NCBI GenBank assembly: GCA_022711755.1
Contig: JAKLEA010000028.1
Coordinates: 3,020 to 67,019 of the forward strand
Source of the DNA: Planctomycetota bacterium
GTDB lineage: Bacteria > Planctomycetota > Brocadiia > SM23-32 > JAKLEA01
DNA length: 64,000 bases
Reading direction: 5' to 3'
This document shows, piece by piece, positions 1 through 64,000 of the stretch. Each line of letters opens with the position of its first letter. Within the stretch, counting starts at the first letter, position 1. The translations under genes and the position numbers were made by a program. The notes below the pieces were generated by a model. It did no database searches. It worked only from the letters and a program-made list of their open reading frames with translations, and was not told where the DNA came from.

Positions 1-1
1 A

Positions 2-493
2 GATAGCGACTACGTTTCTTGTGATGCATACGAGGTCAACGACAACCTTTTTGGACCGTTTCCACCTCGTATTCTGCTCGGTATTGTCCCCGAAGTCATG
101 TCCCGAAGTGAGAAAGGCGTGAAATATGCTTTGGCAGAGAGGATATGGAATCAGTTCACGGGTGATATGCCCAACAGTGGCAAGAAGTTTACCGGGCGCG
201 CGCTGCCTGATCCTGATTTGGTTCCCGTCCTTATGGCCGTTGTGAACGACGGGCAAATTGACGCTGAATTCTATGCATCAATTGCCTTGTCCAAATTGCA
301 TCCTGACGTTTGTCCGACAAATCGCGACATCTTTCTCAGAACACCGGAACTGTATCGTAAGCGATGGCTCGACTGGTGGGAAAAGGAGGGGAAGAAGAAA
401 TATCCCTCTCTTGAGGAATCCCTGGCCAAGTTCGCCAAAGAAGTCACCGAGCAGGAGAAGAAGGATGCAAGAAATGCGAAGAAGAATGACTAG
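2..493 (+). CDS. hypothetical protein, probably 3' part of a gene that starts upstream of the window
   Basis: The frame of the 98..493 ORF has no stop codon from position 2 to TAG 491-493. The ORF track starts it at ATG 98 (131 aa). Lys/Glu-rich C-terminus. No family recognised. Local GC is visibly lower than the rest of the window. Confidence 0.5.
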   Translation, partial: DSDYVSCDAYEVNDNLFGPFPPRILLGIVPEVMSRSEKGVKYALAERIWNQFTGDMPNSGKKFTGRALPDPDLVPVLMAVVNDGQIDAEFYASIALSKLHPDVCPTNRDIFLRTPELYRKRWLDWWEKEGKKKYPSLEESLAKFAKEVTEQEKKDARNAKKND

Positions 494-790
494 AGGCGAC
501 AACAACGGAGCGACAATCCCGACAGGCATGGCCATGCGTGAGCCTGCCGCAAAGAGGCAATTGTTTCTCCTTTTCGATGCTTGAGTGTCGCGCAGGTCAT
601 TTCAATGAATCATACTTCATAATAATCGCAACACAAGTATTCTCAGCACTTTATACTACCTTCACAGAAGTTTCAGCAGAAGACTTTGCTTCTACTGATG
701 TTCGCACAATAAAGCGAAGGATTCCTCGCTCTGGACATATCCGAAAGGATGCTTCCAGGGCAGATTCGGTGTCGCCATATTGTGCGAGCA

Positions 791-2767
791 TCAGTAAGTG
801 TCTGCCCCGGCCTGGACGGGATAATAGGAGTCAGGGACATCCGGAATTGCGCAGCGGAAACCGGTCCAGTGGTTGGAACAGTCGGGCGACAGGCTGTCCC
901 GGAACGTGGTTTTCAATTCGACCGGGCCGCTCTTCCAATGTCCGCCGCGCACAACCTTGAAGCGTCCCTGTGACGGGCCGGCGGGATTGGAGGCGGGACC
1001 GATCGCGTAGAATTTTGGGGCGTACCAGTCCCTGCACCACTCCGCGACGTTGCCGCACATGTCCAGCGCGCCGCACGGGCTTGCGCCCTTCTGGAAACTC
1101 CCGACGACCAGCGGGAGCCTGCTTTCGGCGATTCTGCCGGACCAATTGCACAGGTCCGGGTTCCATTCCTTCCCCCACGGATACGGCAGGGATTCATCCC
1201 CGGCGGCGGCGCGTTCCCATTGCGCCTCGGTCGGCAGGACGGCGACGGCCCATTCGCAGTATGCCGCAGCGTCATGCCAGGTTACTCCTACAACTGGTTG
1301 ATTTGGCTGATTTAGCTTTTCGTCGGACATGGCGGCGGGCGCGGGGCGACCGGTGGCGCCGAGGAAAAGCAGATACTGCGAATTCGTGACCTCGGTCCGG
1401 TCAATATAGTATTCGCGCAGATGGACCTCGCGCCTCGGGCGCGCGTCGTCATAACCGGTTTCGTCCCCCATGATAAAACTGCCGGCGGGGATGTGAACCA
1501 TCTCCGCGCCGTCAGAAGCCCTTATCAGACTGTTTCCCTTGCGTTCCAGCCCATCGGGAAGCGAGCGGGCAGAACCAGAGACGGCAAAGGGGCCTTTTTT
1601 CCCCGCCGGGTCTCCCCGCAGCGCAAGCCAGAGTGAGCCGATAATTATTGTAACACCTGAGATAACAGCAAGATACAGCATGAACATGGTCAGTCCGCCT
1701 CTCTTGCGCCGCGGGGTGGAGAGGGGGGAAACGGAGATGATATCTTTCAATAACTCATTGCAGTTCTGGTAACGTTGGAGGGGATTCTTGGCCATGCAGC
1801 GGCGGATGATTTGCGCGGCAGCCTCCGGCACATCTGGCGCGCGCCTTGCCAGGCTGGGCGCGGGGTTATCAGCGTGCTTGGCCGCGATTTCTTCGGCAGT
1901 CCGGCCAGTGAACGGGGGATATCCTGTCAGCAAAAAGTAGAACAGCGCGCCGAGGCTGTAGATATCGGAGCGTTCGTCCGGTTCTTTGCCGGAAAGTTGC
2001 TCGGGGCTGAGGAAGCATGGCGAACCGACCGGGAACGCGCCGGATGGGTCGGCGTTGAGGAAACGGTTGAAGCCGAAATCAGTCACGACCGTTTTGCCGT
2101 CGGCGCAGATGAATACGTTTTCGGGCTTGATGCCGCCGTGAATGATGTCCTTTTCATGCGCGGCTGCCAATGCGCGCGCGATATCCGCAATCGTCGTCGC
2201 CGCGTCGGCTGGAGGCATTCGCCCGGCGGAACGGATTCGATCCCGGAGGTTCTCGCCGGCGATCATCTCCCTTGCGGCGTAATAAAGATCGCCGATCTCG
2301 CCTGATCCCAGGAATCCGGCGATTGACGGATTGTCAAGATTCTGGAGGCTCTTCCCGGCGGATTGCCTGGATTCTTTGAAACGCATGTTCCGGCTGATCG
2401 CTCTCAGGGGGATCGCTTTTATGGCAACGGATTTTCCGCTGCGGGAGTCGCGGGCGCGATAGATGACGCCTTTATCGCCGGTTCCGATTGGTTCCTCGAT
2501 TATGTATGGGCCGATTATTGCGGGGGGGCGGGCAGAGCCTTCGATATAGGGAGTTTCAACGCCTTCCGCGTCAATCTCCGCGCATATTCTTTTTTGAGGG
2601 GCGTCTTTTTCGATAATTAGAGGCGCTGAACATCGAGGGCATGACGTGACGCCGTCCGTCTCCACCCGATCGGGCGGCGGGATGAAGCTGACGTTGCAGC
2701 CCGCGCAATGGAGACGGCGGTCAGTTTGTGAGCGGCTTTGCGGCGTTGTGTTTTCTGAATCGGGCAA
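791..2767 (-). CDS. Hanks-type Ser/Thr protein kinase with N-terminal zinc ribbon, one TM helix and C-terminal FGE/SUMF1-like (sulfatase-modifying-factor) domain
   Basis: 658-aa ORF. Ribbon CAGC...CPRC. Kinase motifs HGGIKPENVF, VTDFGF, LSPEQ. TM helix LTMFMLYLAVISGVTIIIGSLWLAL. FGE-type motifs YYIDRTEVTNSQY, WHDAAAYCEW, LPTEAQWERAA, RVVRGGHW. Track start is TTG with no SD, so the exact start is uncertain. Confidence 0.85.
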   Translation of the reverse strand: MPDSENTTPQSRSQTDRRLHCAGCNVSFIPPPDRVETDGVTSCPRCSAPLIIEKDAPQKRICAEIDAEGVETPYIEGSARPPAIIGPYIIEEPIGTGDKGVIYRARDSRSGKSVAIKAIPLRAISRNMRFKESRQSAGKSLQNLDNPSIAGFLGSGEIGDLYYAAREMIAGENLRDRIRSAGRMPPADAATTIADIARALAAAHEKDIIHGGIKPENVFICADGKTVVTDFGFNRFLNADPSGAFPVGSPCFLSPEQLSGKEPDERSDIYSLGALFYFLLTGYPPFTGRTAEEIAAKHADNPAPSLARRAPDVPEAAAQIIRRCMAKNPLQRYQNCNELLKDIISVSPLSTPRRKRGGLTMFMLYLAVISGVTIIIGSLWLALRGDPAGKKGPFAVSGSARSLPDGLERKGNSLIRASDGAEMVHIPAGSFIMGDETGYDDARPRREVHLREYYIDRTEVTNSQYLLFLGATGRPAPAAMSDEKLNQPNQPVVGVTWHDAAAYCEWAVAVLPTEAQWERAAAGDESLPYPWGKEWNPDLCNWSGRIAESRLPLVVGSFQKGASPCGALDMCGNVAEWCRDWYAPKFYAIGPASNPAGPSQGRFKVVRGGHWKSGPVELKTTFRDSLSPDCSNHWTGFRCAIPDVPDSYYPVQAGADTY

Positions 2768-2813
2768 GACAGCGAACCGTGTTTTTTTCTGCGGCTCCGG
2801 CGGCTTCCGAAGA

Positions 2814-2837
2814 CAGTCACATCTACAGTCACGTCTA
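2814..2837. repeat. tandem 12-nt direct repeat CAGTCAC(A/G)TCTA x2 in a divergent promoter region
   Basis: CAGTCACATCTA at 2814-2825 and CAGTCACGTCTA at 2826-2837, 11/12 identical. It lies between the kinase-FGE gene (-) and the PEGA lipoprotein gene (+). Confidence 0.6.
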
Positions 2838-2994
2838 CGGTAATGTTATCATGGCGTGGGGATGCGGACAAGGAAGGCGGAATTGCGGATGGGAGCTTTC
2901 AGGTTGAAAAACGAGTGGAGTGTGAATATCATTTCCCCAGTCTGAGGCTGGAGGAAGCCGCTTTTTGCAGAACAGGGCTGAAGGAGGCTTGAGG

Positions 2995-3417
2995 ATGAGA
3001 AGTTTGATGACACGGACGCGGAAAAGGCCGGTCTGCCTGATGATGGCGCTTGTGCTTACCGCGATTTCAAGCGGCTGCTGCACGATATTCAGCGGCAGGA
3101 CGCAGCCGATCAACATGAATTCAGAGCCTCAGGGCGCAAAGGTGTCCGTCAATAATATGAATCTTGGCACGACGCCATGCCTGGTCTACATGGAACGGAA
3201 TACGCAGTATCCGATGCTCAAGTTTGAGAAGGAGGGCTACAAGGCAAAGGACGTTCAGATGCAGCGCAACCTGAATGCGTGGCTTATTGGAGACGCCTGC
3301 CTGTGCCTGATTTTCATCATCCCCGGGGTGGTGGCTCTGGCGGTGGATTTTGTGGATGGATCGGCATTCGAGCTTTATCCACCGATGGTCAATGCGACGT
3401 TGGAGCAACAGCAATAG
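2995..3417 (+). CDS. PEGA-like lipoprotein with C-terminal hydrophobic anchor
   Basis: ORF track gives 2965..3417. I prefer ATG 2995, preceded by GGAGG at 2983-2987. Lipobox LTAISSGC. PEGA-like strand EPQGAKVSVNNMNLGTTPC. C-terminal helix LIGDACLCLIFIIPGVVALAV. The last 84 nt are duplicated at 5281-5361. Confidence 0.6.
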   Translation: MRSLMTRTRKRPVCLMMALVLTAISSGCCTIFSGRTQPINMNSEPQGAKVSVNNMNLGTTPCLVYMERNTQYPMLKFEKEGYKAKDVQMQRNLNAWLIGDACLCLIFIIPGVVALAVDFVDGSAFELYPPMVNATLEQQQ

Positions 3418-3654
3418 AGCGCCCCAGACTCTTATTGGGATCGGGCAGAAAATCGGTCTCCCGCTTGGCTGTGGGAAGTTCGCGGGAGATATATTTGCCG
3501 CTTGGAATATCGGGCGGGGCGTCTTCCGCTGCGATGCGGAACAGGAACTATCGTTTGAAAATCGCTCCGGTCTGGGACTAAACGTATTATGAATGAGCAA
3601 TGCAGCCAGTCAGAGTGAGGATGAAACAGTAGCGTGTGGGGTGTCCAGTTCGGA

Positions 3655-4470
3655 TCACTCGTCAAGCACAAGACTTCCCCACTCCTCATAGCGCTTTTGC
3701 TCGGCCAAGCCGAACGCGCCAACTATCGCGAAAAAGAAGGGACTTGCCGCAACAAACGGCCAGAACAACGGCAGGAAGCATTCAATAAGATCAACGTTCA
3801 ATCTGTGCCCCATCGAGGGCAGCCATCCCGGCGCAAGAGCGCGAAACAAGATCGCTACGACCACGGCTACAGGAACCGCAAGCGCGCACCAGCCCGCGGC
3901 GCGAAGCGCGTCCTTGGTCTGCAACGGGCGAGGAAGAATCGCGCGGCGGAACCGGTCAATACACAAGCTTCCCAGGAAACAGCCGACGAGCAGCGAACCG
4001 ATAAACGCGCCAAGAAAGTGCGCCCCCCATATCACTATTGGCCCAGCCGGCGCGGGCCTGAAAAGGGCAATGGGTAGCGTTGATGCAATCCCTAAAAGCG
4101 CCCATCCGATCCAGAAGACTATCGCTGCGCCGGTCACTCTCGAAGCGTAGCGGAGTCCCGAGTCTTCCGGGTTCCATTTGCATGCCCGGCGTTCAATGGC
4201 GACATACCACTCGAGGCACGGGAAGCGTACACAGAGCACTCTCTCAAGCAGGGGAACAGAAGCCTGAAGCTCCAAGCGCAGATCGCTGGGATCGCCAAAG
4301 CGCTGCAAGGCGCGCGCGACGGCCGCCGGTTCGTCGCCGTCCCGCTCAAGCTCCTCATCATAGGTTGCCGTCAGGTGCGCCAGGAGTTCCTCGCGCATTC
4401 GGTCCTTCCTGTGACCGACGGCCCGGATGGGACGCACGACGCGTTCGACCTGCTTTTTCAGCTCACGCAT
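3655..4470 (-). CDS. PadR-associated membrane protein (HAAS / permease-prefix-like N-terminal helix region plus several TM helices)
   Basis: ORF track gives 3655..4518. The likely start is ATG 4470 (MRELKKQVERV...). The N-terminal segment ELLAHLTATYDEELERDGDEPAAVARALQRFGDPSDL is typical of partners encoded downstream of PadR genes. About four hydrophobic helices follow. Overlaps the PadR-like stop by 13 nt. Confidence 0.6.
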   Translation of the reverse strand: MRELKKQVERVVRPIRAVGHRKDRMREELLAHLTATYDEELERDGDEPAAVARALQRFGDPSDLRLELQASVPLLERVLCVRFPCLEWYVAIERRACKWNPEDSGLRYASRVTGAAIVFWIGWALLGIASTLPIALFRPAPAGPIVIWGAHFLGAFIGSLLVGCFLGSLCIDRFRRAILPRPLQTKDALRAAGWCALAVPVAVVVAILFRALAPGWLPSMGHRLNVDLIECFLPLFWPFVAASPFFFAIVGAFGLAEQKRYEEWGSLVLDE

Positions 4471-4811
4471 GGCTCTGCTCCCATGAGTTGCCCGACAACG
4501 CGAACGAACTCGCGCCACTTTTCCTGTTGCTGGACCAACTGCCTGCGCCCTTTAGACGTCAAGCGATAGGTTCGCCGTCGAGGGCCGCGAATACCTGGGG
4601 GCTTGTCCTCCCATCGGCCGCGGATGTGTCCGGCCTCTTCCAGGCGGTAGAGGGCCGGATAGAGCGTTCCCTCCTTCAGTTCGAGCATGCCGCATCCTCG
4701 CCCCTCCAAGCGGCGCATGATCTCGTAGCCGTGGGCTTCGCTCGTGGAAAGCGCCGCCAGCACCATCGCATCCAAGTGCCCACGCAGCGTATCGCCGTTT
4801 ATCTTTTCCAT
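4458..4811 (-). CDS. PadR family transcriptional regulator
   Basis: 117 aa. Winged-helix PadR signature LRGHLDAMVLAALSTSEAHGYEIMRRLE ... LKEGTLYPALYRLEEAGHIRGRWE ... RRTYRLTSKGRRQL. Confidence 0.85.
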   Translation of the reverse strand: MEKINGDTLRGHLDAMVLAALSTSEAHGYEIMRRLEGRGCGMLELKEGTLYPALYRLEEAGHIRGRWEDKPPGIRGPRRRTYRLTSKGRRQLVQQQEKWREFVRVVGQLMGAEPCVS

Positions 4812-4817
4812 GCCAAT

Positions 4818-4846
4818 ATACTATGACAGTCTGAGTAATATGTCAA
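4818..4846 (-). promoter_or_regulatory. sigma-70-like promoter of the PadR operon (TTGACA-N17-TAGTAT), predicting a leaderless or near-leaderless mRNA
   Basis: Minus strand: TTGACA at 4846-4841, a 17-nt spacer, TAGTAT at 4823-4818. Only 6 nt separate the -10 from ATG 4811. Confidence 0.35.
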
Positions 4847-4955
4847 GTGAGAATTCGGCATCATATTGCGAGTAGGTCGGTGAAAGTGTGATGCAGAATG
4901 GAGAAAACAGGTGCAAGGCGACGGGACTTAACCGAAACAGGACCTGAACTGTTGT

Positions 4956-4985
4956 TTGAAAAAAACTCCGACTCGTGAGTAATAT
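4956..4985 (+). promoter_or_regulatory. sigma-70-like promoter TTGAAA-N18-TAATAT upstream of the chimeric pseudogene
   Basis: TTGAAA at 4956-4961 and TAATAT at 4980-4985. The whole block 4951-4990 is paralogous to 7691-7730. Confidence 0.35.
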
Positions 4986-5028
4986 ATTATCAATGAGTTT
5001 GTATCAGTCCAGAAAGAGGATATGCGTG

Positions 5029-5361
5029 ATGAGACGACAACACCCCCTTCGCTTTGTTTTTAGCGCGGCAATGGTCGCCATTACCGCGCTGTCATGTGCT
5101 GATGTCTACGCCGAGGACGCAAAGGATGCCGCTGCGTCCACGGATTCAGCAACAGAAGCGATCGCCAAGACCGCCGCAATCGTCCTTTTTGAGGATGACT
5201 TCAGCAAGGGCGCGGACAGGTGAACTTTAACCGACGCCAACCCCTGGGAAGCGCAGAAAGAGGGGGAAAACGGGGTTTTGGCGCTGGCGGTGGATTTTGT
5301 AGATAGGTCGGCATTCGAGCTTTATCCGCCTTCGGTTAATACGACGCTGGAGCAACAATAA
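5029..5361 (+). pseudogene. chimeric pseudogene: signal peptide and N-terminus of a LamG/DUF1080-like paralog fused in frame to the last ~26 codons of the PEGA lipoprotein gene, interrupted by TGA
   Basis: ATG 5029 follows AAGAGGA. 5170-5286 is about 93% identical by eye to 7890-8002 (FEDDFSKGAD..TDAN.WEAQKEGENGVLAL). 5281-5361 is about 85% identical to 3334-3417 (ALAVDFVD.SAFELYPP..N.TLEQQ*). Codon 5221-5223 is TGA where the intact paralog has TGG. The frame is preserved across the junction. Confidence 0.7.
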
Positions 5362-5443
5362 AAACAAACGTCTCTGACAGGTCAGGCTATTGTTTCTCCG
5401 CTGTCCCTCCCGCCTGACATTTCGCAGGTGCGGCACATTCGGC

Positions 5444-7231
5444 TTAGAAATAATACCAGATGCTCTCGTAGTCCGTCGCATCCTCGCCAAAGTCTGAAAG
5501 ACGATTAAGGTAGTCCAGTATCGGCACATCTGTTGCCAGGTATGTTTGCAGTCTGGCGATGTTTTTCTCCCACGAATGGAACTCGTAGACTCGCGAGCCG
5601 TCTGGCAGGACTGACACCATGTCCCGGTGCTGATAAGCGCGCAGATAATTTTTGCCCAGCCCCGGGACGTTGTAGACCGGCTCATCGGTACGGCAGAGGC
5701 CGGGCAGCAGGCGACTTTCCTCTTTGACCTCCTGCAGGATGCGCGCTATCGGCACGCGGTATCGCATCGTTTCCGCCTTGCCCTTCGTGGCAAATGTGTA
5801 ATACGGGTCAATGCCGATGCGTCTCAAAAGCATGCGCAGGCGCGCGCTCTCAAACCGCCGAGACGTGAAAAATGTATAGACCAGTTGATTATAAACGCTT
5901 ATTCCACGGCGTTTTATGCGGTCAATTGCCGCCGCCATCTCCGGCGTCACCTCATAGACGTGCTCGACATGCGTGATGACTGCAATATCCCGCCTGCCAA
6001 GCTCACGGCATGAACCAAGAGTGTCCGCCAATTCTTCGGTCACGCGCATGGGCATGGTGACCGGGGTGCGCGTGCCAATTCGGATGATTTCTATCGCGGG
6101 TATGGCGCAGAGCGCATCCAGTATTTCCTTCAGTCGGGCTGTTTCAAGAATCAACGGATCGCCGCCGGTTATCAATACCTGCCGCACGGCAGGATGATCG
6201 GCTATCCACCGGATGGCATCCCTCATGCTCTCGGGAGGCGCAAAAGCGCCCGGAGCCATGACCTGGTCAATCTCCCAGTTGCGCTGACAGTAGACGCAAA
6301 TCTGCGGACAAGTTGACACCGGTTTGAGGATGACGATTGACGGATAACGGCGTGTCACAAAGTCAATCGGAGATGTGTCAGTTTCAAGCATGAAATCACA
6401 CCCGACGCCGTCCGCTCCGCGCTGTTGCGTCATGGCGCGGATGTAGTCGCGCGGTGGAATCACTTGGGCGCGGACGGCATGGTCGCGGCCCAGCGGCTCA
6501 TCGTCCATCAGCGAGGCATAATAGGGGGTGATGCCGAACGGCAGACGGGCGGCGCATGCGTCGGCAATATTGCGGTGTTCCTCCTCGCTTAAGGTCACGA
6601 CCTTTGAAAAGGTCTCAACATCGGAGATTACATGGGCGGTCTGCCATCGCCAGTCGTTCCAGTCGGCTATCGAACCGCCAAACACGTTAAGAATTTTGTT
6701 TCGTCGGAATTGGCGATATTCCGGGATTCCATCATCAAACCCTGACGCATAGCGCGCCATCTTTTCAGCAGTCAATGCCCAAAGATGGTCAAGCTCATCG
6801 CTGCGCAGGATCGCCGCTTCCCGTCCACTCGGCTTGTCGGTCAGCGGGACGTGGTCGTAGCGAAGCGGTCCACGTCCGCGTATTCCGATCACCCAGTGGA
6901 TCAGTTCGGCATAAAATCCTGGCGAAAGGTCGGGGCGGACGGTTCCCGCAGCAATGTCCATGAGCGCCTTCGCGACGCTGAAACCGACGCGGGCGTCGGA
7001 AACACTGCTTAGCGCGGAGCGTAATGCGCGGGAGCAATCGCGCGCTGATATGCGTTCATAGGAAGGTCTGCTAGTATGGTCGCTGATGGTTTCAGCGGCC
7101 ATCCTGTCAGCGTTGGAGCGCAGGCGTTCCCGAACTTCGTCAAGGGATGACGTCTCCTTAACACCGGAAAACAGGTCAACAGCCTCTCGGCGCAATGAGT
7201 CGGCATTGAAATCAGATTCCATGAAAGCCAT
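5444..7231 (-). CDS. KamA-family radical SAM aminomutase (lysine 2,3-aminomutase-like), long form with ~190-aa N-terminal extension
   Basis: 595 aa with a strong SD (GAAGGAGGA just upstream of ATG 7231). Motifs WRWQTAHVI, CxxxCxxC = CPQICVYCQRNW, ITGGDPLIL, IRIGTRTPV. The N-terminal extension matches no family I recognise. Substrate cannot be assigned. Confidence 0.8.
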   Translation of the reverse strand: MAFMESDFNADSLRREAVDLFSGVKETSSLDEVRERLRSNADRMAAETISDHTSRPSYERISARDCSRALRSALSSVSDARVGFSVAKALMDIAAGTVRPDLSPGFYAELIHWVIGIRGRGPLRYDHVPLTDKPSGREAAILRSDELDHLWALTAEKMARYASGFDDGIPEYRQFRRNKILNVFGGSIADWNDWRWQTAHVISDVETFSKVVTLSEEEHRNIADACAARLPFGITPYYASLMDDEPLGRDHAVRAQVIPPRDYIRAMTQQRGADGVGCDFMLETDTSPIDFVTRRYPSIVILKPVSTCPQICVYCQRNWEIDQVMAPGAFAPPESMRDAIRWIADHPAVRQVLITGGDPLILETARLKEILDALCAIPAIEIIRIGTRTPVTMPMRVTEELADTLGSCRELGRRDIAVITHVEHVYEVTPEMAAAIDRIKRRGISVYNQLVYTFFTSRRFESARLRMLLRRIGIDPYYTFATKGKAETMRYRVPIARILQEVKEESRLLPGLCRTDEPVYNVPGLGKNYLRAYQHRDMVSVLPDGSRVYEFHSWEKNIARLQTYLATDVPILDYLNRLSDFGEDATDYESIWYYF

Positions 7232-7695
7232 CCCGATCCTCCTTCACATTTCGTAATTCTCAAACCTTGATCTCCAACTGCGGGCTTGCGAAAAAGACTT
7301 TCCAGAATCGTCTGCCTGCATGTCCAGAGCCGTAAAAAGGTTCGAACAATTAATTCAATCTTCCACCCGTAACCCCCCTATAACGATTGTGACGTTATTA
7401 AACCAATTATTGCCTTACGATAGCGAATCGTCAATAAATTGTCAGTGAGTGTTCGTTTAAACTACAGGAATTCCCGCATGACTCCGCGTCTGCCCCGGGG
7501 CGCTTTCGTCAGGGGCGTCCATTTTTTCCGGATATGAAGGTCATGACCATTTGCCTTTCACCATACAGCCCCTTCCGGCCTCTGTCGAGTTGCAAATGCG
7601 GCAGGGAGCAATGCAGGTATCCCGCACATGTCGGTTCAAAGACATACCCGTCTTCGGGGGCGTGTCCTTTTCATCATGGCAGTAAAAACTCTTGT

Positions 7696-7725
7696 TTGAA
7701 AACAACCCCGGTTCGTGAGTAGTAT
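7696..7725 (+). promoter_or_regulatory. sigma-70-like promoter TTGAAA-N18-TAGTAT of the LamG/DUF1080-like gene cluster
   Basis: TTGAAA at 7696-7701 and TAGTAT at 7720-7725. The same hexamers, spacing and spacer motif (..CGTGAG) occur in the paralogous copy at 4956-4985. Confidence 0.4.
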
Positions 7726-7769
7726 GTTACAAGCAAGAGCAGGAAGTCCGTGGCGAACAGGAGACACAA

Positions 7770-8480
7770 ATGAGAATCTGGATTGTGCCGGAATTGACGC
7801 TTGTCGTCTTGATGTTCTTCCTTGTTATCACGTTCCAGATGGCATCAACCGCCGGAGAAAAGAACGAAGCCGCGGGTGTCAATGGTGCAACCGCCAAAAT
7901 CCTGTTCGAGGATGACTTCAGCAAGGGCGCGGACAAGTGGACTTTCACCGACGCCAACGCCTGGGAAGCGCAGAAAGAGGGGGAAAACGGTGTTTTGGCG
8001 CTCAAGGCGCGAAGCAAATACAAGCCCGCAGTGCGTTCCCCGGAAAGCATCGCGTGGGCGAAGGACCTCGACGTGAAGAGCTTCGTCATGGACGTTTGCC
8101 TGAAAACCACCGACACCGTGGGCGGCGGGCATCAGGACATGTGCCTGTTCTTCGGGCGTCAGGACGCAGAGCATTTCTATTACGTCCACATAGCGATGAA
8201 GTCGGACGCGCACGCTAACTCGATTTTCATTGTCAACGGCAAACCCCGCGTCTCCATCGCGAAGGAACGAACCAAGGGAACAGCATGGGATAAAGGGTAT
8301 CACGTGGCCCGGATTGTCCGCGATGCGGACACCGGCGTCATAGAGGTCTACTTCGACGACATGTCAAAGCCTATAATGAAGGCCGAGGACAAGACTTTCC
8401 TGTCCGGTCCGGTCGGAATCGGCTCATTCGACAACACAGGCGTTTTCGATTACGTCCGCGTCTGGGACCGCAAGCCATGA
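7770..8480 (+). CDS. secreted concanavalin-A-like (LamG / DUF1080-like) protein
   Basis: 236 aa. AGGAGA SD before ATG 7770. Signal peptide. N-terminal FEDDFSKGADKWTFTDANAWE and C-terminal GIGSFDNTGVFDYVRVWD are typical of DUF1080/LamG jelly-roll proteins. The canonical DUF1080 EVQILD-type motif was not seen. Confidence 0.6.
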   Translation: MRIWIVPELTLVVLMFFLVITFQMASTAGEKNEAAGVNGATAKILFEDDFSKGADKWTFTDANAWEAQKEGENGVLALKARSKYKPAVRSPESIAWAKDLDVKSFVMDVCLKTTDTVGGGHQDMCLFFGRQDAEHFYYVHIAMKSDAHANSIFIVNGKPRVSIAKERTKGTAWDKGYHVARIVRDADTGVIEVYFDDMSKPIMKAEDKTFLSGPVGIGSFDNTGVFDYVRVWDRKP

Positions 8481-8511
8481 GACGCGCGACGTGATTTGCG
8501 AGGAAGCCAAC

Positions 8512-9489
8512 ATGATTCGACGTATTGTGTGCCTTCCGGCGGCTGCCGTTCTTCTGGCGTCCGTGGCCGCCGGAACATTGAAGGGAGAGGAGATGGAAGC
8601 GACCATCAAGATCGAGGACAAGGGGAGCGCGTTGCGCATCGAAGCTGACGGGCAGTTGCTGGCGGAATACCGCTACAAGGACGTCCCGCGCCCGTTCTTC
8701 TACCCCCTGATCGGGCCGACGGGAAAGAACATGACCCGCCACTGGCCCATGAGCGAAGAAGGCAAGGGTGAAAGCAGGGACCACGTGCATCACAAGGGAT
8801 TGTGGTTCACGCACGGTTCAGTCAACGGCGTGGACTTCTGGGCGGAGAGCGACAAGTCCGGCAAAATCGTTCACGATAAGTTTCTGAGGATGGAATCCGG
8901 CGGCAAGGAAGGGGTTTTCGAGTGCGCCAACCAGTGGGTTGCCGCCACGGGGAAGGTCGTCTGCACCGACCGGCGGGTCCATCGTATCAGCAAGCGCGGG
9001 AAGCAGATTTTTGTGGATTATGACGTGACCATCGAGGCCTCTCAGGAGGAGATAACGCTGGGCGACACGAAGGAAGGCAGCATGGCGATCAGGATGCCGG
9101 AGACCATGCGCGTGAGCGGCAGCCTTCTGGCAAAGGGTTTCATAGTGAATAGCGAAGGCATAAAAGACGCCGCGACGTGGGGCAAACGGGCGACATGGGT
9201 TGACTACTACGGGCCGCTTGAGGGGGAGACGGTCGGTGTTGCCATGTTCGACCATCCGTCCAACCCGCGGCATCCTACTACATGGCACGTCAGGGACTAT
9301 GGCCTGTTCGCCGCCAACCCGTTCGGGATTCACGACTTCGAGAAGAAGCCTGCAGGAGCGGGCGACATGAAGATAGCAAAGGGCGAAAGCGCGACCTTCC
9401 GCTGGAGGGTCTACCTGCATCCGGGCGACGCGAAGGCCGGCAAGGTTGCCGAGGAGTACGCCCGCTACGCCGGACAGACCGGCAAGTGA
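8512..9489 (+). CDS. PmoA-family (DUF6807) protein, secreted
   Basis: ORF track gives 8491..9489. I prefer ATG 8512 after GAGGAAG. Signal peptide. Family motifs RPFFYPLIGPTGKNMTR and DHVHHKGLWFTHGSVNGVDFW. Confidence 0.75.
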   Translation: MIRRIVCLPAAAVLLASVAAGTLKGEEMEATIKIEDKGSALRIEADGQLLAEYRYKDVPRPFFYPLIGPTGKNMTRHWPMSEEGKGESRDHVHHKGLWFTHGSVNGVDFWAESDKSGKIVHDKFLRMESGGKEGVFECANQWVAATGKVVCTDRRVHRISKRGKQIFVDYDVTIEASQEEITLGDTKEGSMAIRMPETMRVSGSLLAKGFIVNSEGIKDAATWGKRATWVDYYGPLEGETVGVAMFDHPSNPRHPTTWHVRDYGLFAANPFGIHDFEKKPAGAGDMKIAKGESATFRWRVYLHPGDAKAGKVAEEYARYAGQTGK

Positions 9490-9552
9490 TTTTTTCTGCC
9501 CGATTAAAAAGACATTTCCATTTCAACAGGACACAGAAGAGGTCAGACAAAG

Positions 9553-11016
9553 ATGAAACAGCTTTCCAGACGCGAGTTTTTGAGAAAGACAGGTGGCGCG
9601 GCCCTCGGATTGGGTCTGGCGTCGAGTTTCTCAGCCAAGTCATACGCCCAGATCGCGGGCGCGAATGAAGACATCCGGGTGGCGGTCGTGGGCTGCGGCG
9701 GCAAGGGCGCGGATCACGTCAACAGGTTCAGCGGCAAGAAGGGCGTCCGTCTGGTCAAGATTTGCGACGCAGACGCAAGCCACATCAATTCAAGGTTGAT
9801 CATCGCCCGGCTGAAAAGTCCGACATGCGAGGGCGAGCAGGATGTCCGAAAGATTCTTGATGACAAGGGGATTGACGCGATTGTAACGGCGACACCGAAC
9901 CACTGGCACTCGCTGATGGTTGTATGGTCATGCCAGGCGGGGAAGGACATCTACGTCGAGAAACCGGCGACGCACAACATATGGGAAGGCCGCAAGATTC
10001 AGGAGGCGGCGGCAAAGTATAACCGAATTGTGCAGTGCGGCATGCAGCAGAGGTCCAATCCATGCTGGACGCCGGCCTTCCAGTGGGCCAAAGAGGGAAA
10101 TCTGGGAAAGATTCTTTATTCCCGCGGCCTGTGTTACAAGCGTCGCGGCAGCATCGGCAAGGTTGACGGTCCACAGCAGGTTCCGGCGACGGTCAATTAC
10201 GATCTCTGGTGTGGTCCTCGGGAGACCGAGCCGCTGATGCGCAAGAATCTGCATTACGACTGGCACTGGGTATGGCCGACGGGCAATGGCGACATCGGCA
10301 ACCAGGGCGTTCATCAGATGGACGTTGCAGCATGGGCGATCGGTGCGACAGAACTGCCACCGGGAGTCATAAGCGTAGGCGGACGCTTTGGTTACGTTGA
10401 TGACGGTACGACTCCGAACACGCAGTTTGTGGTTCTGGACTACAAGCCAGTTCCCATAATCTTCGAGGTCCGGGGCCTGGCGGATAACAAGGAAACGAAC
10501 GCTGATGCGCATTTCAAGGACACTCCCTATCGCGTAGGGAATATCCTACATTGCGAAGGCGGCTATGTCGTTGAGGGCAGCGCATTCGACAACGACAAGA
10601 AACGTATCAAGACATTCAGTTCCGACGGGGGCGAGGGGCATGACGACAACTTCATCAAGGCTGTGCGCAGCCGGAAGATGTCCGACCTGAACGCCCCGCC
10701 GTTGACCGGGCACATCTCCGCTGCCTGCTGCCACATGGGCAACATCAGTTACCGTGTCGGGCAACAGGCTTCGCCCGATGAGATACGCGAATCGGTCAAG
10801 TATGACTCCGGCGGGCTTGAGACGTTCGAGCGGTTTGTCGAACACCTCAGCAAGAACGGCGTGGACATAGGCAAGGAGAAGGCCATTCTTGGGCCGCACC
10901 TGAAGTTCGATCCGAAGACCGAGCGGTTTGCCGGCAACGGGGCGCTGGACGAGAAGGCCAATGCGTTCCTGAAGGACAGCTACCGGGAACCCTTCGTTAT
11001 TCCGGAGAAGGTCTGA
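9553..11016 (+). CDS. Gfo/Idh/MocA family oxidoreductase with twin-arginine (Tat) signal
   Basis: 487 aa. AAGAGG SD. Tat motif SRREFLRKTGGAALGLG..AKSYA. Rossmann IRVAVVGCGGKGADHV. EKP motif (YVEKPATHN). Confidence 0.85.
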   Translation: MKQLSRREFLRKTGGAALGLGLASSFSAKSYAQIAGANEDIRVAVVGCGGKGADHVNRFSGKKGVRLVKICDADASHINSRLIIARLKSPTCEGEQDVRKILDDKGIDAIVTATPNHWHSLMVVWSCQAGKDIYVEKPATHNIWEGRKIQEAAAKYNRIVQCGMQQRSNPCWTPAFQWAKEGNLGKILYSRGLCYKRRGSIGKVDGPQQVPATVNYDLWCGPRETEPLMRKNLHYDWHWVWPTGNGDIGNQGVHQMDVAAWAIGATELPPGVISVGGRFGYVDDGTTPNTQFVVLDYKPVPIIFEVRGLADNKETNADAHFKDTPYRVGNILHCEGGYVVEGSAFDNDKKRIKTFSSDGGEGHDDNFIKAVRSRKMSDLNAPPLTGHISAACCHMGNISYRVGQQASPDEIRESVKYDSGGLETFERFVEHLSKNGVDIGKEKAILGPHLKFDPKTERFAGNGALDEKANAFLKDSYREPFVIPEKV

Positions 11017-11055
11017 GCGGTTGCTTCAGGCTGTAACGGCTCCGAAAGTCGCATT

Positions 11056-11130
11056 GGTGGGTCAACGCATCGCGCCATGTGCGCTGCTAACGACCCACCC
11101 TACTTTCACTGCGTTGACCCACCCTACTTT
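11056..11130 (+). repeat. REP-like hairpin element ending in CACCCTAC (copy A, with duplicated 3' arm)
   Basis: GGTGGGTCAACGCA (11056-11069) is the perfect reverse complement of TGCGTTGACCCACC (11110-11123). GACCCACCCTACTTT occurs twice, at 11092-11106 and 11116-11130. Confidence 0.6.
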
Positions 11131-11309
11131 AGGCATCTTTGGGTGCGGCGCGGACGCATTCCGGCATTATAAATGATTTATCTCAGCTTGGGCGAAATGG
11201 GATTGAATTCACCGGCGGCGCGATGTAGACTTACTCATTCGGTTTTTTTGTTCAAACGGCCTTTTGTTGAGGGCCGTATTCCGGCAAACGCATACGGAGG
11301 TTCGATAAA

Positions 11310-12092
11310 ATGAGATGGGGAGTCTGCTCCGGTCCAGATAACGCAGCCATGCTGGCTTCCGTCGGTTATGACTATTTCGAGCCGGCGGTCACCGGCGTGC
11401 TTAAGCTGCATGAGCGACGGCTCAGAGCCGAAGAAGTGAGTCTGATGTTCGCCAATCTCCCCATCATGCCGGAGGTTTTCAACTGTTTCGTTCCGGGGAC
11501 GATGCGCATCACAGGTCCGGATGTTGACTTCGCGGTGCTTCGCAGCTACGTCGAGCAGGTCACCATCGCCTGCGGGGCCGTCGGGTGCAAGGTCATTGTC
11601 TTCGGAAGCGGCGGAGCCAGGAAAGCGCCGGACGGTTTCGACCGGGAGCAGGCATACAACCAGCTTGTCGAATTTCTGAAGATGGCCGGGGATGAATGCG
11701 CCAAGCGCGGCATTACCCTGGCGATAGAGCCGCTCAACAAGACCGAGACGAATATTATCAACAGCGTTGAGGAGGCAGTGCAACTTGCTGACAGGGCGGA
11801 TTATCCGGCGGTGCGTGTTCTGGCGGATTATTATCACATTGCGACCGACAATCAGCCGTTGACGGAGGTCAGCGACGCCGGGGGGATGCTTGCCCACTGC
11901 CATATGGCTGAGCCTAGAGGGCGCGTTCGCCCGGCGACGGGGATGACGGATTACGCCCCGTGGTTCAAGGCTCTGCGGGACGCGGGTTACGACCGGCGCT
12001 GTTCGCTGGAATGCAAATGGGACAACCTGGCGCAGCAGGCGGGGGAGACGCTTGAGTTTCTGAAATCGGTCGCCGCCTCGGTCGAAGAGTAA
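11310..12092 (+). CDS. sugar phosphate isomerase/epimerase (xylose-isomerase-like TIM barrel), cytoplasmic
   Basis: 260 aa. GGAGG SD. Motifs GYDYFEP, ITLAIEPLNKTETNIINS, RVLADYYHI. No signal peptide. Confidence 0.75.
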   Translation: MRWGVCSGPDNAAMLASVGYDYFEPAVTGVLKLHERRLRAEEVSLMFANLPIMPEVFNCFVPGTMRITGPDVDFAVLRSYVEQVTIACGAVGCKVIVFGSGGARKAPDGFDREQAYNQLVEFLKMAGDECAKRGITLAIEPLNKTETNIINSVEEAVQLADRADYPAVRVLADYYHIATDNQPLTEVSDAGGMLAHCHMAEPRGRVRPATGMTDYAPWFKALRDAGYDRRCSLECKWDNLAQQAGETLEFLKSVAASVEE

Positions 12093-12143
12093 TTTCAGGA
12101 TATCCGGATTAAGAGGATTTGCGACCGTCCGGGGACGCGATTG

Positions 12144-12968
12144 TCAATCGTCCGTGGGCCACTGTTTCGGCGATCTTGAGTCCTTGTCATCCGGTTCGTC
12201 AGTGGGCCATTGGCCTTTAGGCGCATTGCTTGAGTTTCCGTTCGGCTTTTTATCGCCGGAATCGCCGTTGCCGTCAGATGAATCGCCGATGCGTCTGATA
12301 GGTTCGACGCCGGGCGGGGGGAATATCTCGCCGCACAGCGCGCCGGCCACTTCAACGCCTTCCCGAAGGCCGTGGCACAAGCTTCCCTTGCGTCCCTCGC
12401 GCCACGCCCGCACGATGGTCTGCCTTATCGCCATAAGGTTTTCCAGCCCCAATTCATGGGCCACGGTCTCGTCGGCAACCACCTCGACCATCTTTTCAAA
12501 CCGGCTGACGTAAATAAGCAGCACGGGCTTGCCCCGGGCCTGCGTCCATGACGCCTCCCGCAGCGTCAGCAGCGCGTTGCCCTGAACCTCCTCCTCCATT
12601 GTCCGGATATTGACCAGGAAGCGCTTCAGGGGTCTTACGACGCGGGCAATCAGGACGCCCAGCACGAATGAACCGCCGATGAGGAGCAGCGCTTCGTGGA
12701 TCGTGAAGGTCGAGTCCCACGGGCTGGGCGCGTCCGTGGCTTGAGTGGTCTGCCACGCCTGCAACTGGTAGAAGAATCGCCCGAGCCAGACGCAGATCAT
12801 CGTCATGACTGTGAAAAGAATTCCGACAACGTCCTCCGCGCGATGGTATCTGTCGCTGCTCTGGGTGACGTATGTGAGTATCTGGACGGAGGTTTTCTTC
12901 TCCGCCTCGACTATCGCGTCTTCCACCAACGCATTGTCGTCTTCGCTGAACCCGACTTGCTCTCTCAT
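12144..12968 (-). CDS. hypothetical membrane protein (possible TPM/TLP18.3-like domain split by two TM helices), acidic Gly/Asp-rich tail
   Basis: 274 aa. The start ATG overlaps the aspS stop (ATGA at 12965-12968). Two hydrophobic helices. Segments QILTYVTQSSDRY and KPVLLIYVSRFEKMVEVVADE resemble TPM-domain strands. The tail repeats QWPTD(E/D). The functional call is weak. Confidence 0.55.
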   Translation of the reverse strand: MREQVGFSEDDNALVEDAIVEAEKKTSVQILTYVTQSSDRYHRAEDVVGILFTVMTMICVWLGRFFYQLQAWQTTQATDAPSPWDSTFTIHEALLLIGGSFVLGVLIARVVRPLKRFLVNIRTMEEEVQGNALLTLREASWTQARGKPVLLIYVSRFEKMVEVVADETVAHELGLENLMAIRQTIVRAWREGRKGSLCHGLREGVEVAGALCGEIFPPPGVEPIRRIGDSSDGNGDSGDKKPNGNSSNAPKGQWPTDEPDDKDSRSPKQWPTDD

Positions 12969-14731
12969 GTCTCATCCGCCAGTTTGATGTGCAGTTCGCG
13001 GAGCTGCTTCGGCTCGACGACGCTCGGTGCGCCCGTGAGCGGGCAGGCGGCCTTCTGGTTCTTCGGGAACGCGATCACCTCGCGAATGTCGTCGGCGCCC
13101 TGAAGCATCGCGACCATGCGGTCAAGGCCGAAGGCGATGCCGCCGTGGGGCGGAGCGCCGTATTCCAGGTTCTTGAGCAGGAAGCCGAATCTGTCCCTGG
13201 CCCGTTCCGGGCTGATGCCAAGCAGGTTGAAGACCTTCTCCTGCATCTCTCGCCTGTGCATTCTAATGCTTCCGCCGCCAAGCTCCACGCCGTTCATCAC
13301 AAGGTCATACCCCAGCGAACGCGCGTTGCCGGGATCGGTCTCGATCAGGCCGACGTCGTCGGGATGGGGCGCAGTGAACGGATGATGAACGCTGTCCCAG
13401 CGTTTCTCGTCCTTATTCCACTCAACGAGTGGGAAGTCAACGACCCATGTGAGCTTGAAAATACCCTTGGGGATGATGCCCTCGCGGGAGCGGGCCAGGG
13501 TTGTCCGAAGGAAGGACAGGCAGGTATTGGCGATCTTCGGCTCGTCCGCGACGAAGAGAAGGAGGTCGCCCTTCTGCGCGTTCATGCGCGTTGCCAGTTC
13601 TGCGGCCAGATCGTCCGAGAAGAATTTGCGGATGGGGGAGGCGAGGCCTTCGTCGCCGTATTTGAGCCAGGCGAGGCCCTTAGCGCCGATGCCTGCGATA
13701 TCCGTCTGCAGGTTGTCAATGTCCTTGCGGGAGAGGTCTCCGAAACCTTTCGCGTTGAAGCCTTTGATGACGCCGCCGGATTCGATTGCCGACGTGAATA
13801 CGCGGAAGGTTGTCCGTTTTGCGATGTCCGAAACGTCGCAGAGGTTCATGCCGTAGCGGATATCCGGGGCGTCGCAGCCGTATTTGTCCATGGCTTCCCG
13901 GTAGGTCATCCGCTGAATGGGCAGCGAAAGCTCCAGACCAAGTGTTTCCTTGAAAATCAGCGCCATCATTCCTTCGATGATACCGATGATATCCTCCATG
14001 CCGATGAAGGACATTTCGACGTCAAGCTGGGTGAATTCGGGCTGGCGCTGGGCGCGAAGGTCTTCATCGCGGAAGCAACGGACTATCTGGTAGTAGCGGT
14101 CGAAGCCTGCGACCATGAGCAGTTGCTTGAAAAGCTGGGGGGATTGCGGCAGGGCGAAGAATGTGCCGGGGTTGAGCCTGCACGGGACGAGGAAGTCGCG
14201 CGCGCCTTCCGGGGTGCTTTTTGCCAGGAAGGGGGTTTCAACGTCAACGAAGTCCAGCGAGTCGAAGTAACGCCTCATTATTCTGGCGACTTTGTGCCTG
14301 AAGATGAGCCGCTGCTGGACGACGGGCCTGCGCAGGTCCAGCACACGCCATTCCATGCGCTGGGCTGTGGCTATTGAGTCCTCGGCGGCCATGTCAATGG
14401 CTGGCGTTTCGGCCTTGTTCTGGATTTCCAGGTCGTCTGCGGCGATTTCGATCTCGCCCGTCGGCATGGAGGGATTCACGGTTCCTTCCGGCCTTGCGGC
14501 AACCTTGCCGCGCACGGCCACGACGTATTCCGAGCGCAGCGTTCGCGCCAGATCGTGAAGTTTGGCGTCTGTCCGTGGGCTGAATACGACCTGGGTGAGG
14601 CCGTAGCGGTCTCTGAGGTCTATGAAGACCAGGCCGCCGTGGTCGCGCCAACTGTTGACCCATCCGGCCAGCCGGACTTCCTGATCGAGGTTGCTTTTGC
14701 GAAGTTCTCCGCACGTGTGCGTTCTTATCAC
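12965..14731 (-). CDS. aspS: aspartate--tRNA ligase (bacterial type)
   Basis: 588 aa. N-terminus MIRTHTCGELR..VRLAGWVNSWRDHGGLVFIDLRDRYG. Class II motifs FRDEDLRAQRQPEFTQLD and GGGSIR. GTG start with AGGAGG 14 nt upstream. Confidence 0.95.
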   Translation of the reverse strand: MIRTHTCGELRKSNLDQEVRLAGWVNSWRDHGGLVFIDLRDRYGLTQVVFSPRTDAKLHDLARTLRSEYVVAVRGKVAARPEGTVNPSMPTGEIEIAADDLEIQNKAETPAIDMAAEDSIATAQRMEWRVLDLRRPVVQQRLIFRHKVARIMRRYFDSLDFVDVETPFLAKSTPEGARDFLVPCRLNPGTFFALPQSPQLFKQLLMVAGFDRYYQIVRCFRDEDLRAQRQPEFTQLDVEMSFIGMEDIIGIIEGMMALIFKETLGLELSLPIQRMTYREAMDKYGCDAPDIRYGMNLCDVSDIAKRTTFRVFTSAIESGGVIKGFNAKGFGDLSRKDIDNLQTDIAGIGAKGLAWLKYGDEGLASPIRKFFSDDLAAELATRMNAQKGDLLLFVADEPKIANTCLSFLRTTLARSREGIIPKGIFKLTWVVDFPLVEWNKDEKRWDSVHHPFTAPHPDDVGLIETDPGNARSLGYDLVMNGVELGGGSIRMHRREMQEKVFNLLGISPERARDRFGFLLKNLEYGAPPHGGIAFGLDRMVAMLQGADDIREVIAFPKNQKAACPLTGAPSVVEPKQLRELHIKLADET

Positions 14732-14755
14732 GGTGTTCTCAATGCCTCCTGTTGT

Positions 14756-14773
14756 CGGGCCGTCTGCGGCCCG
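14756..14773 (-). other. perfect 7-bp GC hairpin between the HEAT/YbjN-like gene and aspS
   Basis: CGGGCCG-tctg-CGGCCCG at 14756-14773. No U tract follows. AGGAGG and the aspS GTG start lie downstream on the minus strand. Confidence 0.4.
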
Positions 14774-14818
14774 GGATTATGCGCCTGCTTTTATGGTTGC
14801 GAACCGGGGCGGGATTCC

Positions 14819-15661
14819 TCATCCTCCCAAGGCCATTTCAACCTTGTCGGCTCGCCGCGCTATCTCGAAAATGGTCTTCCCGAGCACGTTCGGGGTGGCC
14901 GCCTCCATCAGCAGCGTGTTGACGAGGGTTAGCCAGAGCTGGCCCTTGCGCTCCCGAATGGCCAGCGCTCCGTAGGGAATGTAGAGATTCATCTGCAGGG
15001 CCTTCTCCGGCGGGAAGTCGGCGGCGGGGCCGCAATCGCTGAAGACGATCAGCAATTCGTCTCCGTCCCGGTCCTTGCGTCCGAAGATCACGCGGACCTT
15101 CTGCTCGCGTTCGCCGGGAAGCTTGACGTGGATGTCGTATTCGTTTTCCCTGTGGAGTTCCCACTTGCAGTCGAATTTCGCCACGGCCTGCCGGATCAGT
15201 TCGTCCGGGGCGGAAGGCTCTGCGGCGGAAATTTCCATAGTGACGGGCACACCCGGCGTGTCGTCAGGCTCCGGCGCGGGGGCGGGAGCCGACTGTGGCG
15301 CAGGAGCGGATTGCGGTATGGGCCTGGCAGGGGATTGGACGCTCTGCTTGGCATGCCATTCCTCCCATGCCTGGCGATTGGCTCCGAAATCCTGCCCGGT
15401 GATTGACTTCAAGGCGTCCGAGGCGACGCTCATCAACTCCGCATCGGACAACGCGGGAATCAGGTTGGGAATAGCTGCGCGCGAGCCTATCTGACCCAGG
15501 CAGTTTGCAGCTGCCCAGCGCACGGCAGGCGTCCTGTGCGAGAGCGCTTCGCACAGGGGCTGGACCGCCTCGTCCCCCAGCATTACAAGTTGGCGGCAGG
15601 CCTGCGCCCTGAGCCTGAAATCGAGAAGCTGCTTTACCAGTTGAGTCGCTTTCTCGCTCAT
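14819..15661 (-). CDS. HEAT-repeat protein with Pro/Ala-rich linker and C-terminal YbjN-like domain
   Basis: 280 aa. The start overlaps the hisS stop (ATGA at 15658-15661). HEAT-like AVRWAAANCLGQIGSRAAIPNLIPAL. Linker PIPQSAPAPQSAPAPAPEPDD. The C-terminal fold call (YbjN-like) is tentative. Confidence 0.6.
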   Translation of the reverse strand: MSEKATQLVKQLLDFRLRAQACRQLVMLGDEAVQPLCEALSHRTPAVRWAAANCLGQIGSRAAIPNLIPALSDAELMSVASDALKSITGQDFGANRQAWEEWHAKQSVQSPARPIPQSAPAPQSAPAPAPEPDDTPGVPVTMEISAAEPSAPDELIRQAVAKFDCKWELHRENEYDIHVKLPGEREQKVRVIFGRKDRDGDELLIVFSDCGPAADFPPEKALQMNLYIPYGALAIRERKGQLWLTLVNTLLMEAATPNVLGKTIFEIARRADKVEMALGG

Positions 15662-16950
15662 ATCCCGGCTCCTTTCAATTGTGACTCTCGTATGCGATCA
15701 GCAAGCTCCGCCACTGGGACCTGCGCCGAATCGCCTGTGCTCATCTGTTTCAGATTCACTGTGCCGTTCTGGAGTTCGGTTTCGCCCACGACTGCCGTAA
15801 ATGCCGCATTTAGGCGGTTGGCCGATCGCATCTGAGCCTTCAGGCTGCGGCCTTCGTAATCAAGGTCCGCGCTGATGTCTTTCCGTCGCAGTTCGGAGAC
15901 CACGCGGAAACAGAACGATCGGGCCTCGTCGTTCAGGGCCGCGACGTAGACTTCGATTTCCTGTTCGGGCGGAGACGGAGTTCCCTTGTTCAACTCCTCC
16001 CATGCCAGGAGGGTCGCTTCCGCGCCGATGGCGAATCCGACAGAAGGGAGAGGCGGACCGCCCAATTCTTCAACCAAATTGTCATAACGACCGCCGCCGC
16101 AGACGGCGTCCCGCGCGCCGAGCGCCTCGTGGGTAATCTCGAAGACAGTGCGGGTGTAGTAGTCCAATCCGCGCACAAGCCGCGGAGATTCCATCCATTC
16201 CACGCCGAGGATATCAAGCCCGGAACGTGTGGACGCATAGTGCGCGGCGCAACCGGCGCAGAGGTGATCCGCGACCTTCGGCGCTTCGTCGGCGATGGTT
16301 TTGCAGGCGCGATTCTTGCAGTCCAGCAGGCGCAGGACGTTGCGATCCATACGGGACTTGCAGTCGTCGCAGAGGCTGTCCTTCCGGGCGGCGAAGAAGG
16401 AGCGCAGCGCGTCGCGGAAGGCAGGACGGCAGGCCGGGCAGCCGATGCAGTTGACTTTGATTTTAAATTCCGCCAGGCCGAATTCGCTCAGGATGGACGC
16501 GGCAATGCCGATAACCTCCGCGTCAAGCAGCGGAGAGGGGGAGCCGATGGCCTCCGCGCCGATCTGGTGGAATTGGCGCTGACGGCCCTTCTGCGGGCGC
16601 TCCCGGCGGAACATCGCGCCCATGTAGTAGAGCTTCCAGAAACCCTGTTTCTTGTGCAGGTCGTGCTGGATAAAGGCGCGGACTACGGGCGGAGTCCCTT
16701 CGGGGCGGAGGGTGACGGTCGCGTCCTCCCCGCTTGGGAAGGTGTACATCTCCTTCTGGACGATGTCCGTATTTTCTCCGGTCCCCTTTACGAAAAGCAC
16801 CGTGTTTTCGAAGACAGGGGTGCGGATTTCGCAGTATGCGGCGCGCTGGAAGACGTTACGCGCGGCGGTTTCAAGCCGCCTCCAGATGGGCGACTCGCCG
16901 GGGAGTATGTCCCGCGTGCCATAGATACACTGTATTTGTTTTTCTGCCAT
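15658..16950 (-). CDS. hisS: histidine--tRNA ligase
   Basis: 430 aa. GTRDILPGE and MFRRERPQKGRQRQFHQIG (class II motif 2). GGGRYD motif. C-terminal anticodon-binding domain. Confidence 0.95.
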   Translation of the reverse strand: MAEKQIQCIYGTRDILPGESPIWRRLETAARNVFQRAAYCEIRTPVFENTVLFVKGTGENTDIVQKEMYTFPSGEDATVTLRPEGTPPVVRAFIQHDLHKKQGFWKLYYMGAMFRRERPQKGRQRQFHQIGAEAIGSPSPLLDAEVIGIAASILSEFGLAEFKIKVNCIGCPACRPAFRDALRSFFAARKDSLCDDCKSRMDRNVLRLLDCKNRACKTIADEAPKVADHLCAGCAAHYASTRSGLDILGVEWMESPRLVRGLDYYTRTVFEITHEALGARDAVCGGGRYDNLVEELGGPPLPSVGFAIGAEATLLAWEELNKGTPSPPEQEIEVYVAALNDEARSFCFRVVSELRRKDISADLDYEGRSLKAQMRSANRLNAAFTAVVGETELQNGTVNLKQMSTGDSAQVPVAELADRIRESQLKGAGI

Positions 16951-16987
16951 CAGGAAGAGTCCTCAATCCAGTCGTTCAAGCAACAGT

Positions 16988-17016
16988 AATATATCAAACT
17001 GTGGCCGTACAGCCAA
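16988..17016 (-). promoter_or_regulatory. sigma-70-like promoter of hisS (TTGGCT-N17-TATATT)
   Basis: Minus strand: TTGGCT at 17016-17011 and TATATT at 16993-16988, leaving about 30 nt of 5' UTR with GAGGA before ATG 16950. Confidence 0.3.
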
Positions 17017-17080
17017 TAGCGCGAACTTCGGATTCGGTTCATTGCGGGCAATCAACCACAGTTTTTTACTGGGTCAATAG

Positions 17081-18001
17081 TCATTCATTCCGCAAGGCGT
17101 CTTCTGACATGGAAACGCCCCTTTCGGCGATCAAAACGCCGGCGACGTTCATTACAAGCGCCGCATAAGTCAGCATACGGACTTGTTCGCCGAGTACCAG
17201 GGCGACCAGCATCAGGCTCAGAAAGGGGCAGAGATAAGCCAGCGGGGCGATTCGCGCCGGGTTGCCGATGCGAAGGGCCATAAGCCACATAACGTAAGCC
17301 AGACCGTTGACCAGCGCGCCCAGGCAGGACAGAAGAAGAATGCATCGGAGCGAAATGGCCGGCAGGCCCTTCTGAAGGACTATAATCACAACGAAGCCTG
17401 CCATTCCGGCTGCATTGTAGATTGTCTGCGAGGCGAAAGGCTTGCTTTGGACTTCTGATGCGTAACTGGAAAATATCGCCCATGACAAGGCGGCCAGGAC
17501 TCCGAGAGCAATTCCGCCGGCGGGAGAGGAATAAGCGGCATTTTCCGCGCCACGCTGCACGAGCACCGCAAGGCATACGCCTGAAAAGCTCAAGGCCAGA
17601 CCAATCCAGCCCGCCGGATGCGCCACGCTGCGCCTTCTCAGAACGCTCAGGAAGACAAGGAACGAGGGCCAGAGGTAGTTGCCGAGAAGGGGGTAGACCG
17701 GGCCTCCGACTCCAATGCCCCGGTAAAACGCGCCGGAGTATACGAAAATGCCCAGGAAGCCCAGCGCGGCAAGCCTTGACAATTCTGAGAAGGTTCGGGG
17801 AAAGGAGGATGGACCTTCAAAGAGCAGGGCGGCAGCCAGATTAAAAATAAGCGCGGCCAGGCACGCGATGGAGACGACATGGAGAGGCGTCGCGCCCCAG
17901 CGATAAGCCATGCTTACCGCGCTTGAGGTTGTGGACCAAAGGAGAATGGTTGCGATTCCGAGGGCAACGGGCGTCCAACGATTTTGTCTCGCGTCAGGCA
18001 T
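17081..18001 (-). CDS. DMT-superfamily (EamA-like) transporter
   Basis: 306 aa, about 10 hydrophobic helices in two EamA-like halves. Confidence 0.75.
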   Translation of the reverse strand: MPDARQNRWTPVALGIATILLWSTTSSAVSMAYRWGATPLHVVSIACLAALIFNLAAALLFEGPSSFPRTFSELSRLAALGFLGIFVYSGAFYRGIGVGGPVYPLLGNYLWPSFLVFLSVLRRRSVAHPAGWIGLALSFSGVCLAVLVQRGAENAAYSSPAGGIALGVLAALSWAIFSSYASEVQSKPFASQTIYNAAGMAGFVVIIVLQKGLPAISLRCILLLSCLGALVNGLAYVMWLMALRIGNPARIAPLAYLCPFLSLMLVALVLGEQVRMLTYAALVMNVAGVLIAERGVSMSEDALRNE

Positions 18002-18033
18002 CAGGCGGGTATTATACGCTGGCTCGGAAGAAG

Positions 18034-18073
18034 ATGCGCATGGCGATATATGCTTCCTCTATGCCATGCGCAT
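18034..18073. repeat. perfect 11-bp inverted repeat ATGCGCATGGC-N18-GCCATGCGCAT in a divergent promoter region
   Basis: Arms at 18034-18044 and 18063-18073. A third partial copy, GCGCATG, lies near 18101. It is 33 nt upstream of the DMT transporter start (18001, minus). Confidence 0.6.
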
Positions 18074-18267
18074 GAAAAGGGAAATTGAAAGTATTGGCTT
18101 GCGCATGTAACAAGTGACACTGGAGCAATCCTGCGGCGGCGGGTGAGGCAACGGTCGGTTATCGCTGCGGGGGACGCGGCGGGAATGCTTGCCGAGGGGC
18201 GGCTGAGAACATATAGTGCGGCGGATGTCCGGTTCATTGACGATTCTCATGCAGGCCCGCCGCATGA

Positions 18268-21200
18268 ATGGATTTTGACGAGGAACCTGTCATGTTCAGC
18301 GCCGATTTCACCAAAGCCCCGCGAGCAATAGTATTTGTTTTCCTTACGGTCTTTCCTGCATTCATTTTAGCTGAAGCAAGCGCGCAGGAACTGAAGCTGA
18401 TACCGTTGCCTCAGACAGTTGCTCAAACGAATGGCGTTTTTGACTTCAAAGGGAAGACCGGTATCACGCTTGGCAAGGCGGATGATGCTCAGGATCGTTT
18501 TGCCGCTTTGCAGCTTGCCGATGAGGTTGAAACGGACCTGGGCATCCGCATCGGCGTGTCCGGTGATGGAGGGGATGGGCGGCGAATTCTGATGGGTGTG
18601 GCCGGGCGGGATGCGGTTATTGACGCTGAGTTGAAACGGCTTGGCGCGAAAGTTCCGGACAAGGGGAGAGAGGCTTACCTGCTGTCCGTAAGGCCGGATG
18701 GGATAGTCATAGCCGGCGTCGGTAATGAAGGCGTGTTTTACGGGGTTCAAACGCTCAAGCAACTGGTTCGAGCCAACGCCGCCGGAACCGCGATACCGTG
18801 CTGTGAAATCAGCGACTGGCCCGCGCTGCGGATTCGCGGATGGCAGGAGGATATCAGCCGCGGGCCGATACCGACGCTGGAGTATCTTAAACGACAGATA
18901 AGAACCATGTCGGAATTCAAACTCAATTTCTTCACGATGTACACCGAACACGTATTCAAGCTGGACAAGCATCCCAGAATTGCGCCCAACGAGGGGTTGA
19001 CGGCGGCCGAGGTCAAGGAATTGTCCGAATACGCAAGGAGTTATCACGTCGAGGTGGCGGGGAATTTCCAGGCGTTCGGGCATTTCGCGAACATTCTGCG
19101 CGTGGACGGGTATCAGCAGCTTGGGGAGAACTGGTGGATCATCACGCCGGCAAAGGAGGAGAGTTACACGTTCCTCAAGGACGTTCTCGGCGAAATCGCC
19201 CCGGCCTACGACAGCCCGCTGTTCGTCATCAACTGCGATGAGACCTATGGGTTGGGCGAGGGGCCGAGCAAGAAGATGGTCGCGGAGATCGGAGTCGGCG
19301 GAGTCTACGCCTATCACATCAATCGTCTGAACGACATTCTGAAGCCGATGGGCAAGCGCTGCATGATGTGGGGGGACATTGCGCTTCACAACAGGGACAT
19401 CATTCCGAAACTGCCGAAAGACCTGATCGTGCTTTCGTGGGGATACCATGCCGGGAAAAGCTTTGATGACGCAATCCTGCCATTCACGGAGATGGGCTTC
19501 GAGTTCATGGTCTGCCCCGGCGTTAGTTGCTGGAGCAGGATATTCCCGTTGACGGCGACGGCGACCGTCAACATATCCAATTACACGCGAGACGGGGCCA
19601 GGCACGGCGCCCTTGGGACGCTGAACACTACGTGGGACGACGATGGGGAAAATCTCTACAGCAATAACTGGCATCCCCTCGTGTGGGGGGCGGAGTGCGC
19701 GTGGTCTCCGGCGATTCCAAAGGATGCTTCCATTGATGGCGACGTTGAACGCGAAAACCGTCTCAAACGGTTCAACGGGGCCTTTGGGCCTGCGTTCTTT
19801 GGCGCGCGGGATAATGCTTACGCGGAAGCGATCCTGATGCTGGAGGAGATGAGCCGTAATCCGCTGGCCGGGGAATTCATGGACGGTTGCTTCTGGGCCG
19901 ATCCCTTCGCGTCGCCCGTGATGCGCCTTGAAGCGGCGAAGGCCGCCGCCGGGAAACTGGTCTCATCCGCCGACGCGGTCCTTGCGAAAATCTCCGAGGC
20001 GCGGACGAAATATGCTCACAACGCCGACGCGCTGGACTTCATGGCCTTCGCAACGCGGCGGGTGAGGTTCCTGGGATTACGAACGCTGACCAGGATTCAG
20101 ATTGGAGAGCGGCTGAAGGTTCTTGACGCCGGCGCGCCCGATCCGCGCGAGGCGGAGGCCGCGCTGGTCGGCGCAAGGATCGGCGCGCTTGCTCTTCTGG
20201 ATGAGGCGGTGAAGCTGAGGGATGAATACGGCAGGCTCTGGCTTTCGGAGAATCGCGTCTGGTGGCTGGATGAGAACCTCCGTAAATACGATCGTCTTGA
20301 GAAAACCATGCTTGACAAGCGGGACGCGATTGCGAAGGCGCTCTACGGCCTGCGCGCCGAGGGGCGGGTTCCGTCCGCGGAATCTCTTGGTCTGGACCTG
20401 GCCGAGACCGGCGTGAGGAATACGTCCGCAAGGTTTGACGCCGCAATGGCGGAGATGAAGAGCGCGTGGCTTGAGGGTGGCGGTGATGCGCGAATACCCA
20501 TAGTTTGGCAGGCCGGCAAGTTCGCCCGGATTGACTGTCCGGTCGAGATGGTTCTTCCGCGCGGCGGGGCGTTCGATCGTTTTCTGCCCCTGAAGCCGGA
20601 AAAGGTTGCCATGGCGGAGGAGATGAAGGACGGCTCGCTCAAGCCGGTTCCGTGTCAGGTTGACGGCGGAGGCTGCCTGACGTGGGTTGTTCCGGGGAGG
20701 ACGGATGCCGGGGGGCGGAGGATTTTCTGGCTTTATCCCGAGGCAAACATTGCGCCGCCGGTTCCGTCCGGGGCCGTCAGCGCAAGGCCGGATGACGCGG
20801 GCGGTTTCTGGATCGAGAACGACCGCATCGCCGCGCGCGTGATGCCGGAGGGCGGGCACATATATGTCTGGAAGGTCAAGGCGCTGGGCGGTCTTGACGT
20901 AACGCAACCGGGCGAGGCGGACTGGTTTGGATTCTCGGACGCGGGATGGGGGGAAAGGGCGAAGAAGCATAGGATCGAGCTTGTTGCCGCTGGGCCGGTA
21001 ATGGCGCGGCTCCGGTGCATTCCCGAGACGGACGGGATAGCCAGGGAACTGACCTTCCGGGCGGGAAAGGGGCTTTGCGAGGTCACGTTGGACGCCGGCG
21101 TCGGGTTTTACTGGGATTACGATGATGCAGAGGTCATGGGAAGGCGGTCAAAGACACCCGGAGCTTATCTGTTCTCAGACGGTGCGGCGGGGGAGTTGCC

Positions 21201-21504
21201 GGAAACCGGCGATTTAAGTGTGGCGCAGCCGAATACGGTCTGGGGATTTAAGCATCGTCCGGATCGTCTGATGCTGGCGTCAATAACGCCGGGTGTTCCC
21301 ACGACGCACCGGGTCGGTCCCGGCGGCGGCATGGGCGGGACGGGGATCGAGGGAGGACAGGCGGCGTCGCACTTCGTGACGGTCTGCGACGTTATCGAGG
21401 CGGACCACGCCGGGACATGCAACGAACTTGCGGAGACGCTGAACCTGAAGTCGCAAGCGACGGTCTCAATCGGTCCGGCGATGCCGCGGACCGGCAAGGA
21501 GTGA
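18268..21504 (+). CDS. secreted GH20-like beta-N-acetylhexosaminidase (HexD-like) with ~550-aa uncharacterised C-terminal region
   Basis: 1078 aa. N-terminal LKLIPLPQTV. TIM-barrel start LRIRGWQEDISRGPIP..FKLNFFTMYTEH. Catalytic-region motif INCDETYGLGEG (compare the GH20 H/C-x-G-x-DE motif). The exact start (18268 or 18292) is uncertain. Confidence 0.7.
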   Translation: MDFDEEPVMFSADFTKAPRAIVFVFLTVFPAFILAEASAQELKLIPLPQTVAQTNGVFDFKGKTGITLGKADDAQDRFAALQLADEVETDLGIRIGVSGDGGDGRRILMGVAGRDAVIDAELKRLGAKVPDKGREAYLLSVRPDGIVIAGVGNEGVFYGVQTLKQLVRANAAGTAIPCCEISDWPALRIRGWQEDISRGPIPTLEYLKRQIRTMSEFKLNFFTMYTEHVFKLDKHPRIAPNEGLTAAEVKELSEYARSYHVEVAGNFQAFGHFANILRVDGYQQLGENWWIITPAKEESYTFLKDVLGEIAPAYDSPLFVINCDETYGLGEGPSKKMVAEIGVGGVYAYHINRLNDILKPMGKRCMMWGDIALHNRDIIPKLPKDLIVLSWGYHAGKSFDDAILPFTEMGFEFMVCPGVSCWSRIFPLTATATVNISNYTRDGARHGALGTLNTTWDDDGENLYSNNWHPLVWGAECAWSPAIPKDASIDGDVERENRLKRFNGAFGPAFFGARDNAYAEAILMLEEMSRNPLAGEFMDGCFWADPFASPVMRLEAAKAAAGKLVSSADAVLAKISEARTKYAHNADALDFMAFATRRVRFLGLRTLTRIQIGERLKVLDAGAPDPREAEAALVGARIGALALLDEAVKLRDEYGRLWLSENRVWWLDENLRKYDRLEKTMLDKRDAIAKALYGLRAEGRVPSAESLGLDLAETGVRNTSARFDAAMAEMKSAWLEGGGDARIPIVWQAGKFARIDCPVEMVLPRGGAFDRFLPLKPEKVAMAEEMKDGSLKPVPCQVDGGGCLTWVVPGRTDAGGRRIFWLYPEANIAPPVPSGAVSARPDDAGGFWIENDRIAARVMPEGGHIYVWKVKALGGLDVTQPGEADWFGFSDAGWGERAKKHRIELVAAGPVMARLRCIPETDGIARELTFRAGKGLCEVTLDAGVGFYWDYDDAEVMGRRSKTPGAYLFSDGAAGELPETGDLSVAQPNTVWGFKHRPDRLMLASITPGVPTTHRVGPGGGMGGTGIEGGQAASHFVTVCDVIEADHAGTCNELAETLNLKSQATVSIGPAMPRTGKE

Positions 21505-21626
21505 CGCGGAACGATACAGTTCGGGATCGCGGGGTATCAGAGACGGATTTTTCAACCGCAAAGGCGCATGGCGCGAACCGGGTTTAGTGCGATGGCGGCG
21601 CAGCAGTTTTTCTTACATTGCCACGT

Positions 21627-22355
21627 TCAGCGGGACAGCTTATTCACGATCCGGGTTTGGAAGGCGCAGGTTTCGGCGTTGATGAATCTCACCATGAGCG
21701 AGACCTTGTTGTCGTCGTTCAGCGCCGTCCAGTAGAGGTTGAGCGTGGCGTCAATGTCGTTGGGGATTTCGACGGGCTGAGGTTCACCCTCGAAGGACGG
21801 CAGGGGAGCGCCGTCGCCGCTATAGGTCGCTATGAAATGGCCGATTCCCGGTATTCCGCGACCGTAGCTGTAAATCTGGCGCGCGGGCAGTTCCGGGTTG
21901 TTGTCCATGGTTTTGAGAATGCCGATCTGATACTGGTGCGCACCGCAGCCGGGCGCGACCACGGCGGAGATGCGCGGTGTGAAGTTCGGGGCGTCAGGCT
22001 CGAAGGTCCGACCATAGAGGGCCTTTTCGAAGGAGCCGCCGGACTTCAGCGAATCGTGGATCGTGTCCGTCTGATCGCCGTTGCTGACGATGAATGTGCG
22101 ATCCAGAACGCGGGCGCAATTGTAGATGATGAGGGATGGGTCTTTCACCTTGGAGGCGTCGAACGGGGCAGTTCGAACGACGTCGCCTTCGGCGATGAAG
22201 ACGCGGTTTCTGCTGTTCTCGCTCCGGCCCATTATCCAGTAGACCTGGACGAGGTTTCTCGCGTCGGGCGTCATCCCGATCACGATGCCGCGTCCGGGAT
22301 AAACATTGGCTCTCAGATTTTTCATGTTCTGTCCGGCGGCGTCGCGGATTTTCAT
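21627..22355 (-). CDS. purO: IMP cyclohydrolase, archaeal PurO type
   Basis: ORF track gives 21627..22475. I prefer ATG 22355, preceded by AAGGAG. Motifs ANVYPGRGIVIGMTPD, VQVYWIMGRSENSRNR, IVSNGDQTD. Confidence 0.7.
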   Translation of the reverse strand: MKIRDAAGQNMKNLRANVYPGRGIVIGMTPDARNLVQVYWIMGRSENSRNRVFIAEGDVVRTAPFDASKVKDPSLIIYNCARVLDRTFIVSNGDQTDTIHDSLKSGGSFEKALYGRTFEPDAPNFTPRISAVVAPGCGAHQYQIGILKTMDNNPELPARQIYSYGRGIPGIGHFIATYSGDGAPLPSFEGEPQPVEIPNDIDATLNLYWTALNDDNKVSLMVRFINAETCAFQTRIVNKLSR

Positions 22356-22532
22356 TCTCGTTCTCCTTGGGATTGCTTTTGGGGGATCATGGGACGGGGG
22401 GATCAGGGAACGTCCTGCGCGTCTCCCCGCGATTTGTGCGGGCGATATGATATGCGATTCGGGAGCGAATTCCAATATCTCGATCCGGGGAAAAGCTCGC
22501 TCCAGTGGAGAGATTGTCGGGAAGGTTTTTCA

Positions 22533-22571
22533 AACCACGAAGACACGAAGACACAAAGGCGCGAAGAACGG
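22533..22571 (+). repeat. 'HEDTK'-type intergenic repeat (copy 1)
   Basis: AACCACGAAGACACGAAGACACAAAGGCGCGAAGAACGG. Internally repetitive (CACGAAGA / CACAAAGG / GCGAAGAA units). Related to 32948-32980. Confidence 0.6.
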
Positions 22572-22764
22572 AGGGAGGGGGGTAAGGACTGAAAGTTTGC
22601 GTTCCAGCGTATTGGCGCACAAGGTTTCACTAAAGCGCCGCGCAGCAATGGAAACGTGTTTCGGATTTCATATCCAGTGGTAGAATGTCCGGTATGGCGG
22701 ATGTTTGGAGTTCGTTGGCAGTCATCGAGCGGCATATGCTGCATCAGTGTTCGTGGACATCGTC

Positions 22765-25269
22765 ATGTTGAAATCGGATGGGAAGTCAAATACGGTTTCT
22801 GGAGGCGCGGGTTTGCGTCGCGTAGTCGCCCGGCTTCTGCCGGCGCTCGCCATATTCGCGCTGGCGGGCGTTACGGCCCCGGCCGGGGAGGGCGCGCCGC
22901 CGCTCTGGAAGGCGGTCCCGGCGCAGAAGGTCATCATTATCGAGGCGGAGAACCTGGAGGGAAGCTGGCGGGAGCAGACCAACATACCCGGCTTCTCCGG
23001 GCGGGGCTTCAGGACCTCGAACGCTGATGGCGTCGCGAAGACCCCGCTGAGCGGAGAGGTTGACATTCCCGAAACCGGGGTCTACGCCGTCTGGGTAAGG
23101 GCTTGGGAAGGCGGCGGGGACAGGCGGTTGCGGGCGAGGCTTGGCGGGCAGGCGCTGGGGACGACGCACGACGGGCGCTTCCCCGGACGGTTTTCGTGGC
23201 AACGGGCCGGGCAGGCGGAGTTGCCCGCCGGCAGGGCGCGGCTCGAAATCTGGGATGCGGGCAACGGTTACGAAACGGCGGACGCTGTGATGATGACAAA
23301 AGACCTTGTGTACCATCCGGAACTGGAATTGCTGAAACTCTCCGTCATGACGGGCGAGGAGATTGAGAAGCAGGAGGCGGACTACGTGGCATGGATGTCC
23401 GCGCCGCGCTTCTTCAAGACGTGGAACGTCGAGTCCTGGCGCGCGCGGCGCGAGGTTGTGCGTGAGCATGTCCTTGACAGCCTGGGCCTGTATCCGCTGC
23501 CGGCGAGTCTGCCGCTGGACGTCAATTACGGCGGGAGCATCGAACGCGACGGTTACGTGCTGACGCGCGTCTACTGGCAGGTATGGGAGGGGGTCTACGG
23601 CTCCGGCTATCTCGCCCGGGCCGCCAACCTGCCGAAGGACGCGAAGGTTCCCGGCGTTCTGTGCCCGCACGGGCACTGGTCGAACGGGCTGAAGGAGGAT
23701 ACAGTCCAGCGGCGGATCATCAACCTGGCGCTGAAAGGTTACGTGGTTCTCGGGACGGACAACGTCCACGTCTACAACTACGCGGCGGGAGTCCAGCCTC
23801 TGGGCGCGATGACGTGGAGCAACATGCGCGCGTTGGACCTGCTGTGCGGACTGCCGGAGGTTGACGCGTCGCGGATCGGCTGCGCGGGGTGTTCAGGGGG
23901 GGGGCAGCAGACGTTCTTTCTCGTGTCGGTTGATGATCGCGTGACCAGCGCGGTCGTGGTCGGCATGAGCCAGCAGCTTCGCGCGATCATGCATCACAAG
24001 AACGTCCATTGCACGTGCAACCACGTCGCGGGACTGATGTCCGAGACGGACATGCCGGAGATGATCGCCTGCGCGGCGCCGCGTCCGGTCAGACACATCA
24101 TCATGCAGGATTGGACGTCCGCCTTCGACAAGCAGGGATTCCCGGATTGCGTTTCCGTGTATCGGCTGTTCGGCGCTGAGGATAAAACGGATTTCCGATT
24201 CCACGACACGGGGCACGACTATAACGCACCCAAGCGGGAACAGACGTATGAATGGTTCAATCGCCACCTTATGGGCAAGGAGAACGCGGAGGCGAATCGG
24301 GAGATCGAGCTTGACCCGCCGAGCGTGAAGGAGCTGGAGTCGCTGGACCACGGCGACGTGAGAACGCTCAACGCGTCCGGTCCGGAGACGACGGCAATGA
24401 TTGCCACTGAGCTGCTGAAGCGGCGCGGAGCCGCGATTCCGGCGGCGGATAACGCCGACGCCCTGATCCATTACATTGCCGGGGTTCCGGAACGGTTGAC
24501 GGCGGTACTGCGGATACCCCAGCCCGACGCGAAACCGTCCGTTCAACTCCGGGAGACGGGTGAATTCCGCGGACGGGCGATGTTGAAGCTGACCATCGAG
24601 GTCGAACCGGGAGTCCGCATTCCGGCGATATTGCTGCGGGAACTTGGCGCGCCGGCGGGGGGGAGGGCATTCATATTCGCCCCGCCGGAAGGGCTTGCAT
24701 CGCTGGCATCTAAGGAGGTCTTCGATTGTGTTACGCCGCTGATTGATGCGGGCAATGCCGTGCTTGTCGTCAATCTGAGGACTCTTGGCGAGTTCGCTCC
24801 CGTGGCGCAGGCGCAGGACATCAACGGTCTGATTTACGGGCGGGCTGCTTTGTCAATGATGACGTCCGATCTGCTTGCTGCTGTGGCTGCGCTGAGGACG
24901 TGGGACAAGACGCGGGCGGGGCAGGTGGGGCTTATCGGGTGGCGCGATACGGCGGTTGCCGCCCTGACGGCAGGGGCGCTTGACCGCGGGATAGAGCCGA
25001 TTGCCGCGATTGACATCGGGGCGACTTACCGGCAGGCGGACCGCAAGCCCCGCGCGCCGCATGTCCTGATGGTCGGGGATGTGCAGCAATTTGCGGCCGC
25101 GATAACGCACAGGCGGCTGATCGTCTCCGGATTGCAGCCAAAGGAATGCGACGACTGGCTGAATACGGCGAGCCGGACCCTCAATTCGCGAATTCCCAAC
25201 GGTTCACAGGTTCACGTACTCGGCGGCGTCCCGGCCGGGGAGGTTATTGCGCGCGCGACTGGAAAGTGA
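22765..25269 (+). CDS. large secreted protein: CBM-like N-terminal domain plus alpha/beta-hydrolase (acetyl-xylan-esterase-like) domain plus a second degenerate alpha/beta-like domain
   Basis: ORF track gives 22705..25269. The start is uncertain; ATG 22765 gives signal RLLPALAIFALAGVTAPAGE. N-terminal IIIEAENLEGSW..GFSGRGF. Nucleophile elbow GCAGCSGGGQQTF. The later GWRDTA stretch lacks the Ser. Confidence 0.6.
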   Translation: MLKSDGKSNTVSGGAGLRRVVARLLPALAIFALAGVTAPAGEGAPPLWKAVPAQKVIIIEAENLEGSWREQTNIPGFSGRGFRTSNADGVAKTPLSGEVDIPETGVYAVWVRAWEGGGDRRLRARLGGQALGTTHDGRFPGRFSWQRAGQAELPAGRARLEIWDAGNGYETADAVMMTKDLVYHPELELLKLSVMTGEEIEKQEADYVAWMSAPRFFKTWNVESWRARREVVREHVLDSLGLYPLPASLPLDVNYGGSIERDGYVLTRVYWQVWEGVYGSGYLARAANLPKDAKVPGVLCPHGHWSNGLKEDTVQRRIINLALKGYVVLGTDNVHVYNYAAGVQPLGAMTWSNMRALDLLCGLPEVDASRIGCAGCSGGGQQTFFLVSVDDRVTSAVVVGMSQQLRAIMHHKNVHCTCNHVAGLMSETDMPEMIACAAPRPVRHIIMQDWTSAFDKQGFPDCVSVYRLFGAEDKTDFRFHDTGHDYNAPKREQTYEWFNRHLMGKENAEANREIELDPPSVKELESLDHGDVRTLNASGPETTAMIATELLKRRGAAIPAADNADALIHYIAGVPERLTAVLRIPQPDAKPSVQLRETGEFRGRAMLKLTIEVEPGVRIPAILLRELGAPAGGRAFIFAPPEGLASLASKEVFDCVTPLIDAGNAVLVVNLRTLGEFAPVAQAQDINGLIYGRAALSMMTSDLLAAVAALRTWDKTRAGQVGLIGWRDTAVAALTAGALDRGIEPIAAIDIGATYRQADRKPRAPHVLMVGDVQQFAAAITHRRLIVSGLQPKECDDWLNTASRTLNSRIPNGSQVHVLGGVPAGEVIARATGK

Positions 25270-25293
25270 CGGTGTTAAGCGCTCATTGCTCCT

Positions 25294-27057
25294 TTATTGC
25301 GCGGATATGCGGAGGCGCACTTCGTTTTTCGTTCGCCCCGTGGAGAATGGGAGGCACAGAACGGCCCGGGCCGAGGAAATGTCGGCTGAGCCGTCTCTCT
25401 TATAGGGGTTGTGGGGCAGCTTCGGCCACACAAGCCGAGAACCGACAGGCGCGGAAATGCCCACCCCCCCAAACTCGAATGATGCGTCCGCGCCCCCGAC
25501 GTCCATGCTGATTTCCTTATCGTCGAGCTTAAGTTCAGCTTTCCCCGCCGATTTTACGATACCATCCAGTTTCATAAGCGGGAGGTGCGCCTCCACTGGT
25601 TTGTCCATCGCGCCTGCCACTTCACAGGTGATGAGGAGATTCTCCGCGTCCGGAATACTTATGCCTATCTTGCAGTCATGCGCGCCGTAGCGGAGCAGGA
25701 GGGCGTCGCCATCTGCTATCCGGGCGTTATCCGGCGTGTAGATAAGGTCGCCCTTCGGAGCGAAGTCGGGATTAGCGTCACCGGGAGTGTGCCGCAGGAG
25801 TGACGGATCACCAACCGTGAAATTGCTGAAAAATGGCTGGAGTTTGGTATTCCCGCCGCCGATTATGAGGCCGATTTTGTCGTGGTATACGCTAAGGAAG
25901 CTCTGCCGGTCCTGAATCCATCTGCTTGGCGAAGGCTCAGCGATGTATGCGCTCAGACAGACGAACCAGGGGCCGCGACGGATTACCTTCGCCTCGTTAT
26001 TTCCGAGCACAAAGCTTGCGTCTTCGCGGCTGGATGCGGGGGGGATGGTTTCTCCGGTCCGACCGTAAAGCAGCATGGACGCGCAGTAGTCAGCGGAGAA
26101 ACGCGGTTGAACCGCCATGAGGAGCCGGCACTGCCTGGAGAGATATCCCCTGCCTTCGGGCGTCATGGTGAAGCCGACGTTGCCGATCTGGATTGAGGCG
26201 TGGTAGGGATTCCTCTCATCAATCGTTTCGACGCATGAGCCGTTCGGATACGTGAAATTTGAGTGAAAGGCTGCCGCGCGAGCGAGGGCCGGGAGGACGG
26301 ATTCGTCGCCGGAAAGTGAGAAGTAGACGCCAATGGCGTCCGTATAGACGAAGTTGTATGAGACGACCGGCCCCGAATGCTCAGACCACCAGCCTGATGA
26401 TGATTGCGCTGAAATGACGCGAGCCATGAACTCGGCGGCCTGGCGTTTCCAGTCCGGACGATTGAAGACCATGCCGGCGCAATACAGGCTCATTGCGTGA
26501 TGCGTTGGGATGTTATGAACGCTGCCCAGACAGCTTTTGGATATTCCTTCGAATCCGAGAAGCAGCCCCTTTTCCCATTTGGCCTTTCGATTTTCCGGCA
26601 TCGCGTCCCTGATGAGAAGGTAGGCCCTGATCCAGCGGCTGTATGTCCAGGGCATGAATATCTGTCCCCACGTGGAGTTGTCTTTCTTTCGGAAGGTCCA
26701 CATTCCTTCGGCGTCCTGAGCGTCGGTTAGGGCGTCGCCGCCGCTCATGATCGCCTCAAGCAGATCAGCCGAATGAAAATAAGGATTTGCGCCGTCCTCA
26801 ACGGCCCATGCGGCGGCAAGCGGGAAAATAACATTCTGATCCTGACACGTCCAGGGTTGCGTGCCGAACCTGCCGGATTCCCTGTCCTGTGATTTGAGAA
26901 TATCCGGGACTGCGTTGACAAGGTCATCAAGGAATTGTTCTCTCATGTTCCATTGCTCCTTCTCATCGGCGTCAAGCGTAAAACAGAAGTGGATAATGAA
27001 GGTCGCCAAGGCAAGCATGAGGATTCTCACTCTTCGGTACCTCCACAGGCGGGGCAT
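25294..27057 (-). CDS. secreted hypothetical protein, possibly alpha/alpha-toroid plus beta-sandwich polysaccharide lyase/hydrolase-like
   Basis: ORF track extends to 27465, but that N-terminus is low-complexity and overlaps the divergent gene. ATG 27057 gives signal MPRLWRYRRVRILMLALATFIIHF. Trp-rich helical repeats (WTYSRWIRAYLL, SSGWWSEHSGP). The family call is weak. Confidence 0.5.
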   Translation of the reverse strand: MPRLWRYRRVRILMLALATFIIHFCFTLDADEKEQWNMREQFLDDLVNAVPDILKSQDRESGRFGTQPWTCQDQNVIFPLAAAWAVEDGANPYFHSADLLEAIMSGGDALTDAQDAEGMWTFRKKDNSTWGQIFMPWTYSRWIRAYLLIRDAMPENRKAKWEKGLLLGFEGISKSCLGSVHNIPTHHAMSLYCAGMVFNRPDWKRQAAEFMARVISAQSSSGWWSEHSGPVVSYNFVYTDAIGVYFSLSGDESVLPALARAAAFHSNFTYPNGSCVETIDERNPYHASIQIGNVGFTMTPEGRGYLSRQCRLLMAVQPRFSADYCASMLLYGRTGETIPPASSREDASFVLGNNEAKVIRRGPWFVCLSAYIAEPSPSRWIQDRQSFLSVYHDKIGLIIGGGNTKLQPFFSNFTVGDPSLLRHTPGDANPDFAPKGDLIYTPDNARIADGDALLLRYGAHDCKIGISIPDAENLLITCEVAGAMDKPVEAHLPLMKLDGIVKSAGKAELKLDDKEISMDVGGADASFEFGGVGISAPVGSRLVWPKLPHNPYKRDGSADISSARAVLCLPFSTGRTKNEVRLRISAQ

Positions 27058-27235
27058 GAAAATGAGCGACAGCCGGGATTTGCATTTCACTTTAATGGTA
27101 ATATGCTTAATGGCTATTCTGGTGTCAATGCGTCCGGTGATGCCGCCGGCGATCCGGTCATTCGGGCCGGCGGACGGCGGCGCCCATGCGGAATTGCGCG
27201 GAGTGTCCTCCGGGGAACATGAGGAGATAAGGAAA

Positions 27236-29215
27236 GTGAATCGGAGAGTTATCAGTCGCATGGTCATTTTGTCGCAGGTTGTCCTCGCATTTTGTTTCTT
27301 TTCCTCCTGCGGGGGGGATGATGCTGATCCGGGATTCAAGGCGCGGCGGGAGAAGTATTTCGCCGGGATCAGCGACAAAGCGGGGGGATGTTGGGGCGCG
27401 GTGGCGCGCCTGGCGGCGGGGAAGAGCGCCGACCTCGGCGCGCTTGAGGCGGAACTGAACAGCATTAAGAATGTCGAAGACTGCTCGGACTTCAGGATAT
27501 GCGGACTGGTCAGGTTGTCCTACCTTTACGGGAAGGACAAACGCCTGAGCGGGGACATGAAGGCCACAGTCAAGCGGACTCTGTTGAATTTCAAGTATTG
27601 GATTGACGAACCGGGCAACGATAGCATGTGCTACTGGTCGGAAAATCACCAGATTCTTTTCCACTCGAATGAATATCTGGCGGGGAACCTGTATCCCGAC
27701 GAGGTCTTTCCGAATGCGAAGATGACGGGGAAGGACCACGTCAAGAAGGGCAAACGGCTGGTTGAGCAATGGCTGGGATGGCGGGAGCGTTTTGGGTTCT
27801 CGGAGTGGTTTTCGAACTGCTACTACGAGGAGGACCTATGGCCGCTGCTGAATCTTGTGGACTTTGCGCCGGACGCGGAAATCAGGGAGCGGGCGGCGAT
27901 GGCGGTGGATCAGTTGGCTTTAAATATGGCGCTGAACTCCTATCGCGGCATGTTCATGTGCACGCATGGAAGGTCATACGAACGACACAATAAGTCAGCT
28001 CGCGGCGACAGTCTGAAGAAGTTCTCGTGGCTGGCCTGGGGCGTCAGGGAACTTACCGACGACATGGCGGGAGACAGCGGAAGCGCGACGTGCCTTGCGA
28101 CGTCGAAGTATGCGCTGCCGCCAGCCATACGCCTCATCGGACAGGATACGGAAGCGACATTGGAGAATTACCAGTGGAACGGCATAAAAATCGAGGAAGC
28201 GCCGGAGCTTGGTTTGCCCTATGACGACATCGAGAACGGGATGTATTTCTGGGGCATGGAGACGCAGACGCATCCGAAGGTTGTGAAGACCACGATTAAG
28301 ATGTTCACGGCTTATAACCTCTGGGAAAACAAGTTCTTCGGAGGGCTTGGCGGGGCTACAAAGGCGCTGGCGGAGTCGGGGATGCTGGAAAAGATTCTGA
28401 CCAGCCGCACCCCGGCCTCGGCAGGGGCGTATCTGGACGACGCGAGGACGTATGGGTACCGCACGCCGGATTACTTTCTTTCGAGCGTTCTTGACAGGAG
28501 ACCGGGCCAGATCGGCGCCCAGCACCTTTACTGGACGGCGGTTCTTGGGATTGACGCGATTGTTTTCACGCAGCATCCCGGTTCAATCGGCGTGGGCATA
28601 GAGCAAACCGGGCATCCAAGTTACTGGACGGGCAATGGTGCTTCTCCGCGCACGGCGCAGTTCAAAAATGTTCTCGTCGCCATCTACAACGCACCCATGA
28701 AGACAACGACCGGCGAGGGCGCGCGTTATAAGTTCACCCACGCATGGTTCCCGAAGGATGCATTCGACGAGGTGGCTGAGAAGGGGAACTGGGTAATCGG
28801 CAGGAAGGGCAAAGGATACGTCGCGCTCTATTCCTTCCAGAAGCCGGAATTCAGGAAGGACGGCGCGGACGCGGGAAAAGAAATCATCGCGCAGGGGCTT
28901 CAGAACTGCTGGCTGTGCGAGATGGGGCGGGAGGAGACTGACGGGTCTTTCAAGCAGTTTGTCGAAAAGGTTTCTTCGTCCGCAGTGTCGTTCGAGAAAC
29001 TGAATCTGACGTATCAGTCGCCAAGCGCGGGCGAGGTGAAGTTCGGGTGGAAGGGACCGTTCACCGTTGCGGGAAAAGAGGTCGAATTGAACCGCCCGAT
29101 GCGCTACGACAATCCATATTGCCGGGCGGAGCGGTTTGCGAAGAAGATAGTCGTGGAGTGCAAGGGGAAGAAGCTGACACTGGACTGGGAGAATGGGAAA
29201 CGGACGGTCGAGTAG
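27236..29215 (+). CDS. putative lipoprotein, uncharacterised helical-repeat (alpha/alpha-toroid-like) protein
   Basis: ORF track starts at 26861. GTG 27236 follows AGGAGATAAGGAAA and gives a lipoprotein signal NRRVISRMVILSQVVLAFCFFSSCGG. Motifs CYWSENHQILFHSNEYL and FSEWFSNCYYEEDLWPLLNL. No confident family. Confidence 0.5.
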   Translation: MNRRVISRMVILSQVVLAFCFFSSCGGDDADPGFKARREKYFAGISDKAGGCWGAVARLAAGKSADLGALEAELNSIKNVEDCSDFRICGLVRLSYLYGKDKRLSGDMKATVKRTLLNFKYWIDEPGNDSMCYWSENHQILFHSNEYLAGNLYPDEVFPNAKMTGKDHVKKGKRLVEQWLGWRERFGFSEWFSNCYYEEDLWPLLNLVDFAPDAEIRERAAMAVDQLALNMALNSYRGMFMCTHGRSYERHNKSARGDSLKKFSWLAWGVRELTDDMAGDSGSATCLATSKYALPPAIRLIGQDTEATLENYQWNGIKIEEAPELGLPYDDIENGMYFWGMETQTHPKVVKTTIKMFTAYNLWENKFFGGLGGATKALAESGMLEKILTSRTPASAGAYLDDARTYGYRTPDYFLSSVLDRRPGQIGAQHLYWTAVLGIDAIVFTQHPGSIGVGIEQTGHPSYWTGNGASPRTAQFKNVLVAIYNAPMKTTTGEGARYKFTHAWFPKDAFDEVAEKGNWVIGRKGKGYVALYSFQKPEFRKDGADAGKEIIAQGLQNCWLCEMGREETDGSFKQFVEKVSSSAVSFEKLNLTYQSPSAGEVKFGWKGPFTVAGKEVELNRPMRYDNPYCRAERFAKKIVVECKGKKLTLDWENGKRTVE

Positions 29216-29277
29216 GCAATCTGCGGAGCGGATTTCCGGCTTCGGACTCATATCTTGAGCAAGATCGCGCGAGGTAG

Positions 29278-29306
29278 GCGGTTTTCCGATGGAACTCGAA
29301 AACCGC
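29278..29306 (+). other. 9-bp perfect hairpin downstream of the 27236-29215 gene
   Basis: GCGGTTTTC (29278-29286) and GAAAACCGC (29298-29306) with an 11-nt loop. No U tract follows, so a terminator role is uncertain. Confidence 0.35.
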
Positions 29307-29337
29307 AGGATAATGTGAGCTTCTGAAGGGGACGAGC

Positions 29338-30852
29338 ATGCTTTACAAACCTTCCACAGGCCGTTTCAAGGACGGATACATCATATGGCACGAGGGCGTC
29401 TTCTATTTGTTCAGCATGTTCGGCCCCGGCCCTGAGGACCAGTTCCGCAGCGTGTGGCTGGCCAGTTCCGATGACGGCGTTCACTGGAAGCACGTCGGTC
29501 CCGTCATCGAGAACGCGCCTTTCAACATATGGGCCATGGCTGTTCATCGCGCCGGCGGACGGTTCATCATGAACCACGGCAGTTTCAGCCGCCCTGGAGT
29601 GCAGAACATCCTTCGCTTCTGGGAATCATCCGATCTGGTTCACTGGAAATATCTGGGTCGGGAGTCTGAAGTCACTCCGGACCCGCGCTGGCATGATCCG
29701 AACGGGCGTCTTGACTGTATGGCCGTCCTTTGCGTGACGGAGGACGGGCGCGAGCGCTATTACGGCTACGCCACCGGTCCGGGGGGATTCCTCCGGTCGG
29801 ATGACGGAATCAAGTGGGAGGGCATGCCGTCGCTGGAGATTGACTGGGGAGAGCCGGGACCGCCGCCCATGCAGAAGGATGAGGGTTTTCTGGAGATCGG
29901 GGGCTGCGAGCGGATTAACGGTCGGTTCTACCTCGTAGGCGGATGGTTCAACTACCTGGGTTTTACAGGCTACAATGTGTTCACGCTCGTCAGCGACAAT
30001 CCGACCGGCCCATTCCGTCCCGACCCCGGCGCATACCGCCTATGCGGAAACTCCCGGAGATGGGTGTCGCTGTGGGCGCGCTTCTGCCGGACGGACAGCG
30101 AACTGCTGGTAAATGGCTATATGTACGACGGTCATACCTACGAGAGCGGGCAGACGTGGTTGCCGCCGCTAAAGAGGGCTATCGTAGACGCTGGAGGGAG
30201 TCTGCGCCTGGGCTACTGGCGGGGCAATGACGCCATCAAAGGAGAAGCCATCCCAATTGACCTTGCCCGGACGCGCCCGGCCTTTCCGTCTGCGGAGAGC
30301 CAGACCTTCAAACGCCGCGCCGCGCTGACCAGTCTTGAACTTGAGATCGGGCCTGAGCAAGGTTCCATCCTCCGGGCTGAGGACCCGATAGCCGTCGTCA
30401 CGCTTGAAGCTGAGTGGGATTTTGACAAAGGGATTGTTCTTGAGGGAACCGTTAAGGCGACATGCCGCGATAAACGGCTCGCATCACCCGGCGCGGGCTT
30501 TCTTCTGGAGGAGAAACCGGGGGAAGGCACGGCCATATGGCTTCAGGGATTCGGTCTGACGCAGATCGGAAGCCTTGCGTGGTCCGACCGCGTGGCATTC
30601 ACCTTTGAGGATGTCGTCATCCCAGGCGGAGCGGCGAAGGCCGGTATCGCGCCGCACATTCCGCATGCGTTCCGCCTCTTTGCGCGGCGGAACATGTTCG
30701 AGTTTTATCTCGACGACCGGCTTGTCCAGACTTTCAACACGTCTCACGTTCCCGGAGTTCAGGGTTTGACCCCGCGGCGGATCGGTTTCCTCGCCCAGAA
30801 CGGCAGCGCGATATTTGAGAATCTCAGGGCGTGGCAGATGAATCTGGAGTAG
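29338..30852 (+). CDS. glycoside-hydrolase-like protein: five-bladed beta-propeller-like (GH32/43-like) N-terminal domain plus C-terminal LamG/jelly-roll domain
   Basis: 504 aa. SD GAAGGGGA. Propeller-like repeats (WHEGVFYLFSMF, SSDDGVHWKHVG, SSDLVHWKYLG, SDDGIKWEG). C-terminal FEFYLDDRLVQTF..AIFENLRAWQ. The family call is tentative. Confidence 0.5.
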   Translation: MLYKPSTGRFKDGYIIWHEGVFYLFSMFGPGPEDQFRSVWLASSDDGVHWKHVGPVIENAPFNIWAMAVHRAGGRFIMNHGSFSRPGVQNILRFWESSDLVHWKYLGRESEVTPDPRWHDPNGRLDCMAVLCVTEDGRERYYGYATGPGGFLRSDDGIKWEGMPSLEIDWGEPGPPPMQKDEGFLEIGGCERINGRFYLVGGWFNYLGFTGYNVFTLVSDNPTGPFRPDPGAYRLCGNSRRWVSLWARFCRTDSELLVNGYMYDGHTYESGQTWLPPLKRAIVDAGGSLRLGYWRGNDAIKGEAIPIDLARTRPAFPSAESQTFKRRAALTSLELEIGPEQGSILRAEDPIAVVTLEAEWDFDKGIVLEGTVKATCRDKRLASPGAGFLLEEKPGEGTAIWLQGFGLTQIGSLAWSDRVAFTFEDVVIPGGAAKAGIAPHIPHAFRLFARRNMFEFYLDDRLVQTFNTSHVPGVQGLTPRRIGFLAQNGSAIFENLRAWQMNLE

Positions 30853-30906
30853 GCGCGTCGCGCGCGCTGGATGCGGGGAGAGTTGCGGGATGCTTGCGGG
30901 ACTGCG

Positions 30907-30927
30907 CTGACAGTAGTATCCTGTCAG
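30907..30927. repeat. 7-bp inverted repeat CTGACAG-N7-CTGTCAG abutting the start codon of the small ORF
   Basis: CTGACAG at 30907-30913, spacer TAGTATC (contains the -10-like TAGTAT), CTGTCAG at 30921-30927, ATG at 30929. Confidence 0.5.
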
Positions 30928-30928
30928 T

Positions 30929-31117
30929 ATGAAGCGGAAGTTCCACATGAAAGATCCGTTTGTGGATGAAGTGCGCAAAGCCCGCATGGAACACACCCGG
31001 CAATTCAACTCCGATCTGCATCAGATATGCGAGGATTTGAGGAAATTTGAAGCCACGCTTGGCGACAGGATGGTGAATCCCAGGCAGCGCAAGCGTCGGA
31101 CGGAAAGGAACTCGTAA
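30929..31117 (+). CDS. small conserved-looking hypothetical protein (62 aa)
   Basis: KDPFVDEVRKARMEHTRQFNSDLHQICEDLRKFE resembles a widespread small-protein family that I recall only by pattern. Basic C-terminal tail. A 7-bp inverted repeat lies directly upstream. Confidence 0.45.
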   Translation: MKRKFHMKDPFVDEVRKARMEHTRQFNSDLHQICEDLRKFEATLGDRMVNPRQRKRRTERNS

Positions 31118-31208
31118 CGCGGTTTGGCGAGTGGCGATAAGTCCATCCCGCGTGTGCGAAACATCCAGTTTCGTATATCCTGCATGCTTTTCTGTGGCGT
31201 TCACCCCA

Positions 31209-31256
31209 TGTGCGCAAAACCTCAGACCTTCGGTCTTTCGGTTTCGCACACCCTAC
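31209..31256 (+). repeat. REP-like hairpin element ending in CACCCTAC (copy B)
   Basis: TGTGCG..AAAC..AGACC-TTC-GGTCT..GTTT-CGCACA nested hairpin at 31209-31250, followed by CCCTAC. Shares the AGACCTTCGGTCT core and the CGCACACCCTAC tail with 46736-46767. Confidence 0.6.
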
Positions 31257-31288
31257 ATTACGCACGCCGGCAATCCGGCTTTGTCGAA

Positions 31289-31317
31289 TTGACAGGAATT
31301 GCCCGCTCGAGTACGAT
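31289..31317 (+). promoter_or_regulatory. sigma-70-like promoter TTGACA-N17-TACGAT upstream of the pentapeptide-channel gene
   Basis: TTGACA at 31289-31294 and TACGAT at 31312-31317, about 70 nt upstream of ATG 31389. Confidence 0.35.
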
Positions 31318-31388
31318 CCGCCCATCAAATCCGGCGGCGGTCGCCGGGCTTACTTGCGTTTGCTGAGATTGGAAAGGTTGTCGCGCAT

Positions 31389-32882
31389 ATGGCCATGTGC
31401 GTCAGAGACGGGTGCGCCTGGGAGGCGTTATGGGGATCGAAGTATTGCGCGACGCACCTCGGGGAGGCAGGGGAGGAAACGATACGGGAGTGGCGTTCCT
31501 ACGTGCAGCAGAATGCGCAAAAGCTGGAAAAAGCGAGCCTGACGGGCGCGCCGCTTGACGGGATCAACCTGCGGGGGGCGAATCTGAAGGCGGCCAACCT
31601 TTTCGGGGCAAAACTTGACCGGGCCGACCTCGAATCCGCGAATCTCCAGGGCGCAAGGCTGACGGGGGCTTCCTTCAAGGGGGCGATTCTGGCCCGTGCG
31701 AATCTGACCGACGCGAAGGCAAGAGGGACGGATCTGGACAAGGCGGACCTGACGCGGGCGGTTCTCAAGGGCGCGGAGCTTTACGCGGCCAAATTGCGGG
31801 GCTCAAGGCTGCTCGGTACGGTACTTGCGGATTGCGACCTCAGGGAGGCAAAGCTTGAAGGCGCCATCATGCGGAAGGCGCGGCTGGACAACGCCATCCT
31901 GATCGAGGCGGACATGCAGCACGCCGATCTCGCCGGGGCCGCGCTGGAGGGCTGCGACCTGAGCAACGCCAACATGCGCGGCGCCAACCTCACGGGCGCG
32001 AGTTTCACGCGATACGTCAAGCTCCCCCGGTCCGCTCAGGCGACGCTGCTGAAGTTCGTCCTGACGTGGAGCGGCGGGGGATTATCGAAGATTTCGGCGA
32101 TTTTCCGGTTCATCCTCGTGCCGGCGCTGCTGGTGACAGTGCCGTTTCTGGCGATTGCCGCGACGAAGAATTCCGGGATTCCGTCATGGGCGTACATCCC
32201 TCTCCCGCTCTGGCCGATGATTCTGCTTGGGACTTATGCGGCGTTCTTTGCCGCTGCGCGAAAGCCGGAGGAGATGCGGGAGCAGGCGGCGAAGCGTTTC
32301 CCATTTCTAGGCGGGGTGCGCGCACCCCGGCGCGAGGGCGGGGACGCGCCGTCCGATCCGTCGTCTGAGTCGCCGGCAGAGCGGCAAATCAGCGGGGCTG
32401 AGCGATTGGCCGGGCGAATCCTCTATCCGACGGTCTGGAACGGCGCGGTTGTTGACTCGCTGGGCCCGTGCAATCCGCTGGACCTGCGCTACATAAAGGA
32501 TCAGAGCTATCTTGAGGCGTGGATTTCGCACATTTCCAGCAGTCGCTGGAAAAGGTTCTGGATGTTCGTCTGGGGGCTTTCGTGCGGTTATGGGGACAAC
32601 GTGTTGCTCTGGGTTTTCTGGGCGGCGCTTGGGCGGTTGAGCTTCGGCGCGACGTTCTTCATCGCGGGATCGGCGCTTATGGCGTCCGATCCGGCATTAA
32701 CGGCGGATGCCGCGACATCGTTTTACTCCAGCCTTGTTACGTTTATGACAATTGGGGCGGGGGACGCGGCTCCGGCGTCAGTGGCCGGGCGGATTGTGTT
32801 CACAATGCGCGATATTCTTGGGTACGTAATGTTGGCCGGTTTGTTGTCACTGCTGACGAAGCGGCTGGCAAGACTGGCGTGA
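31389..32882 (+). CDS. pentapeptide-repeat protein fused to a TM region and a K-channel-like pore domain
   Basis: ORF track gives 31299..32882. I prefer ATG 31389. N-terminal Cys motif CVRDGC..CATH. About 30 consecutive pentapeptide units (ANLKAANLFGAKLDRADLESANLQGARLTGASFKGAIL...). Hydrophobic helices. Pore-helix plus filter FYSSLVTFMTIGAGDAAP, followed by an inner helix. Confidence 0.75.
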   Translation: MAMCVRDGCAWEALWGSKYCATHLGEAGEETIREWRSYVQQNAQKLEKASLTGAPLDGINLRGANLKAANLFGAKLDRADLESANLQGARLTGASFKGAILARANLTDAKARGTDLDKADLTRAVLKGAELYAAKLRGSRLLGTVLADCDLREAKLEGAIMRKARLDNAILIEADMQHADLAGAALEGCDLSNANMRGANLTGASFTRYVKLPRSAQATLLKFVLTWSGGGLSKISAIFRFILVPALLVTVPFLAIAATKNSGIPSWAYIPLPLWPMILLGTYAAFFAAARKPEEMREQAAKRFPFLGGVRAPRREGGDAPSDPSSESPAERQISGAERLAGRILYPTVWNGAVVDSLGPCNPLDLRYIKDQSYLEAWISHISSSRWKRFWMFVWGLSCGYGDNVLLWVFWAALGRLSFGATFFIAGSALMASDPALTADAATSFYSSLVTFMTIGAGDAAPASVAGRIVFTMRDILGYVMLAGLLSLLTKRLARLA

Positions 32883-32947
32883 GGCGGCGGCAAGGTATGT
32901 GAGGACAGAGAAGCGCGTGACAGGTCCGTCTTCTGGCAGATCATATG

Positions 32948-32980
32948 AACCACAAAGGCACGAAGACACGAAGAACGGGG
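32948..32980 (+). repeat. 'HEDTK'-type intergenic repeat (copy 2)
   Basis: AACCACAAAGGCACGAAGACACGAAGAACGGGG, same orientation as copy 1. Followed by hairpins GCTTGC-N8-GCAAGC and ACGCTTCGC-N27-GCGAAGCGT. Confidence 0.6.
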
Positions 32981-33120
32981 GAAGCAGGATGGGAGCTTGC
33001 GGCTCGAAGCAAGCCGTCACCCAAGCGGAATTTTTGCATTGGCGCATTCACGCTTCGCTAAGAACTCACATTACTTTGCTTGTTTGCGAAGCGTCCTACA
33101 GCGCAGCGTGTGTACTCCAG

Positions 33121-34251
33121 TTATTTTCCGCATGTCAACCGGTAAATCTCCCACGCCACCGCGCCGTTGACGACGCCTGACGCAGGGAGGAGAGGGACGT
33201 CGTAACCTGCAATGGGCACGCAGGCGTCCGGCCAGTCCCACATGGGGTCAATCCAGACTACGCCATTGTCGGCGACGAAGTTCCGCTCCGAGCGCAGCGA
33301 AACGTAGACGACCTTCGTGCCCTTCGCCCGCGCGCGGCCAAGCAGGACGTTCGGCGGGTGCTGATAACCGATGTGAATCGCCACATCCCCATCGCCGTAT
33401 GGATCGTCCGGCTTTGGGTGACGGAATCCGGAATTCCAGACGGCGGACTTGAACGTCTTACCGATGTCGGTCCTCTCGATTTCGTCAGGGAAGAGGTGGC
33501 CCATGCTGTACATGTAGAGGCGCTTTCCGCCGGTCTTTGCCTCCCTGCACCATCCGCCCGCGCGATCAATGTTATCGCGTTGTTCTTTCTCGATCCTATG
33601 CAGCATTGCGCTGACGGCTTCGACGTAGCGATGCGCGATGAATCCGACCTCGACCGGCGGAACCTTCATGTCTTCATGGAAGAAAATTTCGCCGTTCTTA
33701 TACTTGTCAATGCGGGGCATGCCGTAGTAAGCCCCGATGCTCTCGTAGACGACCGGCATCTTCCCAATCCGGGTCAGGGCGGAGATCATCTCACCCGTGA
33801 ACAGCCACGCCGGGATGCAGACGGCAAGCGAAGGGGAAATCTTTCCGACTCCGGCATGATCGGAGAAAAACACGCCGTTGAAGCCTTTTGGTTTTGTGCC
33901 GAAGGCGACGACGAATGCCCCTGTTTCAGTCCATTTCGGGGAGTTGTCGGAGTCGGATTCGGGGAAATTCAGAATGACATCCGACGCGCCGATCTGGTCC
34001 TCCTTCAGGGGGCGAATGCCCATGAAGCCGCCGGCTCGTCCGGAGAGTTCGCTGATCATCGCGCGGCTTCCGGCAACCCAGAGTTTGCCGCCGGCGGCAA
34101 GGCGTTTCGCTGTCTCGTCGGCTGGAGCCTTCATCGCGGGGATATCCTTCCCGCATGCGTCCAGAACCTGAGCCGCGCGCAGAAGGCAGGAATCCTGAGC
34201 CTCTGCGCAGGCAGTGACGACAAGCATGGCCGGACAGATGAGCAGTTTCAT
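33121..34251 (-). CDS. putative lipoprotein of unknown function
   Basis: 376 aa. Signal plus lipobox MKLLICPAMLVVTAC. 30 nt downstream of the GH76-like gene on the same strand. No family recognised. Confidence 0.55.
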   Translation of the reverse strand: MKLLICPAMLVVTACAEAQDSCLLRAAQVLDACGKDIPAMKAPADETAKRLAAGGKLWVAGSRAMISELSGRAGGFMGIRPLKEDQIGASDVILNFPESDSDNSPKWTETGAFVVAFGTKPKGFNGVFFSDHAGVGKISPSLAVCIPAWLFTGEMISALTRIGKMPVVYESIGAYYGMPRIDKYKNGEIFFHEDMKVPPVEVGFIAHRYVEAVSAMLHRIEKEQRDNIDRAGGWCREAKTGGKRLYMYSMGHLFPDEIERTDIGKTFKSAVWNSGFRHPKPDDPYGDGDVAIHIGYQHPPNVLLGRARAKGTKVVYVSLRSERNFVADNGVVWIDPMWDWPDACVPIAGYDVPLLPASGVVNGAVAWEIYRLTCGK

Positions 34252-34281
34252 TTCGGTATCCTTTTTTGAACAAGTTGCCTT

Positions 34282-36351
34282 TCAAGGCAGGGTCAGACGC
34301 CACACGTCATTCATCAGAGGCCAGGAATTCCCGGCGACGACCCACAGGCTGCCATTGAAAATGTAACATGTCGGCTCGTGCCGCGCCGAGAAGCATTTGG
34401 GCGACTTGAACTCAACCCAGTTCACGCCGTTCTCTGTGTGCCATACGTCGCCGAAGTTCGCGCTGTTGACGTTATCGTGTCCGCCGATGATCCACATCCG
34501 CCCTTTGTATTCCATCGCTATGAACCACTGGCGGGGCTTCCACGGGGCATGTTCGAGGACGCGGTTCCATTCCTTCCCGTCACTGGAACACCAGACGTCG
34601 TTGTGGGTAATCATGTCCTTATAACCTTTTTCCGGCGGATTGTTGACGCCGGAGGTGCGCCCGCCGAGGAGCCAGAGTTTGTCCTTGAAGGCGACAACCG
34701 CCGAGGCCGCGCGCCCGCCGAAGGGCGCTTCCTTCCGGACGCATTCCCAGTTGACGCAGTCGCTCGTGTTCCAGACGTCGCGCCCGCTTCCCAGTTGCCA
34801 TATCTTGTTTTTGAAGACGAGGGTTTCGCCGTAGCTTCTGACTCCGAACGGCGTCTTTTCTGCGACTTGCTTCCAGTCAACGCCGTCCCTCGAGGTCCAG
34901 ACGCTTCCCTTGATCGCCCACATTCTTCCGTCGTAAGCGACCATCTCGCTGTAGCCGTCGTATGGCGTATTCTTGTTGATCAGCTTCCATTCGATGCCGT
35001 CTGTTGTGTTCCAGAGGTCGCGGGTCAGGATGTTGCCGTTATAATATCCGTTGCTGAGCCACATCTTGCCGTCATAGATGACGTCTTCCGCCGTGTCGCG
35101 TATGCTGAAGGCGGCATGTTCGTTGACTAGCGCCCATTCGCCCGCTATCTCTTTCGTTCTCCCTGCGGTTTGAGAAGGATTCATCGTTTCTATTTCGCTG
35201 GCGGCAAGGGCGTCAGCCAGGACGAAGCAGGCGCGCGCGGCACTGGCTGCATGGATGAGTTTGCACTTTTCCAGCGGTTTTTGTGGGATATCGTCCCAGT
35301 TTTCAGGATAGTTGCCTTCAGCGTCTCTGTTGCGCTGGGCGACGAATTCCACAGCGCGGATTACCGCATCAGTGTATTTCCTTTCACCTGTGACCGCACC
35401 CAGTTCCAGAAGGCTTTCCGCCAACAGGTGCGCGAACATTGACGCGCCCTTGAACGCTCCGGTATCCGGGACCTGCCACGTCTTCAGCGCGGAGTCGGCG
35501 GACTGGCGGGCCATGTCGAGCCATGCCTTAGCCCGCGCCGGATCGGTCTCGATTGTGGAGCGGATCGCCAGGGCGCGGATGGTCAGGGCCGTGTTGTATG
35601 AGAACTTCGTCTTGTCAACCGTGCCGTCCAGTTTGATGTTATCCCACATAAGGCCGTCCTGCGGATCGCGCAGATTGGCCAGCGTCCAGTCGAGTATTGC
35701 GTCCCCCTTCCTGCGATAATCATCTTCGCCTGTCGTCCTGTAAAGCAGATAACCGGCAACCGCCGACGGCGCGTTGGAGCATGTGTTTTTCGATGCCTTG
35801 TCGCTTTCCCGCCAGTAGATTCCGCCGCCCAGCTTATCGTCCATGCCGCTGAGAACATAGTCCATAGCCCTTTCGGCGCGGTTGAAATACGACTCGTTTC
35901 CGGAGTTCTTATGCGCTTCGGCAAGCGCGATGACGATCCATGCGTTGTCATCGTAATAACGGTCAACAGGCTTCGGGCACGTCAGACAGTCGTAACCGGG
36001 GACAGGTCCTGCCGAATTCCAGTAGACATCTAATGCTTTAATGTAATCGTTCAGCCATGCCTGACACTTTTCCGGATCGGCCTTTGCCGCGCCGTTGAGC
36101 GCGGAGAGCATGACGCCAGCGCCCCATGCGAAGGCCGGACCGGACTGACCGCCGTTCCTGCTCCATTCGTCGGAGTAGAGTTTCTTATCAGGAATCAGGA
36201 ACTGAGAACGTATTTTGCTGATGATCTCGGAACCGCGCGCGCGCATCCGGGCGGCTGTCTGGAGGCCGTCGGCGCTCGATGGTTCCGCGGCGTATATTGC
36301 CGCGGGGCAGAGAAGCTGTGCGGCGATCACGGCAAGACTCGCGAATTTCAT
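34282..36351 (-). CDS. secreted GH76-like alpha-1,6-mannanase fused to a C-terminal beta-propeller (Kelch/BNR-like repeats)
   Basis: 689 aa. AAGAGG SD. Signal peptide. GH76 motifs DRYYDDNAWIVIALAEAH and GGGIYWRESDKASKNTCSNAPSA. C-terminal half has repeats W(N/T/C)(T/S)xDG(I/V/K)xW (x5-6). Confidence 0.75.
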   Translation of the reverse strand: MKFASLAVIAAQLLCPAAIYAAEPSSADGLQTAARMRARGSEIISKIRSQFLIPDKKLYSDEWSRNGGQSGPAFAWGAGVMLSALNGAAKADPEKCQAWLNDYIKALDVYWNSAGPVPGYDCLTCPKPVDRYYDDNAWIVIALAEAHKNSGNESYFNRAERAMDYVLSGMDDKLGGGIYWRESDKASKNTCSNAPSAVAGYLLYRTTGEDDYRRKGDAILDWTLANLRDPQDGLMWDNIKLDGTVDKTKFSYNTALTIRALAIRSTIETDPARAKAWLDMARQSADSALKTWQVPDTGAFKGASMFAHLLAESLLELGAVTGERKYTDAVIRAVEFVAQRNRDAEGNYPENWDDIPQKPLEKCKLIHAASAARACFVLADALAASEIETMNPSQTAGRTKEIAGEWALVNEHAAFSIRDTAEDVIYDGKMWLSNGYYNGNILTRDLWNTTDGIEWKLINKNTPYDGYSEMVAYDGRMWAIKGSVWTSRDGVDWKQVAEKTPFGVRSYGETLVFKNKIWQLGSGRDVWNTSDCVNWECVRKEAPFGGRAASAVVAFKDKLWLLGGRTSGVNNPPEKGYKDMITHNDVWCSSDGKEWNRVLEHAPWKPRQWFIAMEYKGRMWIIGGHDNVNSANFGDVWHTENGVNWVEFKSPKCFSARHEPTCYIFNGSLWVVAGNSWPLMNDVWRLTLP

Positions 36352-36475
36352 CCCGCACCTCTTTCGTGGTCGTGGTATTCAGTGGCGGATTGTCTTCAAT
36401 AATGATAACGCCGGCAGGACGGCATTTCACCCGCAATGCGTGAAGCTGAAACGGTGAGACCAATTCGGGATCGGG

Positions 36476-36943
36476 TTATTTACATCCGCAAACGCCGTCC
36501 GGACCGCGTTCGATCTCTGATATTCTATCAACGCGGCGCTGGTGTCTTCCGCCTTCTTCTTCCGCGCCAAGCCATGCGGCGATGATTGCCCCGACCTGCT
36601 CCGGATGGAGGAAATCCCTGCCGAGACAGAGCACATTGGCGTGATTATGCCGGCGGGCCAATTCCGCGCTTTTTTCATTCCAGCATACGGCGGCGCGGAT
36701 GCCTTTGACCTTGTTTGCGGCCAGGCTCATGCCGATGCCTGATCCGCAGATGAGAATCCCCAGACCGCATTCCCCCCGCGAAACGCTGGAAGCGGCTTCA
36801 TGGGCGATATCCGGATAATCTGCGGATTCAACCTTCTCGCTTATTCCGCAGTCGTAGATCTCAACCCCGAGTGATTTTAATGCTGACAGGGCCTCGTTAC
36901 GATAGGCAAACCCCCTGTGGTCACAACCGAAAGCAACCTTCAA
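36476..36943 (-). CDS. rpiB: ribose-5-phosphate isomerase B
   Basis: 155 aa. MKVAFGCDHRGF, ILICGSGIGMSLAANK, RRHNHANVLCLG (RpiB/LacA/LacB family). Confidence 0.9.
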   Translation of the reverse strand: MKVAFGCDHRGFAYRNEALSALKSLGVEIYDCGISEKVESADYPDIAHEAASSVSRGECGLGILICGSGIGMSLAANKVKGIRAAVCWNEKSAELARRHNHANVLCLGRDFLHPEQVGAIIAAWLGAEEEGGRHQRRVDRISEIERGPDGVCGCK

Positions 36944-36989
36944 GGCCCTGGCTCCGGGAACGGTTTCTTGCCGGCTGCGCGATAGACGG

Positions 36990-37187
36990 TTAGAACTCGT
37001 TCTCGCGCTGGCCTTTTCTGATTGACTTCAGGCGCTGGCTTTGCTCGCGGCGGCGCTTCTCCGAGGGCTTCTCGAAATAGGCCCCGCGCTTTGCCGTGTT
37101 GATAATGCCTTCCTTGTCAACAAGCTTCTTGAAACGCCTGATGGCTTCCTTTATCTGTTCGTCCTGTTTAATCAACACCTTCGCCAT
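36990..37187 (-). CDS. rpsU: 30S ribosomal protein S21
   Basis: ORF track extends to 37307. The true start is ATG 37187 (MAKVLIKQDEQIKEAIRRFKKLVDKEGIINTAKRGAYFEKPSEKRRRE...), 65 aa. Confidence 0.9.
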   Translation of the reverse strand: MAKVLIKQDEQIKEAIRRFKKLVDKEGIINTAKRGAYFEKPSEKRRREQSQRLKSIRKGQRENEF

Positions 37188-37278
37188 TAAGACACGCATC
37201 CCTTCGCACAAACCTGAGAATTGAATGAGAAGACGGACACCCTTTAAATGAATGTCAGAAATCTCCCACTTGGCCCCA

Positions 37279-37307
37279 AATCTAGCCGACGCTCTCGCGT
37301 CTGTCAA
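37279..37307 (-). promoter_or_regulatory. sigma-70-like promoter of rpsU (TTGACA-N17-TAGATT)
   Basis: Minus strand: TTGACA at 37307-37302 and TAGATT at 37284-37279, leaving about 85 nt of 5' UTR. Confidence 0.4.
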
Positions 37308-37376
37308 TAACCTTGATTTGTTTTTTATATCACAGATTGAATGATGTCTGCCGCGTCCTGATGCCTTCCGATACGG

Positions 37377-38222
37377 TCAATGAGGAAGATGCGAGTTTAG
37401 CCATTCGATCAGGAACGCAAAAACCTCCTGCTTTTCCGGCTCGTTGTGGACCTCGTGGTAGAGTCCGGGAAATGACTTGAAAGCGCAATCTCCCGGAACG
37501 CGCGTGGAGAACTCGCGAGCCGGATCTTCCAGGCAGAGGGGATCGGCGCTGCCGTGCATCATCAGGAGGGGCAGGGGGAAATCCTCTGCGTGTTCCCATA
37601 CCCATTTGCGGGTATCCAGCAGGACGTTGCCGAGGCGCACGGAGACGCGGTCATGGCTCAGCGGATCGGCCTCCGCCGCCTTGACAACTTCGGGGTCGCG
37701 CGAGATACCGCCGATATCCAGGTCGTTGGCGATGGTGAACGTCGGCCAGATGTTGTTCATCAGGCGCGCGAAGGCAAGGAGCGCCTTTGACGGTTCGATG
37801 GAGGAGCGGAACGCCGCGCCGGTGACGATTGCGCCGGTGATCTTCGGTCGGCGTTTCAGCGCGTAACCGAGGACGATCATCGAACCCATGCTGTGACCGT
37901 AAAGGAATCGGGGGATGCCGGGATACAGTTCATCCGCTCTGGCAAGCAGCCTGTCAACGTCGCTCATCCAAGCTTCGAACGACGGGATGTAGCCGTGCCT
38001 GCCCTCGGACTTGCCGTTGCCGCGAAGGTCGAAAGTCAGAAGGGCATATTCCGCCATGTTAAGCGCTTTGCCGACGTGCGCGTAACGCCCGCTGTGCTCT
38101 CCCATGCCGTGGACGAGGCAGACGGCCGCTTTCGGTTTTCCCGATGATGGTTCGGGAAGCCATGCCTGGCCGTAGAGCTTTTGTGCGTTTTCAAGTGTCC
38201 AATGCCAGTCTGTGTGAGACAT
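37377..38222 (-). CDS. alpha/beta hydrolase (lysophospholipase / monoacylglycerol-lipase-like)
   Basis: 281 aa. HGMGEHSGRY, nucleophile elbow GHSMGS, MMHGSADPL, YHEVHNE. Confidence 0.8.
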   Translation of the reverse strand: MSHTDWHWTLENAQKLYGQAWLPEPSSGKPKAAVCLVHGMGEHSGRYAHVGKALNMAEYALLTFDLRGNGKSEGRHGYIPSFEAWMSDVDRLLARADELYPGIPRFLYGHSMGSMIVLGYALKRRPKITGAIVTGAAFRSSIEPSKALLAFARLMNNIWPTFTIANDLDIGGISRDPEVVKAAEADPLSHDRVSVRLGNVLLDTRKWVWEHAEDFPLPLLMMHGSADPLCLEDPAREFSTRVPGDCAFKSFPGLYHEVHNEPEKQEVFAFLIEWLNSHLPH

Positions 38223-38439
38223 TACAGTATTAGCGATTCCTTTTGTGTTTTCCGGGGCATGATTATGGCATGTATGATTCTAGAAATGATAACAAACAGA
38301 ATCGAGGGCGTGGAGAATGAATCCGTTGAAAACTTATGCCATATTTTTGGGGAGTTCTAATGACCTGAAGATCGGGGTAAGATACGGCAGTCTTTTTCGG
38401 GCATTGGAGCGCATTTGTGTTGGACAGGGAAACGCCTAA

Positions 38440-39342
38440 ATGGAATTGATAGACAGGATACTGGGCCGCCGGACCGGGTCGGTCTTCGGCGATTATCACG
38501 CCGTGAGAACTATTTACGAGGGGGAGAAATCCCGCGTTTATGAAGGCTCCATGGCGGGAAGCGATGAGACGGTAGCCATCAAGCTATTCACCCCAGCCTA
38601 CGAGCGGACTGTTACGCTGATGACGAAGCGGCACAGGATTCCCTGGGAAGGCGAGGTGGGGATGGCGCTCAATCCGCCGGACGGGGTGGCTGGCGATGAG
38701 TATCCGATAGTCAGAACGATTTTGCACGGGCGTGAGTTCGGCAGGAGAAGCGGGTGCCGCTACATCGTGCTTGAATACGTGCATGGGATAGGATTGAGAA
38801 CGCTGATCCAGAACAGGCACATTATCCTGACGGACATGCGCAGGCAGATCACCTCGCAGCTCTGCCGGGCCTTGGCCCTGATTCACGCAAAGGGCATGAT
38901 TTTCAGGGACGTGAACGCGGAAAATGTCATAGTCCGTCTTGATGGAAGGGTGAAGCTGATTGACCTGGGCTTCGTCGCTCCTTCAGGGATCGTTTTTGAG
39001 GAAAGGGCAGGCACGCCGAGTTACATGTCCCCGGAACAGATAAAGGGCGGGGAATTGCGCCCCGCGACGGACATTTATTCGCTGGGGGCGCTATTCCATG
39101 AGATGGTTTTCGGTAGGCTGCCGTTCACGACGGGGACGGCGGCTGATACGCCGATTCGTGCGCTGCAACGCCGCAATGAGATTATGAAAATGCACTTGGA
39201 AGCAGAGTTGCCGCAGCCGTCTGAGGAAGACGCACGGCTTGCCGGGGGGTTCCTGCCCATCATTCGGCGATGTCTTGCCAAGGAGCCAGATGCCCGTTTT
39301 TCTGACGCGGCGGAGTTGCTTGAAGAGATTGAAAAGCTGTAG
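38440..39342 (+). CDS. Hanks-type Ser/Thr protein kinase (kinase domain only)
   Basis: 300 aa. VAIKLF, FRDVNAENVIV, LIDLGF, GTPSYMSPEQ. Confidence 0.8.
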   Translation: MELIDRILGRRTGSVFGDYHAVRTIYEGEKSRVYEGSMAGSDETVAIKLFTPAYERTVTLMTKRHRIPWEGEVGMALNPPDGVAGDEYPIVRTILHGREFGRRSGCRYIVLEYVHGIGLRTLIQNRHIILTDMRRQITSQLCRALALIHAKGMIFRDVNAENVIVRLDGRVKLIDLGFVAPSGIVFEERAGTPSYMSPEQIKGGELRPATDIYSLGALFHEMVFGRLPFTTGTAADTPIRALQRRNEIMKMHLEAELPQPSEEDARLAGGFLPIIRRCLAKEPDARFSDAAELLEEIEKL

Positions 39343-39452
39343 ACGCTCAATCTGGCGCGTTGCATTCGCCTTGAAATATGCTCCATTTCCATTCCCCATT
39401 TGATTATCATCTCCACCTCTTGGACGCTTGCTTGACGCGGAAGTAATCATGC

Positions 39453-41111
39453 GTGGGAGACCTTTTGCAAACGATTAAGAAAAGAAAAGGATCAGACTGG
39501 TCGGGTCTGCAGGCTTTTCGCGTCACGACCGTCGCAATGGGTTTACTTTTCGTTTTCATTTCAAGCGGCGAGGTTGCGCGGACGGAGCAGCGCGAATTTG
39601 CCCTTGCCGTCAAGATGGCGGACATGGAGCAGGTCGCAGCTTATCTGAAGACGGATCCCGAGCTTGTCAATGCCAACATCAGAGACGGATGGCGTCCGAT
39701 TCACTATGCATGCATTCTTGGGCACATGGACGTTATGAAGCTACTGCTTAATGCCGGCGCCGACTTGAACGCGCAAGGGCCTTTGGGGGTTACGCCATTG
39801 CGGATGGCATTGGATGCCGGCAGGGAGGATATTCTTAACGAGCTTCTGAAGGCTGGGGCGAGTGTGGATATTTTTACTGCCGCCGCCACCGGCAATGCGG
39901 AACTTATGGTCAGAATGATGAAAGGTTTTCCGGAACTGACGAACGCAAAAGATCACAAGGGGCGGACGCCCCTGCACTGGGCGGCGATACGGGGACAGGT
40001 CTCGACCGTACAAATCCTTCTGGCGGCTAAGGCAGACGCCAATGCAAGGGACAACTTACAGAAGACGCCGTTATCTGATGCTGCGCGAGCCGGACATGCG
40101 GAAGTTGTCAGGATTTTGTTGGATGCGCGGGCCGACATCGGATTGAAGTGCGGGCAGACCGGAGGCACGGCGCTTCATTGGGCGGCAGTCGAAGGGCGGG
40201 ACGAGATCGTCCGCCTGCTGCTGGCCCGCGGGGCCGACCCGAATGCGCGCAGCAACGACGGCAAGACCGCGCTGATGGCGGGCGCTTATGCCGGAAAGCC
40301 GGACATCGTCGGGATATTGCTCAAAAACGGCGCGGATCCGAATGCCGCCGACCAGAATTCTGTTACGGCCTTGCATGGCGCGGCCTATTCCGGAGACGTT
40401 GCGCTCTGCAACATTCTTATTGCATGGGGCGCGGATGTGAATGCCCGCCAGAAGGCGGGTTATTCTTCGCTTCACGTGGCTGCGGAAAATTGGAAAAGCC
40501 TTATTGTTGAGACGTTGCTTGAAAACGGAGCGGAACCGGATATCTTTTCCGCTTCGGCGCTTGGCATGAAGGCATTTGTCGCGCAGACTCTTGAGCGTAA
40601 TCCCGAAGCTCTGAACACGGGTGATGTAAATGGATTTACTCCTCTCACGTGGGCCGCCCGGGGCGGTTCCAGGGAGGTTGTGGAATTCCTGCTGGACAAG
40701 GGGGCCGACCCAGGACACGTAAATTCCTCCGGTCAGACGGCGCTTGGAATGGCCGCCACCGGCAGGTTCGCGGAGATCGCCGGCCTGCTGCTTGAACGCG
40801 GCGCTGACGCCAATGCCCGGTCGAAGCAGGCCGCGGATACCCCGCTCTTTGTTTCCGCTACTCTGTCCGACGTTCGCACAGCGCGAGTGTTGATTGACGC
40901 CGGCTCCGATGTGAATGCCAGGAATACGCGGCATTTGACGCCGCTTCATATTGTCGCGTTTTCAGGCACACAAGAGATGGCCGGCCTTTTAATCGAGCGT
41001 GGAGCGGACATTCACGCCCGCAGCGATGCCGGAGCAACTCCTCTGGATATCGCGGCGGATGCTGGAAATACTCCGGTTGCGAGGCTCCTGATGAAAAAAG
41101 GGGCAAGGTAA
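39453..41111 (+). CDS. ankyrin-repeat protein (about 15 repeats) with N-terminal hydrophobic anchor/signal
   Basis: 552 aa with a GTG start in the track (alternative ATG 39537). Repeats of the type G(R/W)TPLH.AA..G...VV..LL..GADVNA throughout. Confidence 0.8.
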   Translation: MGDLLQTIKKRKGSDWSGLQAFRVTTVAMGLLFVFISSGEVARTEQREFALAVKMADMEQVAAYLKTDPELVNANIRDGWRPIHYACILGHMDVMKLLLNAGADLNAQGPLGVTPLRMALDAGREDILNELLKAGASVDIFTAAATGNAELMVRMMKGFPELTNAKDHKGRTPLHWAAIRGQVSTVQILLAAKADANARDNLQKTPLSDAARAGHAEVVRILLDARADIGLKCGQTGGTALHWAAVEGRDEIVRLLLARGADPNARSNDGKTALMAGAYAGKPDIVGILLKNGADPNAADQNSVTALHGAAYSGDVALCNILIAWGADVNARQKAGYSSLHVAAENWKSLIVETLLENGAEPDIFSASALGMKAFVAQTLERNPEALNTGDVNGFTPLTWAARGGSREVVEFLLDKGADPGHVNSSGQTALGMAATGRFAEIAGLLLERGADANARSKQAADTPLFVSATLSDVRTARVLIDAGSDVNARNTRHLTPLHIVAFSGTQEMAGLLIERGADIHARSDAGATPLDIAADAGNTPVARLLMKKGAR

Positions 41112-41152
41112 AAATGCCCTATCCTTTCAGGGCGGATTGAGAGGAAACGCAT

Positions 41153-43141
41153 ATGAAAGTTGCGATGAAAACCCGGGCCGAGTCGCTTGACAACCTGGGT
41201 TCTGCAAAAAAAGTCGCGGTGATCGTCTGCAAGCGATGTTTTCACGAGTTTGAAAAGGACGCGGCCGACGATCTTGATATCGCGCTGGAGACGCTGGCTA
41301 ATGCCGGCGTCGAAGCGGTCGTCAGCATGGAGGCTGATTTCCTGTGCAACTCACGCGTCGCCGCCAGAATGCTCGAGGGGGGGGTGTCAGAAGGATTTGA
41401 CGCGGTTGTGACGCTTTGTGGCGCAGGCGCGCAGGTTGTCGCGGGACTGAGCGGGAAGACCCCGGTCATTCTGCTTGGGAACGCCCGGCCGGAAAGGGGA
41501 TTCGAGGGGATATCGCTGGGCGTCAAACGGTGCATGGCGTGCGGGAAATGCCTGTTAAACCTGACGGGGGGAATCTGCCCGGTTGCGGACTGCGCCAAGA
41601 GCCTTTCCAACGGTCCTTGCGGCGGGGCGAAGGATGGCAAATGCGAGGCGAATGCCGAGAAGGATTGCGCATGGATCAGGATTTACAAACGATTGAAGGA
41701 GCAGGGGAGGCTCGACGCTCTCAAAGGCGATGTTCAGGATCGCGATTTCTCCCGTCCGTTGTTTGCCGAGGTAAAGAAGATTGAAGACAAGGCTCTGGAA
41801 AGGCGCGAGACGGGATTCGCGGGCGGGCTTTACCCGCTTGAGAACAAGGATGGGCATTCGGATCTCGCGATTGAGACGTTGCCCGATCCGCAGATCGCCG
41901 TTGTCCCGATGGCGCAGCACGTAGGCGCGCCCTGCGAATCGCGCGTAGCTGTTGGCGACGCGGTCAGCATCGGGCAGGAAATAGGCGGGAGCACGGGTTA
42001 TGTGTCTTCCGCTATCCATGCCCCGATAAGCGGGAAGGTTGTCGCCGTGGAGAAACGCCCGCACCCGACAATTCCCGGCGACGTTCTGTCCGTTGTCATT
42101 GAAAACGATGGAAAGTCGTCTCTGCATGAGTCCTGCGCGCCGCGCAGGGAGCCGGATTCCATGACCCCTGAGGAAATAATTGATGTCATCAGGCGCAGCG
42201 GAATTGTCGGGATGGGCGGCGCGATGTTTCCGACGGACGTCAAGCTCAAACCGCCCAGGCCGGTTGATCTGCTTATTCTGAACGGTTGCGAATGCGCTCC
42301 GCACCTGACGGCCGATGACCGGTTGATGGTGGAGAAGAGCGCGGAGATCGTCGGCGGGGCGAAGTTTCTGGCGAAGGCTCTGGGCGTAGGAAAGGTGATA
42401 ATCGCCATTGAGAATAACAAGTCCCTTGCCCTTGAGAGGATGAAGGAAGCGGCGGGGGACGCGGCAGAGGTCATTTCCGTCACGACAAAATACCCGCAGG
42501 GCGCGGAGCGGATGCTCATCAAGCGCCTGACGGGGCGCGACGTGCCGCGCGGCGGGTTGCCGTTCGAGGTTGGCGCGGTGGTCAACAACGTCGGCACGGC
42601 GCTGGCGGTCTATGAGGCGGTTGTCCTCGGCATGCCCCTGATCAGCCGCGTGATTACGGTTTCCGGGATGGACATTCCGAAACCAGGCAATTATCGCGTG
42701 AAGATCGGGACGCGCATACGCGACGTTCTGAATGCTGTCGGCGCGGCAAATCCAGACGCCATGCTTTCCGGACGGACGGTAAGGATGGGCGGGGGGATGA
42801 TGGGCGTTATTCAGACAAACGCTGACGCTCCGATCATCAAAGGCGCGTCGGGACTTATAGTTCTGGAAACATCTGACATAGCGCCCGACGATGCCCGGAA
42901 GTGCATTCGATGCGGACGCTGCGTCGAGGCGTGTCCGATGGGGCTTGAGCCGCACAGGCTCTGGCGTCACGTTAAGGACGAGAACTGGGAAATGGTCGAG
43001 CAACTCGGCTGCAACGACTGTTTTGATTGCGGGTGCTGCGAATACATCTGCTCGTCGAAACTGCCGCTGGTTGCGATGTTCAAGCGCGGCAAGGCAGCTT
43101 TGCGGAGGAAGAAAGATGCTGGTAACCCGGTTAAAGCCTGA
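41153..43141 (+). CDS. fusion protein: MetV-type (MTHFR C-terminal zinc-ribbon-like domain) N-terminal module plus RnfC-type NADH/FMN/FeS module
   Basis: 662 aa. SD GAGAGGAAA. MetV part: CMACGKCLLNLTGGICPVADCAKSLSNGPCGGAKDGKCE..KDCAWIRIYKRLKEQGRLD. RnfC part: GGLYPLENK, PMAQHVGAP, GIVGMGGAMFPT, LILNGCECAPHLTADDRLM, CIRCGRCVEACP, CFDCGCCEYICS. Confidence 0.8.
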   Translation: MKVAMKTRAESLDNLGSAKKVAVIVCKRCFHEFEKDAADDLDIALETLANAGVEAVVSMEADFLCNSRVAARMLEGGVSEGFDAVVTLCGAGAQVVAGLSGKTPVILLGNARPERGFEGISLGVKRCMACGKCLLNLTGGICPVADCAKSLSNGPCGGAKDGKCEANAEKDCAWIRIYKRLKEQGRLDALKGDVQDRDFSRPLFAEVKKIEDKALERRETGFAGGLYPLENKDGHSDLAIETLPDPQIAVVPMAQHVGAPCESRVAVGDAVSIGQEIGGSTGYVSSAIHAPISGKVVAVEKRPHPTIPGDVLSVVIENDGKSSLHESCAPRREPDSMTPEEIIDVIRRSGIVGMGGAMFPTDVKLKPPRPVDLLILNGCECAPHLTADDRLMVEKSAEIVGGAKFLAKALGVGKVIIAIENNKSLALERMKEAAGDAAEVISVTTKYPQGAERMLIKRLTGRDVPRGGLPFEVGAVVNNVGTALAVYEAVVLGMPLISRVITVSGMDIPKPGNYRVKIGTRIRDVLNAVGAANPDAMLSGRTVRMGGGMMGVIQTNADAPIIKGASGLIVLETSDIAPDDARKCIRCGRCVEACPMGLEPHRLWRHVKDENWEMVEQLGCNDCFDCGCCEYICSSKLPLVAMFKRGKAALRRKKDAGNPVKA

Positions 43142-43751
43142 GGAAGAGATCGCCGGGCTGATGCCTTCGAGGATACTGGTCATGCACTGCCGCGGCTGCA
43201 GCGAGGTGCATTTTCCTTACAAGTCTGCGCGGAAGATGGTCGCGGAGTTGCGCGCGAAGAATGTCGAGGTCGTCGGGGAATTGACGACGGACTATCTCTG
43301 CAACGCGGACTTTGTGAAACAACGGTTGGCCCGTCGCGCAGAAGATGTTGAGAGAGCGGAGGCTATACTGGTTTTCTCTTGCGGGGTCGGTGTTCAGCAG
43401 GTCGGCGACCTTGCCGGCAAACCGGTCTATACGGGCTGCGACACGATACGCATCGGGGGTTACCAGGGGCTTTCCCCGAAGAAGCTCGATTGCCTGCGCT
43501 GCGGGGATTGCGTCCTGACGTTCACGGGCGGAATCTGCCCGGTGGCCAACTGCGCGAAGTCGCTGGTCAACGGGCCGTGCGGCGGGGCGTCAAAGGGCAA
43601 GTGCGAGATTGATCCGGATAAGGATTGCGCGTGGATGCTCATCTACAAGCGCCTCAAGGAGCAGGGGAGGCTTGACGTGATGAGCAGGTTCATTGAACGC
43701 GATTACTCGAAAATCACGGCCGTGGCAAACTTGAGCAAGGGCGGCAAGTGA
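43116..43751 (+). CDS. metV: MetV-type protein (methylene-THF reductase C-terminal-domain protein), free-standing paralog
   Basis: ORF track starts at 42891 inside the upstream gene. ATG 43116 follows GGAGGAAG. Motifs CLRCGDCVLTFTGGICPVANCAKSLVNGPCGGASKGKCE..KDCAWMLIYKRLKEQGRLD. Confidence 0.75.
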   Translation: MLVTRLKPEEEIAGLMPSRILVMHCRGCSEVHFPYKSARKMVAELRAKNVEVVGELTTDYLCNADFVKQRLARRAEDVERAEAILVFSCGVGVQQVGDLAGKPVYTGCDTIRIGGYQGLSPKKLDCLRCGDCVLTFTGGICPVANCAKSLVNGPCGGASKGKCEIDPDKDCAWMLIYKRLKEQGRLDVMSRFIERDYSKITAVANLSKGGK

Positions 43752-43779
43752 TGCGCGGACTGCCGAAGGAGCGACAAAA

Positions 43780-45705
43780 ATGAGCAAACTGCGGGAATCA
43801 CTGGAAAGCGGAAAGTTCACATACACAGGAGAAATCGGTCCCCCGAAGGGCACGAACATCGGGCCGGTTCTTCACGAGGCGGAGCAGTTTCTGAAGGATA
43901 GAGTGACCGCCGTCAACGTCACTGACATTCAGACCGCCGTCATGCGTTTCGGTTCGATGGCGGCCTGCCACATGCTTCTGGACAGAGGCATTGAGCCGGT
44001 GTTCCAGATGGTCTGTCGGGACAGGAACCGTCTGGCTCTGCAAAGCGATCTCCTGAGCGCCGCCGGTCTGGGCATTGAGAACGTGCTGGCGATCACAGGC
44101 GATCACGTCCTGATGGGCGACCACAAGGAGGCCATGCCGGTCTATGACCTGGACAGCGTCAGCCTGCTCAAGGCCATGACGAACCTTGAGAACGGCATGG
44201 ACATGGGGCGCGACGCCAAGGGCAAGCCGAACAAGTTGGACGGCGCGCCGAAATTCTTCAAGGGCTGTGTGGTGACGCCGTGCGCCGACGAGGTCGAGCC
44301 GCAGATCATCAAGCTTGAGAAGAAGGTTGCGGCGGGGGCGCAGTTCGTCCAGACGCAGGCCGTCTACGATCCGGTGTCGTTCGAAGAGTTCGTCAAGAGC
44401 GCAAGCCATATCAAGGTTCCGATCCTTGTCGGAATCGTGGTTCTGAAGAGCGCGGGCATGGCGAAATACATGAACAAGTCCGTGCCTGGCGTGCAGGTTC
44501 CGGACAAGCTCATCAAGCGGCTGACCGACGCGGGGAAAAAGGATGTTGAACGCGTGGCGGCGGAGATCGCAGGAGAACTGATCCGCGAGATGAAGGGAAT
44601 GTGCGCCGGCGCGCACATCATGACCCTCGGATGGGATCACCTTGTGCCCGGCATAGTCGAGATTGCTGAGTCCGGGACGACCTCATCGAGCAGCATCGCG
44701 GTTCCGGTGTCGGGACTCAAGACCGGCGAGGCGCAGATCATTGACGGCGAAGCAATTGCCGCGCAGAGAACCGAAAAGCTTAAGATAGAGGTGGCCGAAC
44801 TCAGACAGAAGGGGATTGTTCCGCACCTGAAGGCAGTTCAGGCGGGGGAGAATCCCGCGTCCGCGATCTACGTCAGCAATCAGAAAAAGACATGTGAAGC
44901 CGTCGGGATTGACTACACGCTCATACAGTTGCCGGAAACGGCGGCGCGCGACGACATCGCGCAGAAGATAGCCGAGTTGAACGAGGATATGGGTACGACG
45001 GGAGTCATTCTTCAGATGCCTCTTCCGCCGGGCGTTGATTCGCGCGAGATGCAGGCCCTGATAGCCCCGCATAAGGATATCGAGGGCATCAATCCGGCCA
45101 ATCTGGGCCGGTTGCTGGCCAACAAGCGAGATGGCGGTCCCTGCACGGCGGTTGGCGCGTTTGAACTGCTGCTGTCCACCGGCGTCGAGCTTCAGGGCAA
45201 GAATGCCGTCGTGGTCGGGCACAGCGAGATCGTTGGCAAACCGATGGCGCTGATGCTTCTGGGCGCGAACTGCACGACGAGCGTCTGTCACGTCTTCACG
45301 AAGGACATGCGTCCGCTCGTGAAGGAGGCGGACATATTGGTTGTCGCGGCGGGCAAGTCGCAGGCGCTCTGGCTGCGCTACCAGAAGATCAGGAAGGAAG
45401 ATCCGAAGACGCCGATTCCTGACCTGTCGCCCCTGATTCCCGCCGACATGATAAAGCCGGGAGCAGTCGTCATTGACATCGCAATCAACCGGATACCGAA
45501 ACGCCTGAAGGAGAACGGCAGACCGGTCAAGAGCAAGAAAACCGGCAAGCCGATCATGGTCACGATGGGCGATGTGGATTTTGAGGGCGCGAAGAGCGTC
45601 GCGTCATGGATCACGCCGGTTCCAGGCGGCGTCGGGCCGATGACGGTCAACATGCTTCTGACCAATACGGTCTATCGCTGCAAGGCGCAGCATGGACTGG
45701 TGTAG
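43780..45705 (+). CDS. fusion protein: MetF-type methylene-THF reductase plus FolD (methylene-THF dehydrogenase / methenyl-THF cyclohydrolase)
   Basis: 641 aa. SD GAAGGAG. MetF part: FTYTGEIGPPKG, VNVTD, MVCRDRNRLALQSDLLSAAGLGIENVLAITGDH. Linker ESGTTSSSSIAVPVSGLKTGEAQ (44668-44736). FolD part: IIDGEAIAAQ, NPASAIYVSNQKK, GVILQMPLP, HKDIEGINP, VVVGHSEIVGKPMALMLL, TPVPGGVGPMTV. Confidence 0.8.
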   Translation: MSKLRESLESGKFTYTGEIGPPKGTNIGPVLHEAEQFLKDRVTAVNVTDIQTAVMRFGSMAACHMLLDRGIEPVFQMVCRDRNRLALQSDLLSAAGLGIENVLAITGDHVLMGDHKEAMPVYDLDSVSLLKAMTNLENGMDMGRDAKGKPNKLDGAPKFFKGCVVTPCADEVEPQIIKLEKKVAAGAQFVQTQAVYDPVSFEEFVKSASHIKVPILVGIVVLKSAGMAKYMNKSVPGVQVPDKLIKRLTDAGKKDVERVAAEIAGELIREMKGMCAGAHIMTLGWDHLVPGIVEIAESGTTSSSSIAVPVSGLKTGEAQIIDGEAIAAQRTEKLKIEVAELRQKGIVPHLKAVQAGENPASAIYVSNQKKTCEAVGIDYTLIQLPETAARDDIAQKIAELNEDMGTTGVILQMPLPPGVDSREMQALIAPHKDIEGINPANLGRLLANKRDGGPCTAVGAFELLLSTGVELQGKNAVVVGHSEIVGKPMALMLLGANCTTSVCHVFTKDMRPLVKEADILVVAAGKSQALWLRYQKIRKEDPKTPIPDLSPLIPADMIKPGAVVIDIAINRIPKRLKENGRPVKSKKTGKPIMVTMGDVDFEGAKSVASWITPVPGGVGPMTVNMLLTNTVYRCKAQHGLV

Positions 45706-45779
45706 TCTGTTCGGCGCGTTCTCGCTTCGCGGCGTTCCGTCGCGCACTCGGACGTATCCTGCCTGGTGCGAGCGGGGAA

Positions 45780-46868
45780 ATGATTTCCGGCAAGGAAAAC
45801 TACCAAAGGGCGATTGAGTTCCGCTCGCCGGAGCGGTTGCCGATATTCATACAGTGTTCCTTCAACGGATTGCGCGAGAGGAATCCGGAGAAGGAGCGCC
45901 GCATTTTCGAACTGCAATCGCGCATCCCCGACGATATCGTCATGTTCAACGAGGCCCCGCCGTTTCTCGCGGAGCCGAGGACCGAGGGCGGGGCGACTCG
46001 CTGGACCGACCAGTGGGGAACCGGCTGGATCAGCGCCGGGCACGGCAACAAGACCGAGCGATATCCCCTCGAAGCCGGATATCACCTGCTGAAGGACTAT
46101 GTCCTGCCTGATCCGCATGACCGGGGGCGTTTCGCGAAGCCTGACGAAATTCTTTCGAAAAGGGGTGATCGCTACGCTCTTGCGATGGTCTGGTTCACGC
46201 TTTTCGAGCGGCTCTGGATGCTGCGCGGATTCGAGAATATGCTGACCGATCCCTACGATAACGAGGATGGTTTCTGCGCGCTTCGCGACCGCATTGTTGC
46301 CTACAACCTCGCCATGATTGATCAGTGGCTTGAGCGCGGGGTTGACGGTATTTACTTCTCGGACGACTGGGGTTGCCAGAGGGGGTTACTGATAAATCCG
46401 GACGATTGGAGGAAATGGTATAAACCTTCCTACGACAAGATGTTCCGACGAGTCCATGATGGCGGGGCGTGCGTCTGGATGCACCTTTGCGGGGATATTA
46501 CCCCGATCCTGCCGGACCTGATCGAGCTTGGTCTTCAGGTTCTCAACCCGGTTCAGCCGCAGGCTATGGACATCCGGCAACTTGCGCGGGATTTCGGGGG
46601 GAGGTTGTGCTTCTTCGGCGGCGTGGATGTGCAGGGAACGCTCATCCGCGGAACGCCGGAGGATGTGAAGCGGGAGGCGCGGGAATTGGTTGAGTTGTTT
46701 GGCATGTGTTCTAGTCCGGCGGGTTCAGCTTCCGCGTGTGCAAGACCTTCGGTCTCGCACACCCTACGGGGGTACCGCGGCGGCTACATCGCTGGAACGA
46801 GCCATACCATCATGCCAGAGACGCCGCTGGATAATATTATTGCGATGTACGAATCGTTTGTTGACTGA
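45780..46868 (+). CDS. uroporphyrinogen-decarboxylase (URO-D) family protein (MtaA/CmuA-like fold; function unknown)
   Basis: ORF track starts at 45606. I prefer ATG 45780. URO-D-family C-terminal pattern VDVQGTLIRGTPEDVKREARELVELFG...GGYIAGTSHTIMPETPLDNIIAMYE. It contains a 75-nt in-frame segment (46704-46778) that carries an intergenic-type hairpin repeat. Confidence 0.65.
   Translation: MISGKENYQRAIEFRSPERLPIFIQCSFNGLRERNPEKERRIFELQSRIPDDIVMFNEAPPFLAEPRTEGGATRWTDQWGTGWISAGHGNKTERYPLEAGYHLLKDYVLPDPHDRGRFAKPDEILSKRGDRYALAMVWFTLFERLWMLRGFENMLTDPYDNEDGFCALRDRIVAYNLAMIDQWLERGVDGIYFSDDWGCQRGLLINPDDWRKWYKPSYDKMFRRVHDGGACVWMHLCGDITPILPDLIELGLQVLNPVQPQAMDIRQLARDFGGRLCFFGGVDVQGTLIRGTPEDVKREARELVELFGMCSSPAGSASACARPSVSHTLRGYRGGYIAGTSHTIMPETPLDNIIAMYESFVD
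46736..46767 (+). repeat. REP-like hairpin element ending in CACCCTAC (copy C), located inside a coding sequence
   Basis: GTGTGC-a-AGACC-TTC-GGTCT-c-GCACAC at 46736-46762, followed by CCTAC. Same core and tail as intergenic copy B. Confidence 0.6.
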
Positions 46869-46900
46869 ATATCTTGACATATCGTAACGCAGGCCGATCG

Positions 46901-48316
46901 CTATTTCGTCTGTCCGCCTGCTTCCTGAGTAACCGGAATCACCCACACCCTTTCGATTGTCTCCGCCAGCGGTTTGTCAGTCTCCACGCGGACTGTGACA
47001 AGCTGATGTCCGAGGGAGGGCGTAACGATCTTTTCTTCTGGTTTGAGTTGACCTTCGAGAAGTTTTACCTCAATAGGCGGGCCTCCCTTCTTCTCATCCT
47101 CGGCCCAGAAGACGAAGGTGACGCGGGCGTTCGGGTATTTCAGCGCCGCCCCGCAGCGATATGAGAGCTTCGGGTTGATATCGGCTGAGGAGCTTGACCA
47201 CGTCGGCGTTATCGCCAGCGCGACGCGCCAGCGGTCGGGGCGGTTGTTGGGAAGGTAGGCGATTGCTGCGTCGGGATTCTCGATGATGTTGCCCGGCGGC
47301 TCGGTCGGTAAAAGCGCAAAGTCCATCCGCGCCGTCTCCCCGATCTTGAGCGTGACCGGCTCTGATATTATCGCGCGCGCGGCGGTGCGATACGCCATGA
47401 TCCGGTATTGTCCGGCAGGGAGGTTGTGGAATTCGTAGCTTCCCTGCCATGCGCCACTAGCCGACTTTCCGGCGTCTGTGTTCGCCAGCGTGCCGAAATC
47501 CGAGTCCAGAAGGATGACGCGCGCGCCGTGATCGTTGCGCATCGGGAATTCCGGCGCGGTGACAATACCTTTCAGGCCGGCTCCAACAGGCTGCGGCGCA
47601 AGCCCGAGCGTGAGGACCGTATGGATAGTGTCGGCGGCGATCCTGGCGGCGTCAAGGGCGGATTCGAGGATGATCGGTTCAACTTTGGAGCGGTCAGGAT
47701 TCGGCGCTGAGACAAGCGGGAGCGCTTCGTCGGCCCGCTTTGCCGACAATGGGACCAGTTCCGACAATCGTTTTTGAAGGGCGGCAAGCGCTTCGTCGTC
47801 CGTTCTGCCGAGAAGCAGGGGCTGGTATCCGGCGATGATGATCTTCTTGTTGTCAACCCAGTATTCGAGGTCGTTGTGATGCGGGCAGTAGGGGCGGGCG
47901 TGAGGCGGGGCGAGGATGTCCTCCACGAAGTGGATGAGCGGTCCCATCTGGCGCGCGGCGTTGACGGGGTCTTCTGTGCGCAAAGCCTGAAGAGCGCGGC
48001 GGAAGTACGGTCCGACGGCGTTCATGGCCATCGGCATGACGTGCTCGGTGTAGTTCGGGTGGGCGCGGAACAGGAGATAATCATCGCCGTAGTAGGCCTT
48101 CATGTCCTCGCCCTTCTGGTCGGGAAGCCAGCAGTAGGCTGTAAGTTTCGCAAAGTTCTCAGGGCCGAGGGCCTGCTGCCATTTCTCCGCGTCGGGGAGG
48201 ACGTCGAGAGCCGCCTTGGTGATTACCGGATGCGGCCCCCACGCTGCCAGGGGAGTGAGAGATGAGAATAAAACCAGAATGATCAGAACTGTTGAAAGAC
48301 GTCGTTGCGTCGGCAT
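46901..48316 (-). CDS. secreted protein: possible zinc-dependent PLC / S1-P1-nuclease-like helical domain plus carboxypeptidase-regulatory-like beta-sandwich
   Basis: ORF track extends to 48364. ATG 48316 follows GGAAGGA. The predicted signal cleavage (..PLAA|WGPHPVITKAAL) leaves an N-terminal Trp, as in PLC/P1 nuclease. His/Asp-rich IHFVEDILAPPHARPYCPHHND. Later GSYEFHNLPAGQYRIMAY. Confidence 0.4.
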   Translation of the reverse strand: MPTQRRLSTVLIILVLFSSLTPLAAWGPHPVITKAALDVLPDAEKWQQALGPENFAKLTAYCWLPDQKGEDMKAYYGDDYLLFRAHPNYTEHVMPMAMNAVGPYFRRALQALRTEDPVNAARQMGPLIHFVEDILAPPHARPYCPHHNDLEYWVDNKKIIIAGYQPLLLGRTDDEALAALQKRLSELVPLSAKRADEALPLVSAPNPDRSKVEPIILESALDAARIAADTIHTVLTLGLAPQPVGAGLKGIVTAPEFPMRNDHGARVILLDSDFGTLANTDAGKSASGAWQGSYEFHNLPAGQYRIMAYRTAARAIISEPVTLKIGETARMDFALLPTEPPGNIIENPDAAIAYLPNNRPDRWRVALAITPTWSSSSADINPKLSYRCGAALKYPNARVTFVFWAEDEKKGGPPIEVKLLEGQLKPEEKIVTPSLGHQLVTVRVETDKPLAETIERVWVIPVTQEAGGQTK

Positions 48317-48457
48317 TGGGACGATCCTTCCAATCCGGGAAGTGAAACTGGATTGATTCTGCATACTGATAGGATATCTTCGCGTGGAGGCGCGAACAAC
48401 ATGCTGGTTTCTTAATTACGTATGGGGGCCCGGAAGGCGAATTGATTTTGGGCCTTC

Positions 48458-48486
48458 TTGCGCGGGAAATGTTCCACGGATAGAAT
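48458..48486 (+). promoter_or_regulatory. sigma-70-like promoter TTGCGC-N17-TAGAAT upstream of the YihY-family gene
   Basis: TTGCGC at 48458-48463 and TAGAAT at 48481-48486. Confidence 0.3.
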
Positions 48487-48599
48487 GCAACGCGTGTTGC
48501 CGGAAGGTTCCGCTTTCAACCGTCTCCGGCGTTTAATCGGCGACTTTTTCATCAGTTCGCCATCCGCTGGAAAAGGGCAGACCGGCCAAGAGGTTCAAG

Positions 48600-50900
48600 A
48601 TGTCAAGAAGCGACAAGAGGGACGCATTGAGCGTCTGGGCGCAGCGACTGGTCATGCTGGACTCGGACGAGACGGGAAAAATGAAGCGCGCGCTGGCGCG
48701 CAATGCCCAGCTTGTGGTCTTCACGATAGAGCAGCTCCTGCAGGACAAGTGTCTTGAACGGGCGGCTGCGCTGACCTACAAGACCGTTTTCTCCATCGTG
48801 CCCCTGTTTGCGGTTGCGTTCTCGCTTTTCAAGGCGTTTAACGCTTTTGAGGGCATGGAGGCAAGGGTCCAGGACGCCCTGTTCAACAGGCTGCTTGCCA
48901 CCCCTTTTGTGGAGGAGAGCGATGAAACAGTCGTGGGCACGGCTGACCGGGGGCGTTCTGATGGGACTATGGCGGGGATGACGGCGAAATCCGGCGCGCA
49001 GATGGACGATAAGGAGCGAAAGGAAGCCGCCGTAGAACTGTTAAAGGCGCTTGATTCCGGTTTTGATCCGTCCGTCGCGCGGTCAACCCTCATGCGACTG
49101 CCCTTCGGCAAGGGGGAGGCCTTTGAGCATATTCGCCTTTCAATAACAGCGTTGGATGGGTATCGGAAGAAGATAGAACTGCCGGAACTCAGCACATCCG
49201 AGGCGGCCGGCGATGCCGATGATGGGGAGCGGATAACGAAGGTGAAGTTTGATCTGAGGATCGTTGCGCTGCGCAATGAGATGAAATATGGAGCTGCGAT
49301 AAATCTCTGCCTGCGGGCGATCCAGTCCGGGATGCGGATTGACGATGTTATTCCGCATATGGCCGCCGCATGCCGCGGAGTTGCAAAGCAGTATCTTGAC
49401 GGCCAGAACTGGGAAATGGCCCAGAAGACCTACGAGCCAGCCGTGGGATTCCTCACGGACGCCATCGTCCTTGCCTCCTCATCAGGTTCTTCTGATGTTG
49501 ATCTTGCAGGAATGGCCAAGGAGCATGATAACGCTCTGCGCGAGTGGGGGGAGTCCTTCCTCGGGCGGGCCAGGGCGCAATACAGGGAATATCTTGCACT
49601 TGGATATTCCGGAACGCTGCAGGACAAAGTTAAACCGGAGCATGCGGAAATTCTTGAAGGCGCTCTGGCCGACCTTGAGGAGGCGGCGTCGCTTATGCCC
49701 GATCCGTCTGAAATTCACGCGCTTAGGGCGGACGTTCTCTGGGAACTGGGACGCCCCGACGAATCGAGGGACGCCTACAAGGACGCCTTGGGGAGTCTGC
49801 GCTCCGCCGGCGCAACGAAGTTGACGCGGGCGACCGTTGATTACGTCCGCGACTACATCTCCCGCACAAGCGCGGCAGGCATCGGGGTCATGGGCGGCAT
49901 CCTGCTGGTCTTCAGCGCAACATGGCTGCTGATGACGATCGAGAAGAACTTCAACGACATATGGCACGTCACCCTTAAGCGGGCAATGTTCCTGCGTTTT
50001 GCGAGTTTCGCGACCATACTGTTGATCGGGCCGGTACTGATCGGGTTGTCCATTGGAATTTCGCAGGGCATCAGCTACAAGCTGACGACGGCCACGGGGG
50101 GGATCTGGGCGTTGAGCCGCGCCGTGAAGATCGGCGGCGTGATTGCGGCATTCGTGTTCCCCGTGTTGACGTTGTGGGTGGCGCTCTTGCTGGCGTATAA
50201 GTTCATTCCGCATTCAAAGGTCAGTTTTAAGGCCGCCGCATGGGGCGCGATCATTGGCGCGGTCGGGCTTCAATCCGCCCAGAGCGCCTTCGCGTTCTAC
50301 GTGCGCGGGGCTGTGGCGAAGACGGAAATCTACGGCAGCCTCGGCGCAGTTCCGTTCTTCCTGTTATGGCTTTACATTCTGTGGGTGATCGTCCTGTTCG
50401 GCGTCGAAGTGACGCATACGGTCGAGAACATCAACAATCTACGGATACGGGAGCGAACGCGCGTCTTTGCGCGGGAGATGATTGACCGTTCTCTGCTGCT
50501 GCGCGTCGCCTACTACATCGGATATGACTTTCACACCGGAAAAAGCCCCAGCAGCATACAGATGATCTCGCTAAGGTTGAATCTTCCGCAGGACACGATC
50601 GAAAGGGCGATTGACTGCATGGCGGACAGGAAACTGCTGAGCTACGCGGATGAGGAATCAGGGCTGGTCATACCCGGCAGGGACCTTGACGAGATCCGCG
50701 TGGCCGACGTGATAGGGATTGCCGACGCGCATGCATTGACAATGCGATCATACGAGGCTGCCGACGCGCCGTCCGAGAACAGGCTGCGACAAATGATTTC
50801 GGCGCTTACGCGTAATACTCGCGAAAGCCTGGGCGATCTTACCCTGCGGGATTTGATAGCAGGAGCGGAGCAGGATAATTCAGCGGCTGCCCAGGCATGA
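48600..50900 (+). CDS. YihY/BrkB-family membrane protein with a ~310-aa soluble insertion and a C-terminal winged-helix-like extension
   Basis: 766 aa. AAGAGG SD. YihY core: LERAAALTYKTVFSIVPLFAVAFSLF ... IEKNFNDIWHV ... SLGAVPFFLLWLYILWVIVLFG. The insertion lies at about 48909-49835. Confidence 0.7.
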   Translation: MSRSDKRDALSVWAQRLVMLDSDETGKMKRALARNAQLVVFTIEQLLQDKCLERAAALTYKTVFSIVPLFAVAFSLFKAFNAFEGMEARVQDALFNRLLATPFVEESDETVVGTADRGRSDGTMAGMTAKSGAQMDDKERKEAAVELLKALDSGFDPSVARSTLMRLPFGKGEAFEHIRLSITALDGYRKKIELPELSTSEAAGDADDGERITKVKFDLRIVALRNEMKYGAAINLCLRAIQSGMRIDDVIPHMAAACRGVAKQYLDGQNWEMAQKTYEPAVGFLTDAIVLASSSGSSDVDLAGMAKEHDNALREWGESFLGRARAQYREYLALGYSGTLQDKVKPEHAEILEGALADLEEAASLMPDPSEIHALRADVLWELGRPDESRDAYKDALGSLRSAGATKLTRATVDYVRDYISRTSAAGIGVMGGILLVFSATWLLMTIEKNFNDIWHVTLKRAMFLRFASFATILLIGPVLIGLSIGISQGISYKLTTATGGIWALSRAVKIGGVIAAFVFPVLTLWVALLLAYKFIPHSKVSFKAAAWGAIIGAVGLQSAQSAFAFYVRGAVAKTEIYGSLGAVPFFLLWLYILWVIVLFGVEVTHTVENINNLRIRERTRVFAREMIDRSLLLRVAYYIGYDFHTGKSPSSIQMISLRLNLPQDTIERAIDCMADRKLLSYADEESGLVIPGRDLDEIRVADVIGIADAHALTMRSYEAADAPSENRLRQMISALTRNTRESLGDLTLRDLIAGAEQDNSAAAQA

Positions 50901-50930
50901 CCGTCATAACGAAAATGAAGCAGAACGAGC

Positions 50931-52154
50931 ATGAGCATGGACAGGAAAATTAACTCGCCCGGAATGCCGGATGAACGAGGCAGATTCGGGCGTTTCGGCG
51001 GGCGATACGTTCCGGAAACCTTGATGCCGGCTCTGGCGGAGCTTGAGGAGGAATACGCCAGGGCGCAGGCGGACCCGGAATTTCAGAAGGAACTTGACTA
51101 CTACCTGAGCGAATACGTCGGGCGTCCCAATCCGCTCTACCTGGCGGAAAGGTTGACGGCACATCACGGCGGGGGGCGCATATACCTCAAGCGCGAGGAC
51201 CTGAACCACACCGGCGCGCATAAAATCAACAACACGCTGGGTCAGGTCCTGCTTGCGCGGCGAATGGGCAAGAAGCGCATCATTGCCGAGACCGGCGCAG
51301 GTCAGCACGGTGTGGCCACGGCGACCGCCGCAGCGATGTTCGGGATGGAATGCGACGTATACATGGGCGAGGAGGACATCCGCCGCCAGAACCTCAACGT
51401 TTTCAGGATGCGTCTCCTTGGCGCGAGAGTTGTGCCGGTAAGCTCTGGCTCGAAAACGCTCAAGGACGCCACCAATGAGGCGTTCCGCGACTGGATGTCA
51501 ACAGTTCGCAACACGCACTACATCATCGGCTCCGTGGTGGGGCCTCATCCGTATCCCATGATGGTCAGGGATTTCCAGAGCGTGATAGGACGCGAGGCAA
51601 GAGCGCAGATCCTCGAGAAGGAAGGGCGGCTGCCCGATTGCGTCGTTGCTTGCGTGGGCGGCGGGAGCAACAGCATAGGGCTGTTCTATCCGTTCATCGG
51701 CGACGAATCGGTGCGAATCGTCGGCGTCGAAGCCGGCGGCAGGAGCGACAGACTGGGCGATCATGCGGCGTCTCTTTCATTCGGCAGCCCTGGCGTCCTG
51801 CACGGATCATGCAGCTACGTTCTTCAGGATGACGACGGGCAGACGGCGATTGTGCATTCCATCTCAGCCGGATTGGATTATCCCGGCGTGGGGCCGGAGC
51901 ACAGTTTCCTGAAGGATAGCGGCAGAGCACAATACATTCACGTTGGCGACAAGGAGGCTGTGGAGGCATTCCGTCTCTGCGCGACGCTGGAGGGCATCAT
52001 CCCTGCGCTCGAATCGGCTCACGCGCTGGCGGCGATTGGCAGATTGACGACGGAGATGGGCAGGGATTCGATTATCATTGTCTGCCTTAGCGGGCGCGGC
52101 GATAAAGACTGTGTCGAGGTCGCCTCTTATATAGGAGAGGATCCCCGGCCATGA
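50931..52154 (+). CDS. trpB: tryptophan synthase beta chain
   Basis: 407 aa. [49 protein letters not shown]. Confidence 0.95.
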
Positions 52155-52957
52155 ACCGCATTGATCTCCGATTCCAGGAATTGCGGCGCAAGAGAGAGCC
52201 GGCATTCATCCCGTACCTCACCGCGGGCGATCCGGACATGCATGCGACTCGCGAGCTTATACTCGAAGCGGAGAGGCGAGGGGCTGACCTGATCGAGCTA
52301 GGCGTTCCTTTCAGCGATCCGATTGCCGACGGGCCGGTGATTCAGGCATCTCATCTCCGCGCGCTGGAGGGCGGGACGCGCGTCGGCGACGTTCTGGCAA
52401 TGGTCAGGGAAGTCAGGAATACCAGCGAGATCCCGATTGTGGCCATGATTTCGTGTAGCATTGTCTTCCGCAAAGGCGCGGACGGATTCATCCGCTCGAT
52501 GGCGGAGGCCGGGATTGACGGGGCGACGATTCCAGACCTGCCGGTCGAGGAAGCTGGGCAGGCGCGCGACGCCGCCGACAGGGCCGGACTACACCTCGCG
52601 CCGTTTGTCACGCCTACTACGACAATCAAACGGCAGGAGGCTATCTGCAGGGCCGCCCGAGGGTTCATTTACTACATATCCGTTGTGGGATTAACCGGGG
52701 CCAGAGAACAGCTCGCGGGTGATTTGAAGGCCAATGTAGACCGAATCCGCGCGGCGGCGAAGGTTCCCGTGGCCGTCGGGTTCGGCGTGTCCAGGCCGGA
52801 GCATGCAAGGGAGGTTGGCGCGGTATCGGACGGCGTTATCGTAGGCAGCGCGCTGGTGCGCCTTATAAGCGAGAATGCGGGCGCGGGAATAGCGACGCTA
52901 CGGTCCCGATTCGGGGACGCGGTTGGACAACTTTCTTCAGCCGCGAAGCAGCGATGA
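52151..52957 (+). CDS. trpA: tryptophan synthase alpha chain
   Basis: 268 aa. The start overlaps the trpB stop (ATGA). [43 protein letters not shown]. Confidence 0.95.
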
Positions 52958-54135
52958 GAATGTCGCCACAGACGTTGCTTGCAACCGTCGGTCTTGTGGC
53001 AGACGGAGAGATCGGGAGCGGCGTTGCCGCGAGGGCGATATCGGAATCGCTTTCAGAATCGGGCGACAATTCCGTGCCGTCGCTTCGTGAAGCCCTGATC
53101 GAAGCCGGCGTAGTTCATCGCAAGTTGGAGGACTACCTGGAGCGCAGCCGGTTCAGTCTTCACGCCTGCTCAAAATGCAGGAAGACATATCGGATTCGAG
53201 ATGGGGAGGAGTCAGACGGGGCAAAGTGTCCGGATTGCGGCGTCAGGCTTGCATCCCTGAGCGTGGGGAAAACACCTCCGGCGGCGCTGGCTGCAGATTC
53301 CGGGACAACTTACAGGATTTCTGCAGGAAGGCGTTTTGGACATTTTCTGCTTGATCGCAGGATCGGCAAGGGTGGATACGCCGGGGTATATCTTGCCCGC
53401 AACGAGCGCGCGGACAGGATCGTTGCCCTCAAAATCTTCGATAATTCCGGAGACCTATCGCCTGAGCATTTCATGCGAGGCTTCCAGCGCGAGACCAAGG
53501 CGGGAATGCGTCTGAACCATCCCAATATAGTGCGCGTCTACGACTACGGATGGGCCGGGAAGATGCCATACATTGAGATGGAGTTTATTGACGGGGAGAG
53601 CCTGGCGGACCGGGTTGACAGGGGAGGCGCGATTGAGCCGCGCGAGGCTGCAAGGATCGTTGCCGCATCCGCGCGAGCGCTGCACTTCGCGCACGGCAAG
53701 GGGATCATCCATCGAGACGTAAAGCCGCAGAACATTCTGCTCTCCAGAACGGGCGAAGTGAAGGTCTCTGATTTCGGATTGGCTAAGTTAAGCGATCCGG
53801 ACGTCAGTTCAACCAGCAAGCCGACGCTGGTCGGGACGCCGATGTACATGTCCCCCGAGCAGTGCCGATTTGAGAAACTGAACGGCCGTTCGGACATCTA
53901 CTCGCTTGGACTTGTTCTTTATTACGCGCTGTCAGGGCGTTTGCCGTATCCGGAAGGTTCGCTGATAAGCCTGATTCACGCGCAGATTTCGCAGACTCTG
54001 CCGCCGTTGCCCGCGCGGGCTGGGGCGGACATGGAGCCGTTTGAGAAAATTCTGACAAGGGCAACAACTAAGAAGTCGGAACGAAGGTATGAGACTGCCG
54101 GACGGATGGCGGACGACCTGCAAAGCCTGTTGTAG
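52954..54135 (+). CDS. Hanks-type Ser/Thr protein kinase with N-terminal zinc ribbon
   Basis: 393 aa. ATG 52954 overlaps the trpA stop (ATGA). Ribbon CSKC..(16)..CPDC. Kinase motifs GKGGYAGVYLA, VALKIF, HRDVKPQNILL, VSDFGLA, GTPMYMSPEQ. Confidence 0.85.
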   Translation: MRMSPQTLLATVGLVADGEIGSGVAARAISESLSESGDNSVPSLREALIEAGVVHRKLEDYLERSRFSLHACSKCRKTYRIRDGEESDGAKCPDCGVRLASLSVGKTPPAALAADSGTTYRISAGRRFGHFLLDRRIGKGGYAGVYLARNERADRIVALKIFDNSGDLSPEHFMRGFQRETKAGMRLNHPNIVRVYDYGWAGKMPYIEMEFIDGESLADRVDRGGAIEPREAARIVAASARALHFAHGKGIIHRDVKPQNILLSRTGEVKVSDFGLAKLSDPDVSSTSKPTLVGTPMYMSPEQCRFEKLNGRSDIYSLGLVLYYALSGRLPYPEGSLISLIHAQISQTLPPLPARAGADMEPFEKILTRATTKKSERRYETAGRMADDLQSLL

Positions 54136-54210
54136 CCTCAGGAGAAGGCCGATATCATTGCGAGTGTCTGGCGATTGTCCTTTTTCATAAAACTATTTCA
54201 GGATTCAAGG

Positions 54211-55917
54211 ATGCGTCAAGAAAATACGAGCGGCGATGTCAACATTGTCATCGGCGGAGAAGCGGGGCAGGGGCTGGTCACCGTAGGAGACATCCTGTCC
54301 AAGACTGTTGTCCGCGCGGGATACTCGATGGTTGTCACGCAGAGCTACATGTCCCGCATTCGCGGAGGGCACAACACATACTGCATTCGGGCGGGGATTG
54401 ATGAGCTCCAGGCTCCGCGCGAGTCTGTTGACGTCCTTGTCGCGATGAACGACGAAACCGTTGGGCTGCACAGGGGGGAGATGACGAACAGGGGATGCGT
54501 GATTATTGATGGAAAGTCGAAGGTTTCATCCGATGGTCTTGCAAGGCTTGCTGTGCCATTCTCTGAGTTGTCAGACAAACGGTATTTCAACATCGCGGCA
54601 TTGGGGGTGGTCGCCTCGCTGATCGGACTTGATGAGGAGCTGACGGCGGGGGCCGTTGATGACGCTTTCGGCAGGAAGCATCCGGAGTCCGTGGAGGCGA
54701 ACCGCGCCGCCCTGGCAAAGGCTTATGACTGGATGAAATCGCGCCGGTTGCCGGGACTTGTCCTGCCCCCGCCCCGACGTTCCGGCGGACGGATTGTCAT
54801 GAACGGCAATCAGGCGATTGCGCTTGGGGCATTGTCGGCGGGGGTGAAGTTCTGCGCCTTCTACCCGATGACGCCGGCGACCTCGATCGTTCTGAGTCTG
54901 GCGGCGGCGGATCAGAGGATGGGCGTTGTCGTCGAGCAGGCTGAGGACGAAATCGCCGCGATCAACATGGCCATCGGCGCCTCTTTCGCCGGAGCGCCGA
55001 GTATGGTCGCCACGTCCGGGGGCGGTTTTGCCCTGATGACGGAGGGCGTCAGCCTTGCCGGGATAACCGAGACGCCGATTCTGATAGCAGTTGCGATGAG
55101 ACCGGGGCCTGCCACTGGGTTGCCGACTCGTACGGCGCAGGGGGACCTTGAATTTGTCCTGCATTCCGGCCACGGCGAATTTCCGCGCGCGGTATTCGCG
55201 CCTTGCAATGTGGCGGAATGCTTCCACCTGACGCGCGGGGCGATGAAATTGGCTGAAAAATATCAAAGCCCGGTATTTATACTCACCGACCAGTTCATGG
55301 CGGATTCAAGCCGTGCCGTCGAACCTTTCGCTCTGGACGGGCTGGACACAGTTAATCCCGGCGCAATTCCGGAAAGTTTTAACGGGCTATATAAACGATA
55401 CGCGCTGACGCAGTCCGGCGTCTCGCTCCGGTTGCTGCCCGGAATAAGCAGAAACCTGGTTGTCGCGGACAGCGACGAACATACGGAAGAAGGTCATATT
55501 ACGGAGGATTTGGCTGTCCGGGTGGCAATGGCTGATAAGAGGAGCCGGAAGCTCGGTGGAATCACATCAGAAGTCATTCCGCCGCAATACGTCGGCGACG
55601 AGACTCCAGAGCTTCTGTTTGTCACGTGGGGATCGAGTTCTGGCTCGGTCCTGGAAGCGGCGGAGGTTCTGAGGGCGGGGGGGCGCAAGGTTGGAACACT
55701 GTGCTTCTCGCAGGTCTGGCCACTGGTTCCAGAACAGTTTGTTGAGAGATTGGAGAAGGCTCTGCGGGTTGTCGGAGTCGAGGGCAACGCGACGGGGCAG
55801 TTCTGCCGCCTGATACGGCGCGAAACTGGATTTGAGATCAGGGATCGCGTGCTGCGCTATGACGGCCTGCCCGTAACGCCGGAATTCGTGCTTGCCGGAC
55901 TCGGCAAAGTTGATTAA
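54211..55917 (+). CDS. 2-oxoacid:ferredoxin (acceptor) oxidoreductase, fused gamma/alpha subunit
   Basis: ORF track starts at TTG 54175. I prefer ATG 54211. The N-terminal gamma-like segment VNIVIGGEAGQGLVTVGDIL is followed by the alpha domain (GNQAIALGALSAGVKFCAFYPMTPAT, ATSGGGFALM). Substrate not assignable. Confidence 0.8.
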   Translation: MRQENTSGDVNIVIGGEAGQGLVTVGDILSKTVVRAGYSMVVTQSYMSRIRGGHNTYCIRAGIDELQAPRESVDVLVAMNDETVGLHRGEMTNRGCVIIDGKSKVSSDGLARLAVPFSELSDKRYFNIAALGVVASLIGLDEELTAGAVDDAFGRKHPESVEANRAALAKAYDWMKSRRLPGLVLPPPRRSGGRIVMNGNQAIALGALSAGVKFCAFYPMTPATSIVLSLAAADQRMGVVVEQAEDEIAAINMAIGASFAGAPSMVATSGGGFALMTEGVSLAGITETPILIAVAMRPGPATGLPTRTAQGDLEFVLHSGHGEFPRAVFAPCNVAECFHLTRGAMKLAEKYQSPVFILTDQFMADSSRAVEPFALDGLDTVNPGAIPESFNGLYKRYALTQSGVSLRLLPGISRNLVVADSDEHTEEGHITEDLAVRVAMADKRSRKLGGITSEVIPPQYVGDETPELLFVTWGSSSGSVLEAAEVLRAGGRKVGTLCFSQVWPLVPEQFVERLEKALRVVGVEGNATGQFCRLIRRETGFEIRDRVLRYDGLPVTPEFVLAGLGKVD

Positions 55918-55955
55918 TCGGAGATTGATTCCCGAAAAAGGGAGGAAGATAGAAG

Positions 55956-56807
55956 ATGGCGACTGCTGAAGACTTCGGAAATTACGAGACAGCGTGGTGT
56001 CCCGGATGCGGCAACTTTTCAATTCTGAAAGCGCTGAAGAAGGGACTGGCGGACGCGGGACTGGAGCCTCATCAGGTTCTAATGGTCTCCGGCATCGGCC
56101 AGGCCGCAAAGACGCCCCATTACATCAACTCCAATGTGTTTAATGGTCTGCATGGGCGTTCGCTTCCGACAGCCACCGGCGCAAAGCTGGCCAATCCAGA
56201 CTTGACGGTGATTGCCGAGAGCGGCGACGGATGCAACTACGGAGAGGGCGGGAACCACTTCCTGGCCGCCATCCGGCGCAATATTGACGTGACGCTGCTG
56301 GTCCATAACAATCAGATTTACGGGCTGACGAAAGGGCAGGCAAGCCCGACCACTCCCGAAGGCTATGTGACGAAGGCCCAACCGCATGGCGTGATGCTGG
56401 AGCCATTCAATCCCGTGGCGACGGCTGTGCTGTTGAGAGCGGGATTTGTTGCGCGCGGATTTTCAGGAATGATTGACCACCTGGCGGATTTGATCGTTCA
56501 GGCCATACGGCACAAGGGCTTATCCCTCGTGGACATCCTCCAGCCGTGCGTGTCATTCAACAACGTCAACACGTTTGCATGGTACAAGAAGCGCTGTTAC
56601 AAACTGCCCGGAGATTACGATCCGACTGATTGGAATGCCGCGCTGGCAAAGGCCGAGGAATGGGGCGACAGGATTCCCATCGGGGTTCTTTACAGCAATG
56701 AAAGACAATCACTCGACAGGCATTATGTGGAACTGGGATGTGCGCGCGGGATAAACTCCCAGACCGATATGAGGGAATTGGGTGAGATCATGAGAAAATA
56801 CGCCTGA
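55956..56807 (+). CDS. 2-oxoacid:ferredoxin (acceptor) oxidoreductase, beta (TPP-binding) subunit
   Basis: 283 aa. [55 protein letters not shown]. Confidence 0.85.
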
Positions 56808-56953
56808 TATGGTTTTGCGTTCGCCCGGCGGGTAATAATGCAGAGAGGATGCATGATCGGACATCGTGTCCGGTAAGTATATATGCCTGTTTGCTGGAGT
56901 CGGCAATGTTCAACTCGATCATGTCGTCTGCCACGGGGTTGAACACATTGTCC

Positions 56954-59059
56954 ATGGCTATGCTTGAAGAAAATGGAAAACGCAAAGCCAACCGTCTGGC
57001 AGTCGAGAACAGTCCATATCTTCTCCAGCATGCTTATAATCCGGTGGACTGGCATCCCTGGGGCGAAGAGGCGTTTCGTCTGGCAGCGGCACAGGACAAG
57101 CCGATATTCCTTTCCATCGGTTATTCGACCTGCCATTGGTGCCACGTGATGGAGCGGGAATCCTTTGAGGATAAGGACGTCGCCCGTCTTATGAACGAGT
57201 CGTTCATCTGCGTCAAGGTTGATCGCGAAGAACGTCCGGACCTTGACGGGTACTTCATGTCACTGTGTCAAATGATGACAGGAGAAGGCGGTTGGCCTCT
57301 GACAATCATAATGACGCCCGGGAAAGTTCCAATCTTTGCCGGGACATATATCCCGAAAGAAAACCGATATGGCCGCATGGGGATGATGAGTCTGATACCG
57401 AAGGTCAGTGGCATCTGGCGCAATAACCGCAGTCTGGCAACGATGGTCGCCGAAAAGGTGGCGGCAATCGCAAATAGAATTGATTCTTCTGAGGGCGAAG
57501 AACCTGGCGAGGGTGCGCTTCATGCCGGATATGCCCAGCTTTACGGGAAATACGACAGGATACATGGCGGATTCGGCGATTCTCCGAAGTTCCCGACGAC
57601 GCACAATCTGACTTTCCTGCTGCGATATTGGAAGAGAACCGGGAATCCCAATGCGCTTGCCATGGTTGAGAACACAATACTGAAGATACGTATGGGAGGC
57701 ATTTATGACCATATCGGACTGGGGGCGCACCGCTACTCAACTGACAGGGAATGGCTTGTGCCGCATTTTGAAAAGATGCTTTATGATCAGGCGCTGTTGT
57801 TGATGGCCTGCGCAGAGACTTTTCATGCCACCCGCAATGCCGAATACCGGCAAATCGCACAGGAGATTATTAGTTACGTCCGGCGCGATATGACGTCGCC
57901 TGACGGCGCGTTCTACAGCGCAGAAGATGCCGATAGCGAGGGGAGCGAAGGAGAATTCTACATGTGGACTCGAGAGGAAGTCCAAGAGGCTCTCAATGAT
58001 TCAGACGCAAAATTGTTCCTTGAGATATTCGGCATCAAGGAGAACGGCAACCTCCGCGGAGAGATTTCAACGGACGGCATCGCGCGCGCTATCCCGCATT
58101 TGAGGATCCCGCTTGATGAGACAGCGTCACAAATGGGATTGGCGCATGAGAATCTGCGCGAAAGGCTTGAAAGCATCCGGCTGAAATTGTTCGCGCAGAG
58201 GGAGAAACGGATTCATCCTTTTAAGGATGACAAGATTCTGGCCGATTGGAACGGATTAATGATCGCCGCCATGGCAAAGGCCGCTTGGGTATTTGACGAT
58301 AAATCTTACTCCGATGCTGCGATTAGGTGCTGCGGCTTTATCATGGAAAAGATGATGTCCCGGGACGGGAGTTTGTTTCACCGTTTCCGCGATGATCAGG
58401 TCGCTGTCAAAGGCTTTCTGGACGACTACGTATTTCTGGCGTGGGGGCATCTTGAGCTTTATGAGGCGACCTTTGAGACAGAGCATCTGCAATCAGCGCT
58501 CAGGCTGATGCAATATGTGAACGATCATTTTCGTGACGCAAGGGAAGGTGGATATCATTTTACCTCCGATGTCGGCGAGCGCCTTCCCATCAGGCGTAAG
58601 GAATCCGGCGATGGAGCTATTCCTTCCGGCAACGCAGTCGCCATGCTTAACCTGCTGAAGTTATCGCGGATGACCGGATTGACGGAACTGGAATCGCTCG
58701 CGCGGCAGACAGCAAAGGCCTTCGCTGATAGGATAAGTCGCTTTCCAATTGCTCATACGCAGTTTCTTCAGGCCGTGGATTTCGCGATCGGTCCGAGTGT
58801 TGAGGTAGTCATAGTCAGGGGCGACGGCGGCGCTGATGCGAAGGATTTTATCAACGCGTTGCGGGATAGCTATATTCCCGAAATGAGCGTCCTTGTGAAA
58901 AGCTCTGCCGGCGGTGGCGAGCTTGCGGCGATATCGCCTTTTACCTCAGCCATGAAAAGCATTGGCGGAAAGACGACGGCGCACGTCTGTCGCGGCTTTG
59001 TATGCGCCCAACCTGTGACTGATCCCGCCGCGATGATACGCATCATCGTCGGGAGATGA
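56954..59059 (+). CDS. thioredoxin-domain protein of the DUF255 / YyaL family (thioredoxin fold plus alpha/alpha-toroid)
   Basis: ORF track starts at 56849. The family N-terminus [46 protein letters not shown] suggests a start at ATG 56954 or 56960. Confidence 0.8.
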
Positions 59060-59082
59060 CCGCCCGGGCGCGGTCTTGTGTT
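59058..59082 (+). terminator. possible intrinsic terminator after the DUF255/YyaL-family gene
   Basis: GACCGC-ccgggc-GCGGTC at 59058-59075, followed by TTGTGTT. It overlaps the TGA stop codon. Confidence 0.35.
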
Positions 59083-59119
59083 GGGTGCGCCATATATTTG
59101 CTGGAGAGACGCGCTACTG

Positions 59120-59626
59120 TCAGGGATGGACATGCGATCCCTCTGTCTCCCCGGCGGTCAATTCCTGGCCTGGTAAAATCGCATTCTGGCGCTTCCATTC
59201 CTGCCAGAGCGCGTGGTGCGCCGGGGCGATCCAGAGCCAGTTTGCGATGATGACGGCAGGAAGACCGATCCGCATGGCAAGAAGCTCAATGCGGCCTGTG
59301 AATTCCACTCTTATCAGCCGGGTTCGGAAGACGACAGCGATAATCGCATACATGACCCACGCGAGGGCAATGACATAAAGCAGCGCGCCGAGGGGATTCA
59401 TGCGCAGGGCCGTCTCAATGTCCAGTCTCGACATGGCGCACCACGCGCGCGTCGTCCCGCAGGCCGGGCACGGATAGCTCGTGAAAGTGTAGAGCGGGCA
59501 TGGGCCTTTGAGCCTCAGGATATCGGGCAGAAGACTCGTTGCGGCAATGGCGCAAAGACTGATTGCGCCATAGACGGCCTCAATCCAGACGGATTTGCGA
59601 GACCATTTGACGAGGCGGATTTTCAT
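59120..59626 (-). CDS. DUF2752-family membrane protein
   Basis: 168 aa. CPLYTFTSYPCPACGTTRAW followed by hydrophobic helices. Confidence 0.7.
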   Translation of the reverse strand: MKIRLVKWSRKSVWIEAVYGAISLCAIAATSLLPDILRLKGPCPLYTFTSYPCPACGTTRAWCAMSRLDIETALRMNPLGALLYVIALAWVMYAIIAVVFRTRLIRVEFTGRIELLAMRIGLPAVIIANWLWIAPAHHALWQEWKRQNAILPGQELTAGETEGSHVHP

Positions 59627-59677
59627 GGTCCGTCAATTCTTCGAGCGCGTGGCAATGCGTCCCTGCGCAACTCGCTC

Positions 59678-61450
59678 CTACGAAACGGGGCGGGACTTAT
59701 CGAACATGCCCGTCGCGTAGCGATTTGTCATCGGTATGCGCCGGTCCTTGCCGAACGCCTTCGGGGTTATCTTGACGCCCGGCGGAGCCTGGCGGCGCTT
59801 GTATTCGTTGCGGTCAACCATGCGGACAACCTCGCGCACGACGGCGATATCGAATCCCCGCGCGGCGATTTCCTCCGCGGCCATGTCCTCCTCGACGTAG
59901 GCGCGCAGTATCGGATCGAGAAGGGGGTATGGGGGCAGGGAGTCTTCGTCCTTCTGGTTGGGGCGCAGTTCGGCGGTCGGGGGTCGGTCAATGATGCTCT
60001 GCGGGATTGCGTCGTATCCGGCGCGCATATTGTAGAAGTCCGATATCTCGTAGACCACCGTCTTGAACACGTCCTTGATGACGGAGTAGCCACCGGCCAT
60101 GTCGCCGTAGAGCGTGCAGTATCCGCAGGCGATCTCGCTCTTGTTCCCGGTGGTCAGCACCAGCCAGCCGAAGCGGTTAGACAGACCCATGAGGATGTTG
60201 CCGCGGATGCGGGCCTGGAGGTTCTCAGCCTCGATGCCCGGCGCGCCAGGACCGAAGGCCCCGGCAAGTTCCTCCATGTAGAGTGTGAAGATTTTCTCCA
60301 GGCTGATGGTAATGCACTGGATGCCGAGGTTGCGCGCCAGGATTTCCGCGTCTTTAAATGTGCCTTCGGACGTGTAGCGCGAGGGAATCCGGACGCCGAC
60401 GACATTCTCTTTGCCGAGCGCGTCGGCGGCGATTGCGGCGGTAATGGCGGAGTCAACGCCACCGCTGATTCCGAGGACGACCTTCTTGAACCCGTTCTTG
60501 CGCACGTAATCGCGCAGTCCGAGCTTGAGCGCTTCGAAAATCTCCTCGATCCGGCCGAATTCCGGCTCTACTGCGGCATCACAGGATTTTGAACCATTTG
60601 CGCAGTTACCGCCGGCAGGGGCATGGCATGCCGTACCCCTGCAATTGACAACAACCAATTTTCCGTGGGAGGCGCTACGGCCTGAACGTGATGCCAGTTC
60701 CACCGCATCAAAATCCGTGATAATAAGTCCCTCTGCAAACCGTTGCCCGGATGCGATCAGCCTTCCTTCCCGGTCGGTGACCATCACCCCGCCGTCGAAG
60801 ACCAGCTCGTCCTGGCCACCGACAATGTTGTTGTAACTCAGGCATGCGCCGGTTCTTTTTGCAAACTCCGACAGGACGCTACGTCGAAGGGCGATCTTGC
60901 CGGCGTGGAACGGCGATGCGGCGATGTTGACGGTCAGGGCTGCGCCGTTGTCCCGGACCGCGCGTTCAACGGGGCTGTCCTTGACCCACAGGTCCTCGCA
61001 GATGGTCACGGAAATCCGGATTCCGCGAATTTCCATCACCAGGGAGCCGTCGCCCCGCGCGAAGTATCGCTTCTCGTCAAAAACCCCGTAGTTCGGCAAT
61101 TCGACCTTGTGGTAGACGCCGGCAATGCGCCCGTCATGAATTACGGCGGCGGCGTTGTAGAGGGAGTTGCCCGAAAGGTCCGGGAAACCGACGATTGCGA
61201 CCGTTCCCCGCGTTGTCGCGACGACCTCCTCAAGAGCGATGCGCGAATCGCGCAGGAAGCTGGGTTTCATGAGGAGGTCTTCCGGAGGGTAGCCGCAAAG
61301 GGCAAGCTCCGGGAAGGTGACAACGTCCGCCCCCAGCCGCGCAGCCTCGGCGATCCGTTCTGCAATCGCGCCGGCGTTGCCTTTCAGGTCGCCGACCGTG
61401 GGATTCATCCGGGCATGAGCGATTCTCAGGATGGAGGACGTTGTTCCCAT
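59678..61450 (-). CDS. nadE: glutamine-dependent NAD+ synthetase (CN-hydrolase domain plus NAD synthetase domain)
   Basis: ORF track extends to 61939 (an Arg-rich spurious extension overlapping glnA). ATG 61450 gives LRIAHARMNPTVGDL..FPELALCGYPPEDL. ICEDLW. SGGVDS P-loop (LGISGGVDSAI). Confidence 0.9.
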   Translation of the reverse strand: MGTTSSILRIAHARMNPTVGDLKGNAGAIAERIAEAARLGADVVTFPELALCGYPPEDLLMKPSFLRDSRIALEEVVATTRGTVAIVGFPDLSGNSLYNAAAVIHDGRIAGVYHKVELPNYGVFDEKRYFARGDGSLVMEIRGIRISVTICEDLWVKDSPVERAVRDNGAALTVNIAASPFHAGKIALRRSVLSEFAKRTGACLSYNNIVGGQDELVFDGGVMVTDREGRLIASGQRFAEGLIITDFDAVELASRSGRSASHGKLVVVNCRGTACHAPAGGNCANGSKSCDAAVEPEFGRIEEIFEALKLGLRDYVRKNGFKKVVLGISGGVDSAITAAIAADALGKENVVGVRIPSRYTSEGTFKDAEILARNLGIQCITISLEKIFTLYMEELAGAFGPGAPGIEAENLQARIRGNILMGLSNRFGWLVLTTGNKSEIACGYCTLYGDMAGGYSVIKDVFKTVVYEISDFYNMRAGYDAIPQSIIDRPPTAELRPNQKDEDSLPPYPLLDPILRAYVEEDMAAEEIAARGFDIAVVREVVRMVDRNEYKRRQAPPGVKITPKAFGKDRRIPMTNRYATGMFDKSRPVS

Positions 61451-61467
61451 TTTGTTTGTCCCGCATG

Positions 61468-62796
61468 TCAGAGGATTGGGAGGTACTTGTCCAGTTCGTA
61501 CTTGCTGACGTGGGCGCGATAGCCCTCCCATTCCAGTTTCTTGTTGGCAATGAAACGATCGAAAATGTGATTGCCAAGCGCTTCGCGGACGAGTTCGCTG
61601 CGCTCGGTTTCGGCTATTGCTTCGCCGAGACTGCCGGGCAGGGGCACGATCCCGCGAGCCTTTTTCTGCTCCGGGGACATCTCGAAAATGTCTTCCTCGA
61701 TCGGCTCCGGGATTTCGTAATTTTCCGCAATGCCCTTCAGCCCGGCGGCCAGCATGACCGCGAAGGCCAGGTAAGGGTTGCAAGCCGGGTCGGGGCAGCG
61801 ATATTCGATGCGGGTCGCGTTCGGCTTGCCTGGTTTGTACATCGGCACGCGGATCAGGACCGAGCGATTGCGCCGCGCCCAGGAGATATAGCACGGGGCT
61901 TCGTAGCCCGGCACAAGCCGTTTGTAGGAGTTGACCCACTGCGCGACCACCGAGGAAATTTCGCGCGAATGCCTTATCAGTCCGGCGATGTAAGCCTTGG
62001 CCAGCTTCGAGAGATGGTAAGGGTCCTTCGCGTCAAAGAAGGCATTCTCCTTGCCCTTGAACAGCGACTGGTGCGTGTGCATCCCGCTCCCGTTCTCGCC
62101 CATCAGCGGCTTGGGCATGAAGGATGCGTGGACCCCGTTCTGAACCGCCACTTCCTTGACCGTCATGCGATAGGTCATGGCGGCGTCCGCCATCGTCAGA
62201 GCGTCGGAGTAGCGCAGGTCAATCTCCTGCTGGCTGGGCGCGACCTCGTGGTGGCTGTATTCGACCTTGATGCCCATCGCCTGCAGGTAGAGGATGGTCG
62301 CCTGGCGCAGGTCGCTTGCGACGTCGCGGGAGGTCAGTTCAAAGTATCCGCCCGCGTCGAGCGGGACCGTGCCTGATGCGTCCTTAAAGTAGAAATATTC
62401 GAGCTCCGGGCCGACGTACATCGTGTAGCCAAGGTCCTCGGCCTTCTTCAGGTTGCGCCGAAGCGCCCATCGCGGGTCGGCGTCATATGGTGCGCCGTCC
62501 GGGCGGTGAATGTTGCAGAACATCCGGGCGACAAGGCAGTCCCTGGCGGACCAGGGGAGTATCGTGAAAGTGGTCGGCTCGGGGCGGGCGATCATGTCGC
62601 TCTCCTCGATTCGGGCATAGCCTTCGATGGAGGAACCGTCAAATCCCATTCCCTCGTCCATTGCGTTTTCAAGCTCGTCGGCGGTTATTGTGAAGCTTTT
62701 GAGGAAGCCGAGGACATCGGCGAACCACAGACTGACGAACTTGATGTTCATGTCGCTTACGGTCTTGAGTACCCAATCCCTGTTCTTCGTTTCCAT
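61468..62796 (-). CDS. glnA: glutamine synthetase, type I
   Basis: ORF track extends to 62973. ATG 62796 follows GGAGAA. FVSLWFADVLG, GFDGSSIEGY, GPELEYFYF, HHEVAPSQQEI, KPLMGENGSGMHTHQSL, NSYKRLVPGYEAP. Confidence 0.9.
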   Translation of the reverse strand: METKNRDWVLKTVSDMNIKFVSLWFADVLGFLKSFTITADELENAMDEGMGFDGSSIEGYARIEESDMIARPEPTTFTILPWSARDCLVARMFCNIHRPDGAPYDADPRWALRRNLKKAEDLGYTMYVGPELEYFYFKDASGTVPLDAGGYFELTSRDVASDLRQATILYLQAMGIKVEYSHHEVAPSQQEIDLRYSDALTMADAAMTYRMTVKEVAVQNGVHASFMPKPLMGENGSGMHTHQSLFKGKENAFFDAKDPYHLSKLAKAYIAGLIRHSREISSVVAQWVNSYKRLVPGYEAPCYISWARRNRSVLIRVPMYKPGKPNATRIEYRCPDPACNPYLAFAVMLAAGLKGIAENYEIPEPIEEDIFEMSPEQKKARGIVPLPGSLGEAIAETERSELVREALGNHIFDRFIANKKLEWEGYRAHVSKYELDKYLPIL

Positions 62797-62878
62797 GCTT
62801 TTCTCCAGTTGCTGTGTGAATGCCGCGACGGCGATGCCGCGCCGCGCGACGATTGAAAACCGGTGTAGCGAAGGCGGA

Positions 62879-62907
62879 ATTATAGCGGGGGGAGAGCAGG
62901 TTTTGAA
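62879..62907 (-). promoter_or_regulatory. sigma-70-like promoter of glnA-nadE (TTCAAA-N17-TATAAT)
   Basis: Minus strand: TTCAAA at 62907-62902 and TATAAT at 62884-62879, leaving about 75 nt of GC-rich 5' UTR before ATG 62796. Confidence 0.4.
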
Positions 62908-63006
62908 GCGATTGCGAGACTCTGCGTCCGCCGGCGCATGCCGGGCGACTATGGATGGCGCATCTTCATCCAACGCTACTTATGGCTTTCTATGACCATG
63001 CCTGGG

Positions 63007-64000
63007 CTATTTCATGCCCTTCATGATTCCGCGCGCCTCCTCAAGTAGTTTCCTATAGACCTCCGAACCGCGTCCGCTGTTGGTCATTATGACAATTCCG
63101 CGTCCGTTATGAGGATAGAACTCCGACCAGCACTGGAAGCCGGAGCCGTTCGAGCCGCCGTGGGAGATGCGGTTGCCGGATTCCAGGGGAGTCACCACCC
63201 AGCCCAGCCCGCGAAACTCCGCGACTCCCGATTCGCCCTCCTTGAATTTCAGGCGCGGTTTCAACATTTCCTCAATTGTGGACGCGCTTAGGGAGTGAGA
63301 ACCTGAACGATCGGTTTTCAGTATTTCGACTATGAACCTTGCGTAGTCGCACGGAGCGCAGAAGAGGGAGAATGCCGCGTTGGCCTCGCGATATCTGGGT
63401 TTATCGGCCTGAACCTGACCGCGACCGCCGTGGCCGGCGGCGGCCAGTTCAGCGTACCGCTCCTCCCAGACAAGGCTGCTCGAACTCATTCCTGCCGGGC
63501 GCATCAATGTTCGCTTGAGGTACGGATCAAGTCCCTCTCCGGTGATCTTCTCCATCGCGCGTTGAAAGAAAAGGTATCCCTCGCCTGAGTAACCGTATTT
63601 CTCGCCGGGTTTGAAGATGAGTTTCAACGGCGCGCCGGTGTTCCAACCGCCCTCGCGCCAGTTTGGCAGGCCGGTGACGTGAGTCATGACCATGCGGGCT
63701 GTGATGAGTTTGTGATCCTCGTCGCCGGGAATGTATGGTTCTCCGAGGTATTCCCAGAGCGGCATGTCAAGATTGAGGCGTCCCTGTTCGGCCAGTTTCA
63801 GCGCCGCATATGTCGCAAGCAGTTTGGTCATCGAGGCTGCTTCGAAGACGGTCTCTTGCGTGACGGGGTCAGGTTTGTCCGCGGACTTGACGCCGAACTC
63901 GGCATGCCAGGCCAACTCCCGGTCCCAGACGACCGCGATGGAGATGCCGGGGACCTTGAACTGCTTCATCAGTTCGGAGGCGAGGGAGTTGATCGTATTT
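63007..64000 (-). CDS. serine hydrolase, beta-lactamase/transpeptidase-like (class-C-like), 5' end beyond the window
   Basis: The frame stays open upstream of the track's ATG 63969 to the window edge (..NTINSLASELMKQFKVPG). SxxK motif FEAASMTKLL. YSGEGY. Confidence 0.75.
   Translation of the reverse strand, partial: NTINSLASELMKQFKVPGISIAVVWDRELAWHAEFGVKSADKPDPVTQETVFEAASMTKLLATYAALKLAEQGRLNLDMPLWEYLGEPYIPGDEDHKLITARMVMTHVTGLPNWREGGWNTGAPLKLIFKPGEKYGYSGEGYLFFQRAMEKITGEGLDPYLKRTLMRPAGMSSSSLVWEERYAELAAAGHGGRGQVQADKPRYREANAAFSLFCAPCDYARFIVEILKTDRSGSHSLSASTIEEMLKPRLKFKEGESGVAEFRGLGWVVTPLESGNRISHGGSNGSGFQCWSEFYPHNGRGIVIMTNSGRGSEVYRKLLEEARGIMKGMK

Follow-up and report, generated by a model that had tools for sequence, protein, structure and literature searches.

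Results

Organization of the gene cluster

The 64-kb stretch of DNA analyzed here (the window) carries three closely packed genes on the forward strand, which agree in domains and gene order with the module encoding the methylene-THF reductase of Acetobacterium woodii. The first gene, rnfC2 (41153..43141, + strand), encodes a 662-aa protein whose Pfam and NCBIfam matches are those of the subunit through which a type III methylene-THF reductase takes electrons from NADH. It is followed by metV (43116..43751, + strand), encoding a small Fe-S subunit of 211 aa, and by metF::folD (43780..45705, + strand), which encodes 641 aa in one ORF without internal stop. Genes 1 and 2 overlap by 26 nt (43116-43141) and genes 2 and 3 are separated by 28 nt (43752-43779), so that the ORF and Pfam scans agree with an earlier sequence-only reading of this DNA, and all domains named in that reading were matched in the three genes. 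The start of gene 2 was chosen from homolog lengths (MetVs in the same position have 206-211 aa) and an upstream GGAGGA motif, while a second gene caller provided an alternative start at 43182. The upstream neighbor of gene 1 is an ankyrin-repeat gene.

The N-terminal part of gene 1 (aa 1-215, 41153..41797, + strand) is a MetV-like domain with a PF12225 match at aa 124-199 (97.9 bits), resembling the same region of A. woodii RnfC2. The remaining RnfC module (aa 221-662, 41813..43141, + strand) comprises RnfC_N (aa 222-321, 99.8 bits), the NADH/FMN-binding Complex1_51K domain (aa 346-488, 156.5 bits), SLBB (aa 500-552) and a 2x[4Fe-4S] ferredoxin domain (Fer4 dicluster, aa 580-636), and it matches NCBIfam TIGR01945 rnfC across aa 221-654 (486.5 bits, cutoff 246). 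PF12225 (107.6 bits) is the sole domain of gene 2, whose product is 43% identical to the N-terminal domain of gene 1 over 188 aa (E = 5e-43). Matches as strong as these lie well outside what chance would give.

Both PF12225 and RnfC domains were present in 120 of the 120 best gene 1 homologs listed, which had about 650-700 aa (one had 823 aa) and included proteins from Blautia, Lachnospiraceae, Endomicrobiia and Planctomycetota. The closest RnfC2 among the matches listed was 54% identical to gene 1, and the Lachnospiraceae homologs were about 45-47% identical. The order rnfC2-metV-metF, all on the same strand, was kept across phyla (L005, L007, L009, L023, L030, L046 and the Blautia locus L090).

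In A. woodii, the type III reductase is encoded by Awo_c09290-09310 (Bertsch et al., 2015, as summarized in PMC8760232 and PMC3315566). In its RnfC2 the N-terminal 220 aa make up a MetV-like domain, and the protein forms a 1:1:1 complex with a separate MetV and MetF (PMC3315566, PMC8760232); this three-subunit enzyme has NADH:methylene-THF activity (PMC8760232, PMC3315566). FMN and about six [4Fe-4S] clusters are further characteristics of the type III enzyme. The window shares with A. woodii an RnfC2 composed of a MetV-like domain (about 215-220 aa) followed by the NADH/FMN and 2x[4Fe-4S] RnfC-type module, MetV and MetF as subunits apart from RnfC2, the packed rnfC2-metV-metF order and the same content of two MetV units. 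Since the RnfC2 of A. woodii already has the MetV-like domain and the 120 listed homologs are alike, genes 1 and 2 are canonical parts of a type III reductase whose architecture has been published. The sequence-only reading saw in gene 1 a MetV-RnfC fusion by which the module had been rebuilt, and in gene 2 an extra free MetV, together a new two-MetV architecture. This proposal is therefore abandoned: the fusion in gene 1 is common and characterized, whereas that in gene 3 is neither.

The window differs from A. woodii in that its MetF bears a C-terminal FolD-like domain, whereas in A. woodii folD stands on its own upstream of rnfC2, and in that the cluster is without linked fhs or fchA. Instead of a stand-alone protein of ~290-300 aa (292-298 aa in relatives), MetF constitutes the first 295 aa of 641; this fused state is a variant feature and no ground for excluding the enzyme from type III.

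The MetF-FolD fusion protein

The MetF domain of gene 3 is an MTHFR TIM-barrel (aa 1-295, 43780..44664, + strand) matched by PF02219 at aa 3-294 (128.7 bits, cutoff 24; profile positions 1-284 of 287); its identity with the unfused MetFs of Planctomycetota MAGs is 70-77%. Its 'AITGD' motif, with the catalytic Asp, aligned to 'ALRGD' of human MTHFR, and the substrate-binding Gln motif 'VQTQ' aligned to 'IITQ'. A Ser/Thr/Ala-rich linker (aa 296-320, 44665..44739, + strand) connects it to a FolD-like methylene-THF dehydrogenase domain (aa 321-641, 44740..45705, + strand). The AF2 model of the product (mean pLDDT 90.6) contains two confident domains, with MetF mostly above 90, and a disordered linker with pLDDT below 50 at aa 301-315. 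The pTM was 0.56; therefore, the MetF-FolD interface is undefined in the model and channelling gains no structural support. An internal GTG lies 11 codons ahead of the FolD core, with no Shine-Dalgarno motif 5' of it, and the FolD part may also be translated separately from this codon.

Both FolD domains, the catalytic one and the one that binds NAD(P), are present, represented by PF00763 (aa 321-435, 113.7 bits) and PF02882 (178.9 bits, in two stretches), the latter domain containing two insertions (about aa 528-551 and inside aa 570-602). Alignment with the E. coli (1B0A) and P. aeruginosa (4A5O) enzymes revealed that the catalytic lysine of the YxxxK motif (E. coli K54, human K56) is replaced by Gln368 (nt 44881-44883; 'YVSNQ' against 'YVASK' in 1B0A and 'YVAHK' in 4A5O) and the pterin-positioning Asp (E. 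coli D121, human D125) by Glu435 (nt 45082-45084; 'KDIEG' against 'KDVDG'), while Tyr50 and Gln98/100 ('ILQMPLP') are kept. Moreover, the 25 families listed included 24 FolD models, and the domain stayed below the NCBIfam equivalog cutoff of each, the best being NF008058 (269.3 bits against 355). The 'full FolD' of the sequence-only reading is thus complete at the domain level only, without the cyclohydrolase lysine and with Glu in place of Asp. The two substitutions vary together, as the signature of a family: Y/Q/Q/E (the 'Q/E type') occurred in 87 sequences, the canonical Y/K/Q/D in 77 and other variants in 14. With Gln and Glu in the places of the catalytic Lys and the pterin-binding Asp, the fused domain is predicted to be a dehydrogenase without cyclohydrolase activity.

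Rarity and origin of the fusion

Among 1.84 billion representative proteins searched, one other was a MetF::FolD fusion, a collection of 5.8 billion proteins contained two, and two were fused among the best 80 loci of a scan of 185,579 species genomes. No paper describing such a fusion was found, and a family-wide survey from 2024 reported FolD fusions only with FTHFS (PMC11064299). These scans uphold the suggestion that the fusion is rare and undescribed, and gene 3 is the real novelty of the locus, the rest being a known enzyme.

Similar in-frame fusions (L003, L004, L010, L012 and P0241) lie directly 3' of metV wherever the contig reaches upstream, with linkers that vary in length and sequence among lineages. 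Those from Phycisphaerales MAGs (L003, L004, L010, which is PMYD01000029, and L012; P0121 and P0122) share with the window the order MetF-linker-FolD, the place directly downstream of metV and the long Q/E-type FolD, its insertions included, at about 60% overall identity. They differ in having an adjacent fhs, a linker about 17 residues longer and, instead of RnfC2, a 691-aa NfnB/GltD-like flavoprotein with an MvhD/FlpD domain (Fer4_20/Pyr_redox_2/FlpD-type) as input gene. The Phycisphaerales fusions formed their own clade in 200/200 bootstraps and grouped with the window fusion in 0/200. Since the fused genes were never monophyletic in bootstrapped trees and are located behind differing electron-input modules, adjacent metF and folD genes probably became fused on at least three occasions. 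The order rnfC2-metV-metF-folD-fhs with unfused metF and folD, found in L046, is a plausible pre-fusion state, and the two genes were probably joined when an ancestral operon of the order rnfC2-metV-metF-folD lost the stop codon of metF.

Two other arrangements are comparable. Single-chain MetF-MetV reductases (PF02219 + PF12225; e.g., P0123, 530 aa) come closest in MetF sequence (70% identity) and also bear a C-terminal fusion on MetF, but their partner is the Fe-S subunit MetV. In the eukaryotic C1-THF synthase MTHFD1, FolD is likewise joined to the enzyme of a neighboring folate C1 step; there, however, FolD is N-terminal and its partner is FTHFS, on the oxidized side, whereas in the window FolD is C-terminal and its partner is MTHFR, on the reduced side.

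Discussion

Taken together, genes 1-3 likely encode an NADH-dependent methylene-THF reductase of type III with a FolD-like domain tethered to MetF. By comparison with the purified A. woodii enzyme, NADH would be oxidized by RnfC2 at the FMN/Complex1_51K module, and the Fe-S clusters in its ferredoxin and MetV-like N-terminal domains would carry the electrons on to the free MetV, and then to the flavin of MetF, which would interconvert methylene-THF and methyl-THF. With the FolD-like domain held at the C-terminus of MetF by a flexible linker of about 20 residues, two successive redox steps, from methenyl-THF through methylene-THF to methyl-THF, could take place on a single polypeptide, and such a chain would enforce a 1:1 stoichiometry and hold the labile methylene-THF local.

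It is hardly conceivable that gene 1 is instead an ordinary RnfC of a membrane Rnf complex that lies near metV and metF incidentally. Its homologs carry the database name 'electron transport complex subunit RsxC', and gene 1 scores above the cutoffs of TIGR01945 and of the RsxC equivalog NF003454 (442.9 bits, cutoff 345); however, it is flanked by none of rnfA, B, D, E and G, the triad with metV and metF is conserved, its overlap with metV suggests translational coupling, and the MetV-like N-terminal domain distinguishes RnfC2 from RnfC1 (PMC3315566). An assembly or sequencing artefact in gene 3, in which a lost stop or an indel would have joined genes that are really separate, is also very improbable. 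Most related Planctomycetota loci do have adjacent, separate metF and folD genes, in some cases overlapping or only 10-20 nt apart (L014, L018, L046), where a single base error could join them. Nevertheless, the linker, with about 20-25 codons, exceeds the spacer of unfused relatives in length and has the composition of natural linkers, the junction DNA showed no stop codon, frame change or homopolymer run, and independent in-frame fusions occur in three other lineages. Besides, the identical 641-aa protein is encoded on 7 contigs, which together with the stop-free ORF bears out the earlier claim of a MetF-FolD fusion. The genome of this population turned up in at least three assemblies whose contigs are named in different styles (JGI Ga0116153, SPAdes-style NODE_ and MEGAHIT-style k141_). 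These assemblies are sequence-identical over the compared regions (L001 and L002 had 0 mismatches to the window across 21.9 kb) and could share reads or stem from one reactor series.

The other two alternatives concern the function of the fused reductase. That the FolD domain acts as an ordinary bifunctional dehydrogenase/cyclohydrolase, with both substitutions functionally compensated, would be in line with its complete Pfam domains and conserved Tyr50 and Gln98, with the absence of a separate fchA from the window and from Phycisphaerae-type loci with Q/E-type FolDs, and with a lysine kept two residues past the Gln. Another residue could sustain the cyclohydrolase. We consider this unlikely, given that the FolD lysine is the general acid/base in the cyclohydrolase reaction (PMC3338484) and that K54N in E. 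coli leaves cyclohydrolase undetectable and dehydrogenase at about 19% (PMC5688156), even though E. coli also has the downstream lysine. The co-variation of both substitutions points the same way, as does the position of the Q/E-type folD directly after a separate cyclohydrolase gene, fchA (PF04961, 171 bits), in 17/17 Omnitrophota-type loci that extend upstream. Regarding direction, a mainly oxidative role, from methyl-THF through methylene-THF to methenyl-THF in methyl-group catabolism via corrinoid-dependent methyltransferases rather than in reductive CO2 fixation, is possible, if somewhat doubtful. A. woodii is reported to operate its reductase in reverse during methanol or methyl-group metabolism. 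Homologs of fhs, acsB, cooS, acsE and fchA were absent from the 64-kb window, as had been noted earlier for fhs and acs/cooS, and no fchA, fhs or CODH/ACS gene was present in a further 10 kb on one side, in contrast to L007/L025 and L046. An MtaA/CmuA-like URO-D family gene (45783..46868, + strand; PF01208, 81 bits), with MtaA 4AY7 as closest solved structure (E = 3e-7), lies 77 nt downstream. On the other hand, this gene scored under every MtaA/CmuA cutoff and stands beside metF in no relative, no corrinoid protein or pterin-binding methyltransferase was seen among the window ORFs scanned, and in relatives the same module lies inside complete Wood-Ljungdahl clusters. Membership of the URO-D gene in the reductase module is accordingly not supported by its adjacency, which is not conserved. 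The bacterium carrying the fused reductase is an uncultured planctomycete, and a deep-branching one: no other database protein exceeds 60% identity with its AspRS.

Organization of the three-gene module

The three open reading frames lie on the forward strand at 41153-43141 (gene 1, rnfC2, 662 aa), 43116-43751 (gene 2, free metV, 211 aa) and 43780-45705 (gene 3, metF::folD, 641 aa). The 26-nt overlap between genes 1 and 2 and the 28-nt gap between genes 2 and 3 described in the sequence-only reading were confirmed, and Pfam models matched all of the MetV, RnfC, MTHFR and FolD domains that it had assigned. The product of gene 1 carries PF12225 (MetV-type 'MTHFR_C', aa 124-199) together with RnfC_N, Complex1_51K, SLBB and 4Fe-4S dicluster domains and scored 486 bits against NCBIfam TIGR01945 (rnfC), gene 2 matched PF12225 only, and gene 3 combines PF02219 (MTHFR, aa 3-294) with PF00763 and PF02882 (FolD, aa 321-end). 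The N-terminal domain of gene 1 and the gene 2 product are paralogous (43% identity, E = 5e-43). No close homolog of the MetF half has a solved structure, the PDB sequences that matched it all being distant eukaryotic MTHFRs (E about 1e-7). Promoter and terminator counts across 38.3-48.6 kb did not exceed those of shuffled sequence and thus carry no information on operon limits.

Genes 1 and 2 are an already known enzyme and not a rebuilt one. The purified enzyme of A. woodii contains RnfC2, MetF and MetV at 1:1:1 and uses NADH to reduce methylene-THF (PMC8760232, Öppinger et al.), and there too, as in genes 1 and 2, a free MetV occurs alongside a MetV-RnfC protein, RnfC2 having a MetV-like N-terminal domain of 220 aa (PMC3315566, Poehlein et al.; PMC8760232). 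Gene 1 had 6817 matches at E <= 1e-10 in a collection of 5.8 billion proteins; PF12225 and RnfC domains were found in all 120 of the matches listed, most of which were about 650-700 aa long, and the named sources among them included Blautia, Lachnospiraceae, Endomicrobiia and Planctomycetota MAGs. The order rnfC2 (654-660 aa), metV (206-211 aa), metF (292-298 aa) recurs in all of the closest relatives, which are 51-54% identical, and in one locus from Blautia. Taken together, the architecture of all these relatives and the published A. woodii enzyme indicate that MetV-RnfC with a free MetV is the canonical architecture of the type III MTHFR, the NADH-dependent RnfC2/MetV/MetF reductase. The novelty first claimed for this arrangement therefore fails, since the fusion in gene 1 is both common and already characterized, and the feature that seemed most striking at first is textbook for this enzyme type.

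Integrity and rarity of the MetF::FolD fusion

The joining of MetF to FolD in one open reading frame was confirmed, as the exact 641-aa product of gene 3 was called on seven contigs and the DNA at the junction, which encodes a Ser/Thr/Ala-rich stretch, stays in frame and is free of stop codons and homopolymer runs. Assemblies of three contig-naming styles all contained one and the same population genome (JGI 3300009838, ENA ERZ761563 with NODE_ names, and ENA ERZ27257456, in which the k141_ contig carrying it measures 193,840 bp), and the window was identical to two of these contigs across 21.9 kb. An AlphaFold2 model of the gene 3 product, built from a 90-sequence alignment, showed two confident domains (mean pLDDT 90.6), aa 108-115 and the linker at aa 301-315 being the sole stretches with pLDDT below 50; its pTM of 0.56 means that no inter-domain geometry is defined.

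Surveys of public sequences revealed that this fusion is rare. Apart from gene 3 itself, the full-length MetF-FolD proteins recovered by a word-indexed search numbered just two, P0121 (642 aa) and P0122 (664 aa), each about 60% identical to it. When 1.84 billion cluster representatives were scanned exhaustively with HMMER, a single additional fusion emerged, P0241 (607 aa, 48% identity, 524 bits), the remaining matches listed each aligning through one domain. Among the best 80 loci from a scan of 185,579 species genomes, ORF analysis identified two true single-ORF fusions (L010 and L012, both Phycisphaerales MAGs), 15 loci, most of them bearing a Phycisphaerae or Planctomycetota label, in which metF precedes an unfused folD, and about 20 Omnitrophota-type loci with folD followed by metF. 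In L012 (CAWAWB010000004.1), frame shifts split fhs into four pieces (5115-6862), and metF lies in two (10001-10901); these breaks resemble assembly indel errors, and the ORF calls of this locus consequently need caution. The species of the window is absent from the GTDB species representatives scanned, the best match showing 76-77% identity in the best-matching segment. Our literature searches found no description of a MetF-FolD or MTHFR-FolD fusion and nothing on MetV in Planctomycetota or Omnitrophota, and a family-wide FolD survey from 2024 reported no fusion partner of FolD besides FTHFS (PMC11064299). Gene 3 thus represents a known enzyme system in a new and rare architecture, and its type of fusion is apparently recurrent.

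Origin of the fusion and candidate electron-input modules of relatives

A Candidatus Brocadiia MAG (L046) has the order rnfC2-metV-metF-folD-fhs, resembling the window, except that metF and folD are unfused and about 50 nt apart. In another fused lineage (loci L003, L004, L010 and L012) the electron-input gene differs from that of the window, encoding a 691-aa Fer4_20/Pyr_redox_2/Fer4/FlpD protein and being preceded by fhs, while the P0241 gene follows a gene for a 237-aa MetV. Bootstrapped neighbor-joining rather than maximum-likelihood trees, calculated separately for each half (200 replicates), recovered the L003/L004/L010/L012 group as monophyletic in 200/200 replicates for both halves, and in the FolD tree this group was nested (199/200) among the long FolDs, the unfused proteins of about 355 aa found in Planctomycetota. 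A single ancestral fusion common to the window and the L010 clade was rejected, because the window fusion joined that group in 0/200 replicates for both halves and the upstream electron modules differ. The simplest reading would be that neighboring metF and folD genes fused independently on at least three occasions, a single ancient fusion that was later split several times being a less parsimonious alternative. The plain neighbor-joining tree places the MetF of the window with the RnfC2-associated MetF clade at weak bootstrap support (5-35 of 200), and membership of that clade is therefore not claimed.

In many Planctomycetota MAGs, a gene for an approximately 690-aa Fer4_20/Pyr_redox_2/Fer4/FlpD (MvhD-like) protein lies directly upstream of metV-metF (L003:6937-9012 and 16 other loci: L010, L012, L014, L017, L022, L024, L027, L028, L032, L035, L037, L041, L042, L044, L047 and L053), with fhs preceding it in seven of these loci. 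This single protein, an NfnB/GltD-like flavoprotein that includes an MvhD domain, may act as the electron-input module and differs from all four MTHFR types described in PMC8760232. Additionally, four loci from MAGs labelled Phycisphaerae or Anaerolineales (L011, L019, L021 and L040) carry genes for NiFe-hydrogenase small and large subunits, together with a maturation-protease-like ORF, between fhs and metV-metF-folD; Pfam confirmed each of the two subunits at a single locus (L019 and L021), and this neighborhood hints at an H2-linked MetVF reductase.

Catalytic residues of the FolD domain

The sequence-only reading described a full FolD in gene 3, which stands insofar as both Pfam domains are present, but the catalytic lysine and the pterin-binding aspartate are replaced and the domain is non-canonical. 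Alignment to solved FolDs places Gln368 (codon 44881-44883, forward strand) at E. coli Lys54 (human Lys56; window 'NPASAIYVSNQKKTCE' vs 'NPASQIYVASKRKACE') and Glu435 (codon 45082-45084, forward strand) at the Asp121/125 position, with Gln98 and Tyr50 retained. In the cyclohydrolase reaction the lysine acts as general acid/base, and the aspartate positions the pterin (PMC3338484), and E. coli K54N has undetectable cyclohydrolase and about 19% dehydrogenase activity (PMC5688156). In a biased sample of 178 FolD-like sequences, 87 had the Y/Q/Q/E signature, 77 the canonical Y/K/Q/D and 14 another, and every metF-linked FolD examined in Phycisphaerae- and Omnitrophota-type loci had Gln at the lysine and Glu at the aspartate position. 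Moreover, fchA, a separate gene for a cyclohydrolase, directly precedes the Q/E-type folD in 17/17 Omnitrophota-type loci that extend upstream, within the order fhs-fchA-folD-metF-cooS-acsB, and the product of fchA in one of them (L066) scored 171 bits against PF04961.

The Gln/Glu substitutions, the K54N data and the position of fchA beside Q/E-type folD lead us to predict, with moderate confidence, that the fused FolD is a methylene-THF dehydrogenase without cyclohydrolase activity, and suggest from sequence comparison that the large Q/E-type subfamily, of which our searches found no description, is a dehydrogenase-only class. Neither the window nor the Phycisphaerae-type loci contain fchA; there the cyclohydrolase step may be encoded elsewhere or may be spontaneous, or the dehydrogenase-only prediction may be wrong.

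The NAD(P) domain also contains insertions of about 24 residues (about aa 528-551, 45361-45432) and about 18 residues (within aa 570-602, about 45490-45585), both confidently modelled, with a helix at aa 526-540 and extra strands. Both are common to gene 3 and the long FolDs of Planctomycetota.

Proposed mechanism and significance

By analogy with A. woodii, NADH would be oxidized at the FMN of RnfC2, and electrons would pass through the Fe-S clusters of RnfC2 (ferredoxin and MetV-like domains) and those of MetV to the flavin of MetF. The tethered FolD, using NAD(P)(H), would supply methylene-THF in the reductive direction or remove it in the oxidative direction, and the flexible linker of about 20 residues would set stoichiometry and proximity. 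Channelling of methylene-THF between MetF and FolD is plausible, though the structure model gives no support to it.

A wider reading, possible as a whole but rather doubtful, would be that the fusion is a recurrent device, with at least three origins in Planctomycetota-related lineages behind different electron-input modules, which tethers a dehydrogenase-only Q/E-type FolD to MetF and so forms a dedicated methenyl-to-methyl-THF two-step reductase channelling labile methylene-THF; Q/E-type FolDs would then be an unrecognized, widespread class of monofunctional dehydrogenases in Wood-Ljungdahl methyl-branch clusters, with FchA as the partner wherever cyclohydrolase is needed.

To the biochemistry of acetogens and C1 metabolism the locus is relevant because it is at the reductase step that the energetics of the Wood-Ljungdahl pathway are contested. 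From this locus, the NADH-dependent solution of the A. woodii type is present in uncultured Planctomycetota too, and in a few lineages selection appears to have repeatedly joined the preceding dehydrogenase to MetF. The locus is an incremental architectural variant and not a new system. The natural MetF::FolD chimera is a ready construct for asking whether methylene-THF is channelled and whether Q/E-type FolD is dehydrogenase-only, and it is possibly useful for engineering synthetic reductive C1 pathways.

Genomic context

The window contains housekeeping and polysaccharide-degradation genes, Ser/Thr kinases, an ankyrin-repeat protein and a 2-oxoacid:ferredoxin oxidoreductase. A search of its ORFs found no fhs, acsB, cooS, acsE, fchA or NfnB/FlpD-like genes, in agreement with the earlier remark that fhs and acs/cooS are absent; the 10 kb past one window end held only housekeeping or unknown genes, and a tRNA scan of the window found none. 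In relatives (L007/L025) the same module lies within full Wood-Ljungdahl clusters. No other database protein exceeds 60% identity to the AspRS, whose best named matches are from Planctomycetota; this points to a deep-branching planctomycete that has no close relatives among sequenced genomes.

A URO-D family gene (MtaA-like; 45783-46868, forward strand) begins 77 nt 3' of gene 3. Its product shows weak similarity to MtaA/CmuA-type methyltransferases, with MtaA 4AY7 as the closest solved structure (E = 3e-7), no Pfam family matched its first ~146 residues, and its position beside metF is not conserved in relatives. About 8.5 kb downstream of gene 3, two forward-strand genes (54175-56807; POR/POR_N/PFOR_II, then TPP_enzyme_C/PFO_beta_C) encode the 2-oxoacid:ferredoxin oxidoreductase, which might supply or consume reduced ferredoxin in this organism. 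Directly upstream of rnfC2, a gene at 39453-41111 (forward strand) encodes a 552-aa protein that consists almost entirely of ankyrin repeats (Ank 294 bits, at least nine repeats), which is unusual in a bacterium. Ser/Thr protein kinases are encoded at 791-2767 (reverse strand), 38440-39342 and 52954-54135 (both forward strand); one of these kinases also includes a fused FGE-sulfatase (formylglycine-generating enzyme-like) domain, and such kinases are typical of Planctomycetota-like genomes.
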